The notes: generated by a model from the sequence alone, not told the origin. Counted from the first letter of the stretch, positions 1 through 64,000 are shown. The stretch: DNA of 64,000 nt from Muribaculaceae bacterium (GCA_017546805.1 JAFYRT010000028.1:742-64741); one strand, 5' to 3'. A program made the numbers and translations.

Positions 1-2645
<2,645 letters not shown>

Positions 2646-2950
2646 TTATTGTATATTAATAAGTTGTATTGTCTTCTTCTCTTTGCTTCGTTTAAAGGAA
2701 TGTTCTATTTTATTTCAATAAAAACCCTAACCCTTCGAAACGACCCACAAAATTACTCATAATAAATCTCATATCCAAATCATTAGGGTGTTTTTGAGTA
2801 TATAATTCTTCGACAATTTCCTCCATATTAATTAGGAGATAAAATTTTTATTTTGTATTTTTACCAAAAATTTGCCCACATGTAGAGGGTGAGTTGTGCC
2901 AATATATTGATAACAAAGAAAATAATATAAACCTATCACATTAAAAACTT

Positions 2951-5299
2951 ATGAAAAAGTTCTCGACATTAGTTGCACTCTGTTTGTCAGTTGTGCTGTT
3001 TGCTGCAGTTTCATGCAAACCAAGCAAATCGGAATATACAATTATTCCAATGCCAAACTCTCTTGAGCCCAAATGTGGCAATTTTGTTTTACCAAACAAT
3101 GTATCGATTGCATACGATGCTGATATGGACTCAGCAGCGGTTAAGGTAGTTGAAAATTTTGCGGCAATGCTTACAAACGTTACAGGATACTCTGTTGTGG
3201 TTGAAAAAGGTGCTAAAGATGCAACTATTAGTTTTGAACTAAACAGCGAGTTGGGTAAAGAGGCATACTCTCTTGAGGTATCTAAAAAGAGTGTTAAAAT
3301 TAAAGGAAGTGCAGCGAACGGAATGTTCTATGCAATTCAAACTCTAAAACAACTGCTTCCTGCTCAAATCTATGGCAACACATTGGCTGAAGGTATTGAG
3401 TGGAGCGCAAAATGTGTTTCAATTAATGATGCTCCTCGTATGGCATATCGTGGTAACCACTTGGATGTGGCTCGTCACATGTACTCTGTTGATGAGTTGA
3501 AAACATTCTTGGATTTGATGGCTATGCACAAAATGAACGTATTCCACTGGCATATCACCGATGACCAAGGTTGGCGTATGGAGAGTGCTATCTATCCTCG
3601 TTTAACAGAGGTTGGTGCATACCGTAGCGGAACAATCATCGGTCGTCCCGATACAAACGAATATGACAACATCCCTTACGGAGGTTTCTACACTCGTGAG
3701 GAGATGAAAGATATCATCAACTACGCAGCAGAGCGTCAAATCACAATCATTCCCGAGGTGGATATGCCCGGACACATGGTTGCTGCAGTTGCCTCTTATC
3801 CTCACCTTGGATGTTTCAACAAGCAATGCGAGGTTATGAAAACATGGGGTATCAGCCGCGATGTTTTGTGTATGGGTAAAGAGAGTACTTTCGAGTTTGT
3901 TGAGAATATTTTGAAAGAGGTTATGGAATTATTCCCATCAGAGTACATCCACATTGGTGGCGATGAGTGTCCAAAAGAGGCGTGGGCAAAATGTCCTCGT
4001 TGTCAAGCAAGAATCAAAGCAGAGGGAATCGTTGGCGATTCAATCCACGCGGCAGAGGTATATCTACAATCATACTTCAACAAACGTGTTGAGAAATTCT
4101 TGAACGAGAATGGTCGTAAGATGATTGGTTGGGATGAGATTTTAGAGGGAGAACTTTCTCAAAGTGCAACAGTTATGTCATGGCGTGGTGTTGCAGGTGG
4201 TATTGAGGCTGCTCGCAAAGGACACGATGTTATTATGACTCCCAACACTCACTTATACTTCGACTACTACCAAACTTTGGATACAGAGCGTGAGCCTCTT
4301 GCAATTGGTGGTAACATTCCTGTTGAGATGGTTTACAACTACAACCCAGTTGATACTTCATTAACAGCTGAAGAGGGTGCTCGTATCATTGGTGTCCAAG
4401 CAAACATCTGGACAGAGTATATCAAAGATTTTGACTATGTTCAATATATGCTTCTTCCTCGTTTGGATGCTTTAAGTGAGGTTGCATGGACAAATATCGA
4501 AAACAAAGATTGGGCAAGCTTCTTGAAGCGTTTGGATAAAAACGTTCAAGTTTACGTTCAAAACGGAAACAACTTTGCAAAACATATTTTGGAGGTTGCA
4601 ATGTCTTACGATGTGAATATGCAAGACAACACAATTGACATTACACTTCGCACACAAGGTAACGCACCTATTTACTATACTTTGGACGGAACAGAGCCAA
4701 CCACCGAGAGTGCAGTTTACCAAGATATAATTAAATTGAACGAGACAGCTACTCTTAAAACTTTCTCAGACAGACCAGGATTGGAGAAGAGTGTTTATGA
4801 GTGTACTTTCGATTTCAACAAAGCAACAGCAAGCAAAATCACATTGGATGAGCCTATCTGTGTAAAATATGTTTACGATGGAGCAAGAACTTTGGTTGAC
4901 GGCTTGACCGGTACTCACGCATTCAACACAGGTCGTTGGATTGCATTTGAGACTAAAGACCTTGTTGCAAATCTCGACCTTGGTAAAGTAGAGGAGATTT
5001 CAGAGGTATCTGTTGGTCAACTTTGTGACCTTGCAAACTGGATTTTCCCTGCAGCAAGCTACAAAGTAGAGGTTTCTGCCGATGGAAAAGAGTTTACAAC
5101 CGTAAGCGATCAAACATTCCCTCTTCCCACAGGATACGAGGGATACAAACAAGAGCGTCAAATGCTTGAGGCTAAATTCGAGCCTGTTAAAGCTCAATAC
5201 ATAAAAATAAAAGCAGAGAGCGTGAAGGTTGGTCCTGAGTGGCACGACGGAAAAAATCTTCCTCTATTCCTATTTGTTGATGAGATTGTTGTAAAATAG
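2951..5299 (+). CDS. GH20 beta-N-acetylhexosaminidase, lipoprotein, with C-terminal discoidin/CBM32-like domain
   Basis: 782 aa ORF. Lipobox-like LFAAVSCKPS. GH20 motifs HWHITDDQGWR, IPEVDMPGH and IHIGGDECP. The last ~150 aa look like an F5/8 type C domain. Confidence 0.9.
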   Translation: MKKFSTLVALCLSVVLFAAVSCKPSKSEYTIIPMPNSLEPKCGNFVLPNNVSIAYDADMDSAAVKVVENFAAMLTNVTGYSVVVEKGAKDATISFELNSELGKEAYSLEVSKKSVKIKGSAANGMFYAIQTLKQLLPAQIYGNTLAEGIEWSAKCVSINDAPRMAYRGNHLDVARHMYSVDELKTFLDLMAMHKMNVFHWHITDDQGWRMESAIYPRLTEVGAYRSGTIIGRPDTNEYDNIPYGGFYTREEMKDIINYAAERQITIIPEVDMPGHMVAAVASYPHLGCFNKQCEVMKTWGISRDVLCMGKESTFEFVENILKEVMELFPSEYIHIGGDECPKEAWAKCPRCQARIKAEGIVGDSIHAAEVYLQSYFNKRVEKFLNENGRKMIGWDEILEGELSQSATVMSWRGVAGGIEAARKGHDVIMTPNTHLYFDYYQTLDTEREPLAIGGNIPVEMVYNYNPVDTSLTAEEGARIIGVQANIWTEYIKDFDYVQYMLLPRLDALSEVAWTNIENKDWASFLKRLDKNVQVYVQNGNNFAKHILEVAMSYDVNMQDNTIDITLRTQGNAPIYYTLDGTEPTTESAVYQDIIKLNETATLKTFSDRPGLEKSVYECTFDFNKATASKITLDEPICVKYVYDGARTLVDGLTGTHAFNTGRWIAFETKDLVANLDLGKVEEISEVSVGQLCDLANWIFPAASYKVEVSADGKEFTTVSDQTFPLPTGYEGYKQERQMLEAKFEPVKAQYIKIKAESVKVGPEWHDGKNLPLFLFVDEIVVK

Positions 5300-5311
5300 T
5301 AGTTACACAGT

Positions 5312-7564
5312 ATGGCGTATATAAAAAGAATCATACTTTCCCTTGCTGTTGCAGCTATGTTGTTTAGCTGCAAGAGCGGGAATGATAAGGTGGTGGATAT
5401 GCTTATTCCGCAACCTGCCAAAACCATAATAAAATCGGGAAACTTCTCGTGTGAGACCCCTGTGGTCTATTTCTCTAATGTCGCTGAAGCAGATAAAGAG
5501 AACTTAATGGAGTTGATTAAGGGAGTCTTCCCCTCAGCCACAGAGACTGAGGACAGCACAGCTCGCGGAGTGATACGAGTAAATCAACTTCCATTTTCAA
5601 ACAATGCAACCGAGAGCTATGACTTGTGCGTATCTCGCAGTTCAATAGATATTGATGCGCGTACTCCTGCAGGTTTGATATATGGTATTCAAACAGTGGC
5701 ACAATTGAACTATCTGACCGAGGGAGATAGAATTCCCTGTTTGATTATAAACGATACTCCACGTTTTGAGTATCGCGGATTGCACTTGGATGTATCTCGT
5801 CATTTCTATAGTGTTGAGTTCCTTAAAAAACAGTTGGACGTAATGTCGTTCTACAAAATGAACCGTTTCCACTGGCACTTGACCGATGGAGCAGGTTGGA
5901 GAATTGAGATAAAGAAATATCCACGTCTTACAAATTTTGCAGCATGGCGTCCATACAATAATTGGAAAGAGTTCTGGTTTGGCGAGAGATTGTATTGCGA
6001 CCAAAACGACCCCAAAGCAAAAGGTGGTTACTATACACAAGAGGATGTAAAAGAGGTTGTTGCGTATGCACAAAAATTGAATATCACAGTAATCCCCGAA
6101 ATTGAGATGCCAGGACACAGCGATGAGGTGTTGGCAGCATATCCAAACCTTTCTTGTAAAGGGAAACCTTACACAAGTGGTGAGGTATGCATCGGTAACG
6201 AGGATACATACAAATTCCTTACTGATGTTCTTTCAGAGGTATGTGAGTTGTTCCCATCGGAGTATATCCACATTGGTGGCGATGAGGCAGATCACAAAAA
6301 TTGGAAGGAGTGTTCGAAATGTCAAAACATCATTCGCACAAAAGGGCTTAAAAACGAGCATGAGCTACAAAGTTATCTTATACAACGTATCGAGAACTTC
6401 TTAAGCACAAAAGGCAAAAAGTTGATTGGTTGGGATGAGATAATCGAAGGTGGTCTGTCACCATACGCAACAGTAATGGCTTGGCGTGGTGAAGCAGGCG
6501 GTATAAAAGCAGCTCAATTGGGACACGATGCCATAATGACTCCTGGAAACTGGTTATATTTTGACGCTTATCAAGATAACCCCGCAACTGAACCTGAGGC
6601 AATTGGAGGATACCTTCCTTTGAGCCGAGTTTACAGCTACGAGCCTGTACCCGATTCGTTGTCGTTAGAGGAGAAATCACATATTAAAGGAGTTCAAGCA
6701 AACATCTGGACAGAGTACATTCAAACCGAAGAGCATGCCGAGTATATGATATATCCTCGCTTGTTGGCTCTTTCAGAGTTGGGTTGGTGCATGGCAGATG
6801 CAAAAGATTGGGCGCGTTTCTTGCCTGCGGCAAACAAACACCTTGAAATATTAAAAGCAAAAGGCATAAACGCACATCAAATATCAAACAGTGTAATAGC
6901 AACAGAGGTTGTTGATGTTGAAAATCAAAAGATTGAGCTGTCGTTCCGTTGCGATAAAATGCCTGTTGATATTCGATATACCGAAGACGGAACAGAGCCA
7001 ACAAAGGCTTCTACACTATACAAATTGCCCATCTCAATTAAAGATTCTGCAACAATAAAGGTTGCAATATTCCAAAACGATGAGCGTATAACCGAGGTGC
7101 AAACATTCACACCCCTATACCATAAAGCAATTGGCAAAAAGGTATCGTATAACATACCTCACTGCAGCCACTATGTAGCAAAAGGAGAGGCAACTCTAAC
7201 CGACGGTTATAACGGAGGTGCATCTTATGGCGATGGCAGTTGGCAAGGCTTTAACAAAGATGTTGATGTGGTGCTTGATATGGGCGAAGTAACCGAAATT
7301 AAAGCAATTGAGGTTAACTTTATGCAACAAGCAGGACCATGGATTTGGTTCCCCGAGTATGTCGATATATATATGTCGGAGGATGGCGAGAATTGGCGCA
7401 ACGTTAAACACATCGACAACGATGTTCCACGCGATACAGAAGGTTTGTTAATTCAAAACTTTGGTTTCAATGGAGACGAAAACTGTCGTTACATTCGCTA
7501 TACAGCACATCAATTGCCCAAAGAGGGTGCATATATGTTTATTGACGAGATAAAAATAAAATAA
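5312..7564 (+). CDS. GH20 beta-N-acetylhexosaminidase (second paralog), lipoprotein, C-terminal discoidin-like domain
   Basis: 750 aa ORF starting 12 nt after the previous stop. Lipobox-like AAMLFSCKSG. Motifs HWHLTDGAGWR, IPEIEMPGH and IHIGGDEAD. Confidence 0.9.
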   Translation: MAYIKRIILSLAVAAMLFSCKSGNDKVVDMLIPQPAKTIIKSGNFSCETPVVYFSNVAEADKENLMELIKGVFPSATETEDSTARGVIRVNQLPFSNNATESYDLCVSRSSIDIDARTPAGLIYGIQTVAQLNYLTEGDRIPCLIINDTPRFEYRGLHLDVSRHFYSVEFLKKQLDVMSFYKMNRFHWHLTDGAGWRIEIKKYPRLTNFAAWRPYNNWKEFWFGERLYCDQNDPKAKGGYYTQEDVKEVVAYAQKLNITVIPEIEMPGHSDEVLAAYPNLSCKGKPYTSGEVCIGNEDTYKFLTDVLSEVCELFPSEYIHIGGDEADHKNWKECSKCQNIIRTKGLKNEHELQSYLIQRIENFLSTKGKKLIGWDEIIEGGLSPYATVMAWRGEAGGIKAAQLGHDAIMTPGNWLYFDAYQDNPATEPEAIGGYLPLSRVYSYEPVPDSLSLEEKSHIKGVQANIWTEYIQTEEHAEYMIYPRLLALSELGWCMADAKDWARFLPAANKHLEILKAKGINAHQISNSVIATEVVDVENQKIELSFRCDKMPVDIRYTEDGTEPTKASTLYKLPISIKDSATIKVAIFQNDERITEVQTFTPLYHKAIGKKVSYNIPHCSHYVAKGEATLTDGYNGGASYGDGSWQGFNKDVDVVLDMGEVTEIKAIEVNFMQQAGPWIWFPEYVDIYMSEDGENWRNVKHIDNDVPRDTEGLLIQNFGFNGDENCRYIRYTAHQLPKEGAYMFIDEIKIK

Positions 7565-7626
7565 CATAAAGGAGGAGAATCGCTTTTTTTAAGAGGTTCT
7601 CCCTGCTAATTTATAGAGGAAGAGAG

Positions 7627-8931
7627 ATGAAAGACGTAAAAGTAAAAAATCCCATAACATGGGTTCCCTCGGTATATTTCGCGATGGGTATGCCGTTTGT
7701 TGCTCTATCGTTGGTATCGGTAATCATGTTTGCCGACCTTGGAATAGATGCAAAATCAATTACATTCTGGACATCGTTGATAATATTACCCTATTCGCTA
7801 AAACCAATTTGGAGCCCCTTGCTTGAGATTTGGGGAACTAAAAAAGGAGTGGTTGTGGCAACTCAAATGCTATCGGGATTGTGCTTTGGATTCATAGCCT
7901 TTATGCTCCCCATTCCAAACTTCTTTGCATTTGCAATAGCAATGATGGGAGTGATTGCATTTAGTGGTTCAACTCACGATATTGCAACCGACGGAATCTA
8001 TCTTACAGCGCTTGATAAAGATACACAGGCTCGTTACATCGGTTGGCAAGGAGCATTCTTTAACCTTGCAAAGGTTCTTGCAAACGGAGGAATGGTGGGA
8101 TTGGCAGGTATTCTTATGAACCATTTCAAAGAGACCAACCCCGAAAATGCACCTATGTATGCTTGGATGATAATAATGGGATTGATCGCTGTTCTGCTAT
8201 GCGGATTATCAATTTATCACTACTTTGTACTACCCAAAGGATCAAAAGCAGCCGATGCTCCAACATCTGCATATGAAGCAATGTCGTCATTTATTGATGT
8301 GTTCCAAACCTTCTTCCAAAAGAAATATATCTGGTTATACATATTGTTTATCATATGCTATCGTTTGACAGAGGGATTTGCAGTTAAGATGGTTCCTTTA
8401 TTCTTGAAGGCAACTATGGCTGATGGAGGTTTGGCGTTGAGCAACGAGGCAATAGGTTTGATTTACGGAACACTCGGAACAATTGCCTTTATCATCGGTT
8501 CAATTGCAGGAGGTTACTATATTGCGGCATTTGGTCTTAAAAAGGTGTTGTTCTCATTGGTCTGCATCTTTAACATACCATTTGTAATTTATTATATATT
8601 TGCACTATTCCAACCCGAGAATATATATTTGATTGGTAGCGGATTGGTACTTGAGTACTTCTGTTACGGATTTGGATTTGTTGGATTGACACTCTTTATG
8701 ATGCAACAAGTTGCACCGGGCAAACACACTATGGCACACTATGCCTTTGCTTCGGGAATCATGAACCTCGGATTTATGATACCGGGTATGGTTAGCGGTT
8801 GGATTTATGAGCAAGTAGGATACGAACAATTCTTCTTTATTGCATTGTTGGTATCGATACCTGCATTTATATTGGCGTGGGTTGTGCCATTCTCGCACCC
8901 CGACAAAGAGATTGAAAAAGTAGAAGAATAA
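7627..8931 (+). CDS. MFS permease, AmpG-like (probable disaccharide/glycan-fragment importer)
   Basis: 434 aa polytopic membrane protein. LPYSLKPIWSPLLE resembles the AmpG-family motif. It sits directly upstream of the cytoplasmic GH130. Confidence 0.75.
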   Translation: MKDVKVKNPITWVPSVYFAMGMPFVALSLVSVIMFADLGIDAKSITFWTSLIILPYSLKPIWSPLLEIWGTKKGVVVATQMLSGLCFGFIAFMLPIPNFFAFAIAMMGVIAFSGSTHDIATDGIYLTALDKDTQARYIGWQGAFFNLAKVLANGGMVGLAGILMNHFKETNPENAPMYAWMIIMGLIAVLLCGLSIYHYFVLPKGSKAADAPTSAYEAMSSFIDVFQTFFQKKYIWLYILFIICYRLTEGFAVKMVPLFLKATMADGGLALSNEAIGLIYGTLGTIAFIIGSIAGGYYIAAFGLKKVLFSLVCIFNIPFVIYYIFALFQPENIYLIGSGLVLEYFCYGFGFVGLTLFMMQQVAPGKHTMAHYAFASGIMNLGFMIPGMVSGWIYEQVGYEQFFFIALLVSIPAFILAWVVPFSHPDKEIEKVEE

Positions 8932-8964
8932 CACAAAATATTAACCAATTTAGATAATAAAATT

Positions 8965-9939
8965 ATGGGAAAAGTAGAAATGCCATGGGAAGATCGTCCC
9001 GAAGGATGTAAAGATGTAATGTGGAGATATTCAAAAAATCCGGTTATCGACCGTTATCATATCCCCTCATCAAACAGTATCTTTAATAGTGCAGTAGTGC
9101 CTTTTGGCGATGGATTTGCAGGAGTATTCCGTTGCGATAACAAAGCTGTTCAAATGAACATCTTTGCAGGATTCAGTAAAGACGGTATCAATTGGGAAAT
9201 CAACCACGAGCCAATCAAATTCAAAGCAGGAAACACTGAGATGATTGAGTCGGAGTACAAATACGACCCACGTGTTACTTGGATTGAGGATAGATATTGG
9301 ATTACTTGGTGTAACGGTTATCACGGACCAACAATCGGAATCGGTTATACATTCGATTTCAAAGAGTTCTATCAATGCGAAAACGCATTCTTGCCCTTCA
9401 ACCGTAACGGAGTATTGTTCCCCGAGAAAATCAATGGTAAGTATGCTATGTTGAGCCGTCCAAGTGATAACGGACACACTCCATTTGGTGATATCTATAT
9501 CAGCTTCTCTCCCGACATGAAATATTGGGGCGAGCACCGTTGTGTAATGAAAGTAACTCCATTCCCCGAGAGTGCATGGCAATGTACAAAAATTGGAGCA
9601 GGATCAGTTCCTTTCTTGACAGATGAGGGATGGTTGATGTTCTACCACGGAGTTATCACAACTTGTAACGGATTCCGCTACTCAATGGGAGCAGCTATCC
9701 TTGACAAAGAGGACCCAACAAAAGTTCTATATCGTACACGCGACTACATTTTGGCTCCTGCAGCACCTTACGAAATGCAAGGCGATGTGCCTAACGTAGT
9801 ATTCCCTTGTGCAGCATTGTTCGATAAAGAGAAAGACCAAGTTGCAGTTTATTACGGATGTGCCGATACTGTTACAGGAATGGCATTCGGTAAAATCAGC
9901 GAGGTAATAGAGTTCGTTAAAAAAACAAACATATTATAA
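8965..9939 (+). CDS. GH130 glycoside phosphorylase (beta-1,4-mannosyl-N-acetylglucosamine phosphorylase-like)
   Basis: 324 aa with no signal peptide. Motifs [34 protein letters not shown] and KIGAGSVP are typical of the GH130 five-bladed propeller. Confidence 0.85.
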
Positions 9940-9954
9940 TATTTCTATAGGTGT

Positions 9955-9996
9955 ATTCCGTAAATTAGGCCGATAGTTCTGCCTGATTTACGGAAT
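9955..9996 (+). other. 16-bp stem-loop between GH130 and GH92, without a T tract
   Basis: attccgtaaattaggc (9955-9970) pairs with gcctgatttacggaat (9981-9996), with one G-U pair. The loop is cgatagttct. Confidence 0.6.
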
Positions 9997-10018
9997 TATC
10001 CGCTATTAAGTAAAAGGT

Positions 10019-12280
10019 ATGAAAATATATCGTTATCTGTGTGCCGCATTGATGCTCTTTGCATTGGTGACCGTAGAGGCTAAAACAGCGGCCGACTACG
10101 TAAATCCGTTTATCGGAACAACAAACTTTGGAACAACCAATCCCGGAGCAGTATCTCCCGGAGGGTTTATGTCTGTTGTCCCCTTCAATGTAATGGGCTC
10201 GGCAGATAATAAATTCGATAAAGATGCTCGTTGGTGGTCAACACCATACGAATATCACAACTCATTCTTTACAGGCTTTTCGCACGTAAACTTGAGCGGA
10301 GTAGGATGCCCCGAGTTAGGTTCTCTTTTGTTGATGCCTACAACAGGCGATCTCTCTGTCGATTATAAAGAGTATGGCAGTACCTATAAAAACGAAAATG
10401 CCACTCCAGGTTACTACTCAAACGAGCTAACCAAGTATGGCATTAAGTGCGAAGTATCGGCAACTCCCCGTACAAGTATTGCTCGATTCACTTTTCCCGA
10501 AGGACAAAGTAACATTCTTATGAACTTGGGTGAGGGATTGACAAATGAATCGGGAGCTACCGTTCGTCGCGTAAGCGCTACAGAGATAGAGGGAAGCAAA
10601 TTGATGGGAACATTCTGTTACACACCCCAAGCTGTATTCCCGATATACTTTGTGATGCGTGTCAGCAAAGCACCTCAAAATTACGGTTTCTGGAAAATGC
10701 AACGCAACAAAACAGGCGTAGAGGGAGAGTGGGATGTTGATAATGGAAAATATAAACTATACCCCAAGTACTCTCGAGTAATGTCTGGTGATGATATCGG
10801 TAATTGGTATATCTTCAACACTACAGAGGGAGAGCAAATTGAGGTGCAAATAGGAATTTCGTTCGTAAGTTGCGAGAATGCTCGTGAGAACCTTGACGCA
10901 GAACAACAAGGATTCAATTTCGACAAAGTTCGCGCCGATGCATATAACACTTGGAACGAGTACCTATCGGCAGCAACAGTAGAGGGTGGAACAGAAGATG
11001 AAAAGACAGTCTTCTACACAGCACTATACCACTCATTGATACATCCCAACATCCTTCAAGATGTTAACGGAGAGTATCCAGCAATGGAGAGTGGCGAAAA
11101 CCTTAAAACCTCAACAAACCGTTACACAGTATACTCATTATGGGATACCTTCCGTAATGTACACCAATTGCAATCGTTGCTCTATCCCGAGCGTCAGTTG
11201 GATATGGTTCGCAGTATGGTTGATATGTACAAAGAGAGTGGATGGTTGCCACGTTGGGAGTTGTACGGACGCGAGACATACGTAATGTCGGGCGACCCTG
11301 CAATACCTGTAATTGTGGATACATGGTTGAGAGGACTAAAAGATTTTGATGTAGAGACAGCATACGAGGCAATGATAAAATCTGCAACCACACCAGGTAA
11401 AGATAATCTATTACGCCCTGACAGCGATCCCTACAACGAAAAAGGATATATCCCTTACGGAATATTTGCGGCAGACCTATCGGGCGACAACTCGGTATCT
11501 CGTTCATTGGAGTACTATGTAGCAGACTATGCTTTGTCGCAACTTGCAAAAGATTTAGGCAAAGAGGAAGATGCCAAGTTCTACTACAACCGTTCGTTGG
11601 GATATAAAAAATACTATTGCAAAGAGTACGGAACATTACGACCTGTAACTGAGGATGGCAAATTTCTATCTCCATTCAACCCAAAACAAGGAGAAAACTT
11701 TGAACCATCACCAGGTTTCCACGAAGGAACAGCATGGAACTACACCTTCTATGTGCCACACGACATTGAGGGATTGGCAAAACTTATGGGAGGCAAAAAG
11801 AAATTTGTGGAGAAGTTGCAAATGGTATTCGATGAGAAACTATATGATCCTGCAAATGAACCAAACATAGCATATCCATATATCTTCTCAGCATTTAATG
11901 GAGAGGGTTGGAGAACAGATAAAGAGGTGAGAAGACTTCTTGCAACACACTTTACCAACACTCCTGACGGAATACCCGGTAACGATGATACAGGAACAAT
12001 GTCGGCATGGGCAGTATTCAATATGATGGGATTCTATCCCGATTGTCCTGCAAAAGCAGAATATACAGCCGTAGCACCAATATTCGATAAGATAACACTT
12101 ACTTTGGATAAAAAGTATTACAACAACGACAAAGTGGTTATCACAACCGAAAAATGCACACCCGATGCAAACACTATCAGCTGCATTAAAATTGACGGCA
12201 AAAAAATATGCGGTCGCAAACTAACTCACGAGCAGATAGTAAATGCAAAAGAGATTAAGTTTGTATTGGTAAAGAAATAA
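10019..12280 (+). CDS. GH92 alpha-mannosidase, secreted
   Basis: 753 aa with a signal peptide. Motifs NPFIGTTNFGTTNPGA, YTVYSLWDTFR and GNDDTGTMSAW are GH92 hallmarks. Confidence 0.9.
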   Translation: MKIYRYLCAALMLFALVTVEAKTAADYVNPFIGTTNFGTTNPGAVSPGGFMSVVPFNVMGSADNKFDKDARWWSTPYEYHNSFFTGFSHVNLSGVGCPELGSLLLMPTTGDLSVDYKEYGSTYKNENATPGYYSNELTKYGIKCEVSATPRTSIARFTFPEGQSNILMNLGEGLTNESGATVRRVSATEIEGSKLMGTFCYTPQAVFPIYFVMRVSKAPQNYGFWKMQRNKTGVEGEWDVDNGKYKLYPKYSRVMSGDDIGNWYIFNTTEGEQIEVQIGISFVSCENARENLDAEQQGFNFDKVRADAYNTWNEYLSAATVEGGTEDEKTVFYTALYHSLIHPNILQDVNGEYPAMESGENLKTSTNRYTVYSLWDTFRNVHQLQSLLYPERQLDMVRSMVDMYKESGWLPRWELYGRETYVMSGDPAIPVIVDTWLRGLKDFDVETAYEAMIKSATTPGKDNLLRPDSDPYNEKGYIPYGIFAADLSGDNSVSRSLEYYVADYALSQLAKDLGKEEDAKFYYNRSLGYKKYYCKEYGTLRPVTEDGKFLSPFNPKQGENFEPSPGFHEGTAWNYTFYVPHDIEGLAKLMGGKKKFVEKLQMVFDEKLYDPANEPNIAYPYIFSAFNGEGWRTDKEVRRLLATHFTNTPDGIPGNDDTGTMSAWAVFNMMGFYPDCPAKAEYTAVAPIFDKITLTLDKKYYNNDKVVITTEKCTPDANTISCIKIDGKKICGRKLTHEQIVNAKEIKFVLVKK

Positions 12281-12304
12281 CCATAAGAAACATTAGCATA
12301 AGAG

Positions 12305-12340
12305 TAGCGGAGAGATAGAGAATCTTTCCGCTATTTTTTT
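12305..12340 (+). terminator. Rho-independent terminator after GH92
   Basis: Arms tagcggagag / ctttccgcta (one G-U pair), 9-nt loop, followed by TTTTTTT. Confidence 0.75.
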
Positions 12341-12393
12341 ATTCCATATCAAATATATACTTATATAAGTATTTGAAAATTAATTTTTTTTTT

Positions 12394-12401
12394 TACTTTT
12401 G
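12394..12401 (+). promoter_or_regulatory. Bacteroidota -7 box (TAnnTTTG)
   Basis: tacttttg, 21 nt upstream of the ATG at 12422. Confidence 0.4.
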
Positions 12402-12421
12402 GGGAAATAAAAAAACTTGCT

Positions 12422-13474
12422 ATGAAAAAGAATCTCATATTGTTAATCTTAATAATATTTTCATTATCAATAGTTAGAGCTCAACAACCTCGAGGCATTG
12501 ACTTGGGAGAATATGCCTTTGGAATACCTGCTGAGCAACTAAATTTCAATAATAAATCTCCATTTACTCTATCTTTTTGGTTAAACATAAAAGAGTTTGC
12601 ACATAAGGATCAAGGGACCCTTCTTTTAAGTATTAGAAATCCTGAAGATCTTTACCCTTTAAATGATTGGGGTTGGATGTGGACATGTATTATTAACGAT
12701 AATAGTCTTGAGTCTGCCATTAGAGCTGGTGGTAGTTTTCAAAGTTCAAAAGAGCTAACGACTGCTAAATTAGAAATATTAGAATGGGTACATTTAAGTT
12801 TTGTCTTTGATTATGAATCATACAGGAAACTTACTTTATATGTAAATGGAGTTTCTGTACATGAAATAAATCTTTCTATATATTCGTATGATTGGAAAAA
12901 GGCTAATATTATTGCAATTGGTGGACCTTCTGTATTTCGTGCTCCATTAAATGCATCAATTGATAAAGTACAATTCTATAATAAGACATTGTCTCAAGCA
13001 GAGGTTAAAGGGTGCATGACCTCTCCATTACTAAACGATGAATCACTACTTGGTTATTGGGATTTTGAAGATGATTGTGTGACTGATGCCGATGGTTTTA
13101 TGCAAGCAGATAAAGGAACAATTAAAGCCATAATGTATAAAATCTTAAGCAATAGTTCAGGATATTCAACAGGCACAGAAATTCAACCATTTGTGTTTGG
13201 GGAGGGCGTAGACCCTGAATCAGTTGTACAGGGAGTTGAGGAGAACAATATTACAGAAAGCAAAACCAAAGCATTTGTGTCAAACGAAATATTGAACATC
13301 GAAAATGCAGAGGGTATAAACTCTGTAGTAGTTTATGATGCAACAGGCAAAGTAATAACCACGGTTAATGCTAATGCGGCAACTTCCACTCAAATTGCAT
13401 TGCCTTCAACAATCAAAGGAGTGTTGGTTATTAAGGTAAACAATGATGTTATAAAGGTTGTTTCAAACAATTGA
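12422..13474 (+). CDS. Secreted LamG/concanavalin-like domain protein with T9SS C-terminal sorting domain (solitary member of the 34-40 kb family)
   Basis: 350 aa with a signal peptide ending VRAQQ. LamG_3-like LTLYVNG...IIAIGG...PLNASIDKVQFYNKTLSQAEV. C-terminal VVVYDATGKVITTVNANAATSTQIALPSTIKGVLVIKVNNDVIKV fits the Por secretion tail pattern. The C-terminal half is highly similar to the ORFs at 34027, 35242 and 38979. Confidence 0.65.
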   Translation: MKKNLILLILIIFSLSIVRAQQPRGIDLGEYAFGIPAEQLNFNNKSPFTLSFWLNIKEFAHKDQGTLLLSIRNPEDLYPLNDWGWMWTCIINDNSLESAIRAGGSFQSSKELTTAKLEILEWVHLSFVFDYESYRKLTLYVNGVSVHEINLSIYSYDWKKANIIAIGGPSVFRAPLNASIDKVQFYNKTLSQAEVKGCMTSPLLNDESLLGYWDFEDDCVTDADGFMQADKGTIKAIMYKILSNSSGYSTGTEIQPFVFGEGVDPESVVQGVEENNITESKTKAFVSNEILNIENAEGINSVVVYDATGKVITTVNANAATSTQIALPSTIKGVLVIKVNNDVIKVVSNN

Positions 13475-13550
13475 TATAATTGTTTTTGGATTTATATAAA
13501 AAATAGATTAATTTTTAAACCGCTTATTAACGTAATATGAGTAGATTGTT

Positions 13551-13558
13551 GTAATTTT
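13551..13558 (+). promoter_or_regulatory. Bacteroidota -7 box (TAnnTTTG), candidate proS promoter
   Basis: taattttg. The predicted TSS falls a few nt before the long inverted repeat starting at 13574. Confidence 0.35.
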
Positions 13559-13573
13559 GCACTTTGTAATTTT

Positions 13574-13761
13574 AGAAGCTCTTTAAATTTTATTGTAAAA
13601 ATTTTTACATAACGAATTAGTTTCGGTTTCTTTTAGTCTGTTTTCGCCATCTTTTCTTTCTTATCTTTTGAAAATAGCCCGCTATTCCCAGCAAGATGCG
13701 AAAGAAAATCTAATCAAAAACAGCTCTAAAATAAATGCGAAATAAAATTTAAACAACTTCT
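13574..13761 (+). promoter_or_regulatory. ~188-nt imperfect rod-like inverted repeat in the proS upstream region (structured leader, sRNA or MITE-like element)
   Basis: agaagctctttaaattttatt (13574-13594) pairs with aataaaatttaaacaacttct (13741-13761) at 19 of 21 positions. Inner segments: ttttagtctgtttt (13631-13644) with aaaacagctctaaaa (13717-13731), and ttttctttc (13652-13660) with gaaagaaaa (13700-13708). Confidence 0.4.
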
Positions 13762-13789
13762 TATAGAATAGAAAATTCACAATATAATT

Positions 13790-15265
13790 ATGGCAGAATT
13801 AAAAAATCTAACAAAAAGAGGCGAGAACTATTCGCAATGGTACAACGAACTTGTTGTTAAAGCCGACTTGGCTGAGCAATCGGCAGTTCGTGGTTGTATG
13901 GTTATTAAACCTTACGGATACGCAATTTGGGAGAAAATGCAACGTCAATTGGACGATATGTTTAAAGAGACAGGACACGTAAACGCATACTTCCCATTGT
14001 TGATTCCAAAATCTTTCTTGAGCAAAGAGGCTGAACACGTTGAGGGATTTGCTAAAGAGTGTGCTGTTGTAACTCACTATCGCTTGAAAAACTCAGAGTT
14101 TGGAGGTGTAACTGTTGACCCTGCTGCTAGATTGGAGGAGGAGTTGATTATTCGTCCAACATCGGAGACTATTATTTGGAATACATATAAAAACTGGATA
14201 CAATCTTACCGCGACCTTCCAATCCTTTGCAACCAATGGGCTAATGTAATGCGTTGGGAGATGCGTACTCGTTTGTTCCTTCGTACTGCAGAGTTCTTGT
14301 GGCAAGAGGGACATACTGCTCACGCAACTAAAGAGGAGGCTGAGGCAGAAGCAGTAAAAATGTTGAATGTATATTCTACATTTGCCGAGAAATATATGGC
14401 TATGCCTGTTATAAAAGGTGTAAAATCAGAGAGCGAGAAGTTTGCAGGTGCAGTAAACACTTACACAATTGAGGCATTGATGCAAGATGGTAAAGCTTTG
14501 CAATCGGGAACATCACACTTCCTTGGACAAAACTTTGCTAAAGCATTTGATGTTCAGTTCTTGGATAAAGAGAATAAATTGTCATACGTATGGGCAACAT
14601 CTTGGGGAGTTTCAACTCGTTTGATGGGTGCTTTGATTATGTCTCACTCTGACGACAATGGTCTTGTACTTCCTCCTGCATTGGCTCCAATTCAAGTTGT
14701 AATTGTTCCTATCTATCGTGGAGAGGAGCAACTTGCTCAAATCGATGAGAAAGTTGCAGGTATTGTTTCTGCTCTTAAAGCAAAAGGAATTTCTGTTAAA
14801 TACGATAACGCAGATAACAAACGTCCAGGATTTAAATTTGCTGACTATGAGTTGAAAGGTGTACCTGTTCGCTTGGTAATGGGTGGAAGAGACCTTGAAA
14901 ACAACACAATTGAGGTTATGCGTCGCGATACTCTTGAAAAAGAGACTCGTACATGCGACGGAATTGTTGAGTACGTTGAGCAACTACTTGCAGACATCCA
15001 AAACAACATCTTCGAGAAAGCTCGTAAATTCCGCGATGAGAGCATCCGTGAGGTTGATACATACGAGGAGTTCAAAAAGGAGATTGAAAAAGGTGGATTT
15101 ATATATGCTCACTGGGATGGAACAGCAGAGACTGAGGAGTTGATTAAAGAGGAGACAAAAGCTACTATCCGTTGTATTCCTGAGGATATGGATGCTACTC
15201 CCGGTGTATGTATGGTAACAGGAAAACCATCGGCACGCAGAGTATTGTTTGCTCGCTCTTACTAA
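13790..15265 (+). CDS. proS: Proline--tRNA ligase (archaeal/eukaryote-like type common in Bacteroidota)
   Basis: 491 aa. Motifs [28 protein letters not shown] and [13 protein letters not shown] are class II ProRS motifs. Confidence 0.95.
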
Positions 15266-15297
15266 TAGCACAAATTTGTTTGTTATATAATTCAGGT

Positions 15298-15331
15298 AAA
15301 GGAGGTTGTATATGACCTCCTTTGTCTTTTT
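15298..15331 (+). terminator. Rho-independent terminator after proS
   Basis: aaaggaggt / acctccttt is a perfect 9-bp stem with an 8-nt loop, followed by gtcttttt. Confidence 0.7.
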
Positions 15332-15460
15332 ATATGTTTTTAAACATATTCTATTGTAAATATCAGATTATCAGCAATGTATCATTATTGTAGATGCTTC
15401 TTTCGTTCTCAATAAACAAATTTTATGATTGCAACTTGCTAATAATCAAAAGAAAATACT

Positions 15461-15468
15461 TATCTTTG
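15461..15468 (+). promoter_or_regulatory. Bacteroidota -7 box (TAnnTTTG)
   Basis: tatctttg, 56 nt upstream of the ATG at 15524. Confidence 0.4.
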
Positions 15469-15523
15469 ATGCGACTTTGGGAAATTATCTCCCTATAAAT
15501 CACATAAAAACATTGAGGTAAAC

Positions 15524-16411
15524 ATGATTAAAAGTGTTAAAATAGCGGTACTTATTCTTTTGTTTGCAGTGATGCAATCGGGTTTGGCGTATGCTCAACC
15601 TACTCGCATTAATGCACAACAATACCATGCTATGACACAACAAAACATGATTGCCTATAACAAAATCCTTCCCAAAATAATGAACGTTGTTGATTCAACT
15701 TTGATATTGAATCAATATGTGATGGAAGAGAACGATTTTGATGCGATGTTGGAAGATGGATGGGATGAACAGTGGCTTGAGACTTTCTCAACCAAGAATA
15801 CAAAAGATACTTTGGCGATTGATGTAAAAGATCACTGTATTCCTGTTCCCGGACATGTAACTTCTGCTTACGGATGGCGTTGGGGACGTATGCACAAAGG
15901 TATTGACCTTAAGCTATATACAGGAGATTCTGTTCGTGCGGCTTTTACCGGAAAAATCAGCGCAACTGCATATCAGGCTAAAGGATATGGTTATTATGTG
16001 AAGATACGCCATACCAATGGTTTTGAAACTGTATACGGCCACTTGTCAAAGATTCTTGTTAAACCCAACCAAGTTGTTAAGGCAGGAGATGTTATTGCAT
16101 TGGGCGGAAACACAGGTCGTTCAACAGGTCCTCACTTGCACTTCGAGACCAAAATAATGGGTATGACCATAAACCCTGCCGAGATATTCGACTTTAAAAA
16201 TCAGGTAGCACACACCGACACATATATGTTCTATAAAAAGAAACAACAAAACAGTGCGGTTAACAGCTACGCAACTCACCGTATAAAATCAGGAGAGACT
16301 CTATCTTCAATTGCTAAAAAGTATAGAACATCGGTCACTCAATTGTGTCGTTTGAATGGAATAAAATCAAACAAGGTGTTAAAAGTGGGTAGCGTTTTAA
16401 GAGTTAGATAG
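15524..16411 (+). CDS. M23 family metallopeptidase with C-terminal LysM domain
   Basis: 295 aa with a signal peptide. M23 motifs HKGIDL and GPHLHFE. LysM-like YATHRIKSGETLSSIAKKYRTSVTQLCRLNGI. Confidence 0.85.
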   Translation: MIKSVKIAVLILLFAVMQSGLAYAQPTRINAQQYHAMTQQNMIAYNKILPKIMNVVDSTLILNQYVMEENDFDAMLEDGWDEQWLETFSTKNTKDTLAIDVKDHCIPVPGHVTSAYGWRWGRMHKGIDLKLYTGDSVRAAFTGKISATAYQAKGYGYYVKIRHTNGFETVYGHLSKILVKPNQVVKAGDVIALGGNTGRSTGPHLHFETKIMGMTINPAEIFDFKNQVAHTDTYMFYKKKQQNSAVNSYATHRIKSGETLSSIAKKYRTSVTQLCRLNGIKSNKVLKVGSVLRVR

Positions 16412-16438
16412 GTTATTTGTAAAAATAGAGCCAAAGAA

Positions 16439-16468
16439 GAAGAGATTAGAAATAATCTCTTTTTTTTA
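16439..16468 (+). terminator. Rho-independent terminator after the M23 peptidase gene
   Basis: agagatta / taatctct stem with loop gaaa, followed by TTTTTTTT. Confidence 0.7.
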
Positions 16469-16502
16469 TCTTTAAAAAATTGAGATTTTATATAAAAGTA
16501 TC

Positions 16503-16510
16503 TATCTTTG
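16503..16510 (+). promoter_or_regulatory. Bacteroidota -7 box (TAnnTTTG)
   Basis: tatctttg, 34 nt upstream of the phoH ATG. Confidence 0.4.
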
Positions 16511-16543
16511 TTTTGTAAAATCCGACAATCTCAATAGCGTATA

Positions 16544-17506
16544 ATGATAGAGAAAAATATAATAATCGAAGATGTTGATCTCGTGGTGTTCTATGGGACA
16601 AATAACGATAATTTGCACTTTATAAAAACACTCTATCCTAAACTTCATATCATAGCCAGAGGTAACGTTATGAAGGTAATAGGAGAGGAGAAGGATATTG
16701 TGCAGTTTGAAAAGAGTATATCTTTGATAATAAAGTATTGTTCGGAGTATAATCGTCTTGATGGAACAATAATTGGAGCCATAGTTAATGGAGGTACTCC
16801 TCTTGAAATAAAACAAGAGCATTTGATAATACATGGTATCAACGGCAAACAGATTGTTGGTCGTACCGAAAATCAACAAAAGCTCGTAAAGAGTTTTGAA
16901 AAAAACGATTTGGTTTTTGCTCTTGGTCCTGCAGGAACAGGTAAAACATATGTTGCAATAGCACTTGCCGTAAGAGCATTGAAGAATAAGGAAGTAAGGA
17001 AGATTATATTGAGTCGTCCGGCTGTTGAGGCAGGCGAGAAACTTGGATTCTTACCAGGAGATATGAAAGAGAAAATCGATCCCTATCTTCAACCGCTTTA
17101 TGACGCTTTGCAGGATATGATTCCTGCCGTAAAACTTCGCGAGATGATGGAGAACAACACAATCCAGATTGCGCCTTTGGCATTTATGCGTGGTAGAACC
17201 CTGAATGATGCTGTTGTGATATTGGATGAAGCTCAAAACACCACAGTGCCCCAAATAAAGATGTTTTTAACTCGTTTAGGCAGTAATGCCAAGATGATAA
17301 TTACAGGAGATATGAGTCAGATTGACCTACCTCAGAGTCAAACATCAGGATTGGTTCAAGCAATAGATATTTTGCGCGATATAAAGGGTATAGGGCTGGT
17401 ACGTTTCGACAAGAGTGATATAGTTCGTCACCGTTTGGTACAAGCAATTGTTGAGGCGTATGAGGCATATGATAAAAAGCAAAGAGACAAGAGAATAAAA
17501 AAATAG
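16544..17506 (+). CDS. phoH: PhoH family ATPase
   Basis: 320 aa. Walker [17 protein letters not shown] and GDMSQIDL. Confidence 0.9.
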
Positions 17507-17537
17507 AAAGATAATTGATAAAAAACATATAAAAACA

Positions 17538-18488
17538 ATGGAAAAAGCTTTGGTAAGAACCGATTTTGAGTTCGAAGGACAAAAGAGTGTGTATCACGGA
17601 AAAGTTCGTGATGTTTATAACATCAACGATGAGTTGTTGATTATGGTCGCTACCGACCGTATATCTGCATTTGATGTAATTCTACCCAAAGGAATTCCTT
17701 TTAAAGGAGAGGTATTGAATAAGATTGCAGCAAAATTTTTGGATGCAACATCAGATATAGTTCCCAACTGGAAACTTGCTACTCCCGACCCAATGGTTAC
17801 AGTAGGTTTACAATGCGAAGGATTCAGAGTAGAGATGATTATCCGTGGCTATTTGACAGGAAGTGCTTGGAGAGAGTATGCTGCAGGATGTCGTGAGATT
17901 TGCGGTGTAAAACTTCCTGAAGGAATGAGAGAGAATGAGAAATTCCCAACTCCGATAATCACTCCAACTACAAAAGCTGATGAGGGACACGATGAGAATA
18001 TCTCAAAAGAGGAGATTATTGCTCAAGGTATCGTAAGCAAAGAGGATTACGAGTTGATGGAGAAATACACCTATGCTCTATTTGAGAGAGGAACTCAAAT
18101 GGCACAAGAGAAAGGTCTTATTCTTGTTGACACAAAATATGAATTTGGTAAACGCGACGGTAAAGTATATCTAATCGACGAGATTCATACTCCCGATTCA
18201 TCTCGTTACTTCTATGCCGAAGGATATGAGGAGCGTTTCGAAAAAGGTGAGCCTCAAAAACAGTTGTCAAAAGAGTTTGTTCGTCAATGGTTGATTGAAA
18301 ACGGATTTATGGGTAAAGAGGGACAAACAGTACCCGAAATGACAGAGGAGTATGTAAACAGCGTATCTGACCGTTATATCGAGCTTTATGAGCATATCGT
18401 AGGCGAGAAGTTCTCTCGTTCAGAGTGTGACGATATTAATGCCCGTATCGAGAAAAACATCTCGGAATACTTGAAAGAGCGTAAATAA
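17538..18488 (+). CDS. purC: Phosphoribosylaminoimidazole-succinocarboxamide (SAICAR) synthase
   Basis: 316 aa. Motifs [18 protein letters not shown] and LVDTKYEFG. Confidence 0.93.
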
Positions 18489-18501
18489 GATAATTAACAT
18501 C

Positions 18502-18531
18502 AAAGAGTGAGAGGCGTACCTCTCACTCTTT
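18502..18531. terminator. Perfect 13-bp stem-loop after purC
   Basis: aaagagtgagagg cgta cctctcactcttt. There is no long T run beyond the stem. Confidence 0.5.
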
Positions 18532-18557
18532 AAATATATAAAAACAGATATTGAGTT

Positions 18558-19304
18558 ATGTCGCAGAAGAGTGTTGAAAAGCTAACCCCATATAACAGCG
18601 GAGAGAACAAGGGTAAGCAGATAGCAAAGATGTTTAATGCCATAGCATTTCGTTATGACATAATGAACCGTCTTATCTCCCTTGGACAGGATAAACGTTG
18701 GCGACGTAAAGCAATATCCGTACTTAAACCCAATTCTCCCAAAACAATCCTCGATATTGCGACGGGGACGGGGGATATGGCAATAAAGATACACTCTATG
18801 CTTGCTCCTTGTCAAGTGACAGGTTGCGACATATCAGAGGGAATGATGGAGGTTGCTCGTAAAAAAGTGGCAAATATGGGATTGTCTCAGGAGATTGCCT
18901 TTACAGCAGGCGATTGTATATCGCTACCTTTTTCCGATAACAGTTTCAATGCCGTAACAATATCGTTCGGTATTCGCAATGTCGAGGATATAGAGCGCGG
19001 TTTGTCAGAAATAAACAGAGTGTTAACTCCCGGAGGTAAATTGGTAATTTTGGAGCTTTCTGTGCCCGAGAACAGGTTTTATAAGTTTTTCTATACCATA
19101 TATACAAAACTTGTTATTCCTACGTTAGGAAAGCTTATAACAGGTGAGAGAAGTGCATATGACTACTTACGCAAGTCAATAGCCGTGGTGCCACAGGGAA
19201 AAGCCATGCTTGACCTTATGGCAAATGTCGGAATGACCGATTGCAGCTACACCTACATGACCTTTGGAGCTTGTGCCATATATTCGGCACAGAAAGTAAA
19301 ATAG
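18558..19304 (+). CDS. menG: Demethylmenaquinone methyltransferase (UbiE/MenG family)
   Basis: 248 aa. SAM-binding LDIATGTGD, plus ISFGIRNV and LVILELS. Confidence 0.88.
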   Translation: MSQKSVEKLTPYNSGENKGKQIAKMFNAIAFRYDIMNRLISLGQDKRWRRKAISVLKPNSPKTILDIATGTGDMAIKIHSMLAPCQVTGCDISEGMMEVARKKVANMGLSQEIAFTAGDCISLPFSDNSFNAVTISFGIRNVEDIERGLSEINRVLTPGGKLVILELSVPENRFYKFFYTIYTKLVIPTLGKLITGERSAYDYLRKSIAVVPQGKAMLDLMANVGMTDCSYTYMTFGACAIYSAQKVK

Positions 19305-19327
19305 CATGCAATAACAGCATCATAAGT

Positions 19328-19368
19328 ACAACAAAAGGGAAAGAGTGACTCTCTTTCCCTTTTGTTGT
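19328..19368. terminator. Bidirectional terminator between convergent menG and the flavin-reductase-like gene
   Basis: acaacaaaagggaaagag / ctctttcccttttgttgt is a perfect 18-bp stem with a 5-nt loop. Confidence 0.75.
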
Positions 19369-19388
19369 TTATCTGACAGAAGATATTG

Positions 19389-19889
19389 TTACTTTTCCCA
19401 AATATTCTCTATCTCGGCAACATACATATAGTGGAAATCGCCATCTTTATACCAAGCAGGGATGATACTCTTATCTATAAAACTCTCCTCGGTTAAAAGT
19501 GATTTATATAATTTCTTGCACTTCATTACCAATCTTGCCTCTTTAAAAGCGACGCAATCTTCTGTTGGAGAAAAAGGAGTTATGCCTGCCTCTTTGGCTT
19601 TGTCTACATCCTTCCCCGATTTTGTACCACACAGTGTAAGGGCTTTACGATACTCCTCTTTAAAGAAAGATAGAGTAAACGATTCTGCCTCCTCAATAAA
19701 ACCATAAGTGTAGCGTTGTGGGCGAATAAATATTGTAACAACAGGTTTCCCCCAAAGAAAACCCATGCTGCCCCAGCTTGCCGTCATGGTGTTAAAGTGG
19801 TCAATCTTACCTGCGGTAATTAAACACCAGTCTTTGCCTATAAGGTTTATAACATTCTCATTAAACTTATCAACTGTAATCTCTTGCAT
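19389..19889 (-). CDS. Flavin reductase-like (FMN-binding split-barrel) family protein
   Basis: ORF 19389..19931. I place the start at the internal Met (MQEITVDKF...), which removes the overlap with the upstream gene. NTMTASWGS is typical of the flavin reductase-like domain. Confidence 0.7.
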   Translation of the reverse strand: MQEITVDKFNENVINLIGKDWCLITAGKIDHFNTMTASWGSMGFLWGKPVVTIFIRPQRYTYGFIEEAESFTLSFFKEEYRKALTLCGTKSGKDVDKAKEAGITPFSPTEDCVAFKEARLVMKCKKLYKSLLTEESFIDKSIIPAWYKDGDFHYMYVAEIENIWEK

Positions 19890-19921
19890 AGTGTTGAATA
19901 TTAGTGATGAAAAAGGAGAAG

Positions 19922-21667
19922 TTAATCCCAAAGTTTCATTTGTGCAGGATCTTCGAAAGGAATATCTATAACATTTTTCTCCTCCTCGCTTCTTTGCTCT
20001 TTCTCTTTTTCTCGTTTGGCGCGTTCTCTGATTTCGGCTTCACTTTCAGGCTCCATAACAACCAACCAATCCTCTTCAATCACCTCAAACAATCCTTCAT
20101 CTTGCTTGGGCATTGCATTGCGTAAGCTCTCCACTTCGTTGGTTAATGCAACAACATTCATGCGAGCGATTTCAGCATCTTTACGAGCCTTTTCGCTTCT
20201 CTTTTCAGCCTCTTCAAGTTTTGCGGTCAGCTCTTCAATCTGTTTGGCTGCTCTCTTGTTTTCGGCAATCCTTTCGCGTTTTATCTGAATTTTTTCAATC
20301 TTATCGTTAGCCTCGGCAATAGCGTTGTCTCTGTTTTGAATTTCAATCTGAAGTTCGGTTATTTGAGCCTTTAATTCATCAATCTCGTTATTTGCATCAG
20401 TGGGTAGCTCTTTTAGGGAGAGAATCTCCTTGTCTTTCTCTTCGAGAGCTACTTCTGTCTCTTTGAGTTTTGTCTCCAATTCAGAATATTTACTGTCTGC
20501 AACTTCAAGTTTTTCTCTCAAATCCTCCATTTGGGCAGCTAAACCATCAGAGGGTTCGTTACTGTTTTTATTTGCCGCCTCCAATTTGGCATTAGCCAAG
20601 GCAAGATCAGCATTAAGTTGTTCAATGCGCTTGTTTAGTTCTCCTTCAGACTCCTCGTAAATCTTATTTTTATAATTTGCCAATTCCGATTGTAGTGCCT
20701 GATATTTTCTTGTTACATCAATCAATCGGGCGGTAAGAACCTCATCCCCACCTTCGGGAATAGCCTCTTTCTCCTCCAAAGAGCTTTGAAGACTTTCAAT
20801 GCGTGCTTGAAGAGTTTTTTCTCGCTCAACGGCTTGAATAACAAGTTCCTCTTTGAGGTGAAGAGCCGTTTCAAACGATTCTACAACCTCCTTTATGTGC
20901 TCTTCGTTGTCGTTCAAACGATGTTCCATTTCGCCGTTTTCAGTTTCAAGAGCAATGATTTTGTTTTTAAGAGATTCAATAAATTCGCTCTCGGTAAAAC
21001 CTTCGCTTTGCCCCATAAGATTGTTGTTAACCTCTAATTGTTTGTAGTGGTCAACCTCCAATTTAAGTTGCTCTACGTTCTCCTCAAGTTGACACTTCTC
21101 CTTGTTAAGTTGGCGAATGTTGTTATTTGATTCAATGCGGAAAGTCTCCGATTTTGTCAGCTCTTTCTCTTGTTTTGAGAATTTCTCCTCAAAGTCTCGA
21201 ACCTTGTCGCTTAAAGCTCTTTTTTGGCGTTCGGCACTTAAGTATCTGTTTTTGTAATCCTCCTCGCGTTGAAGGGCAAGTTTAAGCTTTTCTTCAAGCT
21301 CCCCAACAAGCTCAATGTTGTCATCTCCCTCAATGAAAAGAGGCTCTCCTCCTGCTTTTTCGGCCTTAAGCAGAAGATATTTGATATAATCACAGAAGGC
21401 AGGGCGTAAACTCTCCCTTATCTCAACTTTTTCAGCCTCTCTGTCTATTGTTTTTAGAATTACTTCGGGCAGAGGTTTGTTAACGATATCTGTTATCGCC
21501 TCCAGCAACGTATCGGGGATATCGCAATCGTTGAGGGCTCTATCAAAATCTTTATTCTCAAAATCAATATTTGCTTTCTTGTGTGCAACCTTTTCTGTAC
21601 TCTTGTTTTGAGCATCTTGCTCAGACGAGAATATTGAAAGCAGTGATTTTTTGAAGTTTAGTTTCAT
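19922..21667 (-). CDS. Large coiled-coil protein of unknown function
   Basis: 581 aa, very E/K/L/Q-rich with heptad-like stretches over most of its length. No signal peptide or TM segment. Acidic C-terminus. Starts 28 nt after the stop of the 995 aa gene. Confidence 0.8.
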   Translation of the reverse strand: MKLNFKKSLLSIFSSEQDAQNKSTEKVAHKKANIDFENKDFDRALNDCDIPDTLLEAITDIVNKPLPEVILKTIDREAEKVEIRESLRPAFCDYIKYLLLKAEKAGGEPLFIEGDDNIELVGELEEKLKLALQREEDYKNRYLSAERQKRALSDKVRDFEEKFSKQEKELTKSETFRIESNNNIRQLNKEKCQLEENVEQLKLEVDHYKQLEVNNNLMGQSEGFTESEFIESLKNKIIALETENGEMEHRLNDNEEHIKEVVESFETALHLKEELVIQAVEREKTLQARIESLQSSLEEKEAIPEGGDEVLTARLIDVTRKYQALQSELANYKNKIYEESEGELNKRIEQLNADLALANAKLEAANKNSNEPSDGLAAQMEDLREKLEVADSKYSELETKLKETEVALEEKDKEILSLKELPTDANNEIDELKAQITELQIEIQNRDNAIAEANDKIEKIQIKRERIAENKRAAKQIEELTAKLEEAEKRSEKARKDAEIARMNVVALTNEVESLRNAMPKQDEGLFEVIEEDWLVVMEPESEAEIRERAKREKEKEQRSEEEKNVIDIPFEDPAQMKLWD

Positions 21668-21695
21668 TCTTACTATTTAATTATCTGTTATTATA

Positions 21696-24683
21696 TTACT
21701 CTTCTGTTTGTGGCTTAATTACAATTCCCACATTCTTTTTACCGTTTATTTTAATAACCATCTGACTTGGAAGTTCAACAACTCTTATGTATTGGCTTTC
21801 GTGTTTGGCAGGGAGGTTATCGAGGAACTCCTTGTCGTATGAACTGCTGCAACTTGTTGGGTCGATGGTGAAATATCCGACTCCGAACGAAGTGAGGTTT
21901 TGGAAGAAGTGAGTACCTTGACTTGGCTCAATCCAAAAATCTTTAATGGCAGTCTCAACTATAACTTTGGCGGCAGATATGTGTGGCCATTTTATGGGAA
22001 TACCAAGCGCTGTGTCGCTTGAGCCCCAACGTCCGGGACCAATAAGAACATAGTTCTTTTTCTCTGCCAAATATTGTTTGTTAATCTTCTCAATTTCTCG
22101 AGCAATAAAGGAGTTGGCAAAATATCCAAAGACACCATCTTTAACGTAAACAACATCCTTAACCCCTTCATGTATACCATGGCCCAATGCTGACGAACTC
22201 TTAACCAATATATCCTCATCTCGGACATTATCAATCTCATCTTCGCGCATCTCTTTCATATCCACAATCGGACGTATCTGTAGCCAATATACCTCGCCCA
22301 TATTGTTTTCGCCACCCTTTAGGTTGCCCGCAAACTCAATCTCAACAGGGCGACCCATCTCATCTTTACCATAATTCAGCATCATGTCCAGAATTTTGGC
22401 AAGAGGGAACATTTCGTGCTTAAGAATGTTGGCAAAGGTTACAACTTTTCGACCCTCTTCATAATAACCGTCGCGTATTACTTGGTCAATGTGGTCAAAA
22501 GTAGAGACCATGCCATGCAACGATTTATCCTCATCGGCATCGGCAATAGAGAGTTTTTTGATATTGAAGCTATCGTCTATCGAGAAATTCTGATTTACAT
22601 TCTCCATGTCGAGGGCATAGAAGCGAGTTTGAGTATCGCTTAGGGCCATCTCCATTGTACTTGTTTGCAATATAGAGTTTGGATGTTTGGGCGAGAAACG
22701 TAAACTTCTGCCACCGTCAACAATATATTTACCCAATCCCACAGCAATATCGCATACTCCGTCTTCTGGCTTTTCGTTGTTTATGGGGTAGTAGTTCAAC
22801 GAGCGTCCAACTCCCGAGAATGATGGGTAAAAACGCTTGTCGTACATATTGCCGACAACCTCTTGCAATATAATGGCCATCTTCTCTTGGTCAATAATGT
22901 TTGAGGTTGCCTCCATATAGGCTTTACTGTCGGAGTAGTAGACCGAAGCATACACTCCTTTTATTGCATCCTTCAAGAGGTTAAGCATAACCATCTTATC
23001 CTCAATATAAGGAATCATGTATGTCGAATATATTCCTGCAAAAGGTTGATAGTGCGAATCTTCCAACAAACTTGATGAGCGAATGGCTATAGGGCCTTTG
23101 ATAACGTCAAACAGAGCCAAGAAGTCGTTGTCGAGATGCTCTGGAAGCTTTGCCTTGAGGAAGTTGTTTAGAATCTCCTCGTCAGGAATATCGCTCATTG
23201 CCACAGAGTATAGAACATTCTCTTCCATAAACTCATCGAAGATGTCGGTACTCAAAACAACTGTTTTAGGTACGGCAACTCTCACACCGTTACAATTGGC
23301 AAGTTCGGGATGTCGTTTTATGATGGCATCGACAAAGGCCAAACCTCTACCTTTACCACCCAACGAGCCTTGTCCTATTCGGGCAAAGTTTGAATATTTA
23401 TCAAAGCGGGTACGTTCAAAAATTGCAACAACACCGCTGTTTTTCATCTTTCGGTACTCTACAATGGCCTCGAAAATAATATTCTTAATTTCGTCGCCAT
23501 TATCACATGAGCGAACAGGCTTTTGTCTCAAAAGTTCGGCAAGAGGGAACATAGCACGCGAGTAGAGCCAACTTGAAATGTGGTTGCGACTTGCGTGAAA
23601 TAAAACCGATTCGTTTGGAATCTCAAAAATTATGTCTTGCAACTCTTTGAGGTCTTTAACCGTAGCAATAACCTCACCGGTTGAAGGATTTATAAACTCA
23701 AAATCGCCATATCCGAAGTTGCGTAAAACGGCATACTTCAAGTCAATAGGCAGAGTTTTTGAATTTTTAAACAAAAATGCGGCGTTATATTTCGAAGCTT
23801 CTGTGCTATTCTCAATATCCGAAGAGTCAATGATGATTGGTAAATCCTCATTATCCTTTCGCAAATATTCGCAGAATTTCAAACCTGCTTTACTATCCTT
23901 TTTCCCCTTACGGGTAAAAGAGACATCTGTGACCACACCCAGCACGTTGCTACTGTATTTGTCATACATCTTAACAGCCTCTTCGTAAGTACGAGCCAAC
24001 ACAATTTTTGGACGACCACGCATGCGCAACATCTGTTCGTGTCTATTAAGTGCCTCGGTTGAGAATATTTGCGATTGTTTAAGCACCACCTTGTAGAGAA
24101 TAGGCAACATAGAAGAGTAGAAGCGAATAGAGTCTTCCACAACAATAATAACCTGTACGCCAACAGAGGCAACATCCTCTTCAAGGTTCATGTTATCCTC
24201 CATCAATTTAACGATGGCAAGCAAAAGGTCGGCATTACCGAGCCAGCTGAAAGTATAGTCGACAGCACTCAAATCCTCTTTTGCCAATCTACGAGACACT
24301 TCGTGAGAGAAAGGGGTAAGCAGTACAAGAGGAATGCTCTTGTAATTTGCTTTTAGGCGGTTAATATTGTTGAACACGTCGGCATCCTGCATGGCAGGCA
24401 TGACAATTATAAGGTCGTAGCTCTTCTCTTGTAGCTCTTTTTCGGCTTGTTCAAAGGTGTAAGCCTCGGTTACGCGAGGAGGCGAACTTAAGTTTAGAGA
24501 CATATATTCCAAGAATATATGCTCTTCAATACGACCATCTTCTTCCAAAATAAATGCGTCGTATCGGCTTGCTATAAGCAAAACGTTAAACACGCGCTTT
24601 TGCATAAGGTTTGCAAACGACGCGTCTTTCATATAAAAGGCGCTGAGACTCTGACCTTTATTTTTCTCTTCCTCTGTGTTCAT
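21696..24683 (-). CDS. Receiver-like domain(s) fused to a PEP/pyruvate-binding (PPDK_N, ATP-grasp) domain protein
   Basis: 995 aa. N-terminal CheY-like segments: YDLIIVMPAMQDADVF...IPLVLLTPF has no acceptor Asp at the usual position, and a second segment reads VIIVVEDS...GVVTDVSF. The central GQGSLGGKGRGLAFV, IAIRSSSLLEDSHYQPFAGIYSTY and PVEIEFAG match PEP synthase/PPDK N-terminal nucleotide-binding motifs. No TSH phosphohistidine motif is visible in the C-terminal part (GPGRWGSSDTALGIP). Confidence 0.8.
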   Translation of the reverse strand: MNTEEEKNKGQSLSAFYMKDASFANLMQKRVFNVLLIASRYDAFILEEDGRIEEHIFLEYMSLNLSSPPRVTEAYTFEQAEKELQEKSYDLIIVMPAMQDADVFNNINRLKANYKSIPLVLLTPFSHEVSRRLAKEDLSAVDYTFSWLGNADLLLAIVKLMEDNMNLEEDVASVGVQVIIVVEDSIRFYSSMLPILYKVVLKQSQIFSTEALNRHEQMLRMRGRPKIVLARTYEEAVKMYDKYSSNVLGVVTDVSFTRKGKKDSKAGLKFCEYLRKDNEDLPIIIDSSDIENSTEASKYNAAFLFKNSKTLPIDLKYAVLRNFGYGDFEFINPSTGEVIATVKDLKELQDIIFEIPNESVLFHASRNHISSWLYSRAMFPLAELLRQKPVRSCDNGDEIKNIIFEAIVEYRKMKNSGVVAIFERTRFDKYSNFARIGQGSLGGKGRGLAFVDAIIKRHPELANCNGVRVAVPKTVVLSTDIFDEFMEENVLYSVAMSDIPDEEILNNFLKAKLPEHLDNDFLALFDVIKGPIAIRSSSLLEDSHYQPFAGIYSTYMIPYIEDKMVMLNLLKDAIKGVYASVYYSDSKAYMEATSNIIDQEKMAIILQEVVGNMYDKRFYPSFSGVGRSLNYYPINNEKPEDGVCDIAVGLGKYIVDGGRSLRFSPKHPNSILQTSTMEMALSDTQTRFYALDMENVNQNFSIDDSFNIKKLSIADADEDKSLHGMVSTFDHIDQVIRDGYYEEGRKVVTFANILKHEMFPLAKILDMMLNYGKDEMGRPVEIEFAGNLKGGENNMGEVYWLQIRPIVDMKEMREDEIDNVRDEDILVKSSSALGHGIHEGVKDVVYVKDGVFGYFANSFIAREIEKINKQYLAEKKNYVLIGPGRWGSSDTALGIPIKWPHISAAKVIVETAIKDFWIEPSQGTHFFQNLTSFGVGYFTIDPTSCSSSYDKEFLDNLPAKHESQYIRVVELPSQMVIKINGKKNVGIVIKPQTEE

Positions 24684-24761
24684 CTATCTAAAACCGTAAA
24701 GAAAATCTATTTTAGATTATAGGTAAAATACTGCATAATGCATACCATCCCCTAATTATTG

Positions 24762-24769
24762 CAAATATA
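24762..24769 (-). promoter_or_regulatory. Bacteroidota -7 box (TAnnTTTG on the minus strand) for the 995 aa gene
   Basis: Plus-strand caaatata equals minus-strand tatatttg. It lies ~80 nt upstream of the ATG at 24683 and abuts repeat copy 1. Confidence 0.4.
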
Positions 24770-24771
24770 CG

Positions 24772-24922
24772 AATAAGCGAGCAAAATATCAAGTTTACTT
24801 GAATATTTTACAGCGAGCGAGAGTATATTCGACGTTTACGTCAAATATCTTAAAATAAGCGAGCAAAATATCAAGTTTACTTGAATATTTTTTGAGCGAG
24901 CGGGAGTATATTCGACGTTTAC
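24772..24922. repeat. Two-copy direct repeat (68-69 nt units, 82-bp period), each unit containing an imperfect palindrome
   Basis: Copy 1 is 24772-24839 and copy 2 is 24854-24922. The first 38 nt are identical (aataagcgagcaaaatatcaagtttacttgaatatttt). The remainder has 4 substitutions and a 1-nt indel. The internal palindrome aaaatatcaagt-tt-acttgaatatttt lies at 24783-24809 and 24865-24891. Confidence 0.9.
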
Positions 24923-24942
24923 CTTATTTTTTGCCACTTTTC

Positions 24943-24983
24943 AAAAAAAGAGACAGGAGCTGTTTATCTGCAGCACCTGTCTC
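24943..24983 (-). terminator. Rho-independent terminator after korB
   Basis: On the minus strand, gagacaggtgctg / cagctcctgtctc form a 13-bp stem with one mismatch and an 8-nt loop, followed by TTTTTTT. Confidence 0.75.
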
Positions 24984-25011
24984 CTGTTAAAATATTTATA
25001 GGGAAAAATTC

Positions 25012-26016
25012 CTATTTCACCTCCCAAGTCTCCTCGCTTAATAGAAGGTCGCGAAGAGTTTTTCCTGGTTTCTTATTTCTCACCTCTTCCATTTGACGTT
25101 TAACCTCTTCGTCGTAGCAAAGAGCCTCTGCCGAACGGATAACGCCCACAGCAAGAGGAAGCTCGTGACCGTCCATCATTGCAAGACGTAGGTGAAGGAA
25201 ACTATCTTGAGTTGTGGCATCGTGAACCAAGATATCGTCCAATGTAACGCCGTTCTCGCCAATTTTAACCACTTTAAGATTTAGTCCGTCAAGAACAAGA
25301 CCTTTGTCCATATCTTTGCCGAATAACATTTTCTCGCCATGTTTAAGATGGATAGTACGCTCTGCTCTGAACTCCTTATCGGCAACATATTTATGTATTT
25401 GGTCGTTAAAGATTACGCAGTTTTGCAAGACTTCAACCACCGATGCACCTTTGTGTTTTGCTGCGGCAACCATAACCTCTTTTGAAGTAACAAGGTCAAC
25501 ATCAATTGTACGAGCAAAGAAGTTACCTCTTGCTCCAAAAGTAAGCTCTGCAGGGATGAATGGATCTTCAACAGTACCGTAAGGCGAAGATTTCGTTACA
25601 GCACCCCTGTCGCTGGTAGGAGAGTATTGACCTTTTGTTAAACCGTAAATCTTATTATTCAAAAGAAGAATGTTTAGGTTTACGTTGCGACGTATTTCGT
25701 GGATAAAGTGGTTACCACCAATAGCAAGACAGTCACCGTCTCCCGAAACTTGCCATACTGTCAAGTCGGGGTTAGCAGTTTTAACACCTGTTGCAATAGC
25801 ACCTGAACGTCCGTGAATAGTGTGGAATCCGTATGTTCCCATATAGTAGGGTAGACGAGATGAACATCCGATACCCGAAATAACTGCAACTTTATGAGGA
25901 GGAATACCCACCTCTGCCATTGCTTTTTGTAGAGTGTTTACCACAGCATGGTCTCCACAACCGGGACACCAACGCACATATTGGTCGCTCTTAAAATCTT
26001 TTGCTGTATATTCCAT
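25012..26016 (-). CDS. korB: 2-oxoglutarate/2-oxoacid:ferredoxin oxidoreductase, beta (TPP-binding) subunit
   Basis: 334 aa. Motifs RWCPGCGDH and the TPP-binding VSGDGDCLAIGGNH. Confidence 0.9.
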   Translation of the reverse strand: MEYTAKDFKSDQYVRWCPGCGDHAVVNTLQKAMAEVGIPPHKVAVISGIGCSSRLPYYMGTYGFHTIHGRSGAIATGVKTANPDLTVWQVSGDGDCLAIGGNHFIHEIRRNVNLNILLLNNKIYGLTKGQYSPTSDRGAVTKSSPYGTVEDPFIPAELTFGARGNFFARTIDVDLVTSKEVMVAAAKHKGASVVEVLQNCVIFNDQIHKYVADKEFRAERTIHLKHGEKMLFGKDMDKGLVLDGLNLKVVKIGENGVTLDDILVHDATTQDSFLHLRLAMMDGHELPLAVGVIRSAEALCYDEEVKRQMEEVRNKKPGKTLRDLLLSEETWEVK

Positions 26017-26028
26017 AGTTATATCCTC

Positions 26029-27873
26029 CTATAAACTTTTAAGAAAATCAACAAGTTCGCTAACCATGAATGGTTGACCTTGTACTTTATTAAATTTCTT
26101 AACTTGCAATCCCTCTATTTTAGATACAAGGTGAGTTGCAAATTGACCGTTATTCAACTCGCAAACGACAACATTTTTGTATCGTTTGATAACCTCTTCG
26201 GTGTTAGCCGGTAATGGGTTGATGTAACGGAAGTGAGCAAGAGCAGTTTTTTTACCCATTGCATTCATCTCCTCAACTGCCGAAACAAGGTGTCCGTAAG
26301 TACCTCCCCAGCCGATAACCAAAGTGTCTGCACTCTCGTCACCTTCAACCTTAAGAGGTTCTACGCAGTTTGCAATATATTCGATTTTGTTTTTACGGAT
26401 ATCGACCATTTTTTGGTGGTTAACAGGGTCTGTTGAGATAGCGCTTGTAACAGCATCTTTTTCCAAACCACCCAAACGGTGCATAAATCCTTCAGTTCCA
26501 GGGATAGCCCAATAGCGAACCAAAGTTTCAGCATCGCGTTTGTAAGGTTTCCATCCCTCTTCCAACATTTCGGGTTTAACGAAGTTGGGTTTAATCTCGG
26601 GGAAGTCGCTATCCTCTGGAATACGCCATGCAGCCGAACCGTTGGCGATAAACGCATCGGTAAGCAAAATAACAGGAGTCATATGCTCAACTGCAATTTT
26701 TGCAGCGTTGAAAGCCATATCAAAGCAATCGGTTGGAGTAGCGGCAGCTACAACAACAGCAGGAGACTCTCCATTACGTCCGTATAGAGCTTGAAGAAGG
26801 TCTGTTTGCTCTGTTTTAGTAGGCAAACCTGTTGAAGGTCCGCCACGTTGAACATCGATTACCACCAAAGGAATCTCAGCCATAACAGCCAAGCCGATAG
26901 CCTCGCTCTTTAGAGCCAAACCGGGTCCTGAAGTAGATGTAGCAGCTAAGTTACCTGCAAACGATGCACCAATCGCAGTACAAACACCTGCGATTTCATC
27001 TTCGGCTTGAACCACCTTAACACCCAAATCTTTACGTTTTGCAAGTTCGTGTAAAATATCAGTGGCAGGAGTAATAGGATAGCTACCCAAGAATAGAGGC
27101 AAGCCCGATTTCTCTGATGCCATAATCAATCCCAAAGCAGTGGCTCTGTTACCATTGATGTCTGTGTATACACCTGGTTTTTGAGCTTTGCTCTCAATAC
27201 GGTATGTAGATACTGTAGCATGTATATTGTTGCCATAGTCGTATCCTGCAGCCATAACCTTAAGGTTGGCCTCAAGAACGGTAGGTTTTTTACCGAATTT
27301 GTTGGTAAGAAGTTTTTGAGCTTGATCAATAGGGCGGTCAAACAACCAGCAAATCAAACCGAGAGCAAACATGTTTTTACATCTCATAATTGATTTGTTG
27401 TCCATACCACTGTCAGCAAGAGCTGCAGCAACCATTGATGAAATGGCAACCGGAACAATTTGCACAGTTGCAGGAGCACCTATTTCAGCAAATGGGTCGT
27501 CGGTAGCGAATGCTGCTTTATCCAAGTCGCTCTTTGCAAAAGAGTCTGTGTCGTAGATAACAACACCGTCGCTTTTCACAAACTTAAAGTTTGTTTTAAG
27601 AGCGGCAGGGTTCATTGCAACCAAAACATCTGCTTTATCACCTGGGGTGTAAACACCGTTTCCTATATGAACTTGAAATCCCGAGACACCGCCCAATGTT
27701 CCTTGTGGAGCACGAATTTCGGCAGGATAGTCAGGGAATGTTGATATTTCGTTACCTATTGCGGCAGAAATATTCGAGAAGATATTACCGGCAAGTTGCA
27801 TTCCATCTCCTGAGTCTCCGGAGAAACGGACAACCACCTTATCCACTGCTTTTACTTTTGTTAGTTCTGACAT
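26029..27873 (-). CDS. korA: 2-oxoglutarate/2-oxoacid:ferredoxin oxidoreductase, alpha subunit (fused gamma-alpha type)
   Basis: 614 aa. N-terminal VVRFSGDSGDGMQLAG and GSYPITPATDILH. The gene pairs with korB 12 nt downstream. Confidence 0.9.
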   Translation of the reverse strand: MSELTKVKAVDKVVVRFSGDSGDGMQLAGNIFSNISAAIGNEISTFPDYPAEIRAPQGTLGGVSGFQVHIGNGVYTPGDKADVLVAMNPAALKTNFKFVKSDGVVIYDTDSFAKSDLDKAAFATDDPFAEIGAPATVQIVPVAISSMVAAALADSGMDNKSIMRCKNMFALGLICWLFDRPIDQAQKLLTNKFGKKPTVLEANLKVMAAGYDYGNNIHATVSTYRIESKAQKPGVYTDINGNRATALGLIMASEKSGLPLFLGSYPITPATDILHELAKRKDLGVKVVQAEDEIAGVCTAIGASFAGNLAATSTSGPGLALKSEAIGLAVMAEIPLVVIDVQRGGPSTGLPTKTEQTDLLQALYGRNGESPAVVVAAATPTDCFDMAFNAAKIAVEHMTPVILLTDAFIANGSAAWRIPEDSDFPEIKPNFVKPEMLEEGWKPYKRDAETLVRYWAIPGTEGFMHRLGGLEKDAVTSAISTDPVNHQKMVDIRKNKIEYIANCVEPLKVEGDESADTLVIGWGGTYGHLVSAVEEMNAMGKKTALAHFRYINPLPANTEEVIKRYKNVVVCELNNGQFATHLVSKIEGLQVKKFNKVQGQPFMVSELVDFLKSL

Positions 27874-28061
27874 AATATTCAGTTTTTTATTTCATAATGA
27901 AATCGCATAAATAGTTAATTACTGCTATGCGATATGTCCCAATATTAAATTTATTCAAATTTGTTTTGTCGAAGTTGCAAAGTAATAAAAAAATAGAATA
28001 ATAACCAACTCTTGTATGTAAGAATCTGTTAAAAAATTTCATCTTTTAGCGATATTTTGAT

Positions 28062-28094
28062 ACTAAAATAGCGGAAAGATGTAACTCTCCGCCA
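28062..28094 (-). terminator. Rho-independent terminator after aroK; the hairpin arms match the GH92 terminator
   Basis: Minus strand reads tggcggagag ttacat ctttccgcta tttt. Compare tagcggagag ... ctttccgcta ttttttt at 12305-12340. Confidence 0.65.
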
Positions 28095-28129
28095 TTTTTT
28101 AGATGTTTTTAGTTGCAATTAGATAATTT

Positions 28130-28660
28130 TTATTTATCCTCTGATATTAGTTCAAGAATCTTTTTTGCAGTCTCAATAGCACCCTCTTCGGTTGATAGAG
28201 GGTCGGCATCTATTATAATTGATGCGTTGTTGTAGAAAGGCTCGCGTTTTGGTAAGGAGTTTTCGATAAACTCTTTTATCTCCTCGTCGTTTTTGTCTTT
28301 TAACAGAGGACGGGTGGCTTTATATATCTTTAAACGTTCAAACAACTCCTCTCTACTGCAATTTAGGTATACAACGTTTCCGTTCTCTTTCATATACTCC
28401 ATATTGTCAAAGAAACAAGGAGTGCCACCTCCTGTAGCAATAACGCCACCAATTGTTTCGGTAACATCTTTCAGTGCCTTGCGTTCCATATTACGAAATT
28501 CATCCTCACCTTTTTGAGCAAAAATTTCGTTTATTGTTTGCCCCTCACGCTCCTCTATGTATTGGTCAAGGTCGGTAAACGTAACATCGGCAATCTCTTT
28601 TAACAAAGTTCCGAGTGTTGTTTTCCCCGAACACATGTAGCCTATTAGGTATATTGTCAT
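28130..28660 (-). CDS. aroK: Shikimate kinase
   Basis: 176 aa. Walker A GYMCSGKTT, plus VIATGGGTP. Confidence 0.9.
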   Translation of the reverse strand: MTIYLIGYMCSGKTTLGTLLKEIADVTFTDLDQYIEEREGQTINEIFAQKGEDEFRNMERKALKDVTETIGGVIATGGGTPCFFDNMEYMKENGNVVYLNCSREELFERLKIYKATRPLLKDKNDEEIKEFIENSLPKREPFYNNASIIIDADPLSTEEGAIETAKKILELISEDK

Positions 28661-28693
28661 TAGTTGTTAGTTTTTAGTTGTTAGTTGTCACAA

Positions 28694-29392
28694 CTATTTC
28701 TCTAGTTTATCTACATTTTTCCAAGCCTCAAGACGGTAGTTTTCAGCATATTTTCTCTCCCATAAAAGCCATATAAAGAATACGAATACACTCATTGCCA
28801 TTCCTGAATAGTCGTGTGCTGCATTAAATATTTCTTTGTTTTCTGCCATGGTTGAGATGTTTACCAAAGCCAATCTGAAACAATTTATAATGTAAAAGAG
28901 TATCAGTGCCGAAGGAATATACCAAAGTTTTGGTTTTGTAGGGCCGGGAATAAGGAGCATAAGCAATAAAATAATCATCATCTCCCTGTTGCCTGCACAT
29001 GTAGGGAATATTCTCACACCTCCTAAATACTCTCCTTCGTCGCTACGAATTACAACAGATTCATTGTTTCTGTCAATATTCTGCATAAAGATGTTTCTGT
29101 TGAAAAACTCAACTCCGTCGGCGGTGCGAAGAGATATCCATTGGTTATATTCCGAGAAATCAACAAACTCCATTATTGGTTCGGGGTCATAAACTCCATC
29201 CCAACCGGTGTATATGGCAAAGTTGTCACTTCCGCCCCACCACATGATACGAACCAACCCGAATATTGCAAAGAACAGAATAAGTCCTACAAAGCCATTG
29301 GTTCTTGCACTACCTAAATCCTTCCAAAATTTTTCGGGAGCATGTTTTTTAATAAATCGGAGTAGTCTTTGATATGGTTTAAACTCTTTCAT
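28694..29392 (-). CDS. Exosortase/archaeosortase-like polytopic membrane protein (putative)
   Basis: ORF 28694..29473. I use the internal Met (MKEFKPYQ...), which gives an ATGA start/stop overlap with folK. Motifs occur in the exosortase order: Cys (FPTCAGNREMM), Arg (IINCFRLAL) and His (AAHDYSG), all embedded in TM segments. Confidence 0.45.
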   Translation of the reverse strand: MKEFKPYQRLLRFIKKHAPEKFWKDLGSARTNGFVGLILFFAIFGLVRIMWWGGSDNFAIYTGWDGVYDPEPIMEFVDFSEYNQWISLRTADGVEFFNRNIFMQNIDRNNESVVIRSDEGEYLGGVRIFPTCAGNREMMIILLLMLLIPGPTKPKLWYIPSALILFYIINCFRLALVNISTMAENKEIFNAAHDYSGMAMSVFVFFIWLLWERKYAENYRLEAWKNVDKLEK

Positions 29393-29862
29393 AAGGTTTT
29401 TGTCATGTCTGTTTTTATATCTTTGATTGAACACCCCAATATTGGATGAATAATATTGGGTGCAATTTCGCACAAGGGAAATATCACAAATTCCCTCAGA
29501 TGCATTTTAGGATGAGGAAGAGTCAAATCGCTCTCATCCGAGATTATATTGTCAATCATCAGAATGTCAATATCTATAACTCTATCCTCATAACCTGCGG
29601 CGTTGTTACTTCGGGTTCTTCCTAAATCATCCTCAATCTTGTGGACTCGTTCCGATACCTCTTGGGACGATAGTTCGGTATCGACCTCTATTGCCATGTT
29701 TATAAACTTATTGGTAGAGATAAAACCCCAAGGTTCAGTTTCGTGTTTACTTGAAACTTTTGTAACAGTGCCAATGCGTTTACCTATCTCTTCTATTGAG
29801 AGAGCCAAAACATTCTCTCTGTTGCCCATGTTTGAGCCTAACGACAGATAAACTACACTCAT
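29389..29862 (-). CDS. folK: 2-amino-4-hydroxy-6-hydroxymethyldihydropteridine diphosphokinase
   Basis: 157 aa. Motifs VYLSLGSNMGNR, EPWGF and LTLPHP. Confidence 0.9.
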   Translation of the reverse strand: MSVVYLSLGSNMGNRENVLALSIEEIGKRIGTVTKVSSKHETEPWGFISTNKFINMAIEVDTELSSQEVSERVHKIEDDLGRTRSNNAAGYEDRVIDIDILMIDNIISDESDLTLPHPKMHLREFVIFPLCEIAPNIIHPILGCSIKDIKTDMTKTL

Positions 29863-29882
29863 ATTTTATTATATGTTGGTTT

Positions 29883-30935
29883 TTAGTCAACAATCAACAT
29901 TGCGTCTCCGTAAGCACCAAATCTGTACTCCTCTTTAACAGCCTCTTTGTATGCCTCCATAGTTTGCTCGTAACCTCCAAACGATGCAGTCATCATAAGC
30001 ATTGTTGAAAGCGGTAAGTGGAAGTTGGTCAACATGGCATTTGCGATTGAGAAATCGTAAGGAGGGAAGATGAATTTATTTGTCCATCCCTCAAACTCGT
30101 TGATATGAGTTCCTGTGCAAACAGCTGTTTCTATTGCACGCATGGTTGAAGTACCAACAACACAAACTTTACGCTCAGCATCTTTTACAGCATTGACTGT
30201 TTTTGCAAACTCGTCAGTGATAATCATTGGCTCAGAGTCCATTTTGTGTTTGGTCAAATCCTCAACATCAATATCTTTGAAGCTTCCCAATCCAATGTGA
30301 AGAGTCAAGAAAGCTGTATCTATACCGCGAATCTCCAATCTTTTCATCATCTCGCGGCTGAAGTGTAGTCCTGCTGCAGGAGCAACCACAGCACCCTCGT
30401 TTTTAGCAAAGATGGTTTGGTATCTTTCAACATCTTCAGGTTCGGGTTTACGTTTGATGTAATCGGGTAGTGGAGTCTCTCCAAGAGCAAGAAGCGAGCT
30501 TTTGAACTCCTCATGCTCTCCGTCGTACAAGAATCGCAAAGTTCTTCCGCGAGAAGTAGTGTTGTCGATAACCTCAGCAACAACCGAGTCATCCTCTCCA
30601 AAATACAACTTGTTACCAATTCTTATTTTACGAGCAGGGTCAACCAAAACATCCCAAAGACGGTTAGTTCTGTTTAGCTCACGAAGAAGGAATACCTCAA
30701 TTTGAGCGCCTGTTTTCTCCTTGTTTCCATAAAGACGAGCTGGGAATACTTGAGTGTCATTGAAAACAAACAAATCGCCCTCGTCAAAGAATTTAATAAT
30801 ATCTTTAAAAACAAGATGCTCAATCTCTCCGGTTTTACGGTGAAGCACCAACATGCGAGCTTCGTCACGATGCTCGGTAGGGTATTGAGCTATTAACTCT
30901 TCTGGTAATTTGAATTTGAATTTTGAAAGTTTCAT
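29883..30935 (-). CDS. queA: S-adenosylmethionine:tRNA ribosyltransferase-isomerase
   Basis: 350 aa. Motifs [21 protein letters not shown] and [10 protein letters not shown]. Confidence 0.95.
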
Positions 30936-30953
30936 GTCTATATCGATTAATAA

Positions 30954-31691
30954 TTATTTCTTAATGTTGTTATCCTTTGGAGCTATGCCTCTTGAAACAA
31001 TATCGGCTATCTGTTCAACCGAGAAGCAATCTTCCAATCTCACCTTTCCTATACGGGTTCTTATCAATTCAGTAAGGTGTCCTCCGCTATCCAAAGCCAT
31101 TCCAATATCTCTTGCAAGCGAGCGGATATATGTGCCTTTTCCGCAAGCCACTCTTATTCTTATGGCTGTTTGAGAGAACTCCAAAAGCTCAATCTCGTCA
31201 ATTCTTATGACCTTAGCTTTAAGTTCAACCTCATCTCCCTTTCGCGCAAGTTTGTATGCTCTTTCTCCATCAATTTTAACTGCCGAGAATATTGGTGGAA
31301 CTTGTTCGATATCTCCAACAAACGAAGCCAATACCTCTTCAACTCTCTCTCGAGTGATATGCTCGGTTGGGAATGTTTGATCAACCTCTGTCTCCAAGTC
31401 AAACGATGGGGTGGTTGCACCCAAGGCAATAGTTGTAATATACTCTTTGTCCTCGCCTTGTAAACTTTCAATAAGTTTGGTGGCTTTGCCTGTGCAAATA
31501 GTCATCACCCCTGTGGCAAGAGGGTCGAGAGTGCCGGCATGTCCCACTTTGAATTTCTTAATTCCGTAATGTTGGTGTATATGTCCTCTTAGTTTCTTTA
31601 CAAGCTTGAACGAAGTCCAATGAAGAGGTTTGTTAAAATGAAGAACCTCTCCGCCTATAAAGTCAAAATCTCTATCAATCTCCTGTGCCAC
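30954..31691 (-). CDS. truB: tRNA pseudouridine(55) synthase
   Basis: 245 aa. Motif KVGHAGTLDPLATGV. Confidence 0.93.
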   Translation of the reverse strand: MAQEIDRDFDFIGGEVLHFNKPLHWTSFKLVKKLRGHIHQHYGIKKFKVGHAGTLDPLATGVMTICTGKATKLIESLQGEDKEYITTIALGATTPSFDLETEVDQTFPTEHITRERVEEVLASFVGDIEQVPPIFSAVKIDGERAYKLARKGDEVELKAKVIRIDEIELLEFSQTAIRIRVACGKGTYIRSLARDIGMALDSGGHLTELIRTRIGKVRLEDCFSVEQIADIVSRGIAPKDNNIKK

Positions 31692-31703
31692 TTTATGGGT
31701 ATA

Positions 31704-32549
31704 TTAAATAAATGAATAAATCAAAGTAAATACTCCTGCTGCAAGGCAGTAGTATGCAAAGTATATAAGTTTACCTTTTCTTACAATGGAAATCATCCAT
31801 TTGCAAGCAATGCAACCCGATATGAATGCTGCCAAAAAACCTACTATAAGAGCAGTGGCACTTATGCTGCCAAAAGCAGCGGCAACGCCCTCTTTCACCA
31901 TGTCAATGCTCTCTAAAAGAGCCTCACCTAAAATCGGAGGTATAACCATTAGGAATGAGAATTGAGCCATATTCTCCTTTTTATTGCCCAAAATAAGACC
32001 TGTTGCAATGGTTGTGCCCGAGCGAGATAACCCCGGAAGAACTGCAGCGGCTTGTCCCAGACCTATGATAAATGCGTCTTTCAATGAAATTCTATCTTTT
32101 TGGCGAGGTTTTGCGTAGTACGAAAATGCCAAAAGGGCAGCGGTGACCAACAAACAGCAACCAACAACAGTCAAACCCTCAAAAGCAGCTTCAACCACAT
32201 CTTTAAAGAATACACCTACAATACCAACAGGAATCATTGATATTATAATGGCAAGGGTATATTGTTGTTGAGTGTTGAGTTTTAATCCGCAACATTTAGT
32301 AGTCTCGCAGGTTGAATTGCAAGGGCATTGAAACAACCCCTTAAAAATCCATATAATCTCTTTGTATAATATAACTATTGTGCTCAATACGGTTGCAACG
32401 TGAAGCAAAACCGTAAAGGGAAGAATCTCTTCAGGGTCTGTGATTCCAACAAAATTTGACGCAATAGTCAAGTGCCCGCTACTGCTTATGGGCAGATACT
32501 CGGTGAATCCTTGTAATAATCCTAAAATTAAAGCCTCTAACCATTCCAT
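31704..32549 (-). CDS. uppP: Undecaprenyl-diphosphate phosphatase (BacA/UppP) with an unusual Cys-rich loop insertion
   Basis: 281 aa. Motifs [10 protein letters not shown] and PGLSRSG. Insert [15 protein letters not shown]. Confidence 0.92.
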
Positions 32550-32806
32550 TATTTAACCTCCTTTTTTCCTTTATACATTATTGCAAATACAATAGCCACA
32601 AAACCAATAAAAGATATTGTGGGACCAAAAACTATACGTCTCCAACTGAAAATATCAGGGTTGTAGCTGTCGGGGGTAGAACTTCCGCCCGCCATAAGGG
32701 CGAATCCTATGATAACAAGACCAAATGCAATGGCAATAAGAATGTAGTTTATCTTCCCCAAAGCAAAAGTGCTTACATCGTTATTTTCACTGTTTTTATT
32801 TATCAT
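32549..32806 (-). CDS. Small two-TM membrane protein (DUF3098-like), partner of FtsX in Bacteroidota
   Basis: 85 aa with two hydrophobic helices. It lies directly downstream of ftsX, and its stop/start junction overlaps uppP. Confidence 0.6.
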
Positions 32807-32824
32807 ATTGTTTTAAATTTGTTT

Positions 32825-33706
32825 TTACATATAATAAAGATCATCCCTATCCATAGAGATATATCGGTTAATGGCAAAGAATGCCGATATGGATGTAAGA
32901 ATCACACCTAAAATCAGAACCACACCAAAAATTTGAATGAGGGTGAAGAAATTTATCAAAATCGCAAGATTTTCAAACTCGCTAACCAAGTAGTATGCAC
33001 AACCCGATAGGAGAGCAATTGCAATTATGGCAGCAACAATTCCCTCAACAACATTACGGACAATAAACGGACGTCTGATAAATCCGGGGGTAGCACCCAC
33101 AAGCTTCATTGTGTGAATAAGGAAGCGTCTTGAATATGCCATTAATCGAATGGTATTGCTAATGAGGGCAAATGAGATAATCATTAGAATTACCGATATC
33201 GAGAGCAATATTATCTCAGCCTTGCGAAGGTTGTCGTTAATAACCTGTATAACATCTTTTTGGCAGATAACCTCCGAAACAACCTCTCTGTGTTCTTTTA
33301 TTTTAGCCTCAATCCAAGCAAGCGAATCGGTCGAAGCATATTCTGCCAAAAGTTTAATCTCTATGGACGATTGCAAAGGATTAAAACCTAATAAATCTTT
33401 GGGGCTCTCTCCGAGTTCGAGTTCCAGCTCTTTAAGAGCATCCTCTTTTGAAATAAACTGTACGGCTTTAACATATGGCGCTTTATCCAACTCCTTCTTT
33501 ACCGATTCAATGCCACGTTTCGAAGCAGAATCTTTTATTACAATGGTAAAGCCCATGTTCTCTTTAATATGTTTTGTAAGTTGAGTTCCCAATATCGATA
33601 GCGATACAACAATTCCCAATAAAAACAGTACGAGCGAAATACTGATAATTGATGTTACTCTGGCGTTTAAGAACGAGATATGTTGCTTGTTGTTTTCTTG
33701 TCCCAT
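32825..33706 (-). CDS. ftsX: Cell division permease FtsX-like protein
   Basis: 293 aa. One N-terminal TM, a periplasmic domain and three C-terminal TMs. Motif MKLVGATPGFIRRPF. Confidence 0.8.
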   Translation of the reverse strand: MGQENNKQHISFLNARVTSIISISLVLFLLGIVVSLSILGTQLTKHIKENMGFTIVIKDSASKRGIESVKKELDKAPYVKAVQFISKEDALKELELELGESPKDLLGFNPLQSSIEIKLLAEYASTDSLAWIEAKIKEHREVVSEVICQKDVIQVINDNLRKAEIILLSISVILMIISFALISNTIRLMAYSRRFLIHTMKLVGATPGFIRRPFIVRNVVEGIVAAIIAIALLSGCAYYLVSEFENLAILINFFTLIQIFGVVLILGVILTSISAFFAINRYISMDRDDLYYM

Positions 33707-33967
33707 TTTTGACTATAATAGAAATAAATTACGCGATAGGGCATACTTACCCAAATCTTTTGCAAAAATAGAAAATAATTGCGTTTTTTCTTCAAAATAA
33801 TCGAATAAAATTAAACCGTCCACTTGGTTTTAAGCAATAAAGAGGCTGACAAAAAAGCTCTTTTGTCGTTATGCTTGTCTCCAAAATCCTCATTTACGAT
33901 TAGTAAACTGCGGTTTTTGAGTCTTCGCAGGCCTAAAATAGCTCTTTTTATTCAACCCTTAAACAAG

Positions 33968-34002
33968 AGAGGGTGCCCCGTTTCCCTTTTGGAGCACCCT
34001 CT
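33968..34002 (-). terminator. Candidate terminator after the last gene of the T9SS cargo array
   Basis: agagggtgc / gcaccctct is a 9-bp stem with a 17-nt loop. On the minus strand it is followed by cttgttt. Confidence 0.5.
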
Positions 34003-34026
34003 TACTATTTTATCTTCAGCAGTAAA

Positions 34027-35106
34027 TTAATCACAAATTACCTTTATAACCTCATCGTTTACTTTTACAATCAATACCCCTTTCGTGTTTGAAGGAAGGG
34101 TAATTTGGGTAGATGTTGCACCATTTGCGTTAGTTGAAGTTATAACTTTACCCATTGCATCATACACTACTACTGAATCTATGCCCTCTGTGTTTTCGAT
34201 GTTCAATATTTTGTTTTGTACAAATGCTTTGGTTTTGCTTTCAGTAATATTGTTCTCCTCAACTCCCTGTATAACTGATTCAGGGTCAACACCCTCTCCA
34301 AAGACAAAGGGTTGAATTTCTGTACCTATCGACATTCCGTTGTAATATCCCTCCTCTTGCAATTGAATCACCTTATGCATTGTGGCTTTTATTGTTCCTT
34401 TATCTGCCTTCATAAAGCCATCTGCATCAACCGTGCAACCCTCTTTAAAATCCCAATAGCCAAGTAGTGATGCATCTCTTAACAAGGGTGAGGTCATACT
34501 CTTAATAACCTGTGCTTGCGATAAAGCCTTATTATATATCTGAACTTTATCAATATACGCATTTAATGGAGCGAAAAGCCATACATCACCTCCTATCATA
34601 ATATTGTAATTACTCTTTAATACATATGTGTGCCAACCATCAAGTTTATACATTGGCACACCGTCCACATAAATAAACATTACTCTATCTGAAGAATAAT
34701 CGAAAACATATGTAAAATATACCCATTCATTCGACTTAAGAGTAAATGAGTCCTGTATTAAATATGCAAAATCAGGTGTTCCCGATGAGTTTCTAATTTG
34801 GGCATAAAGAATTTCTCCCGGATCTACAGTTGAGGTCATCCATCCCCTATCGCACAAAGGCCATCCTTCGTTAATATCCCTAATATCCAATAAAGAAGTA
34901 GCAATTTCTGAATGTTTGAACTCTTTAACATTTATCCAAAAAGATATTGAAAACTTTTGATGAGCTGTAAATTGTAATTGATTCATTGGGATAACAAAGG
35001 AATTCTTATTTAAGTCAATTCCTTGGGGTTGATTATCATTTGCTCTAACTGATAATATAGAAAATATCATTAAAGATATTAGTAAATGTAATTTAAATGT
35101 TTTCAT
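34027..35106 (-). CDS. LamG-like T9SS cargo protein, paralog E
   Basis: 359 aa. Leader MKTFKLHLLISLMIFSILSVRA. LamG_3-like PLNAYIDKVQIYNKALSQAQV. C-terminal VVVYDAMGKVITSTNANGATSTQITLPSNTKGVLIVKVNDEVIKVICD. Confidence 0.7.
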   Translation of the reverse strand: MKTFKLHLLISLMIFSILSVRANDNQPQGIDLNKNSFVIPMNQLQFTAHQKFSISFWINVKEFKHSEIATSLLDIRDINEGWPLCDRGWMTSTVDPGEILYAQIRNSSGTPDFAYLIQDSFTLKSNEWVYFTYVFDYSSDRVMFIYVDGVPMYKLDGWHTYVLKSNYNIMIGGDVWLFAPLNAYIDKVQIYNKALSQAQVIKSMTSPLLRDASLLGYWDFKEGCTVDADGFMKADKGTIKATMHKVIQLQEEGYYNGMSIGTEIQPFVFGEGVDPESVIQGVEENNITESKTKAFVQNKILNIENTEGIDSVVVYDAMGKVITSTNANGATSTQITLPSNTKGVLIVKVNDEVIKVICD

Positions 35107-35113
35107 GATTTAT

Positions 35114-35210
35114 CTATTTTACTATAATTTTTTGTGCATTTATATTTTCATTAATAATGACCGCAATAATATACATTCCAGGAGTAAGCGAATATTGATA
35201 AATCTCTCCG
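35114..35210 (-). pseudogene. Remnant of the 3' end of a gene like 36320-38815
   Basis: Aligns with 36320-~36420, including the stop codon and the identical 7-nt spacer gatttat before the next ATG. The rc encodes ...YSLTPGMYIIAVIINENINAQKIIVK*. A 2-nt length difference near ggcggaga breaks the frame upstream. Confidence 0.75.
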
Positions 35211-35241
35211 CCATTTTTAGTTGCATTTACACAATAATGCC

Positions 35242-36312
35242 TTAATCACAAATTACCTTTATAACGTCATCGTTTACTTTCAAAATTAGTACTCCTTTCG
35301 TATTTGAAGGAAGTGTAATTTGAGCAGATGTTGCACCATTTGCATTATCTGTGGTTATTACTCTACCCATTGCATCGTAAACTACTACCGAATTTATGCC
35401 TTCTGTATTTTCAATGTTTAACCTTTCATTCGAAACAAATGCTTTGGTTTTGCTTTCTGTAATATTGTTCTCCTCAACTCCCTGTATAACTGATTCGGGG
35501 TCTACACCCTCTCCAAAAACAAAGGGTTGAACTTCTGTACCTATGGAAACTATACTACTTGTTAAAATTTTATACATGGTAGCCTTTACTGAGCCTTTAT
35601 CTGCCTTCATAAAACCATCTGCATCGGTAGTGCATCCATCTTCAAAATTCCAATATCCAAGCAGTGATGCATCTCTTAACAAAGGTGCTGTCATAATCTT
35701 AATAATACTTGCTTGAGATAAGGCCTTTTTATATAATTGGACCTTATCAATATATGCACTTAATGGAGAACGTAACGATGATATTCCTCCTATCATAATG
35801 ATATTTTTTTCGGTCCATGAGTATGTATCATACGTTCCTTTTACCTCATATACAGGAGATCCATTCATATATAACGTAAGCTTCCTATTTTCATCATAAT
35901 CAAACACAAAAGAGAAGTTAAGCCACTCTTCTTTTGTAAAATCGAATGATGATAACTTTTCTGCATTAAATCCTGATGATCCAGACGACCTAACAGTCAT
36001 ATTAAGAATATTTTTAGAATCGTTAGGTTCTACAAATGCCCACATCCAACCGTAATCACTCATTACATAAGGGTCCTCCGGATTGCGAATACTCACAAAT
36101 AGGGTACCATAATCTGAATGGTCAAACTCTTTTACTTTTACCCAAAATGAAAGAGTAAATGGTGATTGATTATTAAAATTAAGTTGCTCAACAGGTATTC
36201 CAAAGGCATACTCTCCAAGGTCTATTCCTTGGGGTTGATTATCATCTGCTCTAACTGATAATATAGGAAATATCATTAAGGATATTAGTAAATGTAATTT
36301 AAATGTTTTCAT
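35242..36312 (-). CDS. LamG-like T9SS cargo protein, paralog D
   Basis: 356 aa. It has the same leader and C-terminal half as E and B, with a divergent core. Motif LTLYMNG...IIMIGG...PLSAYIDKVQLYKKALSQASI. Confidence 0.7.
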   Translation of the reverse strand: MKTFKLHLLISLMIFPILSVRADDNQPQGIDLGEYAFGIPVEQLNFNNQSPFTLSFWVKVKEFDHSDYGTLFVSIRNPEDPYVMSDYGWMWAFVEPNDSKNILNMTVRSSGSSGFNAEKLSSFDFTKEEWLNFSFVFDYDENRKLTLYMNGSPVYEVKGTYDTYSWTEKNIIMIGGISSLRSPLSAYIDKVQLYKKALSQASIIKIMTAPLLRDASLLGYWNFEDGCTTDADGFMKADKGSVKATMYKILTSSIVSIGTEVQPFVFGEGVDPESVIQGVEENNITESKTKAFVSNERLNIENTEGINSVVVYDAMGRVITTDNANGATSAQITLPSNTKGVLILKVNDDVIKVICD

Positions 36313-36319
36313 GATTTAT

Positions 36320-38815
36320 CTATTTTACTATAATTTTTTGTGCATTTATATTTCCATCTATTATTACTGCAATAATATACATTCCAGGAGTAAGCGAATA
36401 TCGATAAATTTCTTCGCCTGCTTGATGAAAAGATTCTGGCAATAATAATAAGTCTTGCGCTGTTTGCAAATTTACAGCTTTTATGCAGTATGTACTTGTT
36501 TTGTCTATTCCCACTGCCACCGTTATACCACCATTGTTTGTATATATCTTAACTTTATCTTCATTACTTCGTATTTTACCTGTTTGAGGTAAAGTTTCTA
36601 TACTTTCATCTTGTAGCATAGTCTTAATAAATAGGCGAACATTTCCCCAAGATGTTCTTACAATATTCCCCTCTAATGGAGCATTCATTATTTTATCCCA
36701 TACTTCTTTTGCTCTTGTTCCTTCAACTGATGATATATCTTTTATCAATACAGCTGCAAAATAGTCTCCCTCATCAAATTTTTTATATACCTTATATTCC
36801 TCTCCAGGATTTGACAATATATAATCTACTAAACAAGGATAAACAATTGAGTCTTTATAAAATTCAATATTGCTATAATATGAATTTTCTTTTATATATT
36901 TTTTCCATTGACTATAATATTGTTCAAATTTATCTTGTCTATATGTTGTAATTATACTTTGAGAAAGAATTGTTTTTTCTTCTGCTGTAAGTTGTGTATC
37001 TTCAATTATCATTTCTCCTTCTGCAATAGATGAATAAAGCATTCCCTCGTACGAATATTCAACATTCTCTTGCCCTGGAGCTAACCTATAATGATATAAG
37101 ATTTTCCCATATGTAGGTCCTTCTAATGCATCTCTAGGATGAAAAAACCTATAAAAGTATGCATCTTTACTTTCCCAATCATATCCATTAGGTATTCCGC
37201 TATATGGATTTCTTACAGATGCATGTCTTATGATTGTATCATTATCTTCTGTTATATCTCCCCATAAATCAATAACTGCATTTTCATATGTAGCACCATC
37301 TCTGATATAAACAGGAGATCTAGGAGGTCTTCTTGTTTTACCATACATATTATAAAAATCCCTATTTCTATACAATAAATCGAAGTCTTCTATGCTCAAT
37401 CCAGCTAAATGATTATACATAATTCCTGCACTCCATGCATAACAATTATAAGACATATTGCATTTCCCTGATTCTATCGCATCTTCATATTTTAATTTAG
37501 GGAATCTATCCTTAAAGCCTGAATAAACCAAAGTATCAATATTATTCCAATATGAATGATATAATACACATGCGTCAACATTTGTGCGATGAATATAAGG
37601 CAGAGAAGAACAAGTTGTAATAAAATATTGCTTTGTTGAATCCAACTTCGTTCTTATGCGTGCATTCTTCTTCCAATCAAAAGTTGTTTCTACATTGTTG
37701 TCATCATTATAAGCAACTATAATACTACTTGTATCTTGTCCCGTAATAACTCTTTGCTTTAAATACAAAATAGGGTCTGGAGTATGAGTAATTGTATCAG
37801 TATACAGATGATTAGTTGTAAACATGTTAAAAATACTATCTTGAGAAGAGATAAATATATTATTTGCTTCATCTTTTCTTTTTACTTCTACTGTCATATT
37901 AGGATACATGTAACAATGTTGATAAATAACATCATTTACTATAATAGTTGCGAATCCACTCATATATGAAGATTTTGGCTCTAATATTAAACAATATTCT
38001 CCTTCTGTTGGCAATCTATTATCTAAACAAAAAAAGTGATGATTTTCTGTATAAAAACTTTTTGAATAAACCGACGGATCTGATTTATAAAATAAATATG
38101 CATTATAATCTATTGTACTTTCATATTGGTCGTTTAAATTCGATGAAATCGGAGCGATCAGATCTACAATTAATGGCAATCTCTCCCCTGTGTTTGGATC
38201 TATCTTATGGGTAATATATAAATCTATAATTGGCGTATATACATATTTTATTAAGCTTTCAATTCCAGGACGATATAATGGTTCATTTGGATCTATGTAA
38301 ATATATCTATTAGAATCAATATAATTTAAATTATATTCGTGCTCATTCTCATTAATTACCTCTTCCACATTTGAAGTTGTGCTCATTAAATTATGAATAA
38401 AAGGATTTGTTGTATTGTCGTCCAATATATTTACTTCTTTTATTTGTGGAACATCATCTCTTCCTGATATAAATTGAACGATATTATCTCCTGCATTAAG
38501 ATTTACAAAATCTCCTCTTAAAGAGATAAATTGCCACCCATAAGTACTGAAAAAAATAGGTTCTACTCTCCGAATTCCATTTACACTAATTGTTAATGTC
38601 GTAAACGTCCCATCTGGATATTCTCCCGGCATTATTAAAAAAGACAAATAACACATTTGAGGCTCAGGAGATGTTACAATAAATGTTGCGACTCCTCTTC
38701 CACTAATAGAAGTACAGCCTACATACTTAGAGGTTACTTGATTGTTTGATGCATATATCTCTAATGTAAAAATCAGAGATAGTAGCATTGCTAATAATGT
38801 GTAAAATTTTTTCAT
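36320..38815 (-). CDS. Large AT-rich secreted protein of unknown function with a T9SS-like C-terminal tail
   Basis: ORF 36320..38887. I prefer the internal Met, which gives signal peptide MKKFYTLLAMLLSLIFTLEIYA. The C-terminus YRYSLTPGMYIIAVIIDGNINAQKIIVK is CTD-like. An internal NCYAWSAG ... IIRHASV resembles a papain-like Cys/His pair. The composition is visibly more AT-rich than flanking genes. Confidence 0.7.
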   Translation of the reverse strand: MKKFYTLLAMLLSLIFTLEIYASNNQVTSKYVGCTSISGRGVATFIVTSPEPQMCYLSFLIMPGEYPDGTFTTLTISVNGIRRVEPIFFSTYGWQFISLRGDFVNLNAGDNIVQFISGRDDVPQIKEVNILDDNTTNPFIHNLMSTTSNVEEVINENEHEYNLNYIDSNRYIYIDPNEPLYRPGIESLIKYVYTPIIDLYITHKIDPNTGERLPLIVDLIAPISSNLNDQYESTIDYNAYLFYKSDPSVYSKSFYTENHHFFCLDNRLPTEGEYCLILEPKSSYMSGFATIIVNDVIYQHCYMYPNMTVEVKRKDEANNIFISSQDSIFNMFTTNHLYTDTITHTPDPILYLKQRVITGQDTSSIIVAYNDDNNVETTFDWKKNARIRTKLDSTKQYFITTCSSLPYIHRTNVDACVLYHSYWNNIDTLVYSGFKDRFPKLKYEDAIESGKCNMSYNCYAWSAGIMYNHLAGLSIEDFDLLYRNRDFYNMYGKTRRPPRSPVYIRDGATYENAVIDLWGDITEDNDTIIRHASVRNPYSGIPNGYDWESKDAYFYRFFHPRDALEGPTYGKILYHYRLAPGQENVEYSYEGMLYSSIAEGEMIIEDTQLTAEEKTILSQSIITTYRQDKFEQYYSQWKKYIKENSYYSNIEFYKDSIVYPCLVDYILSNPGEEYKVYKKFDEGDYFAAVLIKDISSVEGTRAKEVWDKIMNAPLEGNIVRTSWGNVRLFIKTMLQDESIETLPQTGKIRSNEDKVKIYTNNGGITVAVGIDKTSTYCIKAVNLQTAQDLLLLPESFHQAGEEIYRYSLTPGMYIIAVIIDGNINAQKIIVK

Positions 38816-38978
38816 AATACCCTCCTTTTTTATAAAGAAAATTAATTTTGCATTAAAGATAAATTTAATACATTGAAATTCAAACACATTCCCATATATT
38901 TAGCATTTTTTAACATATGGAGGTAAGATAATGAGCTGAGCCCTGCTCATTACCTAAAGACTAAATATATATCCTAAT

Positions 38979-40085
38979 TTAATCACAAATTACCTTTATA
39001 ACCTCATCGTTTACTTTTGCAATCAATACCCCTTTCGTGTTTGAAGGAAGGGTAATTTGAGTAGAAGTTGCGCCATTTGCGTTAGTTGAAGTCATAACTT
39101 TACCCATTGCATCATACACTACTACTGAATCTATGCCCTCTGCATTTTCGATGTTCAATATTTTGTTTTGTACAAATGCTTTGGTTTTGCTTTCAGTAAT
39201 ATTGTTCTCCTCAACTCCCTGTATAACTGATTCAGGATTTACCCCCATCCCAAAAGTGAATGGTTGAACTTCAGTACCTATTGATTCTTCATAACTATTG
39301 CTTAATATTTTATACATAGTGGCTTTAATTGTTCCTTTATCTGCCTTCATAAAACCATCTGCATCAGTCATACATCCATCTTCAAAATCCCAATAGCCAA
39401 GTAGTGATGCATCTCTTATCAAAGGAGCGCTCATACTCTTAATAACCTGTGCTTGAGATAAAGCTTTGTTATATAATTGAACTTTGTCAATATATGCATT
39501 TAATGGAGAACGATTATATGCAGGTCCACCTATCATAATTATTGAACCTGCTGGTCTTGGCATCAAAAAAGTATCGCCATACAAAGATTCAAATTTTAGA
39601 GTCTGTTTCCCATTTACATATACAAACAGTTGTGCTTTATTGGTAATGTAGTATTGAAATGAAATATGAACCCATTCCCCAGGATAAAATTTATATTCTT
39701 CAATATGCTTTAAATAAGTAAACCAAGAGCCAATATTCTCAAAAACATAGAAAGTCATCATATCATCACCCAATTTATTGTCATACATATCGTATGCTTC
39801 TCCTATAGTTGAATGAATATATGGGAAATCACACCAAATCCAATTGCCGTTAGGATTGCGAATATTAATAAATTGAGTACCGAGTTCGCGGTGATTAAAC
39901 TCTTTGATATTTAACCAAAATGAAAGAGTAAATGGTGATTGATTATTAAAATTAAGTTGCTCAACAGGTATTCCAAAGGCATACTCTCCGAGGTCTATTC
40001 CTTGGGGTTGTTCATTATTTGCTCTAACTGATAATATAGGAAATATCATTAAAGATATTAGTAAATGTAATTTAAATGTTTTCAT
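38979..40085 (-). CDS. LamG-like T9SS cargo protein, paralog B
   Basis: 368 aa. Leader MKTFKLHLLISLMIFPILSVRA. Motif PLNAYIDKVQLYNKALSQAQV. The C-terminal ~140 aa are nearly identical to E. Confidence 0.7.
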   Translation of the reverse strand: MKTFKLHLLISLMIFPILSVRANNEQPQGIDLGEYAFGIPVEQLNFNNQSPFTLSFWLNIKEFNHRELGTQFINIRNPNGNWIWCDFPYIHSTIGEAYDMYDNKLGDDMMTFYVFENIGSWFTYLKHIEEYKFYPGEWVHISFQYYITNKAQLFVYVNGKQTLKFESLYGDTFLMPRPAGSIIMIGGPAYNRSPLNAYIDKVQLYNKALSQAQVIKSMSAPLIRDASLLGYWDFEDGCMTDADGFMKADKGTIKATMYKILSNSYEESIGTEVQPFTFGMGVNPESVIQGVEENNITESKTKAFVQNKILNIENAEGIDSVVVYDAMGKVMTSTNANGATSTQITLPSNTKGVLIAKVNDEVIKVICD

Positions 40086-40092
40086 GATTTAT

Positions 40093-40191
40093 CTATTTTA
40101 CTATAATTTTTTGTGCATTTATATTTCCATCTATTATTACCGCAACAATATACATTCTAGGAGTGAGTGAATATTGATAAATCTCCCCGCC
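40093..40191 (-). pseudogene. Second remnant of the 3' end of a gene like 36320-38815
   Basis: Same junction (stop, gatttat, ATG) and the same ~100 nt as 36320-36420 and 35114-35210. The rc encodes ...TPRMYIVAVIIDGNINAQKIIVK*. Confidence 0.75.
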
Positions 40192-40220
40192 ATTTTTAGT
40201 TGCATTTACACAATAATGCC

Positions 40221-41423
40221 TTAATCACAAATTATCTTTATAGCCTCATCGTTTACTTTTACAATCAATACCCCTTTCGTGTTTGAAGGAAGGGTAATTT
40301 GGGTAGATGTTGCACCATTTGCGTTAGTTGAAGTTATAACTCTCCCCATCATGTCGTAAACCGAAATATTTGTTATCTCTTCCGAGCTTTCGATATATAA
40401 AACTCCGTTCGAGGCATATGCTTTGATGTTCTCAACATCGTTTATACTCTCCTCTATGCCTGTCACTTCGGGGGCTAAATCAATCTTGTCAAACTTATCG
40501 TTCTCAAAGCGGAACAAAACATCATTTGACATCAATATCCAAACTGCGTTTTCGTCGCAAAGGATTGCTCGTGTATCGTGGTATCCATAGCTGTTCCACC
40601 ATTTGAAATGTGCGCCATCGTATCGTAAAAGGTAGTGCGATGATGTAAACCATACATTACCCTCGTTATCTATGTCGCTTGCAAAAAAGTGGGCGGCGGG
40701 AATACTGCTGTCAGTATCGTTCCAATATTTTGTTTTTATGCCTGTGGTTGTGTTGTAATATATCAATCCTCTCTCTATGGTGTACCAAATATTGTCGTGT
40801 TCATCTATTGTTAATGAGGGTAATACGGTATTCCCTTCTGCAATGACGCTTTCGCAATAGTTGTTGCCTCTTTTGTGGCATAGTAGCGAATTGAACTCCC
40901 CGAATATCGATATCCATAAATTGCCTTTGCTGTCAAACTCCATATCCATGATATAGGCTTTTTGAGTGCTTGAGTAGTTGTCGGGAGTTGTGTGTCCTAT
41001 TTGAGTATCTTCAATCATGGGGGATATGTAGTATCCACCTGCCGATACCCATATCGAATCGTTTGTATCAAAGGCAAAAGCCAATCTCAAAAGGTCCTCC
41101 TTGTAGTAATCGAAATGGGCCTCACTCTTTTCTCCATCGAAAAAATATACTCCCTCTCCATCAACCGAATACCATACTCTGCCGCTTTTGTCTGCCTTAA
41201 TGCACTTGACAATGGAGTTTTCGTCAATTCCAAGAAGTTCATTTGCATTATAAGCCACTTTCTCTGTTTTGTCGTATCTTATAACTCCTTTGCTTGTTGC
41301 CACCCATATGTTTTTTCCGTCGTCAGCCAAACGATTGAAGTAGTTGCTTTCGTTTAATGTTTCGCCTCTTGATGTAAAGCAACACATCACTAATATTGTC
41401 AATGTCAATAACTTTGCTTTCAT
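40221..41423 (-). CDS. Stand-alone beta-propeller (two-component-regulator-propeller-like repeats) protein with T9SS C-terminal domain
   Basis: 400 aa with a signal peptide. Repeated blades include NIWVATSKGVIRYD, RVWYSVDGEGVYFFDG, NLWISIFGEF, NIWYTIERGLIYYN, NVWFTSSHYLLRYDG and AVWILMSNDVLFRF. The C-terminal 40 aa are encoded by DNA almost identical to paralog E. Confidence 0.65.
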   Translation of the reverse strand: MKAKLLTLTILVMCCFTSRGETLNESNYFNRLADDGKNIWVATSKGVIRYDKTEKVAYNANELLGIDENSIVKCIKADKSGRVWYSVDGEGVYFFDGEKSEAHFDYYKEDLLRLAFAFDTNDSIWVSAGGYYISPMIEDTQIGHTTPDNYSSTQKAYIMDMEFDSKGNLWISIFGEFNSLLCHKRGNNYCESVIAEGNTVLPSLTIDEHDNIWYTIERGLIYYNTTTGIKTKYWNDTDSSIPAAHFFASDIDNEGNVWFTSSHYLLRYDGAHFKWWNSYGYHDTRAILCDENAVWILMSNDVLFRFENDKFDKIDLAPEVTGIEESINDVENIKAYASNGVLYIESSEEITNISVYDMMGRVITSTNANGATSTQITLPSNTKGVLIVKVNDEAIKIICD

Positions 41424-41448
41424 ATCTCATCAATAAGTTAATGTTTTA

Positions 41449-41456
41449 CAAACATA
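41449..41456 (-). promoter_or_regulatory. Bacteroidota -7 box (minus strand) upstream of the array
   Basis: Plus-strand caaacata equals minus-strand tatgtttg, 26-33 nt upstream of the ATG at 41423. Confidence 0.4.
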
Positions 41457-41595
41457 GATAAAAAATGCAATGGATGCAAAAAATAGGCTTCATCTTTGGC
41501 TAAAATTCGTGAATTTTATGATTTCGCCTACCCATAACGGATATAAATTCAATATTTTTAAGTAATTAGAGTAGGTGAAATTCCCAAAAAATAAC

Positions 41596-41603
41596 TAACT
41601 TTG
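41596..41603 (+). promoter_or_regulatory. Bacteroidota -7 box, candidate metK promoter
   Basis: taactttg. It implies a ~145-nt 5' leader. Confidence 0.4.
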
Positions 41604-41756
41604 TTGCCAATAAACAACAGCTCGGCTCGAGTTGCTGTTTTTTAAAGAGAATAATGTATAACGTGGAGAGATTTGACTGCTTGCAACCACCCGAAAAAAT
41701 GCTAAAAAAGGATATTGCTGCAAGACCGAGAATTTCCCTATTAAAAAAATAAACAA
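41604..41756 (+). promoter_or_regulatory. Structured metK 5' leader; candidate SAM-responsive riboswitch (class unresolved)
   Basis: Hairpin 41612-41640 followed by T residues. Long-range ctcgg (41621-25) / ccgag (41726-30) pairing. cttgca/tgcaag helix. The elements GTGGAGAGA, GCAACC and TGCTAAAAAAGG are reminiscent of SAM riboswitch cores. I could not complete a canonical SAM-I P3. Confidence 0.3.
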
Positions 41757-43043
41757 ATGGGTTATCTATTTACATCAGAATCGGTGTCAGAGGGACATCC
41801 CGATAAAGTTGCAGATCAAATATCGGATGCGCTTCTCGATGAGTTTTTGGCTCAAGATAAAAATTCAAAAGTTGCTTGTGAGACATTGGTTACAACAGGA
41901 CAAGTTGTAATTGCGGGAGAGGTTAAATCGAATGCTTATATCGATTTGATGGATGTTGCACGTCGTGTTATCAATCGCATTGGTTATACTAAAAGTGAGT
42001 ATAACTTCGATGGCGATTCATGTGGAGTCTTCTCTGCAATTCACGAACAAAGTGCCGATATAAATCGTGGAGTTGAGCGAAGCAGCGAAATGGAACAAGG
42101 AGCTGGAGACCAAGGAATGATGTTTGGTTATGCTTCGTCGGAGACCGACAATTATATGCCTTTGTCTTTGGAGTTATCGCACAAATTGTTGATTGAGTTG
42201 GCTGCAATACGTCGAGAGGGCAAAGAGATGAAATATCTTCGCCCTGATGCAAAGAGCCAAGTTACAATTGAGTATGACGACAACAATACTCCTTTGAGAA
42301 TTGATACTATTGTGGTATCTACTCAACACGATGATTTTGTAAAACCCGGACAAACAATTACTCAAGAGCAAGCAGATACAGAGATGTTGGCTCAAATTCG
42401 TAAAGATGTTGCCGAGATTTTGATTCCTCGCGTAGTGGCTTCGTTGCCCGAAAGAATTAAGCTTTTGTTCAAAGGCGATTACAAACTTTATGTAAATCCA
42501 ACAGGAAAATTCGTAATTGGTGGTCCTCATGGAGATACAGGTTTGACAGGACGTAAAATAATTGTTGACACATACGGAGGTAAAGGTGCGCACGGAGGTG
42601 GTGCATTCTCAGGTAAAGACCCCTCAAAAGTTGACCGTTCGGCAGCATATGCAGCACGTCATATTGCAAAAAACCTTGTTGCCGCCGGCGTGGCAGATGA
42701 GGCTTTGATACAGTTGTCGTATGCAATTGGTGTTGCAGAACCTATCAGCGTATATGTAAATACTTACGGAACTGCTAAAAACGGATTGAAAGATTCTGAA
42801 ATTGCAGAAAAGGTTAACGAGATTTTCGACCTTCGCCCATATGCTATCGAAGAGCGTTTGAAATTGCGTAATCCAATTTATGAGGAGACTGCGGCATACG
42901 GACACATGGGACGAGAGCCTAAGACAATCATCAAAAAATTCTCTTCTCGTTACACTCCCGAAATTGTAAAAGAGGTGGAACTTTTCACTTGGGAGAAACT
43001 CGATTATGTAGAGAAAATCAAACAAGCATTTGATATAAAATAA
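41757..43043 (+). CDS. metK: S-adenosylmethionine synthetase
   Basis: 428 aa. Motifs [26 protein letters not shown] and [16 protein letters not shown]. Confidence 0.95.
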
Positions 43044-43096
43044 AAGCAGTGACGCAGCCTGTCGCGTCGGTAAGATAAAAGTTTTATCTTTATTAA

Positions 43097-43104
43097 TAAC
43101 TTTG
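43097..43104 (+). promoter_or_regulatory. Bacteroidota -7 box
   Basis: taactttg, 20 nt upstream of the ATG at 43124. Confidence 0.35.
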
Positions 43105-43123
43105 CTAAAGCAAAAAGAAGGAT

Positions 43124-45265
43124 ATGGATTGGAGTTTTATAACATCACAACTTCCCCTAACCAACTCGGCACTTATATTTTTTATAGTGTTGACCATTAT
43201 CCTTTTTGCTCCAATAATATTGGACCGATTGCACATTCCCCATATAATAGGATTAATCTTTTCGGGAATGTTAATCGGTCCTTATGGTTTCAATATACTC
43301 GAATACGATGCAAGTTTTGAGATATTCGGAAATGTGGGACTGCTCTACCTGATGTTCCTTGTGGGTTTGGAGATGAGTATCTCCGATTTTAACAAAAACA
43401 AGAAACGGGGTATAAGTTTTGGACTTATAACCTTTATTATCCCTCTGTCAGCAGGATTGGCGGTATCTCACTATGCGTTGAAACTGAGTTGGGTGGCATC
43501 GGCATTGCTCTCTACAATATATGCGTCGCATACACTTATATCGTTTCCGATAGTATCGCGATATGGTGTGGTAAAATCGCGTTCGGTCTCAACCGCCATT
43601 GCAGGAACTGTTATTGCTGTGGTTGTTGCATTGACAACAATGGCAGTGGCGATTGGTATTGCCGAAGGTGGAGTGGGCACTCTATATTGGATAAAATTTG
43701 CAATTGGAGTTATCCTATATGGAGCGGTTATAATATACACCTATCCTCGTATCACACGTTGGTTCTTTAAGAAATATAACGATAATGTTTCGCAGTTCAT
43801 CTTTATATTATCGTTGGTTTTTGCCGCAGCCTATTTTGCCGAATTGGTGGGCTTGGTTGGTATTATAGGTGCATTCTTTGCAGGAATTATATTGACTCGT
43901 TATATACCAGCTGTGTCTCCTCTTATGAACCGATTGGAGTTTGTGGGGAATGCCTTGTTTATTCCATACTTCCTTATAGGGGTTGGAATGATGATAAATC
44001 TACGAGGTTTCACTTCGTGGTATAGCATATATGTTGCCTTGATTATGACGGCTGTGGCAATAGCCTCAAAATGGTTGTCGGCATATGTCATGCAGAAATC
44101 GTTCAGAATGACATCTTCTGAGGGGCGTATGCTCTTTGGATTGAGTACTGCAAAGGCTGCGGCAACATTGGCGGTTGTGCTTATAGGTTATGAAATGGGA
44201 CTTTTTGACAGCACCATTCTTAACGGTGCCATTCTTATGATATTGATATCTTGTACAGTCAGCGCTTTGTTTACCGAAAGAGCCGCAAAAGAGATCGCAC
44301 TATCCTCTATGAATGACGAGGAGCCTCAAAAAACCGAGAAGTTGCCACAGAAGATATTGGTGTCGGTTTCAAACCCCATGACTGCCGAGTTGTTGGTAAA
44401 CATGGCCATGGTTATGAAAAACCCCAAAGTAAAGAATCCTCTCTATTTCTTGAATGTTGTAAATGAGGCACGCCATGATAATCCTGCTTCGGCAAAAATC
44501 TCAAGCAATCTGTTGACTCATGCATCAAAAATAGCTGCAGCTGCAGATATTCAGGTTGAGACAATAACCCGTTTTTCGATGAACGTGGCAAGTGGAATTA
44601 TACATACGATGAAGGAGAAGGGTATTTCGGAACTTCTTATAGGTATTCATCACAAAGCAAATATTGCAGACTCTTTCTTTGGTTCAACAGCCGATGCCAT
44701 ATTAAGAGGAACTAACAAAACCATATTTATTGCAAAGAGCATTATTCCTGCCAATACCCTGACTCGAATAATTGTCTATATTCCCGAGAAGGCGGAGTAT
44801 GAGACAGGTTTTGGAACTTGGGTAAGCAGAGTGGCTAATATGGCGGCGCAATTAGGTTGCAAGACGATTTTTTACGGACATCGCGATACATTGGGACAGA
44901 TAAAAGGCCGACTTATTCGTGAAAAACGAAACATCCGTGCCGAGTATCACATAATGGATAAATGGAACGATATATTGATGCTTACAGGTGTGGTTTTGGA
45001 GGACGACCTTTTTATAATTGTATCTGCGCGTCAGGCATCGGTTTCTTATACCGCCAACCTGGATAAATTGCCATCATTCCTTTCTAAATACTTTGCCAAT
45101 AATAACCTCGTGATATTATATCCCGAGCAATTTGGAGAGGTGGGTGATGTCACATATTTCAGCGATCCTCTATCAATAACCGTACATCAAAATCACGCAT
45201 ACATAAATCGCATAAAGAAATATCTGACATCTCTTTTTAAATCATCTCGAGCAGGTGAATTATAA
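43124..45265 (+). CDS. Cation:proton antiporter (CPA2/Kef-like) with a C-terminal cytoplasmic regulatory (USP-like) region
   Basis: 713 aa. The N-terminal ~390 aa are polytopic (IIGLIFSGMLIGPYGFN, LMFLVGLEM). The C-terminal ~320 aa are soluble. Confidence 0.8.
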   Translation: MDWSFITSQLPLTNSALIFFIVLTIILFAPIILDRLHIPHIIGLIFSGMLIGPYGFNILEYDASFEIFGNVGLLYLMFLVGLEMSISDFNKNKKRGISFGLITFIIPLSAGLAVSHYALKLSWVASALLSTIYASHTLISFPIVSRYGVVKSRSVSTAIAGTVIAVVVALTTMAVAIGIAEGGVGTLYWIKFAIGVILYGAVIIYTYPRITRWFFKKYNDNVSQFIFILSLVFAAAYFAELVGLVGIIGAFFAGIILTRYIPAVSPLMNRLEFVGNALFIPYFLIGVGMMINLRGFTSWYSIYVALIMTAVAIASKWLSAYVMQKSFRMTSSEGRMLFGLSTAKAAATLAVVLIGYEMGLFDSTILNGAILMILISCTVSALFTERAAKEIALSSMNDEEPQKTEKLPQKILVSVSNPMTAELLVNMAMVMKNPKVKNPLYFLNVVNEARHDNPASAKISSNLLTHASKIAAAADIQVETITRFSMNVASGIIHTMKEKGISELLIGIHHKANIADSFFGSTADAILRGTNKTIFIAKSIIPANTLTRIIVYIPEKAEYETGFGTWVSRVANMAAQLGCKTIFYGHRDTLGQIKGRLIREKRNIRAEYHIMDKWNDILMLTGVVLEDDLFIIVSARQASVSYTANLDKLPSFLSKYFANNNLVILYPEQFGEVGDVTYFSDPLSITVHQNHAYINRIKKYLTSLFKSSRAGEL

Positions 45266-45278
45266 TAATATTGAATAC

Positions 45279-48200
45279 ATGCGAGAACATATAAAATACC
45301 TTCTTATACTGCTTATTGTCTCCTCTGTTTTGCCTTTGATGGCACAAACCGGTTTTGGAGGGACTCCACCAAGCTGGAATCTGCAAAAGACAAAGATGAA
45401 GTCGGCGAATGAGTTAAAAACTCATGCTATATCAAATCCCTTTACCGTAGAGCAACTTCTCAAAGATGAGGAGGAGAGCAATGATATGCCCGAGAGGGTG
45501 GGAATAAACCTTGCAACAAAACTATCTCTTGCCGAGGACGGAGAGTGGTGTCAGTTGCCGTCAGGCGAAAAGATATGCCGTTTGAAGATAGAGTCTTCGG
45601 GAGCTTTGGCAATATCTCTTTACTACTCCAAATTTGAGATACCGCAAGGAGCAAAACTATATATCTACAACACCGATCATTCGCATTTATTGGGAGCATA
45701 TACCTTTGAGACAAACCCCGAAGGAGGGGCCTTTGCAACAGAGTTTGTTGCGGGAGACAACCTTATTTTGGAGTATGTGGCAGCCTCCTTGTCAGATATG
45801 CCACAAATTGAGTTGGAGAAGATATGTTATGGCTACAAAAATCTAAAAGTGTCATCCGATGCAAAGTTGAGTTGTATGGTAGATGTTGTGTGTAGCGAGG
45901 GGGAGGATTGGATAGATGAGAAGGATGGAGTGGTGAAGATGGTAACCACAATAGGCAACTACTCATATATGTGTACAGCCACACTTTTGAACAATACCGC
46001 GGAGGATTTCACTCCATATATTTATACTGCATTTCACTGTTTAGAGGGTGATGGCCATACGGCATCTGCTATTGACTTAAAAAAGACAATCTTCTATTTC
46101 AATTACGAAGCAACAGAGTGCGGAAGTGATAATGTAAAGGAGAGCTCATCTCTTGTGGGTTGCAATTTACTTGAAGGAAAAAGTTTGAGTAGCGATGAGG
46201 GGTTGGATCAAGCTCTTTTGTTGCTATCTTCCGAAATGCCCAAATCAATCATACCCTATTTTAATGGTTGGGACAGAGGGACAAATCCTCCGCAGACAGG
46301 AGTATCTATTCACCATCCTAAGGGTGCGGTAAAGAAAATATCAACATACATCACCCCTGCAGTAAGCGATACTTGGCCCTCGATGTCATCAGGTGGAGTA
46401 AATGCTCATTGGGTTGTAAGATTTACCCGTACGGCAAACGGATTTTCTGTAACAGAGGGAGGTTCATCCGGGTCTCCGCTATTTAATCAAGTAAAATTGG
46501 TAACCGGGTCATTGACAGGAGGAAATTCCTCTTGTTTAAATACTTTGGGTACAAATTATTATGGAAAGCTTCAACGATTTTGGACTCATGTTTCAAAGTA
46601 TCTCGACCCTGTGAATAGTGGAGCATATACACTACAAGGCAAGCGAAAGGGCGAGGTCATAGACTCCCCTAAAGGTTTAAATGCAAAACTAACAGATAAT
46701 GCCACCAAAGTTGAGTTGTCGTGGTTGCCGTTGAGTAATGCACCTACAAATTATGTGGTATATCGTAATGGCATGATAGTGGGGCATCCTGTCTCAAACA
46801 ATTTTACGGATGAGGGTATATATACAGGAAAGCACACATATCAGGTCTCGGCATATTATGCCGATGTAAAACAGGAGACCGAAAAAAGTAATCAAAGCAT
46901 AGTTGTTAAGTCTCCCGCGGTAACTCCAGAAATTGAGGAGGTTGTAAGAACTTCTGAAAACAGCATTGCTTTGAATTGGACTCTTCCGCAAAGTGAGCAG
47001 ACTATATTCTGGGGTACGGGGGAATCCAATTACAGACTGAAGGCAAACACTTCGTATCCTGTCTATTTCGGGCAGATGTGGAGCGATTCTGATTTGTCGG
47101 GATTAGCGGGCTATGTGATAAAAAGAGTTGAAACAACCTGTTTGGCAAATGTAAATTACACCCTCTATATCAGGCAGGGAACAAACATATACACACAATC
47201 CATCCCAATTTACTCGGTTGACAAAAAGGTGTCGATAACTCTTGATAAGGAGTTTGTGGTAAACGACAAAGCCCCTCTGTATTGCACATTAAGGGTTAAT
47301 AGTGGTAATGGCTACTTGGTGGCAACGGATAGTGATAAAATAGTGGAAGGAAAGGGGAATATAGTCTCTACCGATGGGTACGAATGGCATAGCTTGGATA
47401 CAAAGGGTAATATTGCCATTAAGGTCATACTCTCTCCTCCTTCTGAAGGATATAGGGGAGTTGAGACGGTCAGTGAGTTTGGCGATATGTCAGTCTATTC
47501 TTCCGTACCTGTTGCATATGTGCGTCCGGAGAGATACAGACTCTACCGCAATGAAGAACTATTGGCAACCTTGTCGGGTTTGACAAGTAAGCATATCGAC
47601 CGAAACCTCATCAAAGGAACAACCTACGAATACCGCTTGGAGGCAGAGTATAAGGATGGAGAGATTTGCTCAAGTATGCCGTATTCATTCCATTTAAGTG
47701 ATAAGGGTTTCTCTTCGCAGATAGAGGAGGTTGTGGTTAACGGAGTAAAACTAAATGAAGAACGAGGAGGAAAATTTATCTATTCGGCTTCCTGTTCAAA
47801 CGATATTGCCGAGGTTGTTGTTACAGCTAATAATAACGGAGTGATTGTTATAAATGGGGTAGAGAGTAATGAATATGTTGAGGATATATCGCATGGAGGT
47901 AAGTATATATTGCCCATTACCGTAATTTCGGAGAGCGGAGAGAGTCGAAACGAGTATGAATTGGCTATGTATAAGCTCTCTTCGGAGATATTGGTAAGGC
48001 GTTGGGATGATGTACTTGCCGTAAATAACAATCCCGATAATAATGGAGCAATGAACTTTGTCGAATACACTTGGTATCTCAATGGAGAGGAGTTGGAGGG
48101 TAACGAACCCTACATAACAATCCCGAGCGGAGTTGATACCAACGACTTTATTTCTGTAAAGGTTGTTACGGAAGAGGGGGTAGAGTTGAGAAGTTGTGAT

Positions 48201-48461
48201 ATGAACTTCGATGTAATCGATAGCAGTATATTGATATATCCGAACATTGTTGAACGAGGAGAGAAGATTACGTTAAATATAACAGCTCCTCAGTCAATAA
48301 CAGTATCAGCAACACTTTCTCATCTGTCGGGTCAGATTCAACCCTTAAATCTTATTTTGGGAGATAATATAATAACGGCTCCGCAGGTGTCAGGTACATA
48401 TATAATCAATGTTGTTCTCTCAAGCGGAACAGCAAAGAGTCTGAAATTTATTGTTAGATAA
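45279..48461 (+). CDS. Secreted S1 (chymotrypsin-fold, lysyl-endopeptidase-like) serine protease with Ig/Fn3-like repeats and T9SS C-terminal domain
   Basis: The ORF opens at GTG 45255. ATG 45279 gives signal peptide MREHIKYLLILLIVSSVLPLMAQ. Catalytic triad candidates are TAFHC (His), LDQALLLL (Asp) and GGSSGSPLF (Ser). The tail SILIYPNIVERGEKITLN...GTYIINVVLSSGTAKSLKFIVR fits the Por secretion tail pattern. Confidence 0.8.
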   Translation: MREHIKYLLILLIVSSVLPLMAQTGFGGTPPSWNLQKTKMKSANELKTHAISNPFTVEQLLKDEEESNDMPERVGINLATKLSLAEDGEWCQLPSGEKICRLKIESSGALAISLYYSKFEIPQGAKLYIYNTDHSHLLGAYTFETNPEGGAFATEFVAGDNLILEYVAASLSDMPQIELEKICYGYKNLKVSSDAKLSCMVDVVCSEGEDWIDEKDGVVKMVTTIGNYSYMCTATLLNNTAEDFTPYIYTAFHCLEGDGHTASAIDLKKTIFYFNYEATECGSDNVKESSSLVGCNLLEGKSLSSDEGLDQALLLLSSEMPKSIIPYFNGWDRGTNPPQTGVSIHHPKGAVKKISTYITPAVSDTWPSMSSGGVNAHWVVRFTRTANGFSVTEGGSSGSPLFNQVKLVTGSLTGGNSSCLNTLGTNYYGKLQRFWTHVSKYLDPVNSGAYTLQGKRKGEVIDSPKGLNAKLTDNATKVELSWLPLSNAPTNYVVYRNGMIVGHPVSNNFTDEGIYTGKHTYQVSAYYADVKQETEKSNQSIVVKSPAVTPEIEEVVRTSENSIALNWTLPQSEQTIFWGTGESNYRLKANTSYPVYFGQMWSDSDLSGLAGYVIKRVETTCLANVNYTLYIRQGTNIYTQSIPIYSVDKKVSITLDKEFVVNDKAPLYCTLRVNSGNGYLVATDSDKIVEGKGNIVSTDGYEWHSLDTKGNIAIKVILSPPSEGYRGVETVSEFGDMSVYSSVPVAYVRPERYRLYRNEELLATLSGLTSKHIDRNLIKGTTYEYRLEAEYKDGEICSSMPYSFHLSDKGFSSQIEEVVVNGVKLNEERGGKFIYSASCSNDIAEVVVTANNNGVIVINGVESNEYVEDISHGGKYILPITVISESGESRNEYELAMYKLSSEILVRRWDDVLAVNNNPDNNGAMNFVEYTWYLNGEELEGNEPYITIPSGVDTNDFISVKVVTEEGVELRSCDMNFDVIDSSILIYPNIVERGEKITLNITAPQSITVSATLSHLSGQIQPLNLILGDNIITAPQVSGTYIINVVLSSGTAKSLKFIVR

Positions 48462-48462
48462 T

Positions 48463-49326
48463 ATGAAAAGGTTATTTACATATATCGCGATTCTTATGCT
48501 CTCTGTTTCTGGGAGTGTAGCCCAAAATATTCGCAATAATATTACCTTGGAATTGACAGGTGGAGCATCGGCCTTTAACTACAAAGTCAATTTAGGTGAT
48601 TATAGAGTTATGGCAGGAACTTCTGCTGCAATAAAATATCAATATAACATCGATTGGAATTGGAGTGTTGGAATTGGTGGAGAGTTAAAATTGTACCAAT
48701 CCTCTCTAAGGTTCGACAGCTACTCGGATTCATACCAGACCGAGGCAAATTCGTTAATGTCGGGCAATGCCGATGTGATGACATTTTCTTACGCTTATAA
48801 AAACCTCGAGGAGCGTCAAAGAGCTCTCTATGTAAACGTTCCAATATATGCCCAATATAAGTTTGATAGTGGCTTTTATATAAGGGCAGGAGCCAAGTTC
48901 GGTGTTCCGGTGAAAGCGCGAAGCGAAATATATTTTGAGGAGCTTACAACCAAGGGATATTTCCCTCTTGAAAATATAACATACTCCAACTTGCCACAAC
49001 ATGGTTTCGGGGCATACTACAATACAGAGGTTGACAAGAAATACAAAATGGAGTTTAACACTTCGCTTTGTGCTGAATTGGGTTGGACATGGGAATGGAG
49101 CGAACAATATGTACTATACCTTGGTCTTCATGGCGAGTATGGATTTGGTCCGCTCTATAAACGTTCTGAATTGGCTCCCCAATTGCAATATAGAGGAGGA
49201 GAATTCGATTATACCCCGATATGGAACGCAAATGTGCAGAATGGCAATGAGAGAACGGCTGTAACAGGAGATAAGATAAGGACTTTTGCAATAGGTTTGT
49301 TGGTTCGCTATTCATTTGGTTTCTAA
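48463..49326 (+). CDS. Outer-membrane beta-barrel protein (porin/PorT-like family)
   Basis: ATG lies 1 nt after the protease stop. Signal peptide MKRLFTYIAILMLSVSGSVAQ. Alternating hydrophobic strands and a C-terminal LLVRYSFGF ending in Phe. Confidence 0.65.
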   Translation: MKRLFTYIAILMLSVSGSVAQNIRNNITLELTGGASAFNYKVNLGDYRVMAGTSAAIKYQYNIDWNWSVGIGGELKLYQSSLRFDSYSDSYQTEANSLMSGNADVMTFSYAYKNLEERQRALYVNVPIYAQYKFDSGFYIRAGAKFGVPVKARSEIYFEELTTKGYFPLENITYSNLPQHGFGAYYNTEVDKKYKMEFNTSLCAELGWTWEWSEQYVLYLGLHGEYGFGPLYKRSELAPQLQYRGGEFDYTPIWNANVQNGNERTAVTGDKIRTFAIGLLVRYSFGF

Positions 49327-49400
49327 TATGTAAACTCATACTTCAATGTAAAATTACACATGCTTCAAAAATGTAGTATGTGAATATAGATATAAGACAG

Positions 49401-49439
49401 AAAAGGTGTTGGTTTTTGTTAAAAAACGACACCTTTTTT
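49401..49439 (+). terminator. Rho-independent terminator after the OMP gene
   Basis: aaaaggtgttg / cgacacctttt is an 11-bp stem with one G-U pair and a 15-nt loop. The T run extends to 49439. Confidence 0.7.
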
Positions 49440-49463
49440 CTTGCTATTTTGTAATAAAATAAC

Positions 49464-49471
49464 TATCTTTG
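49464..49471 (+). promoter_or_regulatory. Bacteroidota -7 box, candidate gyrB promoter
   Basis: tatctttg, ~100 nt upstream of the ATG at 49572. Confidence 0.4.
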
Positions 49472-49505
49472 TATTTGTGTGTATTGTCCCTTATGTAAGG
49501 GATGA

Positions 49506-51527
<2,022 letters not shown>

Positions 51528-51669
51528 TTCAAACAACATATAACGAGAAAAGGCGATGTGTCATAATTGACAAACTACTGTGTTGTTTTCAATATTAGGG
51601 CTCAGTCATGTACATATGTACACTCCTTTCGCTCTAAATTTCAACGCCTTGTATTTTATCAATTCTTAC

Positions 51670-51723
51670 AAATCTTAAGAGGCTGTGTCAAAATTTGCAT
51701 TTTGACACAGCCTCTTAAGATTT
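51670..51723. terminator. Perfect 24-25 bp hairpin, bidirectional terminator between convergent gyrB and ade
   Basis: aatcttaagaggctgtgtcaaaat (51671-51694), loop ttgc, then attttgacacagcctcttaagatt (51699-51722). Confidence 0.75.
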
Positions 51724-51737
51724 ACATTGATTTAAGT

Positions 51738-53318
51738 TTACTTTACAAACTCGAATTTATCTACATCAAATAGTCCGCTTGCGGTTAATTTGAGCGCAGG
51801 TATTACGGGCAATGACATAAATGCCAAAGTCATAAGTGGAGATGTTAGTGGGCATCCCAATTCCTTAATCTTATTATGTAGAACAAGGTACTCTTCCGAA
51901 ACCTCATCAATAGAACCGTTTGACATCAGTCCTCCGACAGGAAGAGGTAGGGTGTATATCTGTTTTCCGTCCCAAACAGCCATACCTCCCTTCATCTCAA
52001 CAATAGCATCCACAACCTTTGCAATAGACTCATCATCATATCCTGCCACGGTTATATTGTGGCTGTCGTGACCTACGGTCGAACCAAATGCTCCGTGTCT
52101 TAAATTCAGTCCCTCTATAAGAGCAGAGGCTGGTTTTGCTCCCTTATGATATCTGTTATAGCAGATTATTTTGTTTAATCTCTCAGAGACATCATTTATG
52201 GTCAGGTGTCTTGTGTATAGTGAGTCCTGTACAATACCTATAATGTGATTAAAGTCAGGTTCGGGTATATCAGAAGCCGTTATGCTCTCTGCTTCAAAAT
52301 TGTTTACACTATCCTCAATATGTGAGTATTCAAGGTGTGATACCTCTTCTCCTTTAATATATGAAGCCTCAACCTCGAAATCCGATAGGTTGTTTACTAT
52401 TATGAAGTCTGCATCATCGCCCTCTCTTAACACTCCGAGTGGAAGATTGTAGTGTTCTACGGCATTGAGTGTTGCGGCTCTCAATACATTATATATATTG
52501 CATCCCTCTTTTACTGCCTCTTTAACCATTCTGTTGATATATCCCTTCTTCAAGTCGTAAGCTTTGTAGTCGTCGGTACATAGCAGAACAGATTTAGGGT
52601 ATTTGTCTATAAGAGGTATAAATGTGTCTAGTGATTTTGCCGAGCTTCCTTCGCGGATTTGTATCATCATTCCTGTGGCAATTTTTGCCTCCGCCCCTTT
52701 GATTGAAGTCTCTTCATGGTCGGTGGAGATGCCCATTCCGACGTAGTGTTTAAGTGCTTCACCCGATAATCCGGGGGCATGTCCGTCAATAGGTTTGCCG
52801 GCACTCTTTGCCGCTTCCAATTTAGCTATAACCTCGCGGTTTTTATACAGAACTCCGGGAACATTCATCATTTCGCTCAATCCAATGTATTTGTCGCTTT
52901 TGATTAGTTCACTTGTGGTTGCAGCATCAATCACTCCTCCTGCAATCTCAAAATCAACAGCAGGTACGCACGAGGGTAGAGTGTAGAATATTTTCATTGG
53001 GCTCTTTTCGGCACACTTGCACATAAAATCCAACCCATCCTTACCGCAAACGTTGGCAATCTCATGAGGGTCGCTTACCGATGCCAATGTGCCATGTTTT
53101 AATGCGTTGCGCCCAAATTCAATGGGGTTAAGCATAGAGCTTTCAATATGGCAATGTGAGTCTACAAAGCCGGGCATAATATATTTTTCGTTGCCATTTA
53201 GTTCGCTTTCATCTATTCTTTTTATAGATGCTATTTTATCCCCTGCTATTTCTATTTCGGCGGGGTATATCTCCTCTTTAACAATATCAACAAGTTTTCC
53301 TTTAACAGAGAATTCCAT
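51738..53318 (-). CDS. ade: Adenine deaminase
   Basis: 526 aa amidohydrolase. Motif PGFVDSHCHIESSML is typical of adenine deaminase. Confidence 0.85.
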   Translation of the reverse strand: MEFSVKGKLVDIVKEEIYPAEIEIAGDKIASIKRIDESELNGNEKYIMPGFVDSHCHIESSMLNPIEFGRNALKHGTLASVSDPHEIANVCGKDGLDFMCKCAEKSPMKIFYTLPSCVPAVDFEIAGGVIDAATTSELIKSDKYIGLSEMMNVPGVLYKNREVIAKLEAAKSAGKPIDGHAPGLSGEALKHYVGMGISTDHEETSIKGAEAKIATGMMIQIREGSSAKSLDTFIPLIDKYPKSVLLCTDDYKAYDLKKGYINRMVKEAVKEGCNIYNVLRAATLNAVEHYNLPLGVLREGDDADFIIVNNLSDFEVEASYIKGEEVSHLEYSHIEDSVNNFEAESITASDIPEPDFNHIIGIVQDSLYTRHLTINDVSERLNKIICYNRYHKGAKPASALIEGLNLRHGAFGSTVGHDSHNITVAGYDDESIAKVVDAIVEMKGGMAVWDGKQIYTLPLPVGGLMSNGSIDEVSEEYLVLHNKIKELGCPLTSPLMTLAFMSLPVIPALKLTASGLFDVDKFEFVK

Positions 53319-53333
53319 ATTCTTTTTGAATTG

Positions 53334-53369
53334 AAAAGGGGTTGCCGATAGTATATAAAGACAACCCCT
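53334..53369 (-). terminator. Weak candidate terminator after the long nagB-like gene
   Basis: aggggttg / caacccct is an 8-bp stem with a 17-nt loop. On the minus strand it is followed only by tttc. Confidence 0.35.
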
Positions 53370-53387
53370 CTTATATTAATTATCCTA

Positions 53388-55361
53388 TTATCGTATAGGG
53401 TGATACTCAACAAATGCCTCAATAGCCTCGTACGAAGCCAAGCCTAATTTAGAATATAGTTCGGCAGTTGCTTTGTTTCTGTCCTCGGCACGTTGCCAGA
53501 ACAAACGCTCGTCGTTTCCAAGGAATGGAGCATTCTCCATTTGAGATTGGTGTTTAAGAATTGAGTTGCGTTTTTGACGAAGTTCCTCGGGGCTGATAGG
53601 CACTGCCATTTCAATATAGTCAATATCCCATTCTGCCCAAGCACCGCGGTACATCCATACTTTACAGTTCTTCATCCACTCTTCGTCTTTAACCTCGTCA
53701 ATAGCGGCTAAAACTGCATCCAAACAAACTCGGTGGGTTCCGTGTGGGTCTGCAAGGTCTCCTGCCACGAACATTTGATCGGGTTTTACGTCAAGAAGAA
53801 GCTTTTTGACGATGTCAACGTCGGCTCTGCCTAATGTTCCTTTTTTGATTGTTCCTGTTTCGTAGAAAGGAAGTGCAAGGAAGTGAACATTTTCAGGCTT
53901 AACACCAACATAAGAGCATGCAGTACGAGCCTCTGCTCTACGAATCATGCCTTTCATGTAGCGAGCCTCAGGAATATCTATATCTCCATCTTTCTTAGCA
54001 GCAACAGCAGCTGTGATGGCATCAAGACGTTCTTTGATTCCCGGTGTCGCAAACTCAAACTCTTCTGCAATACTGTTCATAAGCAAAACGTAGCGCATCA
54101 TATCTTCATCGCCAACGGCAATATTACCAGATGTCTCGTATGCAACGTGAACGTTATGTTTTTGGTTTACCAAACGTTGAAGAGTTCCTCCCATAGAGAT
54201 AACATCGTCATCGGGGTGAGGGCTGAATACGATAACCTTTTTGGGATATGGTTTTGCACGCTCGGGACGATAAGTGTCGTCAGTGTCGGGTTTACCTCCG
54301 GGCCATCCTGTAATGGTGTGTTGCAAATCGTTGAAGATTTTTATGTTAACTTCGTACGCCGATTTGTATAGAGCAAGCAATTCGCTCAATCCGTGGTCGT
54401 TATAATCTTTATTTGTAAGTTTTAGAATAGGTTTGTTTGTTTCGTTGCACAACCAAACAATGGCTCTGCGGATAAGTTGGTCGTTCCATTCGCATGATGA
54501 AACCAACCAAGGTTTACTTATGCGTGTAAGTTTTTCAGCAGCAGCAAGGTCAACAACAAAACGTGCACGTTTCACGGTTTGTAAGAAACTTGCAGGAACA
54601 GCATCCGAAACAGCTCCTTCAACCGCGTTTTTAAGGCTCGATGCAACCTCTTCGCCCCATGCTACAACAAAAGTTTCTTTTGCATTCAATAGAGTAGAGA
54701 CTCCCATTGTTATCGCACTTGTAATGCGTTTGTCGTTAGTTTGGAACACTCTTGATACAAGATTTTGAGATTCGTTGCTCAATAGCATCAAACGAGTGGT
54801 AGAACTCAATTGAGAACCCGGTTCATTAAAAGAGAGTGCACCTGCTTGTCCAAGTTCAAGAAGAGTAATATCCAATCCGCCAAATTTGGCGATAGTCTCT
54901 TCATATTGTTTGCAATATTCAAATACGTTATCGCCTGTTTTAGGTGTAAACACATTTTCCGGATTAATATCGACTTTGTCGATAAAGTTCTCTTTTAGTA
55001 CACTTAATGTGCTTTTCTCACCTTCAACTGCAGAATAGAAGTCGCTGACATTGAATATAACGGTATTTGCAAAACTAAATCCGTTGGCTTTGTGCATCTC
55101 AACCAATTCGTTGTAGACCGAGTGGGTTCCTAATCCCCAACCCAAAGCCATAACGCATTTGCGATTTTCGCTATTACATTTTTCGATAATCGCCGCAATT
55201 TTTTTTGCTACATGAGCAGCACCGCCTTCAGCGCTCTCAAACACCTCTGTAAAAACTTTCTCAAATCGAGATAAAGCAGTAAGCTCTATGACATTATCCG
55301 GAGCATAATATCTTTTGGGAACTCTGTCTAATTTAATTTGAGAGCTCAAATTAGTTTTCAT
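53388..55361 (-). CDS. Long glucosamine-6-phosphate deaminase-like protein fused to a LmbE/PIG-L-type deacetylase domain
   Basis: 657 aa. The N-terminal NagB-like fold carries LLELGQAGALSFNEPGS. The C-terminal domain carries VFSPHPDDDVISMGG (PIG-L/LmbE motif). Confidence 0.8.
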   Translation of the reverse strand: MKTNLSSQIKLDRVPKRYYAPDNVIELTALSRFEKVFTEVFESAEGGAAHVAKKIAAIIEKCNSENRKCVMALGWGLGTHSVYNELVEMHKANGFSFANTVIFNVSDFYSAVEGEKSTLSVLKENFIDKVDINPENVFTPKTGDNVFEYCKQYEETIAKFGGLDITLLELGQAGALSFNEPGSQLSSTTRLMLLSNESQNLVSRVFQTNDKRITSAITMGVSTLLNAKETFVVAWGEEVASSLKNAVEGAVSDAVPASFLQTVKRARFVVDLAAAEKLTRISKPWLVSSCEWNDQLIRRAIVWLCNETNKPILKLTNKDYNDHGLSELLALYKSAYEVNIKIFNDLQHTITGWPGGKPDTDDTYRPERAKPYPKKVIVFSPHPDDDVISMGGTLQRLVNQKHNVHVAYETSGNIAVGDEDMMRYVLLMNSIAEEFEFATPGIKERLDAITAAVAAKKDGDIDIPEARYMKGMIRRAEARTACSYVGVKPENVHFLALPFYETGTIKKGTLGRADVDIVKKLLLDVKPDQMFVAGDLADPHGTHRVCLDAVLAAIDEVKDEEWMKNCKVWMYRGAWAEWDIDYIEMAVPISPEELRQKRNSILKHQSQMENAPFLGNDERLFWQRAEDRNKATAELYSKLGLASYEAIEAFVEYHPIR

Positions 55362-55418
55362 AATTCTTTCAATATTTAGTTAGAAAATTTTTTTCAAAAA
55401 AATATCATATGCAATTAG

Positions 55419-55426
55419 CAAAGTTA
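55419..55426 (-). promoter_or_regulatory. Bacteroidota -7 box (minus strand) for the long nagB-like gene
   Basis: Plus-strand caaagtta equals minus-strand taactttg, 58 nt upstream of the ATG at 55361. Confidence 0.35.
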
Positions 55427-55562
55427 TACGTTAAAAAAAGGAATTCAAAACTTTTTCGTGTAAAATTTGATGTACAATTGTAAAAAATGTAAAACTTGAA
55501 AATTTGGCTCAAAATTCATAAAATAGTGCTATAAATATCCCTCTCTTTATAATTTTAATTTA

Positions 55563-55570
55563 TACCTTTG
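55563..55570 (+). promoter_or_regulatory. Bacteroidota -7 box for nagB
   Basis: tacctttg, ~105 nt upstream of the ATG at 55676. Confidence 0.35.
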
Positions 55571-55675
55571 TACTTTAAGTGGCAAAGTGTGCTTTTGTGT
55601 AAGAGAATGCTCATGTTTGCTTCAGTTAATTTAGGATAAACTATTTAAAAAACAACCATAAAAAATTAAACGATT

Positions 55676-56485
55676 ATGAGACTTATTATTCAACCCGATT
55701 ACGAGAACGTATCACGTTGGGCTGCAAACTATGTAGCATCTCGTATCAATGCATTTAACCCCACAGCGGAGAAACCATTTATTTTAGGATTGCCAACAGG
55801 ATCATCACCTCTTGGAATGTATAAAGCTCTTATTGAGTTGAACAAAAAAGGTGTTGTGTCGTTCAAAAACGTAATCACATTCAATATGGATGAGTATATA
55901 GGTCTTCCTAAAGAGCATCCACAAAGCTACCACTCATTCATGTGGAACAACTTCTTCAACCACATCGATATCAATCCTGAGAATGTAAACATTCTTAACG
56001 GAAATGCAGAGGATCCTGAAGCAGAGTGCAAAGCTTACGAGGAGAAAATTGCAAAATTGGGAGGTATTGATTTGTTCTTGGGAGGTATCGGCCCCGACGG
56101 ACATATCGCATTCAACGAGCCAGGTTCTTCTTTGACATCACGCACAAGAATCAAAACCCTTACAACAGATACAATCATTGCAAACTCACGTTTCTTTGAG
56201 AACGACGTAAACAAAGTTCCCAAAACAGCGTTGACTGTAGGTGTAGGTACAATCATGTCTGCAAAAAGCGTATTGATTATTGTGAACGGACACAACAAAG
56301 CTCGCGCTCTTAAACATGGAGTAGAGGGTAGTGTATCTCAAATGTGGACAATCAGTGCATTGCAACAACACGAGAAGAGCATTATCGTTTGTGACGAAGA
56401 TGCAACAGCTGAATTGACAGTTGGTACATACAAATATTTCAAAGATATTGAAAAAGAGAACTTAAATCCCGATTCATTGCTATAA
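55676..56485 (+). CDS. nagB: Glucosamine-6-phosphate deaminase (canonical)
   Basis: 269 aa. Motifs [18 protein letters not shown] and [16 protein letters not shown]. Confidence 0.93.
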
Positions 56486-56525
56486 TCGCAAGGCAATAGG
56501 CAAAGGATTTATTTGATTCTGATTG

Positions 56526-57536
56526 ATGAGGAAAAAAATTTTAATTACCGGAGCCGGTGGATTTATAGGCAGTTATTTGGTTGAAGAGGCCCTCAATAGA
56601 GGATTTGAGGTTTATGCAGGTGTGCGCTCTTCAACAAGTCTCGAATATTTGCAGGACGAAAGAATTAACTTTATAACATTCGATTTTGCAAATAGAGAGA
56701 AACTTGCAGAGGAGATAAACGAGTTTGTCAAGACAAACGGTAAGTGGGACTATATTGTTCACAACATGGGTGTGACAAAGGCTTTGAACCATTCAATGTT
56801 TGACAAGATAAACTATGCTTATTTACGAATATTCGTAGATACTCTTATCTCAACGGGGAATGTTCCGGAGAAGTTTATATATATGAGCAGTTTGAGCGCA
56901 TGGCGTTCAGATACAAAAGAGCTTTATGATATCAACGACAAGGAACATCCATATCCATCATCGGCGTATGGAAGAAGCAAATTCAGGGGTGAACTCTATT
57001 TGCGTTCTCTAAAAGGTTTTCCTTTTGTTGCGTTGCGTCCCACAGGGGTGTATGGGCCAAGAGAGAGGGACTATTTCGAGATGGTAAAACTTATCAAGAA
57101 AGGATTGGATATAACAGTGGGGTTTGAACCTCAATATCTTACATTTATTTATGTAAAAGATTTGGTAAAAGCAGTATTCCTCGCCCTCGAAAAAGGACGA
57201 GATGGCGAGGGATACTTCCTTACCGATGGAGTAGAGTGTTATACACAAAAAGATTTTGGACGGTTGGTGGCAAATGCACTTGGCAAAAAGATGTTATTGC
57301 CAATAACAGTGCCACTTGGGCTGTGTGAATTAGTGTGTAATCTATCCGAAAAATTTGCGAGTAGCAAGAAAATACCTGTATTAAACAGGGATAAATATCA
57401 AATACTAAAACAACGAAATTGGACCTGCGACACGTCAAAAGCCAAAAACGATCTTGGATACGTTGCAGATTATGACCTTGAAAAGGGCGTGAACGAATGT
57501 ATAGCGTGGTATAAAGAGAATGGTTGGCTAAAGTAA
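56526..57536 (+). CDS. NAD-dependent epimerase/dehydratase family (SDR) protein
   Basis: The ORF opens at TTG 56523, with ATG at 56526. Rossmann motif ITGAGGFIGSY and YxxxK motif YGRSK. Confidence 0.8.
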   Translation: MRKKILITGAGGFIGSYLVEEALNRGFEVYAGVRSSTSLEYLQDERINFITFDFANREKLAEEINEFVKTNGKWDYIVHNMGVTKALNHSMFDKINYAYLRIFVDTLISTGNVPEKFIYMSSLSAWRSDTKELYDINDKEHPYPSSAYGRSKFRGELYLRSLKGFPFVALRPTGVYGPRERDYFEMVKLIKKGLDITVGFEPQYLTFIYVKDLVKAVFLALEKGRDGEGYFLTDGVECYTQKDFGRLVANALGKKMLLPITVPLGLCELVCNLSEKFASSKKIPVLNRDKYQILKQRNWTCDTSKAKNDLGYVADYDLEKGVNECIAWYKENGWLK

Positions 57537-57578
57537 TCATATAATGGTTACGCAAGGTTGCCGCATAAAATATGCGAT

Positions 57579-59144
57579 ATGGTTTACAAATATGATTTTT
57601 TGGTGATAGGTTCCGGAATAGCCGGAATGAGTTTTGCCTTAAAAGTAGCAGAAAAAGGCAGGGTAGGAATAATATGTAAAACAGGGATTTCGGAGGCAAA
57701 TACCTTTTATGCACAGGGAGGAATAGCATCAGTAACCAAGCCCACCGATAACTTTGAGAAACATATTGAAGATACACTTATTTGCGGCGGAGGGCTGTGT
57801 AACAGAGATGCCGTTGAGAAAGTTGTGAGAGAAGCTCCCGCTCAAATTGAGGAGTTGGTAAATTGGGGTGTAAATTTTGACCGAGACGAGAAGGGTCGTT
57901 TCGACCTTCATCGAGAGGGAGGACACTCCGAATTTCGTATTTTACACCATAGAGACAATACGGGGCAGGAAATACAGGATAGTTTGATAAGGGCTATAAA
58001 ACGTCATCCAAAAATAGAACTGTTCGAGAATAATTTTGCTGTGGAACTTATTACTCAACACCATCTTGGCGTTGAGGTGACACGTCAAACTCCCGATATA
58101 ACATGCTATGGAGTATATGTTCTAAATCAAGAGACAAACAGAGTAGATACTTTCCTATCAAAAACCACAATCATTGCAACAGGAGGTGTGGGTAATGTCT
58201 ATAAAACCACAACCAATCCAACGGTGGCAACAGGCGATGGCATAGCAATGGTGTATCGAGCAAAAGGAGAGGTTAGTGATATGGAGTTTATCCAATTTCA
58301 CCCAACAGCTCTATACAATCCGGGAGAGCGTCCAAGCTTTTTGATAACCGAGGCAATGCGCGGTTATGGAGGAGTGTTGCGAACAAAAGATGGCAAGGAG
58401 TTTATGCAGAAGTATGACGAGCGTAAATCTCTTGCACCTCGCGACATTGTGGCTCGTGCCATAGACAATGAAATGAAAACTCGAGGAGATGAGTGCGTAT
58501 ATCTCGATGTAACCCATAAGGATGCAGAGGAGACAAAATCTCACTTCCCAAATATATACAGCAAGTGTCTGTCGTTAGGAATAGACATAACAAAAGATTA
58601 CATACCGGTAGCTCCGGCCGCACACTATCTATGTGGGGGAATAAAAGTTGATTTGAATGCGTGTTCTTCAATAAAGAATCTATATGCCTTTGGAGAGTGT
58701 GCTTGTACAGGATTGCATGGCGGTAATCGCTTGGCTTCTAACTCATTGATTGAGGCTGTTGTTTATGCCGATGCTGCAGCAAAACACGCTGTGGAGGCAA
58801 TAAAAGATATAGAACTTCGCGAGGATATCCCTGCATGGAACGACGAAGGAACAACTCAACCCGAGGAGATGGTCTTGATAACACAAAGTCTGCGAGAGGT
58901 TGAACAGTTGATGTCGGCATACGTAGGAATTGTGCGTTCCGATTTGCGTTTGCAACGAGCATTGGACAGGCTGAATATACTCTATAAAGAGACCGAAAAT
59001 CTCTTCCAACGTTCGGTTGTTACAAGTCAGATATGCGAGTTACGTAATAAAATAAATGTTGGCTATCTGATTATAAAACAAGCCATGGCACGCAAGGAGA
59101 GTGTGGGATTGCACTACACAATAGATTATCCGCCTAAAAACTAA
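57579..59144 (+). CDS. nadB: L-aspartate oxidase
   Basis: The ORF opens at TTG 57558, with ATG at 57579 (MVYKYDFLVIGSGIAGM). Motifs HREGGHS and CTGLHGGNRLASNSLIE. Confidence 0.9.
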   Translation: MVYKYDFLVIGSGIAGMSFALKVAEKGRVGIICKTGISEANTFYAQGGIASVTKPTDNFEKHIEDTLICGGGLCNRDAVEKVVREAPAQIEELVNWGVNFDRDEKGRFDLHREGGHSEFRILHHRDNTGQEIQDSLIRAIKRHPKIELFENNFAVELITQHHLGVEVTRQTPDITCYGVYVLNQETNRVDTFLSKTTIIATGGVGNVYKTTTNPTVATGDGIAMVYRAKGEVSDMEFIQFHPTALYNPGERPSFLITEAMRGYGGVLRTKDGKEFMQKYDERKSLAPRDIVARAIDNEMKTRGDECVYLDVTHKDAEETKSHFPNIYSKCLSLGIDITKDYIPVAPAAHYLCGGIKVDLNACSSIKNLYAFGECACTGLHGGNRLASNSLIEAVVYADAAAKHAVEAIKDIELREDIPAWNDEGTTQPEEMVLITQSLREVEQLMSAYVGIVRSDLRLQRALDRLNILYKETENLFQRSVVTSQICELRNKINVGYLIIKQAMARKESVGLHYTIDYPPKN

Positions 59145-59298
59145 AGTAACAGTATAATCCAACATAAAAAACGTTTCGGCTTACTTGGGAGAATCGAGTA
59201 GGTCGAAATTGTTTATATAGAGATATTTTAATAAAATAAATAAGCTGGTTTTCATTAAAAATTTGTATCTTCGCAGATACGCTAAATTATACTCGAAT

Positions 59299-61167
59299 AT
59301 GGCAGAAGATATAGAACTTAAGAAGCAAGAGGTAAATTACGATGGTGAAGATATAAAAACTCTCGATTGGAAAGAGCATATACGTCTTCGCCCTGGTATG
59401 TATATCGGAAAATTAGGAGATGGTTCACATGCCGATGATGGAATATATGTACTCCTAAAAGAGGTGATGGACAATGCCATAGATGAGTATATGATGGGCT
59501 TTGGTTCTCAAGTGGAGGTGAACATCTCCGAGAATAGCGTGGAGGTTCGCGACTATGGTCGAGGAGTTCCTCTTGATAAGGTTAAGGATGTGTCATCAAA
59601 GATGAACACAGGAGCAAAGTACGACTCTAAAGCCTTCAAAAAATCAGTTGGATTGAATGGCGTGGGTATCAAGGCGGTTAATGCTTTGTCAACAAATTTC
59701 AGAATAGTGGCATTCCGCGATGGACAATGCAAAGAGGTTGTATACGAAAAAGGTTCTGTGGTTCTTGATGCTCCTATTACTGAAACAAACGAGAAGAACG
59801 GAACATTGGTTCAGTTTACCCCCGATAACGACGCAAAGATATTTGCGAACTACTCATTTAACGAGGAGTATGTTGAGAACCTTCTTAAGAACTACTCATA
59901 TCTGAACAGTGGCTTATCTATATTCTTCAATGGACGCAAGTTCTATTCAAGAGGAGGATTATTGGACCTTTTGAACGATAAGATGACTGCAGATCCACTA
60001 TACCCTATAATTCACCTAAAGGGAGACGATATAGAGGTTGTTTTGACACACTGCGACCAATATGGAGAGGAGTATTACTCATTTGTAAATGGGCAACATA
60101 CAACACAAGGAGGAACACACCTTTCGGCATTTCGCGAGGCTGCAACACGCACAATAAAAGAGTTCTTCAATAAAAACTTCGAGTTCTCAGATATCCGAAA
60201 CGGAATGGTTGCTGCGGTAAGCATCAAGGTTGAGGAGCCTGTATTTGAGTCACAAACAAAAACCAAGTTGGGTTCAAAAGATATGGGGCCCGATGGACCT
60301 ACAATAGGAAAGTTCTTAAATGACTTTTTAAAGAAAGAGTTGGATAACTATCTTCACCGTCAACCCGAAACAGCAGAACTCATGTTGAAGAAGGTTCAGG
60401 AGTCGGAGAAGGAGCGTAAAGCCATCGCAGGAGTAACCAAACTTGCGCGAGAGCGTTCAAAAAAGGCAAATCTGCATAATAAAAAATTGCGAGATTGCCG
60501 TATTCACTTAAGCGATGCCAAAGGTGAAGACAGAGATAAATCAACTCTCTTTATTACTGAGGGAGACTCAGCTTCGGGTTCAATTACAAAGAGCCGTAAT
60601 GCAGAGACACAAGCTGTCTTCAGTTTACGAGGAAAACCTCTAAACTCATACGGTTTAACCAGAAAAGTAGTGTATGAGAATGAGGAGTTTAACCTGTTGC
60701 AAGCCGCGCTTGATATTGAGGAGGGACTTGAAGGATTGCGTTATAACCGAATAGTGATAGCAACCGATGCCGACGTTGACGGAATGCACATAAGAATGTT
60801 GTTGTTGACCTTCTTCCTACAATTCTTTCCCGAGCTTGTAAAGAAAGGACATGTGTATATATTGCAAACCCCGTTGTTCCGCGTGCGTAACAAAAAAGAG
60901 ACATACTATTGCTATACCGAAGAGGAGCGATTGGCGGCAATAGAGAAGGTTGGAGCACATCCCGAGATAACCCGATTCAAAGGACTTGGCGAGATTTCTG
61001 CTTCGGAGTTTGCCAACTTCATAGGCCCCGATATGAGACTCGACCCTGTTTCGTTAAACAAACAAGACTCTGTATCGGGAATGTTGGAGTTCTATATGGG
61101 TAAAAACACAATGGAGCGTCAAAACTTTATTATAGATAATTTGGTGACCGATGAAGAACTCTCGTAA
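59299..61167 (+). CDS. parE: DNA topoisomerase IV subunit B
   Basis: The ORF opens at TTG 59263, with ATG at 59299 (MAEDIELKK). Motifs [18 protein letters not shown] and [12 protein letters not shown]. It is shorter than GyrB. Confidence 0.88.
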
Positions 61168-61600
61168 AACACTACTATTTCCCGGCAGTTTCGACCCCTT
61201 TACCATAGGACACAAATGGGTTGTTGATAAGGCACTTGCTATTGCTGACAGAGTTGTAATTGCAATAGGGGTGAATGAGAATAAAAAGAGAACCTTTGCC
61301 ATAGAGGAGGTTGAGGTTGCGATAAAAAATGTATATGCCGAAAACCCGCAAGTAGAGGTTGTTACATATTCAGGTCTGACTGTTGATATTGCAAAAGAGG
61401 TTGGAGCCGATGCAATAGTGAGAGGTGTGCGTTCGACAATAGATTTTGAGTATGAGAAGAATATTGCCGATATAAACAGAGAGCTATCGGGAGTTGAAAC
61501 AATACTGTTGTTTACACATCCAACCCTTTCACATATAAGTTCATCGATGGTTCGAGAATTAAACCATTTCGGACACGATGTATCTAAATATATACCATAA
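61151..61600 (+). CDS. coaD: Phosphopantetheine adenylyltransferase
   Basis: 149 aa. Motifs [13 protein letters not shown] and ISSSMVRE. It overlaps parE by 17 nt. Confidence 0.92.
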
Positions 61601-61608
61601 CAAAAAAT

Positions 61609-63216
61609 ATGAAAAAGATACTGTTTCCCATATTAATGCTATTTATAGCACAAGGTTTGTATGCACAATTGAATCAAACCGAAGGTTCGAAAAAACTATC
61701 GTTGGTAAACTATGCGATAAATCACCTCTATGTTGATACTGTTACCGAATCTCGAATAGTTGAGGCGGGAATACGCGCAATGTTGGAGGAGTTAGACCCC
61801 CATTCGGCATATCTTACAGCCGAAGAGGTGCAGGAGAGCAACGAGGAGTTAAATGGAAACTTCGATGGAGTTGGCATACAATTCATGATGCAAAAAGATA
61901 CTTGTTATGTAATACAGACAATAGCAGGAGGACCTTGTGAAAAGGTGGGGATATTGGCAGGAGACAGAATAATATTCATAAACGATACAGTGGTTGCCGG
62001 AGTAAAGATGACTGCAAACGATATAAAAAAACGTTTGCGTGGATTACGTGGAACAACCGTAGATGTATTGGTTAAACGTAGTGGGCAACAAGGACTGTTG
62101 CCATTTCGTATAACACGTGACCAAATACCTGTTCATAGTGTTGATGCTGCTTATATGGTTGCAAAAAATACGGGATATGTAAAATTGAGCAGGTTTGCAG
62201 CCACAACATTCGATGAATTTGTTGAGGCAATAGTTCCAATGATAAGATTGAACCGCATGAAGAATCTTATAATCGACCTTCAAGGAAATGGCGGAGGATA
62301 TCTTTCTGCAGCGGTAGGGTTGTGTAATATGTTGTTGGACGAAGGCAATCTTATCGTATATACCCAAGGACGCACATCACCTCGTCAAGAGGAGCGTAGT
62401 GGCGAAAAGGGAGTATTCCGTGATGGTAAACTTGTAATTCTTGTCGATGAGTATTCGGCTTCGGCTTCAGAGATTTTATCAGGTGCAGTACAAGATTGGG
62501 ACAGAGGAGTGATTGTAGGACGTCGCACCTTTGGAAAAGGTTTGGTGCAACGTCCATTGCAAATGCCCGATGGCTCAATGTTGCGTTTAACAGTTGCACA
62601 CTACTACACACCAACAGGTCGTTCAATACAACGTCCATACGTTAAGGGTAATAATAATGCATACCGTAACGATATTGTAGAGCGATATAAACGTGGAGAG
62701 ATGATAAGTGCGGATAGCATCCACTTTATGGACTCGTTAAAATATACCACTCTTAAAAATCACAGAACGGTATTTGGCGGAGGTGGAATAATGCCCGACT
62801 GTTTTATTCCGCTTGATACAACAAATTTCTCGCCATATCACAGAAACATTGTTGCTAAGGGTATAATGCCACAATTGGCAGCTGAGTACTCAGAGAAGAA
62901 TAAAAATGAGATACTATCTCAATACCGACGTGAGCAAAACTTTGTGGATGAGTATCAAGTGAGCGACTCGTTGATGTTACAACTTGTTAATTTGGCAACT
63001 AAAGAGGGTGTAGAGTACAAAGCTGACGAGTATGAGCTCTCAAAAGATTTGATGAGTTTGCAGATGAAGGCTCTTATAGCCCGAGATTTATACGAACAAT
63101 CGTCGTACTATAAAGTGATTAACACAGAAGCAAACGAAGCCCTCAAAAGAGCATTGGAGATAATTGCCAATGATGAGGAGTACAATACTTTGTTGGGGAA
63201 CGATGCTAAAAAGTAG
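61609..63216 (+). CDS. S41 family C-terminal processing peptidase
   Basis: 535 aa with a signal peptide and a PDZ-like region. Motifs DLQGNGGG, VDEYSASASEI and GRRTFGKG (Ser/Lys dyad context). Confidence 0.88.
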   Translation: MKKILFPILMLFIAQGLYAQLNQTEGSKKLSLVNYAINHLYVDTVTESRIVEAGIRAMLEELDPHSAYLTAEEVQESNEELNGNFDGVGIQFMMQKDTCYVIQTIAGGPCEKVGILAGDRIIFINDTVVAGVKMTANDIKKRLRGLRGTTVDVLVKRSGQQGLLPFRITRDQIPVHSVDAAYMVAKNTGYVKLSRFAATTFDEFVEAIVPMIRLNRMKNLIIDLQGNGGGYLSAAVGLCNMLLDEGNLIVYTQGRTSPRQEERSGEKGVFRDGKLVILVDEYSASASEILSGAVQDWDRGVIVGRRTFGKGLVQRPLQMPDGSMLRLTVAHYYTPTGRSIQRPYVKGNNNAYRNDIVERYKRGEMISADSIHFMDSLKYTTLKNHRTVFGGGGIMPDCFIPLDTTNFSPYHRNIVAKGIMPQLAAEYSEKNKNEILSQYRREQNFVDEYQVSDSLMLQLVNLATKEGVEYKADEYELSKDLMSLQMKALIARDLYEQSSYYKVINTEANEALKRALEIIANDEEYNTLLGNDAKK

Positions 63217-63238
63217 ATTTGTATCTCTTATTTAACAA

Positions 63239-64000
63239 TTATCTTATCTCAAAAGTAGTGATAACAGGGTAGTGGTCTGAAACCTTTATGCTTTTATCAA
63301 TTTTTGTATTCAAAGGATTCAGACCATTTCCATATAGGATATGGTCTATTCTGAATAGAAACTTATCTGCGTGGTAAGTAATATCAGGTCCAAAGCAGTT
63401 CTCTACATAAGCATCGTTTAAAATTCCCTTTATCTTATCATATACATATGATTGTTGGGTGTCGTTAAAATCGCCGCACACAATAATGTAATCGGCAATA
63501 TCCTTGATGTAGTCGGCAATAACGTCAGCTTGCTTTGCTCTTCTTTTAGATGCGTTTGCGAGTTTCCAAACAATCTGACGCTTAACATCTCCCATAAGAG
63601 AATCCGATTCAGACAAGTGGGTAGCGACGTAGTTAAACAGACCCCTGTCATCCGAAGAGAATCTGTTTGACTCTAAGTGGTTAACCACAACTTTTATAAT
63701 TTTCCCCTTAACATCTATACTATACATTATAGAGCCATTTGTGTTTTTGGGATATATAATCGGAGTAGCTTCAACAATCGGGTATTTCGACAAGCATGCC
63801 AATCCCGATTCGTAGTATCTGTTGTTGCTCAAGAAAATCTTTTTATAAGGATATTGCTCTTTTAATGCCCTTTCTACATCTCTTTCTTTAAGAGAATTTT
63901 TCGATTTCCCAATGGCATATTCCTGTAGGCAGACAATATCGGCATCCACCTCTTTGATGTACTCTATAATAGGGTTTGGGTCATCCTTCGTATGTCTATG
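63239..64000 (-). CDS. Endonuclease/exonuclease/phosphatase (EEP) family protein; 5' end beyond the window
   Basis: The listed ORF starts at an in-frame GTG (63947-63949), but the frame stays open to position 64000 (...HRHTKDDPNPIIEYIKEVDADIVCLQE). The C-terminal SDHYPV is EEP-typical. Confidence 0.75.
   Translation of the reverse strand, partial: HRHTKDDPNPIIEYIKEVDADIVCLQEYAIGKSKNSLKERDVERALKEQYPYKKIFLSNNRYYESGLACLSKYPIVEATPIIYPKNTNGSIMYSIDVKGKIIKVVVNHLESNRFSSDDRGLFNYVATHLSESDSLMGDVKRQIVWKLANASKRRAKQADVIADYIKDIADYIIVCGDFNDTQQSYVYDKIKGILNDAYVENCFGPDITYHADKFLFRIDHILYGNGLNPLNTKIDKSIKVSDHYPVITTFEIR

Follow-up and report, generated by a model that had tools for sequence, protein, structure and literature searches.

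The window analyzed here, a 64,000-nt stretch of DNA from a Muribaculaceae bacterium (contig JAFYRT010000028.1), carries five ORFs on its minus strand, and their coordinates proved to be exactly those of the initial annotation. They are located between the housekeeping genes metK and ftsX, which is the main slot of the array. Profile searches with Pfam/NCBIfam models agreed with the earlier identification of a β-propeller and three LamG proteins. Gene A (40221–41423; 400 aa) encodes a signal peptide, a Reg_prop β-propeller and a type-A tail of the type IX secretion system (T9SS). Genes B (38979–40085; 368 aa), D (35242–36312; 356 aa) and E (34027–35106; 359 aa) each encode a LamG jelly roll, a linker and a type-A tail. 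Gene C (36320–38815; 831 aa) encodes a signal peptide, a CBM35-like domain, a DUF7689 domain and a T9SS-like tail of its own. The Sec signal peptides were judged by inspection only (positive n-region, hydrophobic h-region, small-x-small site, with putative cleavage e.g. between VRA and N, IYA and S, or SRG and E); in the predicted models of both E and C, pLDDT is low for the N-terminal helix.

All five proteins had been described as T9SS cargo. This holds for A, B, D and E, which score 31.2, 24.1, 24.8 and 25.7 bits against TIGR04183 (curated cut-off 23 bits). The tail of C (aa 747–831, nt 36323–36577, minus strand) reaches only 16.9 bits and is about 20% identical to that of A/B/D/E; in the predicted model it forms a C-terminal β-sandwich (pLDDT ~76–91), and other DUF7689 proteins have clear Por_Secre_tail matches (28–39 bits). 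Other, unrelated tails encoded in the window also have about 20% identity to the shared one. No genes of the T9SS machinery (sprA/sov, porK/L/M/N, porU/porV) were detected within the window.

Repeats are present and the source is a k141 short-read metagenome assembly, which raises the question of a chimeric collapse or repeat mis-join. The longest exact repeat (98 nt) is, however, shorter than the assembler k (141), the same gene neighborhood was found on five contigs, every ORF is intact, and analogous arrays occur in independent assemblies of related species. It is therefore extremely improbable that the array is an assembly artefact.

The Reg_prop model (PF07494) matches protein A with 38.8 bits over the whole protein (cut-off 20.4), no single repeat being significant alone. 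A and the tails of B, D and E differ very little in the last ~45 aa, and over the last 80 aa the identity is 62–66%. At the DNA level, 98 nt of the A tail (40244–40341) are exactly matched in the E tail (34050–34147). A was also considered as a candidate PorZ, a component of the T9SS, with which it has Reg_prop-type blades and a T9SS tail in common (NCBIfam PorZ model, E = 4.8e-12), but this identification was rejected: the score against NF052228 is 45.1 bits (cut-off 260), and PorZ has two propellers over ~757 model positions, whereas A has one propeller in 400 aa. Judged by its sequence, A is no PorZ equivalent.

B, D and E score 49.8, 62.0 and 68.1 bits, respectively, against Laminin_G_3 (Pfam PF13385; gathering score 27.6 bits), a model that spans only approximately residues 40–210 of the ~240-aa jelly roll. 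The predicted structure of E (pLDDT 85) consists of a jelly roll (residues ~30–270), a linker (282–288) and a tail (291–359). It matches LamG structures with a Foldseek probability of 1.00 at a sequence identity of 12–16%, the best matches being BACOVA_03559 (PDB 4dqa, a putative carbohydrate-binding protein), the HCN domain of botulinum neurotoxin (BoNT), the PAPP-A LamG domain and pentraxin. E also matches Toxin_R_bind_N (30 bits, cut-off 23.8). A profile search of solved structures retrieved a sialidase CBM40 lectin domain (E = 0.0023), and the RemA tail (8gl6) was matched weakly by the family profile.

The three LamG proteins have a leader in common (95–100% identical in one comparison, 88–92% in another), as had been noticed initially. 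The ~140-aa constant C-terminal half attributed to them is indeed 79–84% identical from LLGYW to the end, but part of it is the second half of the jelly roll itself. The ~190-aa core described as divergent is too long: the truly divergent stretch comprises about 90–125 aa. Residues 66–190 of B are 21–31% identical to D and E; over residues 23–65, B still has 84% identity to D. The variable cores (B, ~39543–39902; D, ~35803–36129; E, ~34606–34923; all minus strand) are each located within the LamG jelly roll. The core type of E is at most 36% identical to any other core recovered from the family, except for its own near-identical cluster (P0001). The variable segment of the fold covers whole strands, not loops alone, and therefore need not be the ligand site. 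The proposal that the genes are built from shared 5′ and 3′ cassettes is accurate for these three; A has the 3′ cassette only and the tail of C is unrelated, so both shared ends occur only in B, D and E.

Gene C is not the orphan it was taken for, since it belongs to the DUF7689 family (PF24738; 40.9 bits, gathering score 22.6). Its homologs include 41 full-length proteins, and the domain is present in 295 clusters at 50% identity; DUF7689 was matched in all 36 aligned homologs. An N-terminal CBM35-like domain (aa 28–130, nt 38426–38734, minus strand) precedes the DUF7689 domain (aa 452–577, nt 37085–37462, minus strand), and further parts comprise β domains and a helical domain. DUF7689 contains nearly invariant polar residues (YNC458, H531xS, HGYxWESK550, R556, H559); E548 and H559 of C recur in at least 97% of the 188 domain stretches that were aligned. 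In the predicted model C458 opens a helix (458–462) and H531 lies on a strand (527–535). No sequence or fold match of DUF7689 to known toxin or hydrolase families, papain-like/NlpC-P60 included, was found.

The intergenic sequences contain several features that bear on transcription and origin. The Bacteroidetes-type −7 box noted ahead of A (TATGTTTG; 41449–41456, minus strand) is the sole perfect TAnnTTTG in the intergenic array sequence; it is placed 33 nt upstream of the A start codon, with TTTG 24 nt further upstream. The A–B junction (40086–40220, minus strand) is made up of 40 nt of post-LamG sequence with a terminator left arm (GGCGGGGAGAT) at its end, then 88 nt left over from the 3′ end of a DUF7689 gene (40093–40180), and finally 7 nt before the ATG; no significant RNA structure was found in it. 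The D–E junction (35107–35241, minus strand) is composed in the same manner: 40 nt with the terminator left arm at the end, 88 nt left over from the C tail (35114–35201) and 7 nt. D starts 7 nt after C (gap 36313–36319), as the initial annotation had it, while 163 nt separate B from C. This B–C interval contains a weak terminator-like hairpin (38926–38955, minus strand; 11 bp, AU-rich, without a U tract, z −1.6). The hairpin closing the array after E (33968–34002, minus strand) has 12 bp, is GC-rich, is followed by UCUUGUUU and is also terminator-like (z −2.98). The single −7 box, the strong hairpin after E and the truncated terminators at A–B and D–E speak for one operon, and the weak hairpin after B speaks against it; the five genes are a candidate single transcription unit.

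No inverted repeats of at least 30 nt were found in the 33.5–42 kb region, and none of at least 12 nt upstream of A. Neither an enzyme motif nor a reverse transcriptase, a recombinase or an invertible promoter was identified, the neighbors of the array being metK and ftsX. Programmed variation (a DGR, an invertible promoter, a shufflon or silent cassettes) was rejected: inverted repeats are lacking and all copies are full-length genes with a start codon and a leader.

A sixth family member, gene F (12422–13474, plus strand; 350 aa), was identified elsewhere in the window. It has the LamG scaffold (Laminin_G_3, 64.8 bits, cut-off 27.6), linker and tail type of B, D and E, and a different leader. 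Its tail scores 18.6 bits on PF18962, below the cut-off of that model, and is 75–78% identical to the B, D and E tails. F directly follows an N-glycan-degrading GH20/GH20/MFS/GH130/GH92 cluster (2951–12280), and the same order is found in L006, while in another species (L013–L015) the C–D pair has been inserted into this cluster, with GH2 on one side and GH20 on the other. The earlier statement that no glycoside hydrolase accompanies these genes is thus correct for the metK–ftsX slot but not for F or for these C–D pairs. No SusC/D, regulator or recombinase adjoins the array, as had been reported.

In its distribution, the family proved restricted to uncultured Bacteroidales that resemble Candidatus Caccoplasma. 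The array module recurs in L002–L005, L009, L011, L012 and L017, L017 encoding a propeller–LamG fusion protein, and in L016 a LamG gene adjoins a Reg_prop gene at another locus. Some LamG genes are present singly, with no DUF7689 gene, and other copies adjoin ribosomal or cell-division genes. Over 3679 nt, the C–D region has 92.7% identity to that of L013, which belongs to another species and has it at a different site (background 82–89%). The tail type is common to non-homologous cargo (the propeller, the LamG proteins and a 332-aa class in relatives) with 62–96% identity, and co-varies within genomes. Comparison across genomes revealed the gain, loss and exchange of cassettes that had been anticipated.

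The constancy of the ends and the variability of the core, noted initially for the LamG paralogs, are also visible at synonymous sites: those of the B, D and E cores are saturated, while leader pS is 0–0.07 between paralogs and 0.28–0.47 between orthologs. DNA identity along the paralogs changes in sharp steps, and exact repeats of 73–98 nt occur within the array. Orthologs with cores 88–96% identical have leaders only 28–40% identical. Across the family, flank identity is unimodal (50–80%), and core identity is bimodal (median 23%, second mode above 85%), giving 19 types at 50% identity. The B core and a core from L009 (P0022) are 95.4% identical at the nucleotide level, compared with 83.5% for their flanks; dS is 0.16 in the core and 0.61–0.70 in the flanks (Fisher p = 7e-5), and core dN/dS is 0.16. 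Nucleotide-level constraint, instead of recent transfer, could in principle account for this low dS. Between L002 and L011 the flanking housekeeping genes are mostly 94–100% identical, but the LamG cores only 37%; no other genes diverge as strongly between these near-identical strains as C and the adjoining LamG gene. The cores are diversified in the sense that about 19 discrete types differ from one another, but not through fast mutation, as each type is conserved (dN/dS ~0.16). Purifying selection acts on every cassette type, each of which is therefore functional.

These observations bear on the possibility that B, D and E are ordinary tandem paralogs, whose ends are under strong purifying selection and whose middle has drifted, with neither recombination nor cassette exchange. 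Conserved ends and a variable middle are indeed found throughout the family, and flank dN/dS is low (0.1–0.3). Yet purifying selection leaves synonymous differences intact, which is at odds with leader pS near zero between paralogs, and drift does not fit the sharp identity steps, the 98-nt exact match between the non-homologous genes A and E, the many family pairs with cores more alike than flanks, or strains that carry unrelated cores amid near-identical flanking genes. The ordinary-paralog explanation is very unlikely and is largely refuted by the pS, strain-pair and core-versus-flank data. The mosaic pattern is genuine, as are the anatomy, the domain identities, the duplication junction and the exchange across genomes.

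We consider it somewhat probable (roughly 60%) that the array is a local expansion of a multi-locus, recombining family of T9SS cargo that would serve ligand binding, likely of glycans, on the cell surface or in the surroundings of the cell. The conserved module comprises the propeller (A), the DUF7689/CBM35-like protein (C) and the LamG protein directly downstream (D). B and E probably arose by tandem duplication of a unit that comprised the ~90 nt at the 3′ end of C and one LamG gene, the join lying where the left arm of the post-LamG terminator and the C coding sequence share microhomology. The LamG proteins follow one plan (Sec leader, a single ~240-aa jelly roll, flexible linker, type-A tail), the first and last thirds of the jelly roll forming a conserved scaffold. 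Homologous recombination in the conserved ends probably (i) homogenizes the leaders, the linkers and the tails found in one genome, even in the non-homologous A, and (ii) exchanges discrete cassettes of the ~90-aa middle between paralogs, strains and species. The proteins are predicted to cross the outer membrane via T9SS and to act as ligand-binding modules on the cell surface or beyond it, the ligand most likely being a glycan and the cassette possibly setting specificity or antigenic type. The putative link to glycans comes from the fold resemblance and from a gene neighborhood in one ~45-kb region that local duplication could explain. The initial description of an uncharacterized secreted system was overstated, the present evidence pointing to secreted proteins of the binding type that form a recombining family; as was stated at the outset, no function has been described for these families.

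Two more specific roles may be weighed against this recombining cargo family. The proteins could be accessory binders displayed via T9SS for host N-glycan foraging, serving GH2/GH20/GH92/GH130 enzymes with cassettes matched to epitopes. The position of F after GH92 in the window and in L006, that of C–D between GH2 and GH20 in L013–L015, the CBM35-like domain of C and the match to the CBM40 lectin domain are consistent with this role. The insertion slots are, however, all within one ~45-kb region, so the adjacency may merely reflect short-range duplication; moreover, the main slot adjoins housekeeping genes, and other copies lie beside ribosomal or cell-division genes. Foraging is therefore a possible but not a favored role. 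Polymorphic antagonism or targeting, with C as a secreted Cys-His hydrolase directed by its CBM35-like domain and the LamG proteins as exchangeable receptor-binding partners in an arms race with competitors or host targets, appears unlikely. The LamG-like HCN domain is found in the receptor-binding half of clostridial neurotoxins, and the matches of E to Toxin_R_bind_N and to this fold would suit such a role, as would the nearly invariant polar set of DUF7689 with its Cys at a helix N-terminus, the strong divergence of C and its LamG neighbor between near-identical strains, and the joint travel of the two genes. Against it, HCN is no more than a generic LamG jelly roll, DUF7689 resembles no known toxin or hydrolase family, single LamG copies exist without it, and no immunity-like gene is present at the locus; we know of no established precedent for a T9SS-delivered toxin of this kind. 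It is only slightly less doubtful that propeller, DUF7689/CBM35 protein and LamG protein form one T9SS-delivered system, with DUF7689 as a new Cys-His enzyme, an exchangeable LamG cassette that would set the target (host glycan, competitor surface or phage) and a spread of single cassettes and whole modules between species that would need only homologous recombination. Such a polymorphic three-protein system, if real, would imply that niche partitioning or antagonism operates at the level of strains in gut Bacteroidaceae.

Several known systems resemble the family studied here. Like the T9SS type-A cargo (TIGR04183/PF18962) RgpB of P. gingivalis and the adhesin RemA of F. johnsoniae, the array proteins have a Sec leader and a ~70–80-aa C-terminal β-sandwich sorting domain; the difference is that one tail type is common to non-homologous cargo, export being predicted from sequence. 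The fold is that of Laminin_G_3/ConA-like lectins (4dqa, CBM40, BoNT HCN), at 12–16% identity and with putative binding. In P. gingivalis, the T9SS cargo genes rgpA, kgp and hagA have near-identical stretches within one genome through recombination, but these are repeated adhesin domains, whereas the array genes share their export ends and differ in the middle. In the babA/babB/babC genes of H. pylori, near-identical 5′ and 3′ ends enclose a middle that is divergent and determines the ligand; these middles are moved among a few loci by gene conversion, and the positions of alleles vary by strain. The array also combines near-identical ends with a divergent middle; the Bab proteins, however, are proteobacterial outer-membrane β-barrel adhesins, while the array proteins are predicted soluble T9SS cargo in which part of a single jelly roll, in ~19 discrete types, is exchanged across species, their binding being putative. 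The LamG array is thus a new example of an already known evolutionary pattern.

The array of five minus-strand genes is part of a family of T9SS-type cargo that occupies several loci and undergoes recombination. A six-frame ORF list exactly reproduced the coordinates proposed in the initial annotation for genes A (40221–41423; 400 aa), B (38979–40085; 368 aa), C (36320–38815; 831 aa counted from ATG), D (35242–36312; 356 aa) and E (34027–35106; 359 aa), as well as the 7-nt spacing of C and D. The array is located between metK (41757–43043, plus strand) and ftsX (32825–33706, minus strand), and its GC content is 30–34%, compared to ~41% outside. An assembly artefact is an unlikely origin, since the longest exact repeat (98 nt) is shorter than the assembler k of 141 and the same neighbourhood recurs on five contigs.

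The components of the array are of known kinds: T9SS type-A cargo, LamG lectin-like modules, Reg_prop propellers and a Pfam DUF. The LamG fold of B, D and E (Laminin_G_3, 50–68 bits; cut-off 27.6) and the T9SS-type tails of A, B, D and E (curated TIGR04183 type-A model, 31.2, 24.1, 24.8 and 25.7 bits, respectively; cut-off 23) both passed the curated thresholds. Gene A encodes a Reg_prop protein (38.8 bits; cut-off 20.4), whose identification as PorZ was ruled out by score and architecture. The predicted structure of E (pLDDT 85) contains a single jelly roll (residues ~30–270), a low-confidence linker (282–288) and a beta-sandwich tail (291–359). Since the jelly roll extends to residue ~270, the “constant C-terminal half” described previously is indeed conserved, but part of it belongs to the LamG domain, of which it forms the last third.

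Foldseek analysis revealed only binding-type LamG folds (the putative carbohydrate-binding protein BACOVA_03559, the BoNT HCN domain, the PAPP-A LamG domain and a pentraxin), and a search against viral structures gave generic LamG matches only. The family profile also matches sialidase CBM40, albeit weakly. No catalytic motif is conserved in the LamG family, and a glycoside-hydrolase role for these domains was rejected, as the structural matches are exclusively lectin-type LamG and GH131_N fell under its cut-off.

A sixth family member, gene F (12422–13474, plus strand; LamG plus tail, 350 aa), absent from the initial annotation, was identified elsewhere in the window. Its leader differs, with Gln predicted as the first residue after signal-peptide cleavage, and the GC content dips at this gene as well (0.329). 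The LamG-tail family comprises ~67 cluster representatives (350–380 aa), all from Bacteroidales metagenomes or MAGs, the named entries being “LamG domain-containing protein” or “hypothetical”. A further ~45 matches have the tail alone in common, and these are Reg_prop proteins like A and a ~310–335-aa class without a Pfam domain. The flanks of the array are 94.5–95.8% identical to the MAG Candidatus Caccoplasma sp. (accession no. GCA_045613905.1), whose genus belongs to the Bacteroidaceae. A peptide-pattern scan of the contigs of this genome with E yielded only two loci, because the patterns were drawn from the unique core of E.

Comparison of B, D and E bore out the proposed combination of shared ends and divergent cores: their leaders are 95–100% identical and their last 140 aa (from LLGYW onward) 79–84% identical, with 21–31% identity in residues 66–190. 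Family-wide, the variable stretch spans residues ~81–168 (E numbering) and the remainder is conserved. Gene A, which had been assigned to the same shared-cassette set, carries the 3′ cassette (62–66% identity over the last 80 aa, the final ~45 aa being almost identical) but not the 5′ one. DNA identity changes in steps: the B, D and E units are ~100% identical from ~60 nt 5′ of the ATG to ~90 nt inside the gene, B and D remain 87–100% identical for ~150 nt more, and B and E are 90–100% identical across the 3′-terminal ~270 nt of the genes. In a comparison that includes orthologues, the B, D and E leaders are 88–92% identical to one another; B and D share 88–96% identity with their orthologues in the core, but just 28–40% in the leader. 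Leader pS is 0–0.07 between paralogues, compared to 0.28–0.47 between orthologues. Leader homogenisation within a genome was also seen in two other genomes. Within-genome gene conversion therefore homogenises the export ends, and reaches even the non-homologous gene A.

A third cargo class (325–335 aa, no Pfam domain) with the same linker and tail type is encoded in two loci on contigs of other genomes, L002 (6326–7324 and 17152–18129) and L011 (6246–7253). The insert LLTPNPSPxERG is present in both the tail of this class and the LamG tail of L002, and absent from the two L011 tails read (the 335-aa gene and family representative P0042), indicating that tails co-vary within a genome across unrelated cargo.

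Among 57 family representatives, core identity is bimodal (median 23%, second mode >85%), with 19 core types at 50% identity, whereas flank identity is unimodal (50–80%). In 21 pairs, cores >85% identical are combined with flanks <80% identical. The core of B shares 95.4% nucleotide identity (dS 0.16) with that of P0022, a representative from locus L009, compared to 83.5% (dS 0.61–0.70) for the flanks and ~84% for the housekeeping background (core vs flanks, Fisher p = 7e-5); dN/dS of the B core is 0.16. In loci L002 and L011, the flanking housekeeping genes are mostly 94–100% identical, but the LamG cores only 37% (p = 1e-13); the DUF7689 genes fall to 64–94%, and the tail of the 332-aa gene has been replaced too. 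The closest relative of the E core, its own near-identical cluster excepted, is ≤36% identical. Discrete, conserved core cassettes are thus exchanged among paralogues, strains and species, and the comparison across related genomes revealed cassette gain, loss and exchange. A DGR as the source of variation was rejected (no reverse transcriptase nearby; core divergence far too great), as was a shufflon or invertible promoter (no invertase nearby, no inverted repeats).

Gene C had been considered an orphan sharing the cassettes of its neighbours. However, it has 41 full-length homologues and contains DUF7689 (40.9 bits; cut-off 22.6), a domain found in 295 clusters at 50% identity. Neither cassette is present: the C tail scored 16.9 bits with TIGR04183 (under the cut-off of 23) and is ~20% identical to the A/B/D/E tail, as is the unrelated tail of a 1068-aa protein (45255–48461, plus strand). 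The latter, encoded two genes from the array past metK and a Na+/H+ exchanger gene, contains a GGSSGSPLF serine-protease-like motif and weak sub-threshold matches to Trypsin_2, fn3 and Cadherin-like domains. Its C-terminus is T9SS-like but of a different kind, and the protein probably represents a further T9SS cargo. Two further ORFs (19922–21667, minus strand, 581 aa; 48451–49326, plus strand, 291 aa), in otherwise housekeeping surroundings, had no Pfam match at E ≤ 1e-4.

The predicted structure of C (pLDDT 80) consists, in order, of a CBM35-like domain (aa 28–130; Foldseek probability 1.00; profile match to 2wz8, E = 1.4e-4), beta domains, the DUF7689 alpha/beta domain (37085–37462, minus strand), a helical domain and a C-terminal beta-sandwich. 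Alignment of 188 DUF7689 domain stretches showed conservation of YNC458, W461, H531xS, HGYxWESK550, R556 and H559P. This nearly invariant polar set looks like a catalytic or metal site and, together with the location of the cysteine at the N-terminus of a helix, suggests that DUF7689 is an enzyme, possibly a Cys-His hydrolase. A sequence search of the domain against solved structures gave chance matches only, Foldseek with the whole C model matched the CBM35-like N-terminus and nothing for DUF7689, and a Pfam scan of 36 C homologues identified nothing besides DUF7689, on which no paper was found. Strong Por_Secre_tail, CBM96 or PPC domains on other DUF7689 proteins lend support, at the level of domain architecture, to the putative T9SS export of C. 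DUF7689 can now be placed in a context: it is found in T9SS-type cargo together with a CBM35-like partner domain, has a conserved set of Cys and His residues and, in those Caccoplasma-like loci that were read, is encoded immediately upstream of a LamG gene.

The A–B and D–E spacers (135 nt each) show homology with one another as well as with the 3′ end of C. They are composed of (i) the 40 nt usual after a LamG stop codon, ending with GGCGG(A/G)GAGAT, (ii) an 88-nt remnant of the last codons and stop of C, and (iii) 7 nt identical to the C–D gap. At the join C reads GGCGAAGAAAT, i.e. microhomology. This composition and the microhomology identify the duplicated unit as the C tail plus one LamG gene, revealing tandem duplication through a defined junction, by which the array was built. 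The same C-tail remnant occurs upstream of P0022 in the aroK-porA slot of L009. The GGCGG(A/G)GAGAT motif corresponds to the left arm of a hairpin terminator, whole copies of which occur in L013, in L006 and upstream of F; with the terminator halved by duplication, transcription would more readily continue from A into B and from D into E.

The previously noted -7 box TATGTTTG (41449–41456) upstream of A is real, and is the sole perfect TAnnTTTG in the intergenic sequence of the array, in which no invertible-promoter repeats are present. E is followed by a 12-bp GC-rich hairpin with a U-rich tail (z -3.0), and B by a weaker AU-rich hairpin without a U tract (z -1.6); no RNA structure was found in the A–B and D–E spacers. 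Judged from these signals, transcription as one operon or as two units (A–B and C-D-E) would both fit. A sigma-70 promoter scan found 37 sites compared to 45.9 expected, and this model is therefore uninformative for a Bacteroidetes genome.

The gene set of the metK-ftsX slot varies between genomes: a propeller and one LamG gene (L005); NDH2, propeller, 332/335-aa protein, DUF7689 and LamG (L002–L004 and L011); DUF7689 and LamG (L009); or propeller, DUF7689, a propeller-LamG fusion and LamG (L017). A second hotspot, aroK-porA, is empty in the window (~27874–28140), but in relatives holds a LamG, propeller or 325-aa cargo gene (L009 9743–10849; L011 17344–18585). A module of propeller, DUF7689 and LamG genes recurs, one natural fusion included. 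This in-frame fusion (L017 5756–7846; 696 aa), in the metK-side locus of another species, joins an A-type Reg_prop propeller, a LamG domain and a tail, a “Rosetta stone” that hints at a joint action of the propeller and LamG proteins. Another A-like Reg_prop protein (415 aa, same tail type) is encoded at an unrelated locus (L007 10860–12107; same MAG as L005), with a gene of unknown function on one side and rimP/nusA/infB-like genes on the other.

Plain drift under constraint would explain conserved ends and divergent cores, but it is largely refuted: the homogenised leaders, sharp DNA steps, discrete core types and inter-genome transfer indicate recombination, not constraint alone. A dedicated role as an N-glycan foraging accessory is suggested by the neighbourhood of other family copies. 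In the window, an N-glycan-type catabolic cluster (GH20, GH20, MFS, GH130, GH92; 2951–12280, plus strand), adjoining the end of a GH2 gene (~4–2590, minus strand), is directly followed by F, as in L006; the cluster is conserved at 87–89% in L006 and L013. In L013–L015 a DUF7689-LamG pair is inserted at the GH2/GH20 boundary. The C-D module (38863–35202) is 92.7% identical to that of L013, located between GH2 and GH20 of such a cluster, whereas the surrounding genes are only 82–89% identical; neither a target-site duplication nor a mobility gene is visible there. The foraging explanation is, however, confounded by local duplication. A polymorphic antagonism system, in which the putative DUF7689 enzyme would be paired with a binder, is possible but less probable.

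In the preferred reading, a recombining cargo family, the A–E proteins are probably exported by T9SS to a surface or extracellular location, where they may bind ligands, probably glycans; the cassette would then determine specificity or antigenic type. Selection on the cassettes would be balancing or frequency-dependent, rather than mutational diversification.

The T9SS cargo of uncultured gut Bacteroidales has hardly been studied, and the array provides a clean sequence-level case of two processes: gene conversion maintains a uniform leader and sorting tail, even across non-homologous cargo genes, and a ~90-aa piece of one jelly-roll domain passes between strains and species in the form of discrete conserved types. 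Should the cassette determine ligand or antigen specificity, it could mark the niche of a strain, or its escape from immunity or phages, and the protein could serve as a natural scaffold tolerating wholesale replacement of its middle. The understanding of T9SS and LamG domains is unchanged, and the value of the locus is that of an experimental lead.

No paper was found on arrays of LamG T9SS cargo or on gene conversion between T9SS cargo genes, nor any description of constant ends with an exchangeable middle for T9SS cargo or the LamG-tail family; the Caccoplasma literature found is taxonomic or survey work only. The locus is real and cleanly analysable, and its pattern is unsurprising in principle. 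The combination of constant ends and an exchangeable middle, with gene conversion between a small number of loci, is well known in other surface-protein families: the bab genes of Helicobacter pylori follow the same pattern, and rgpA/kgp/hagA of Porphyromonas gingivalis are a further example.
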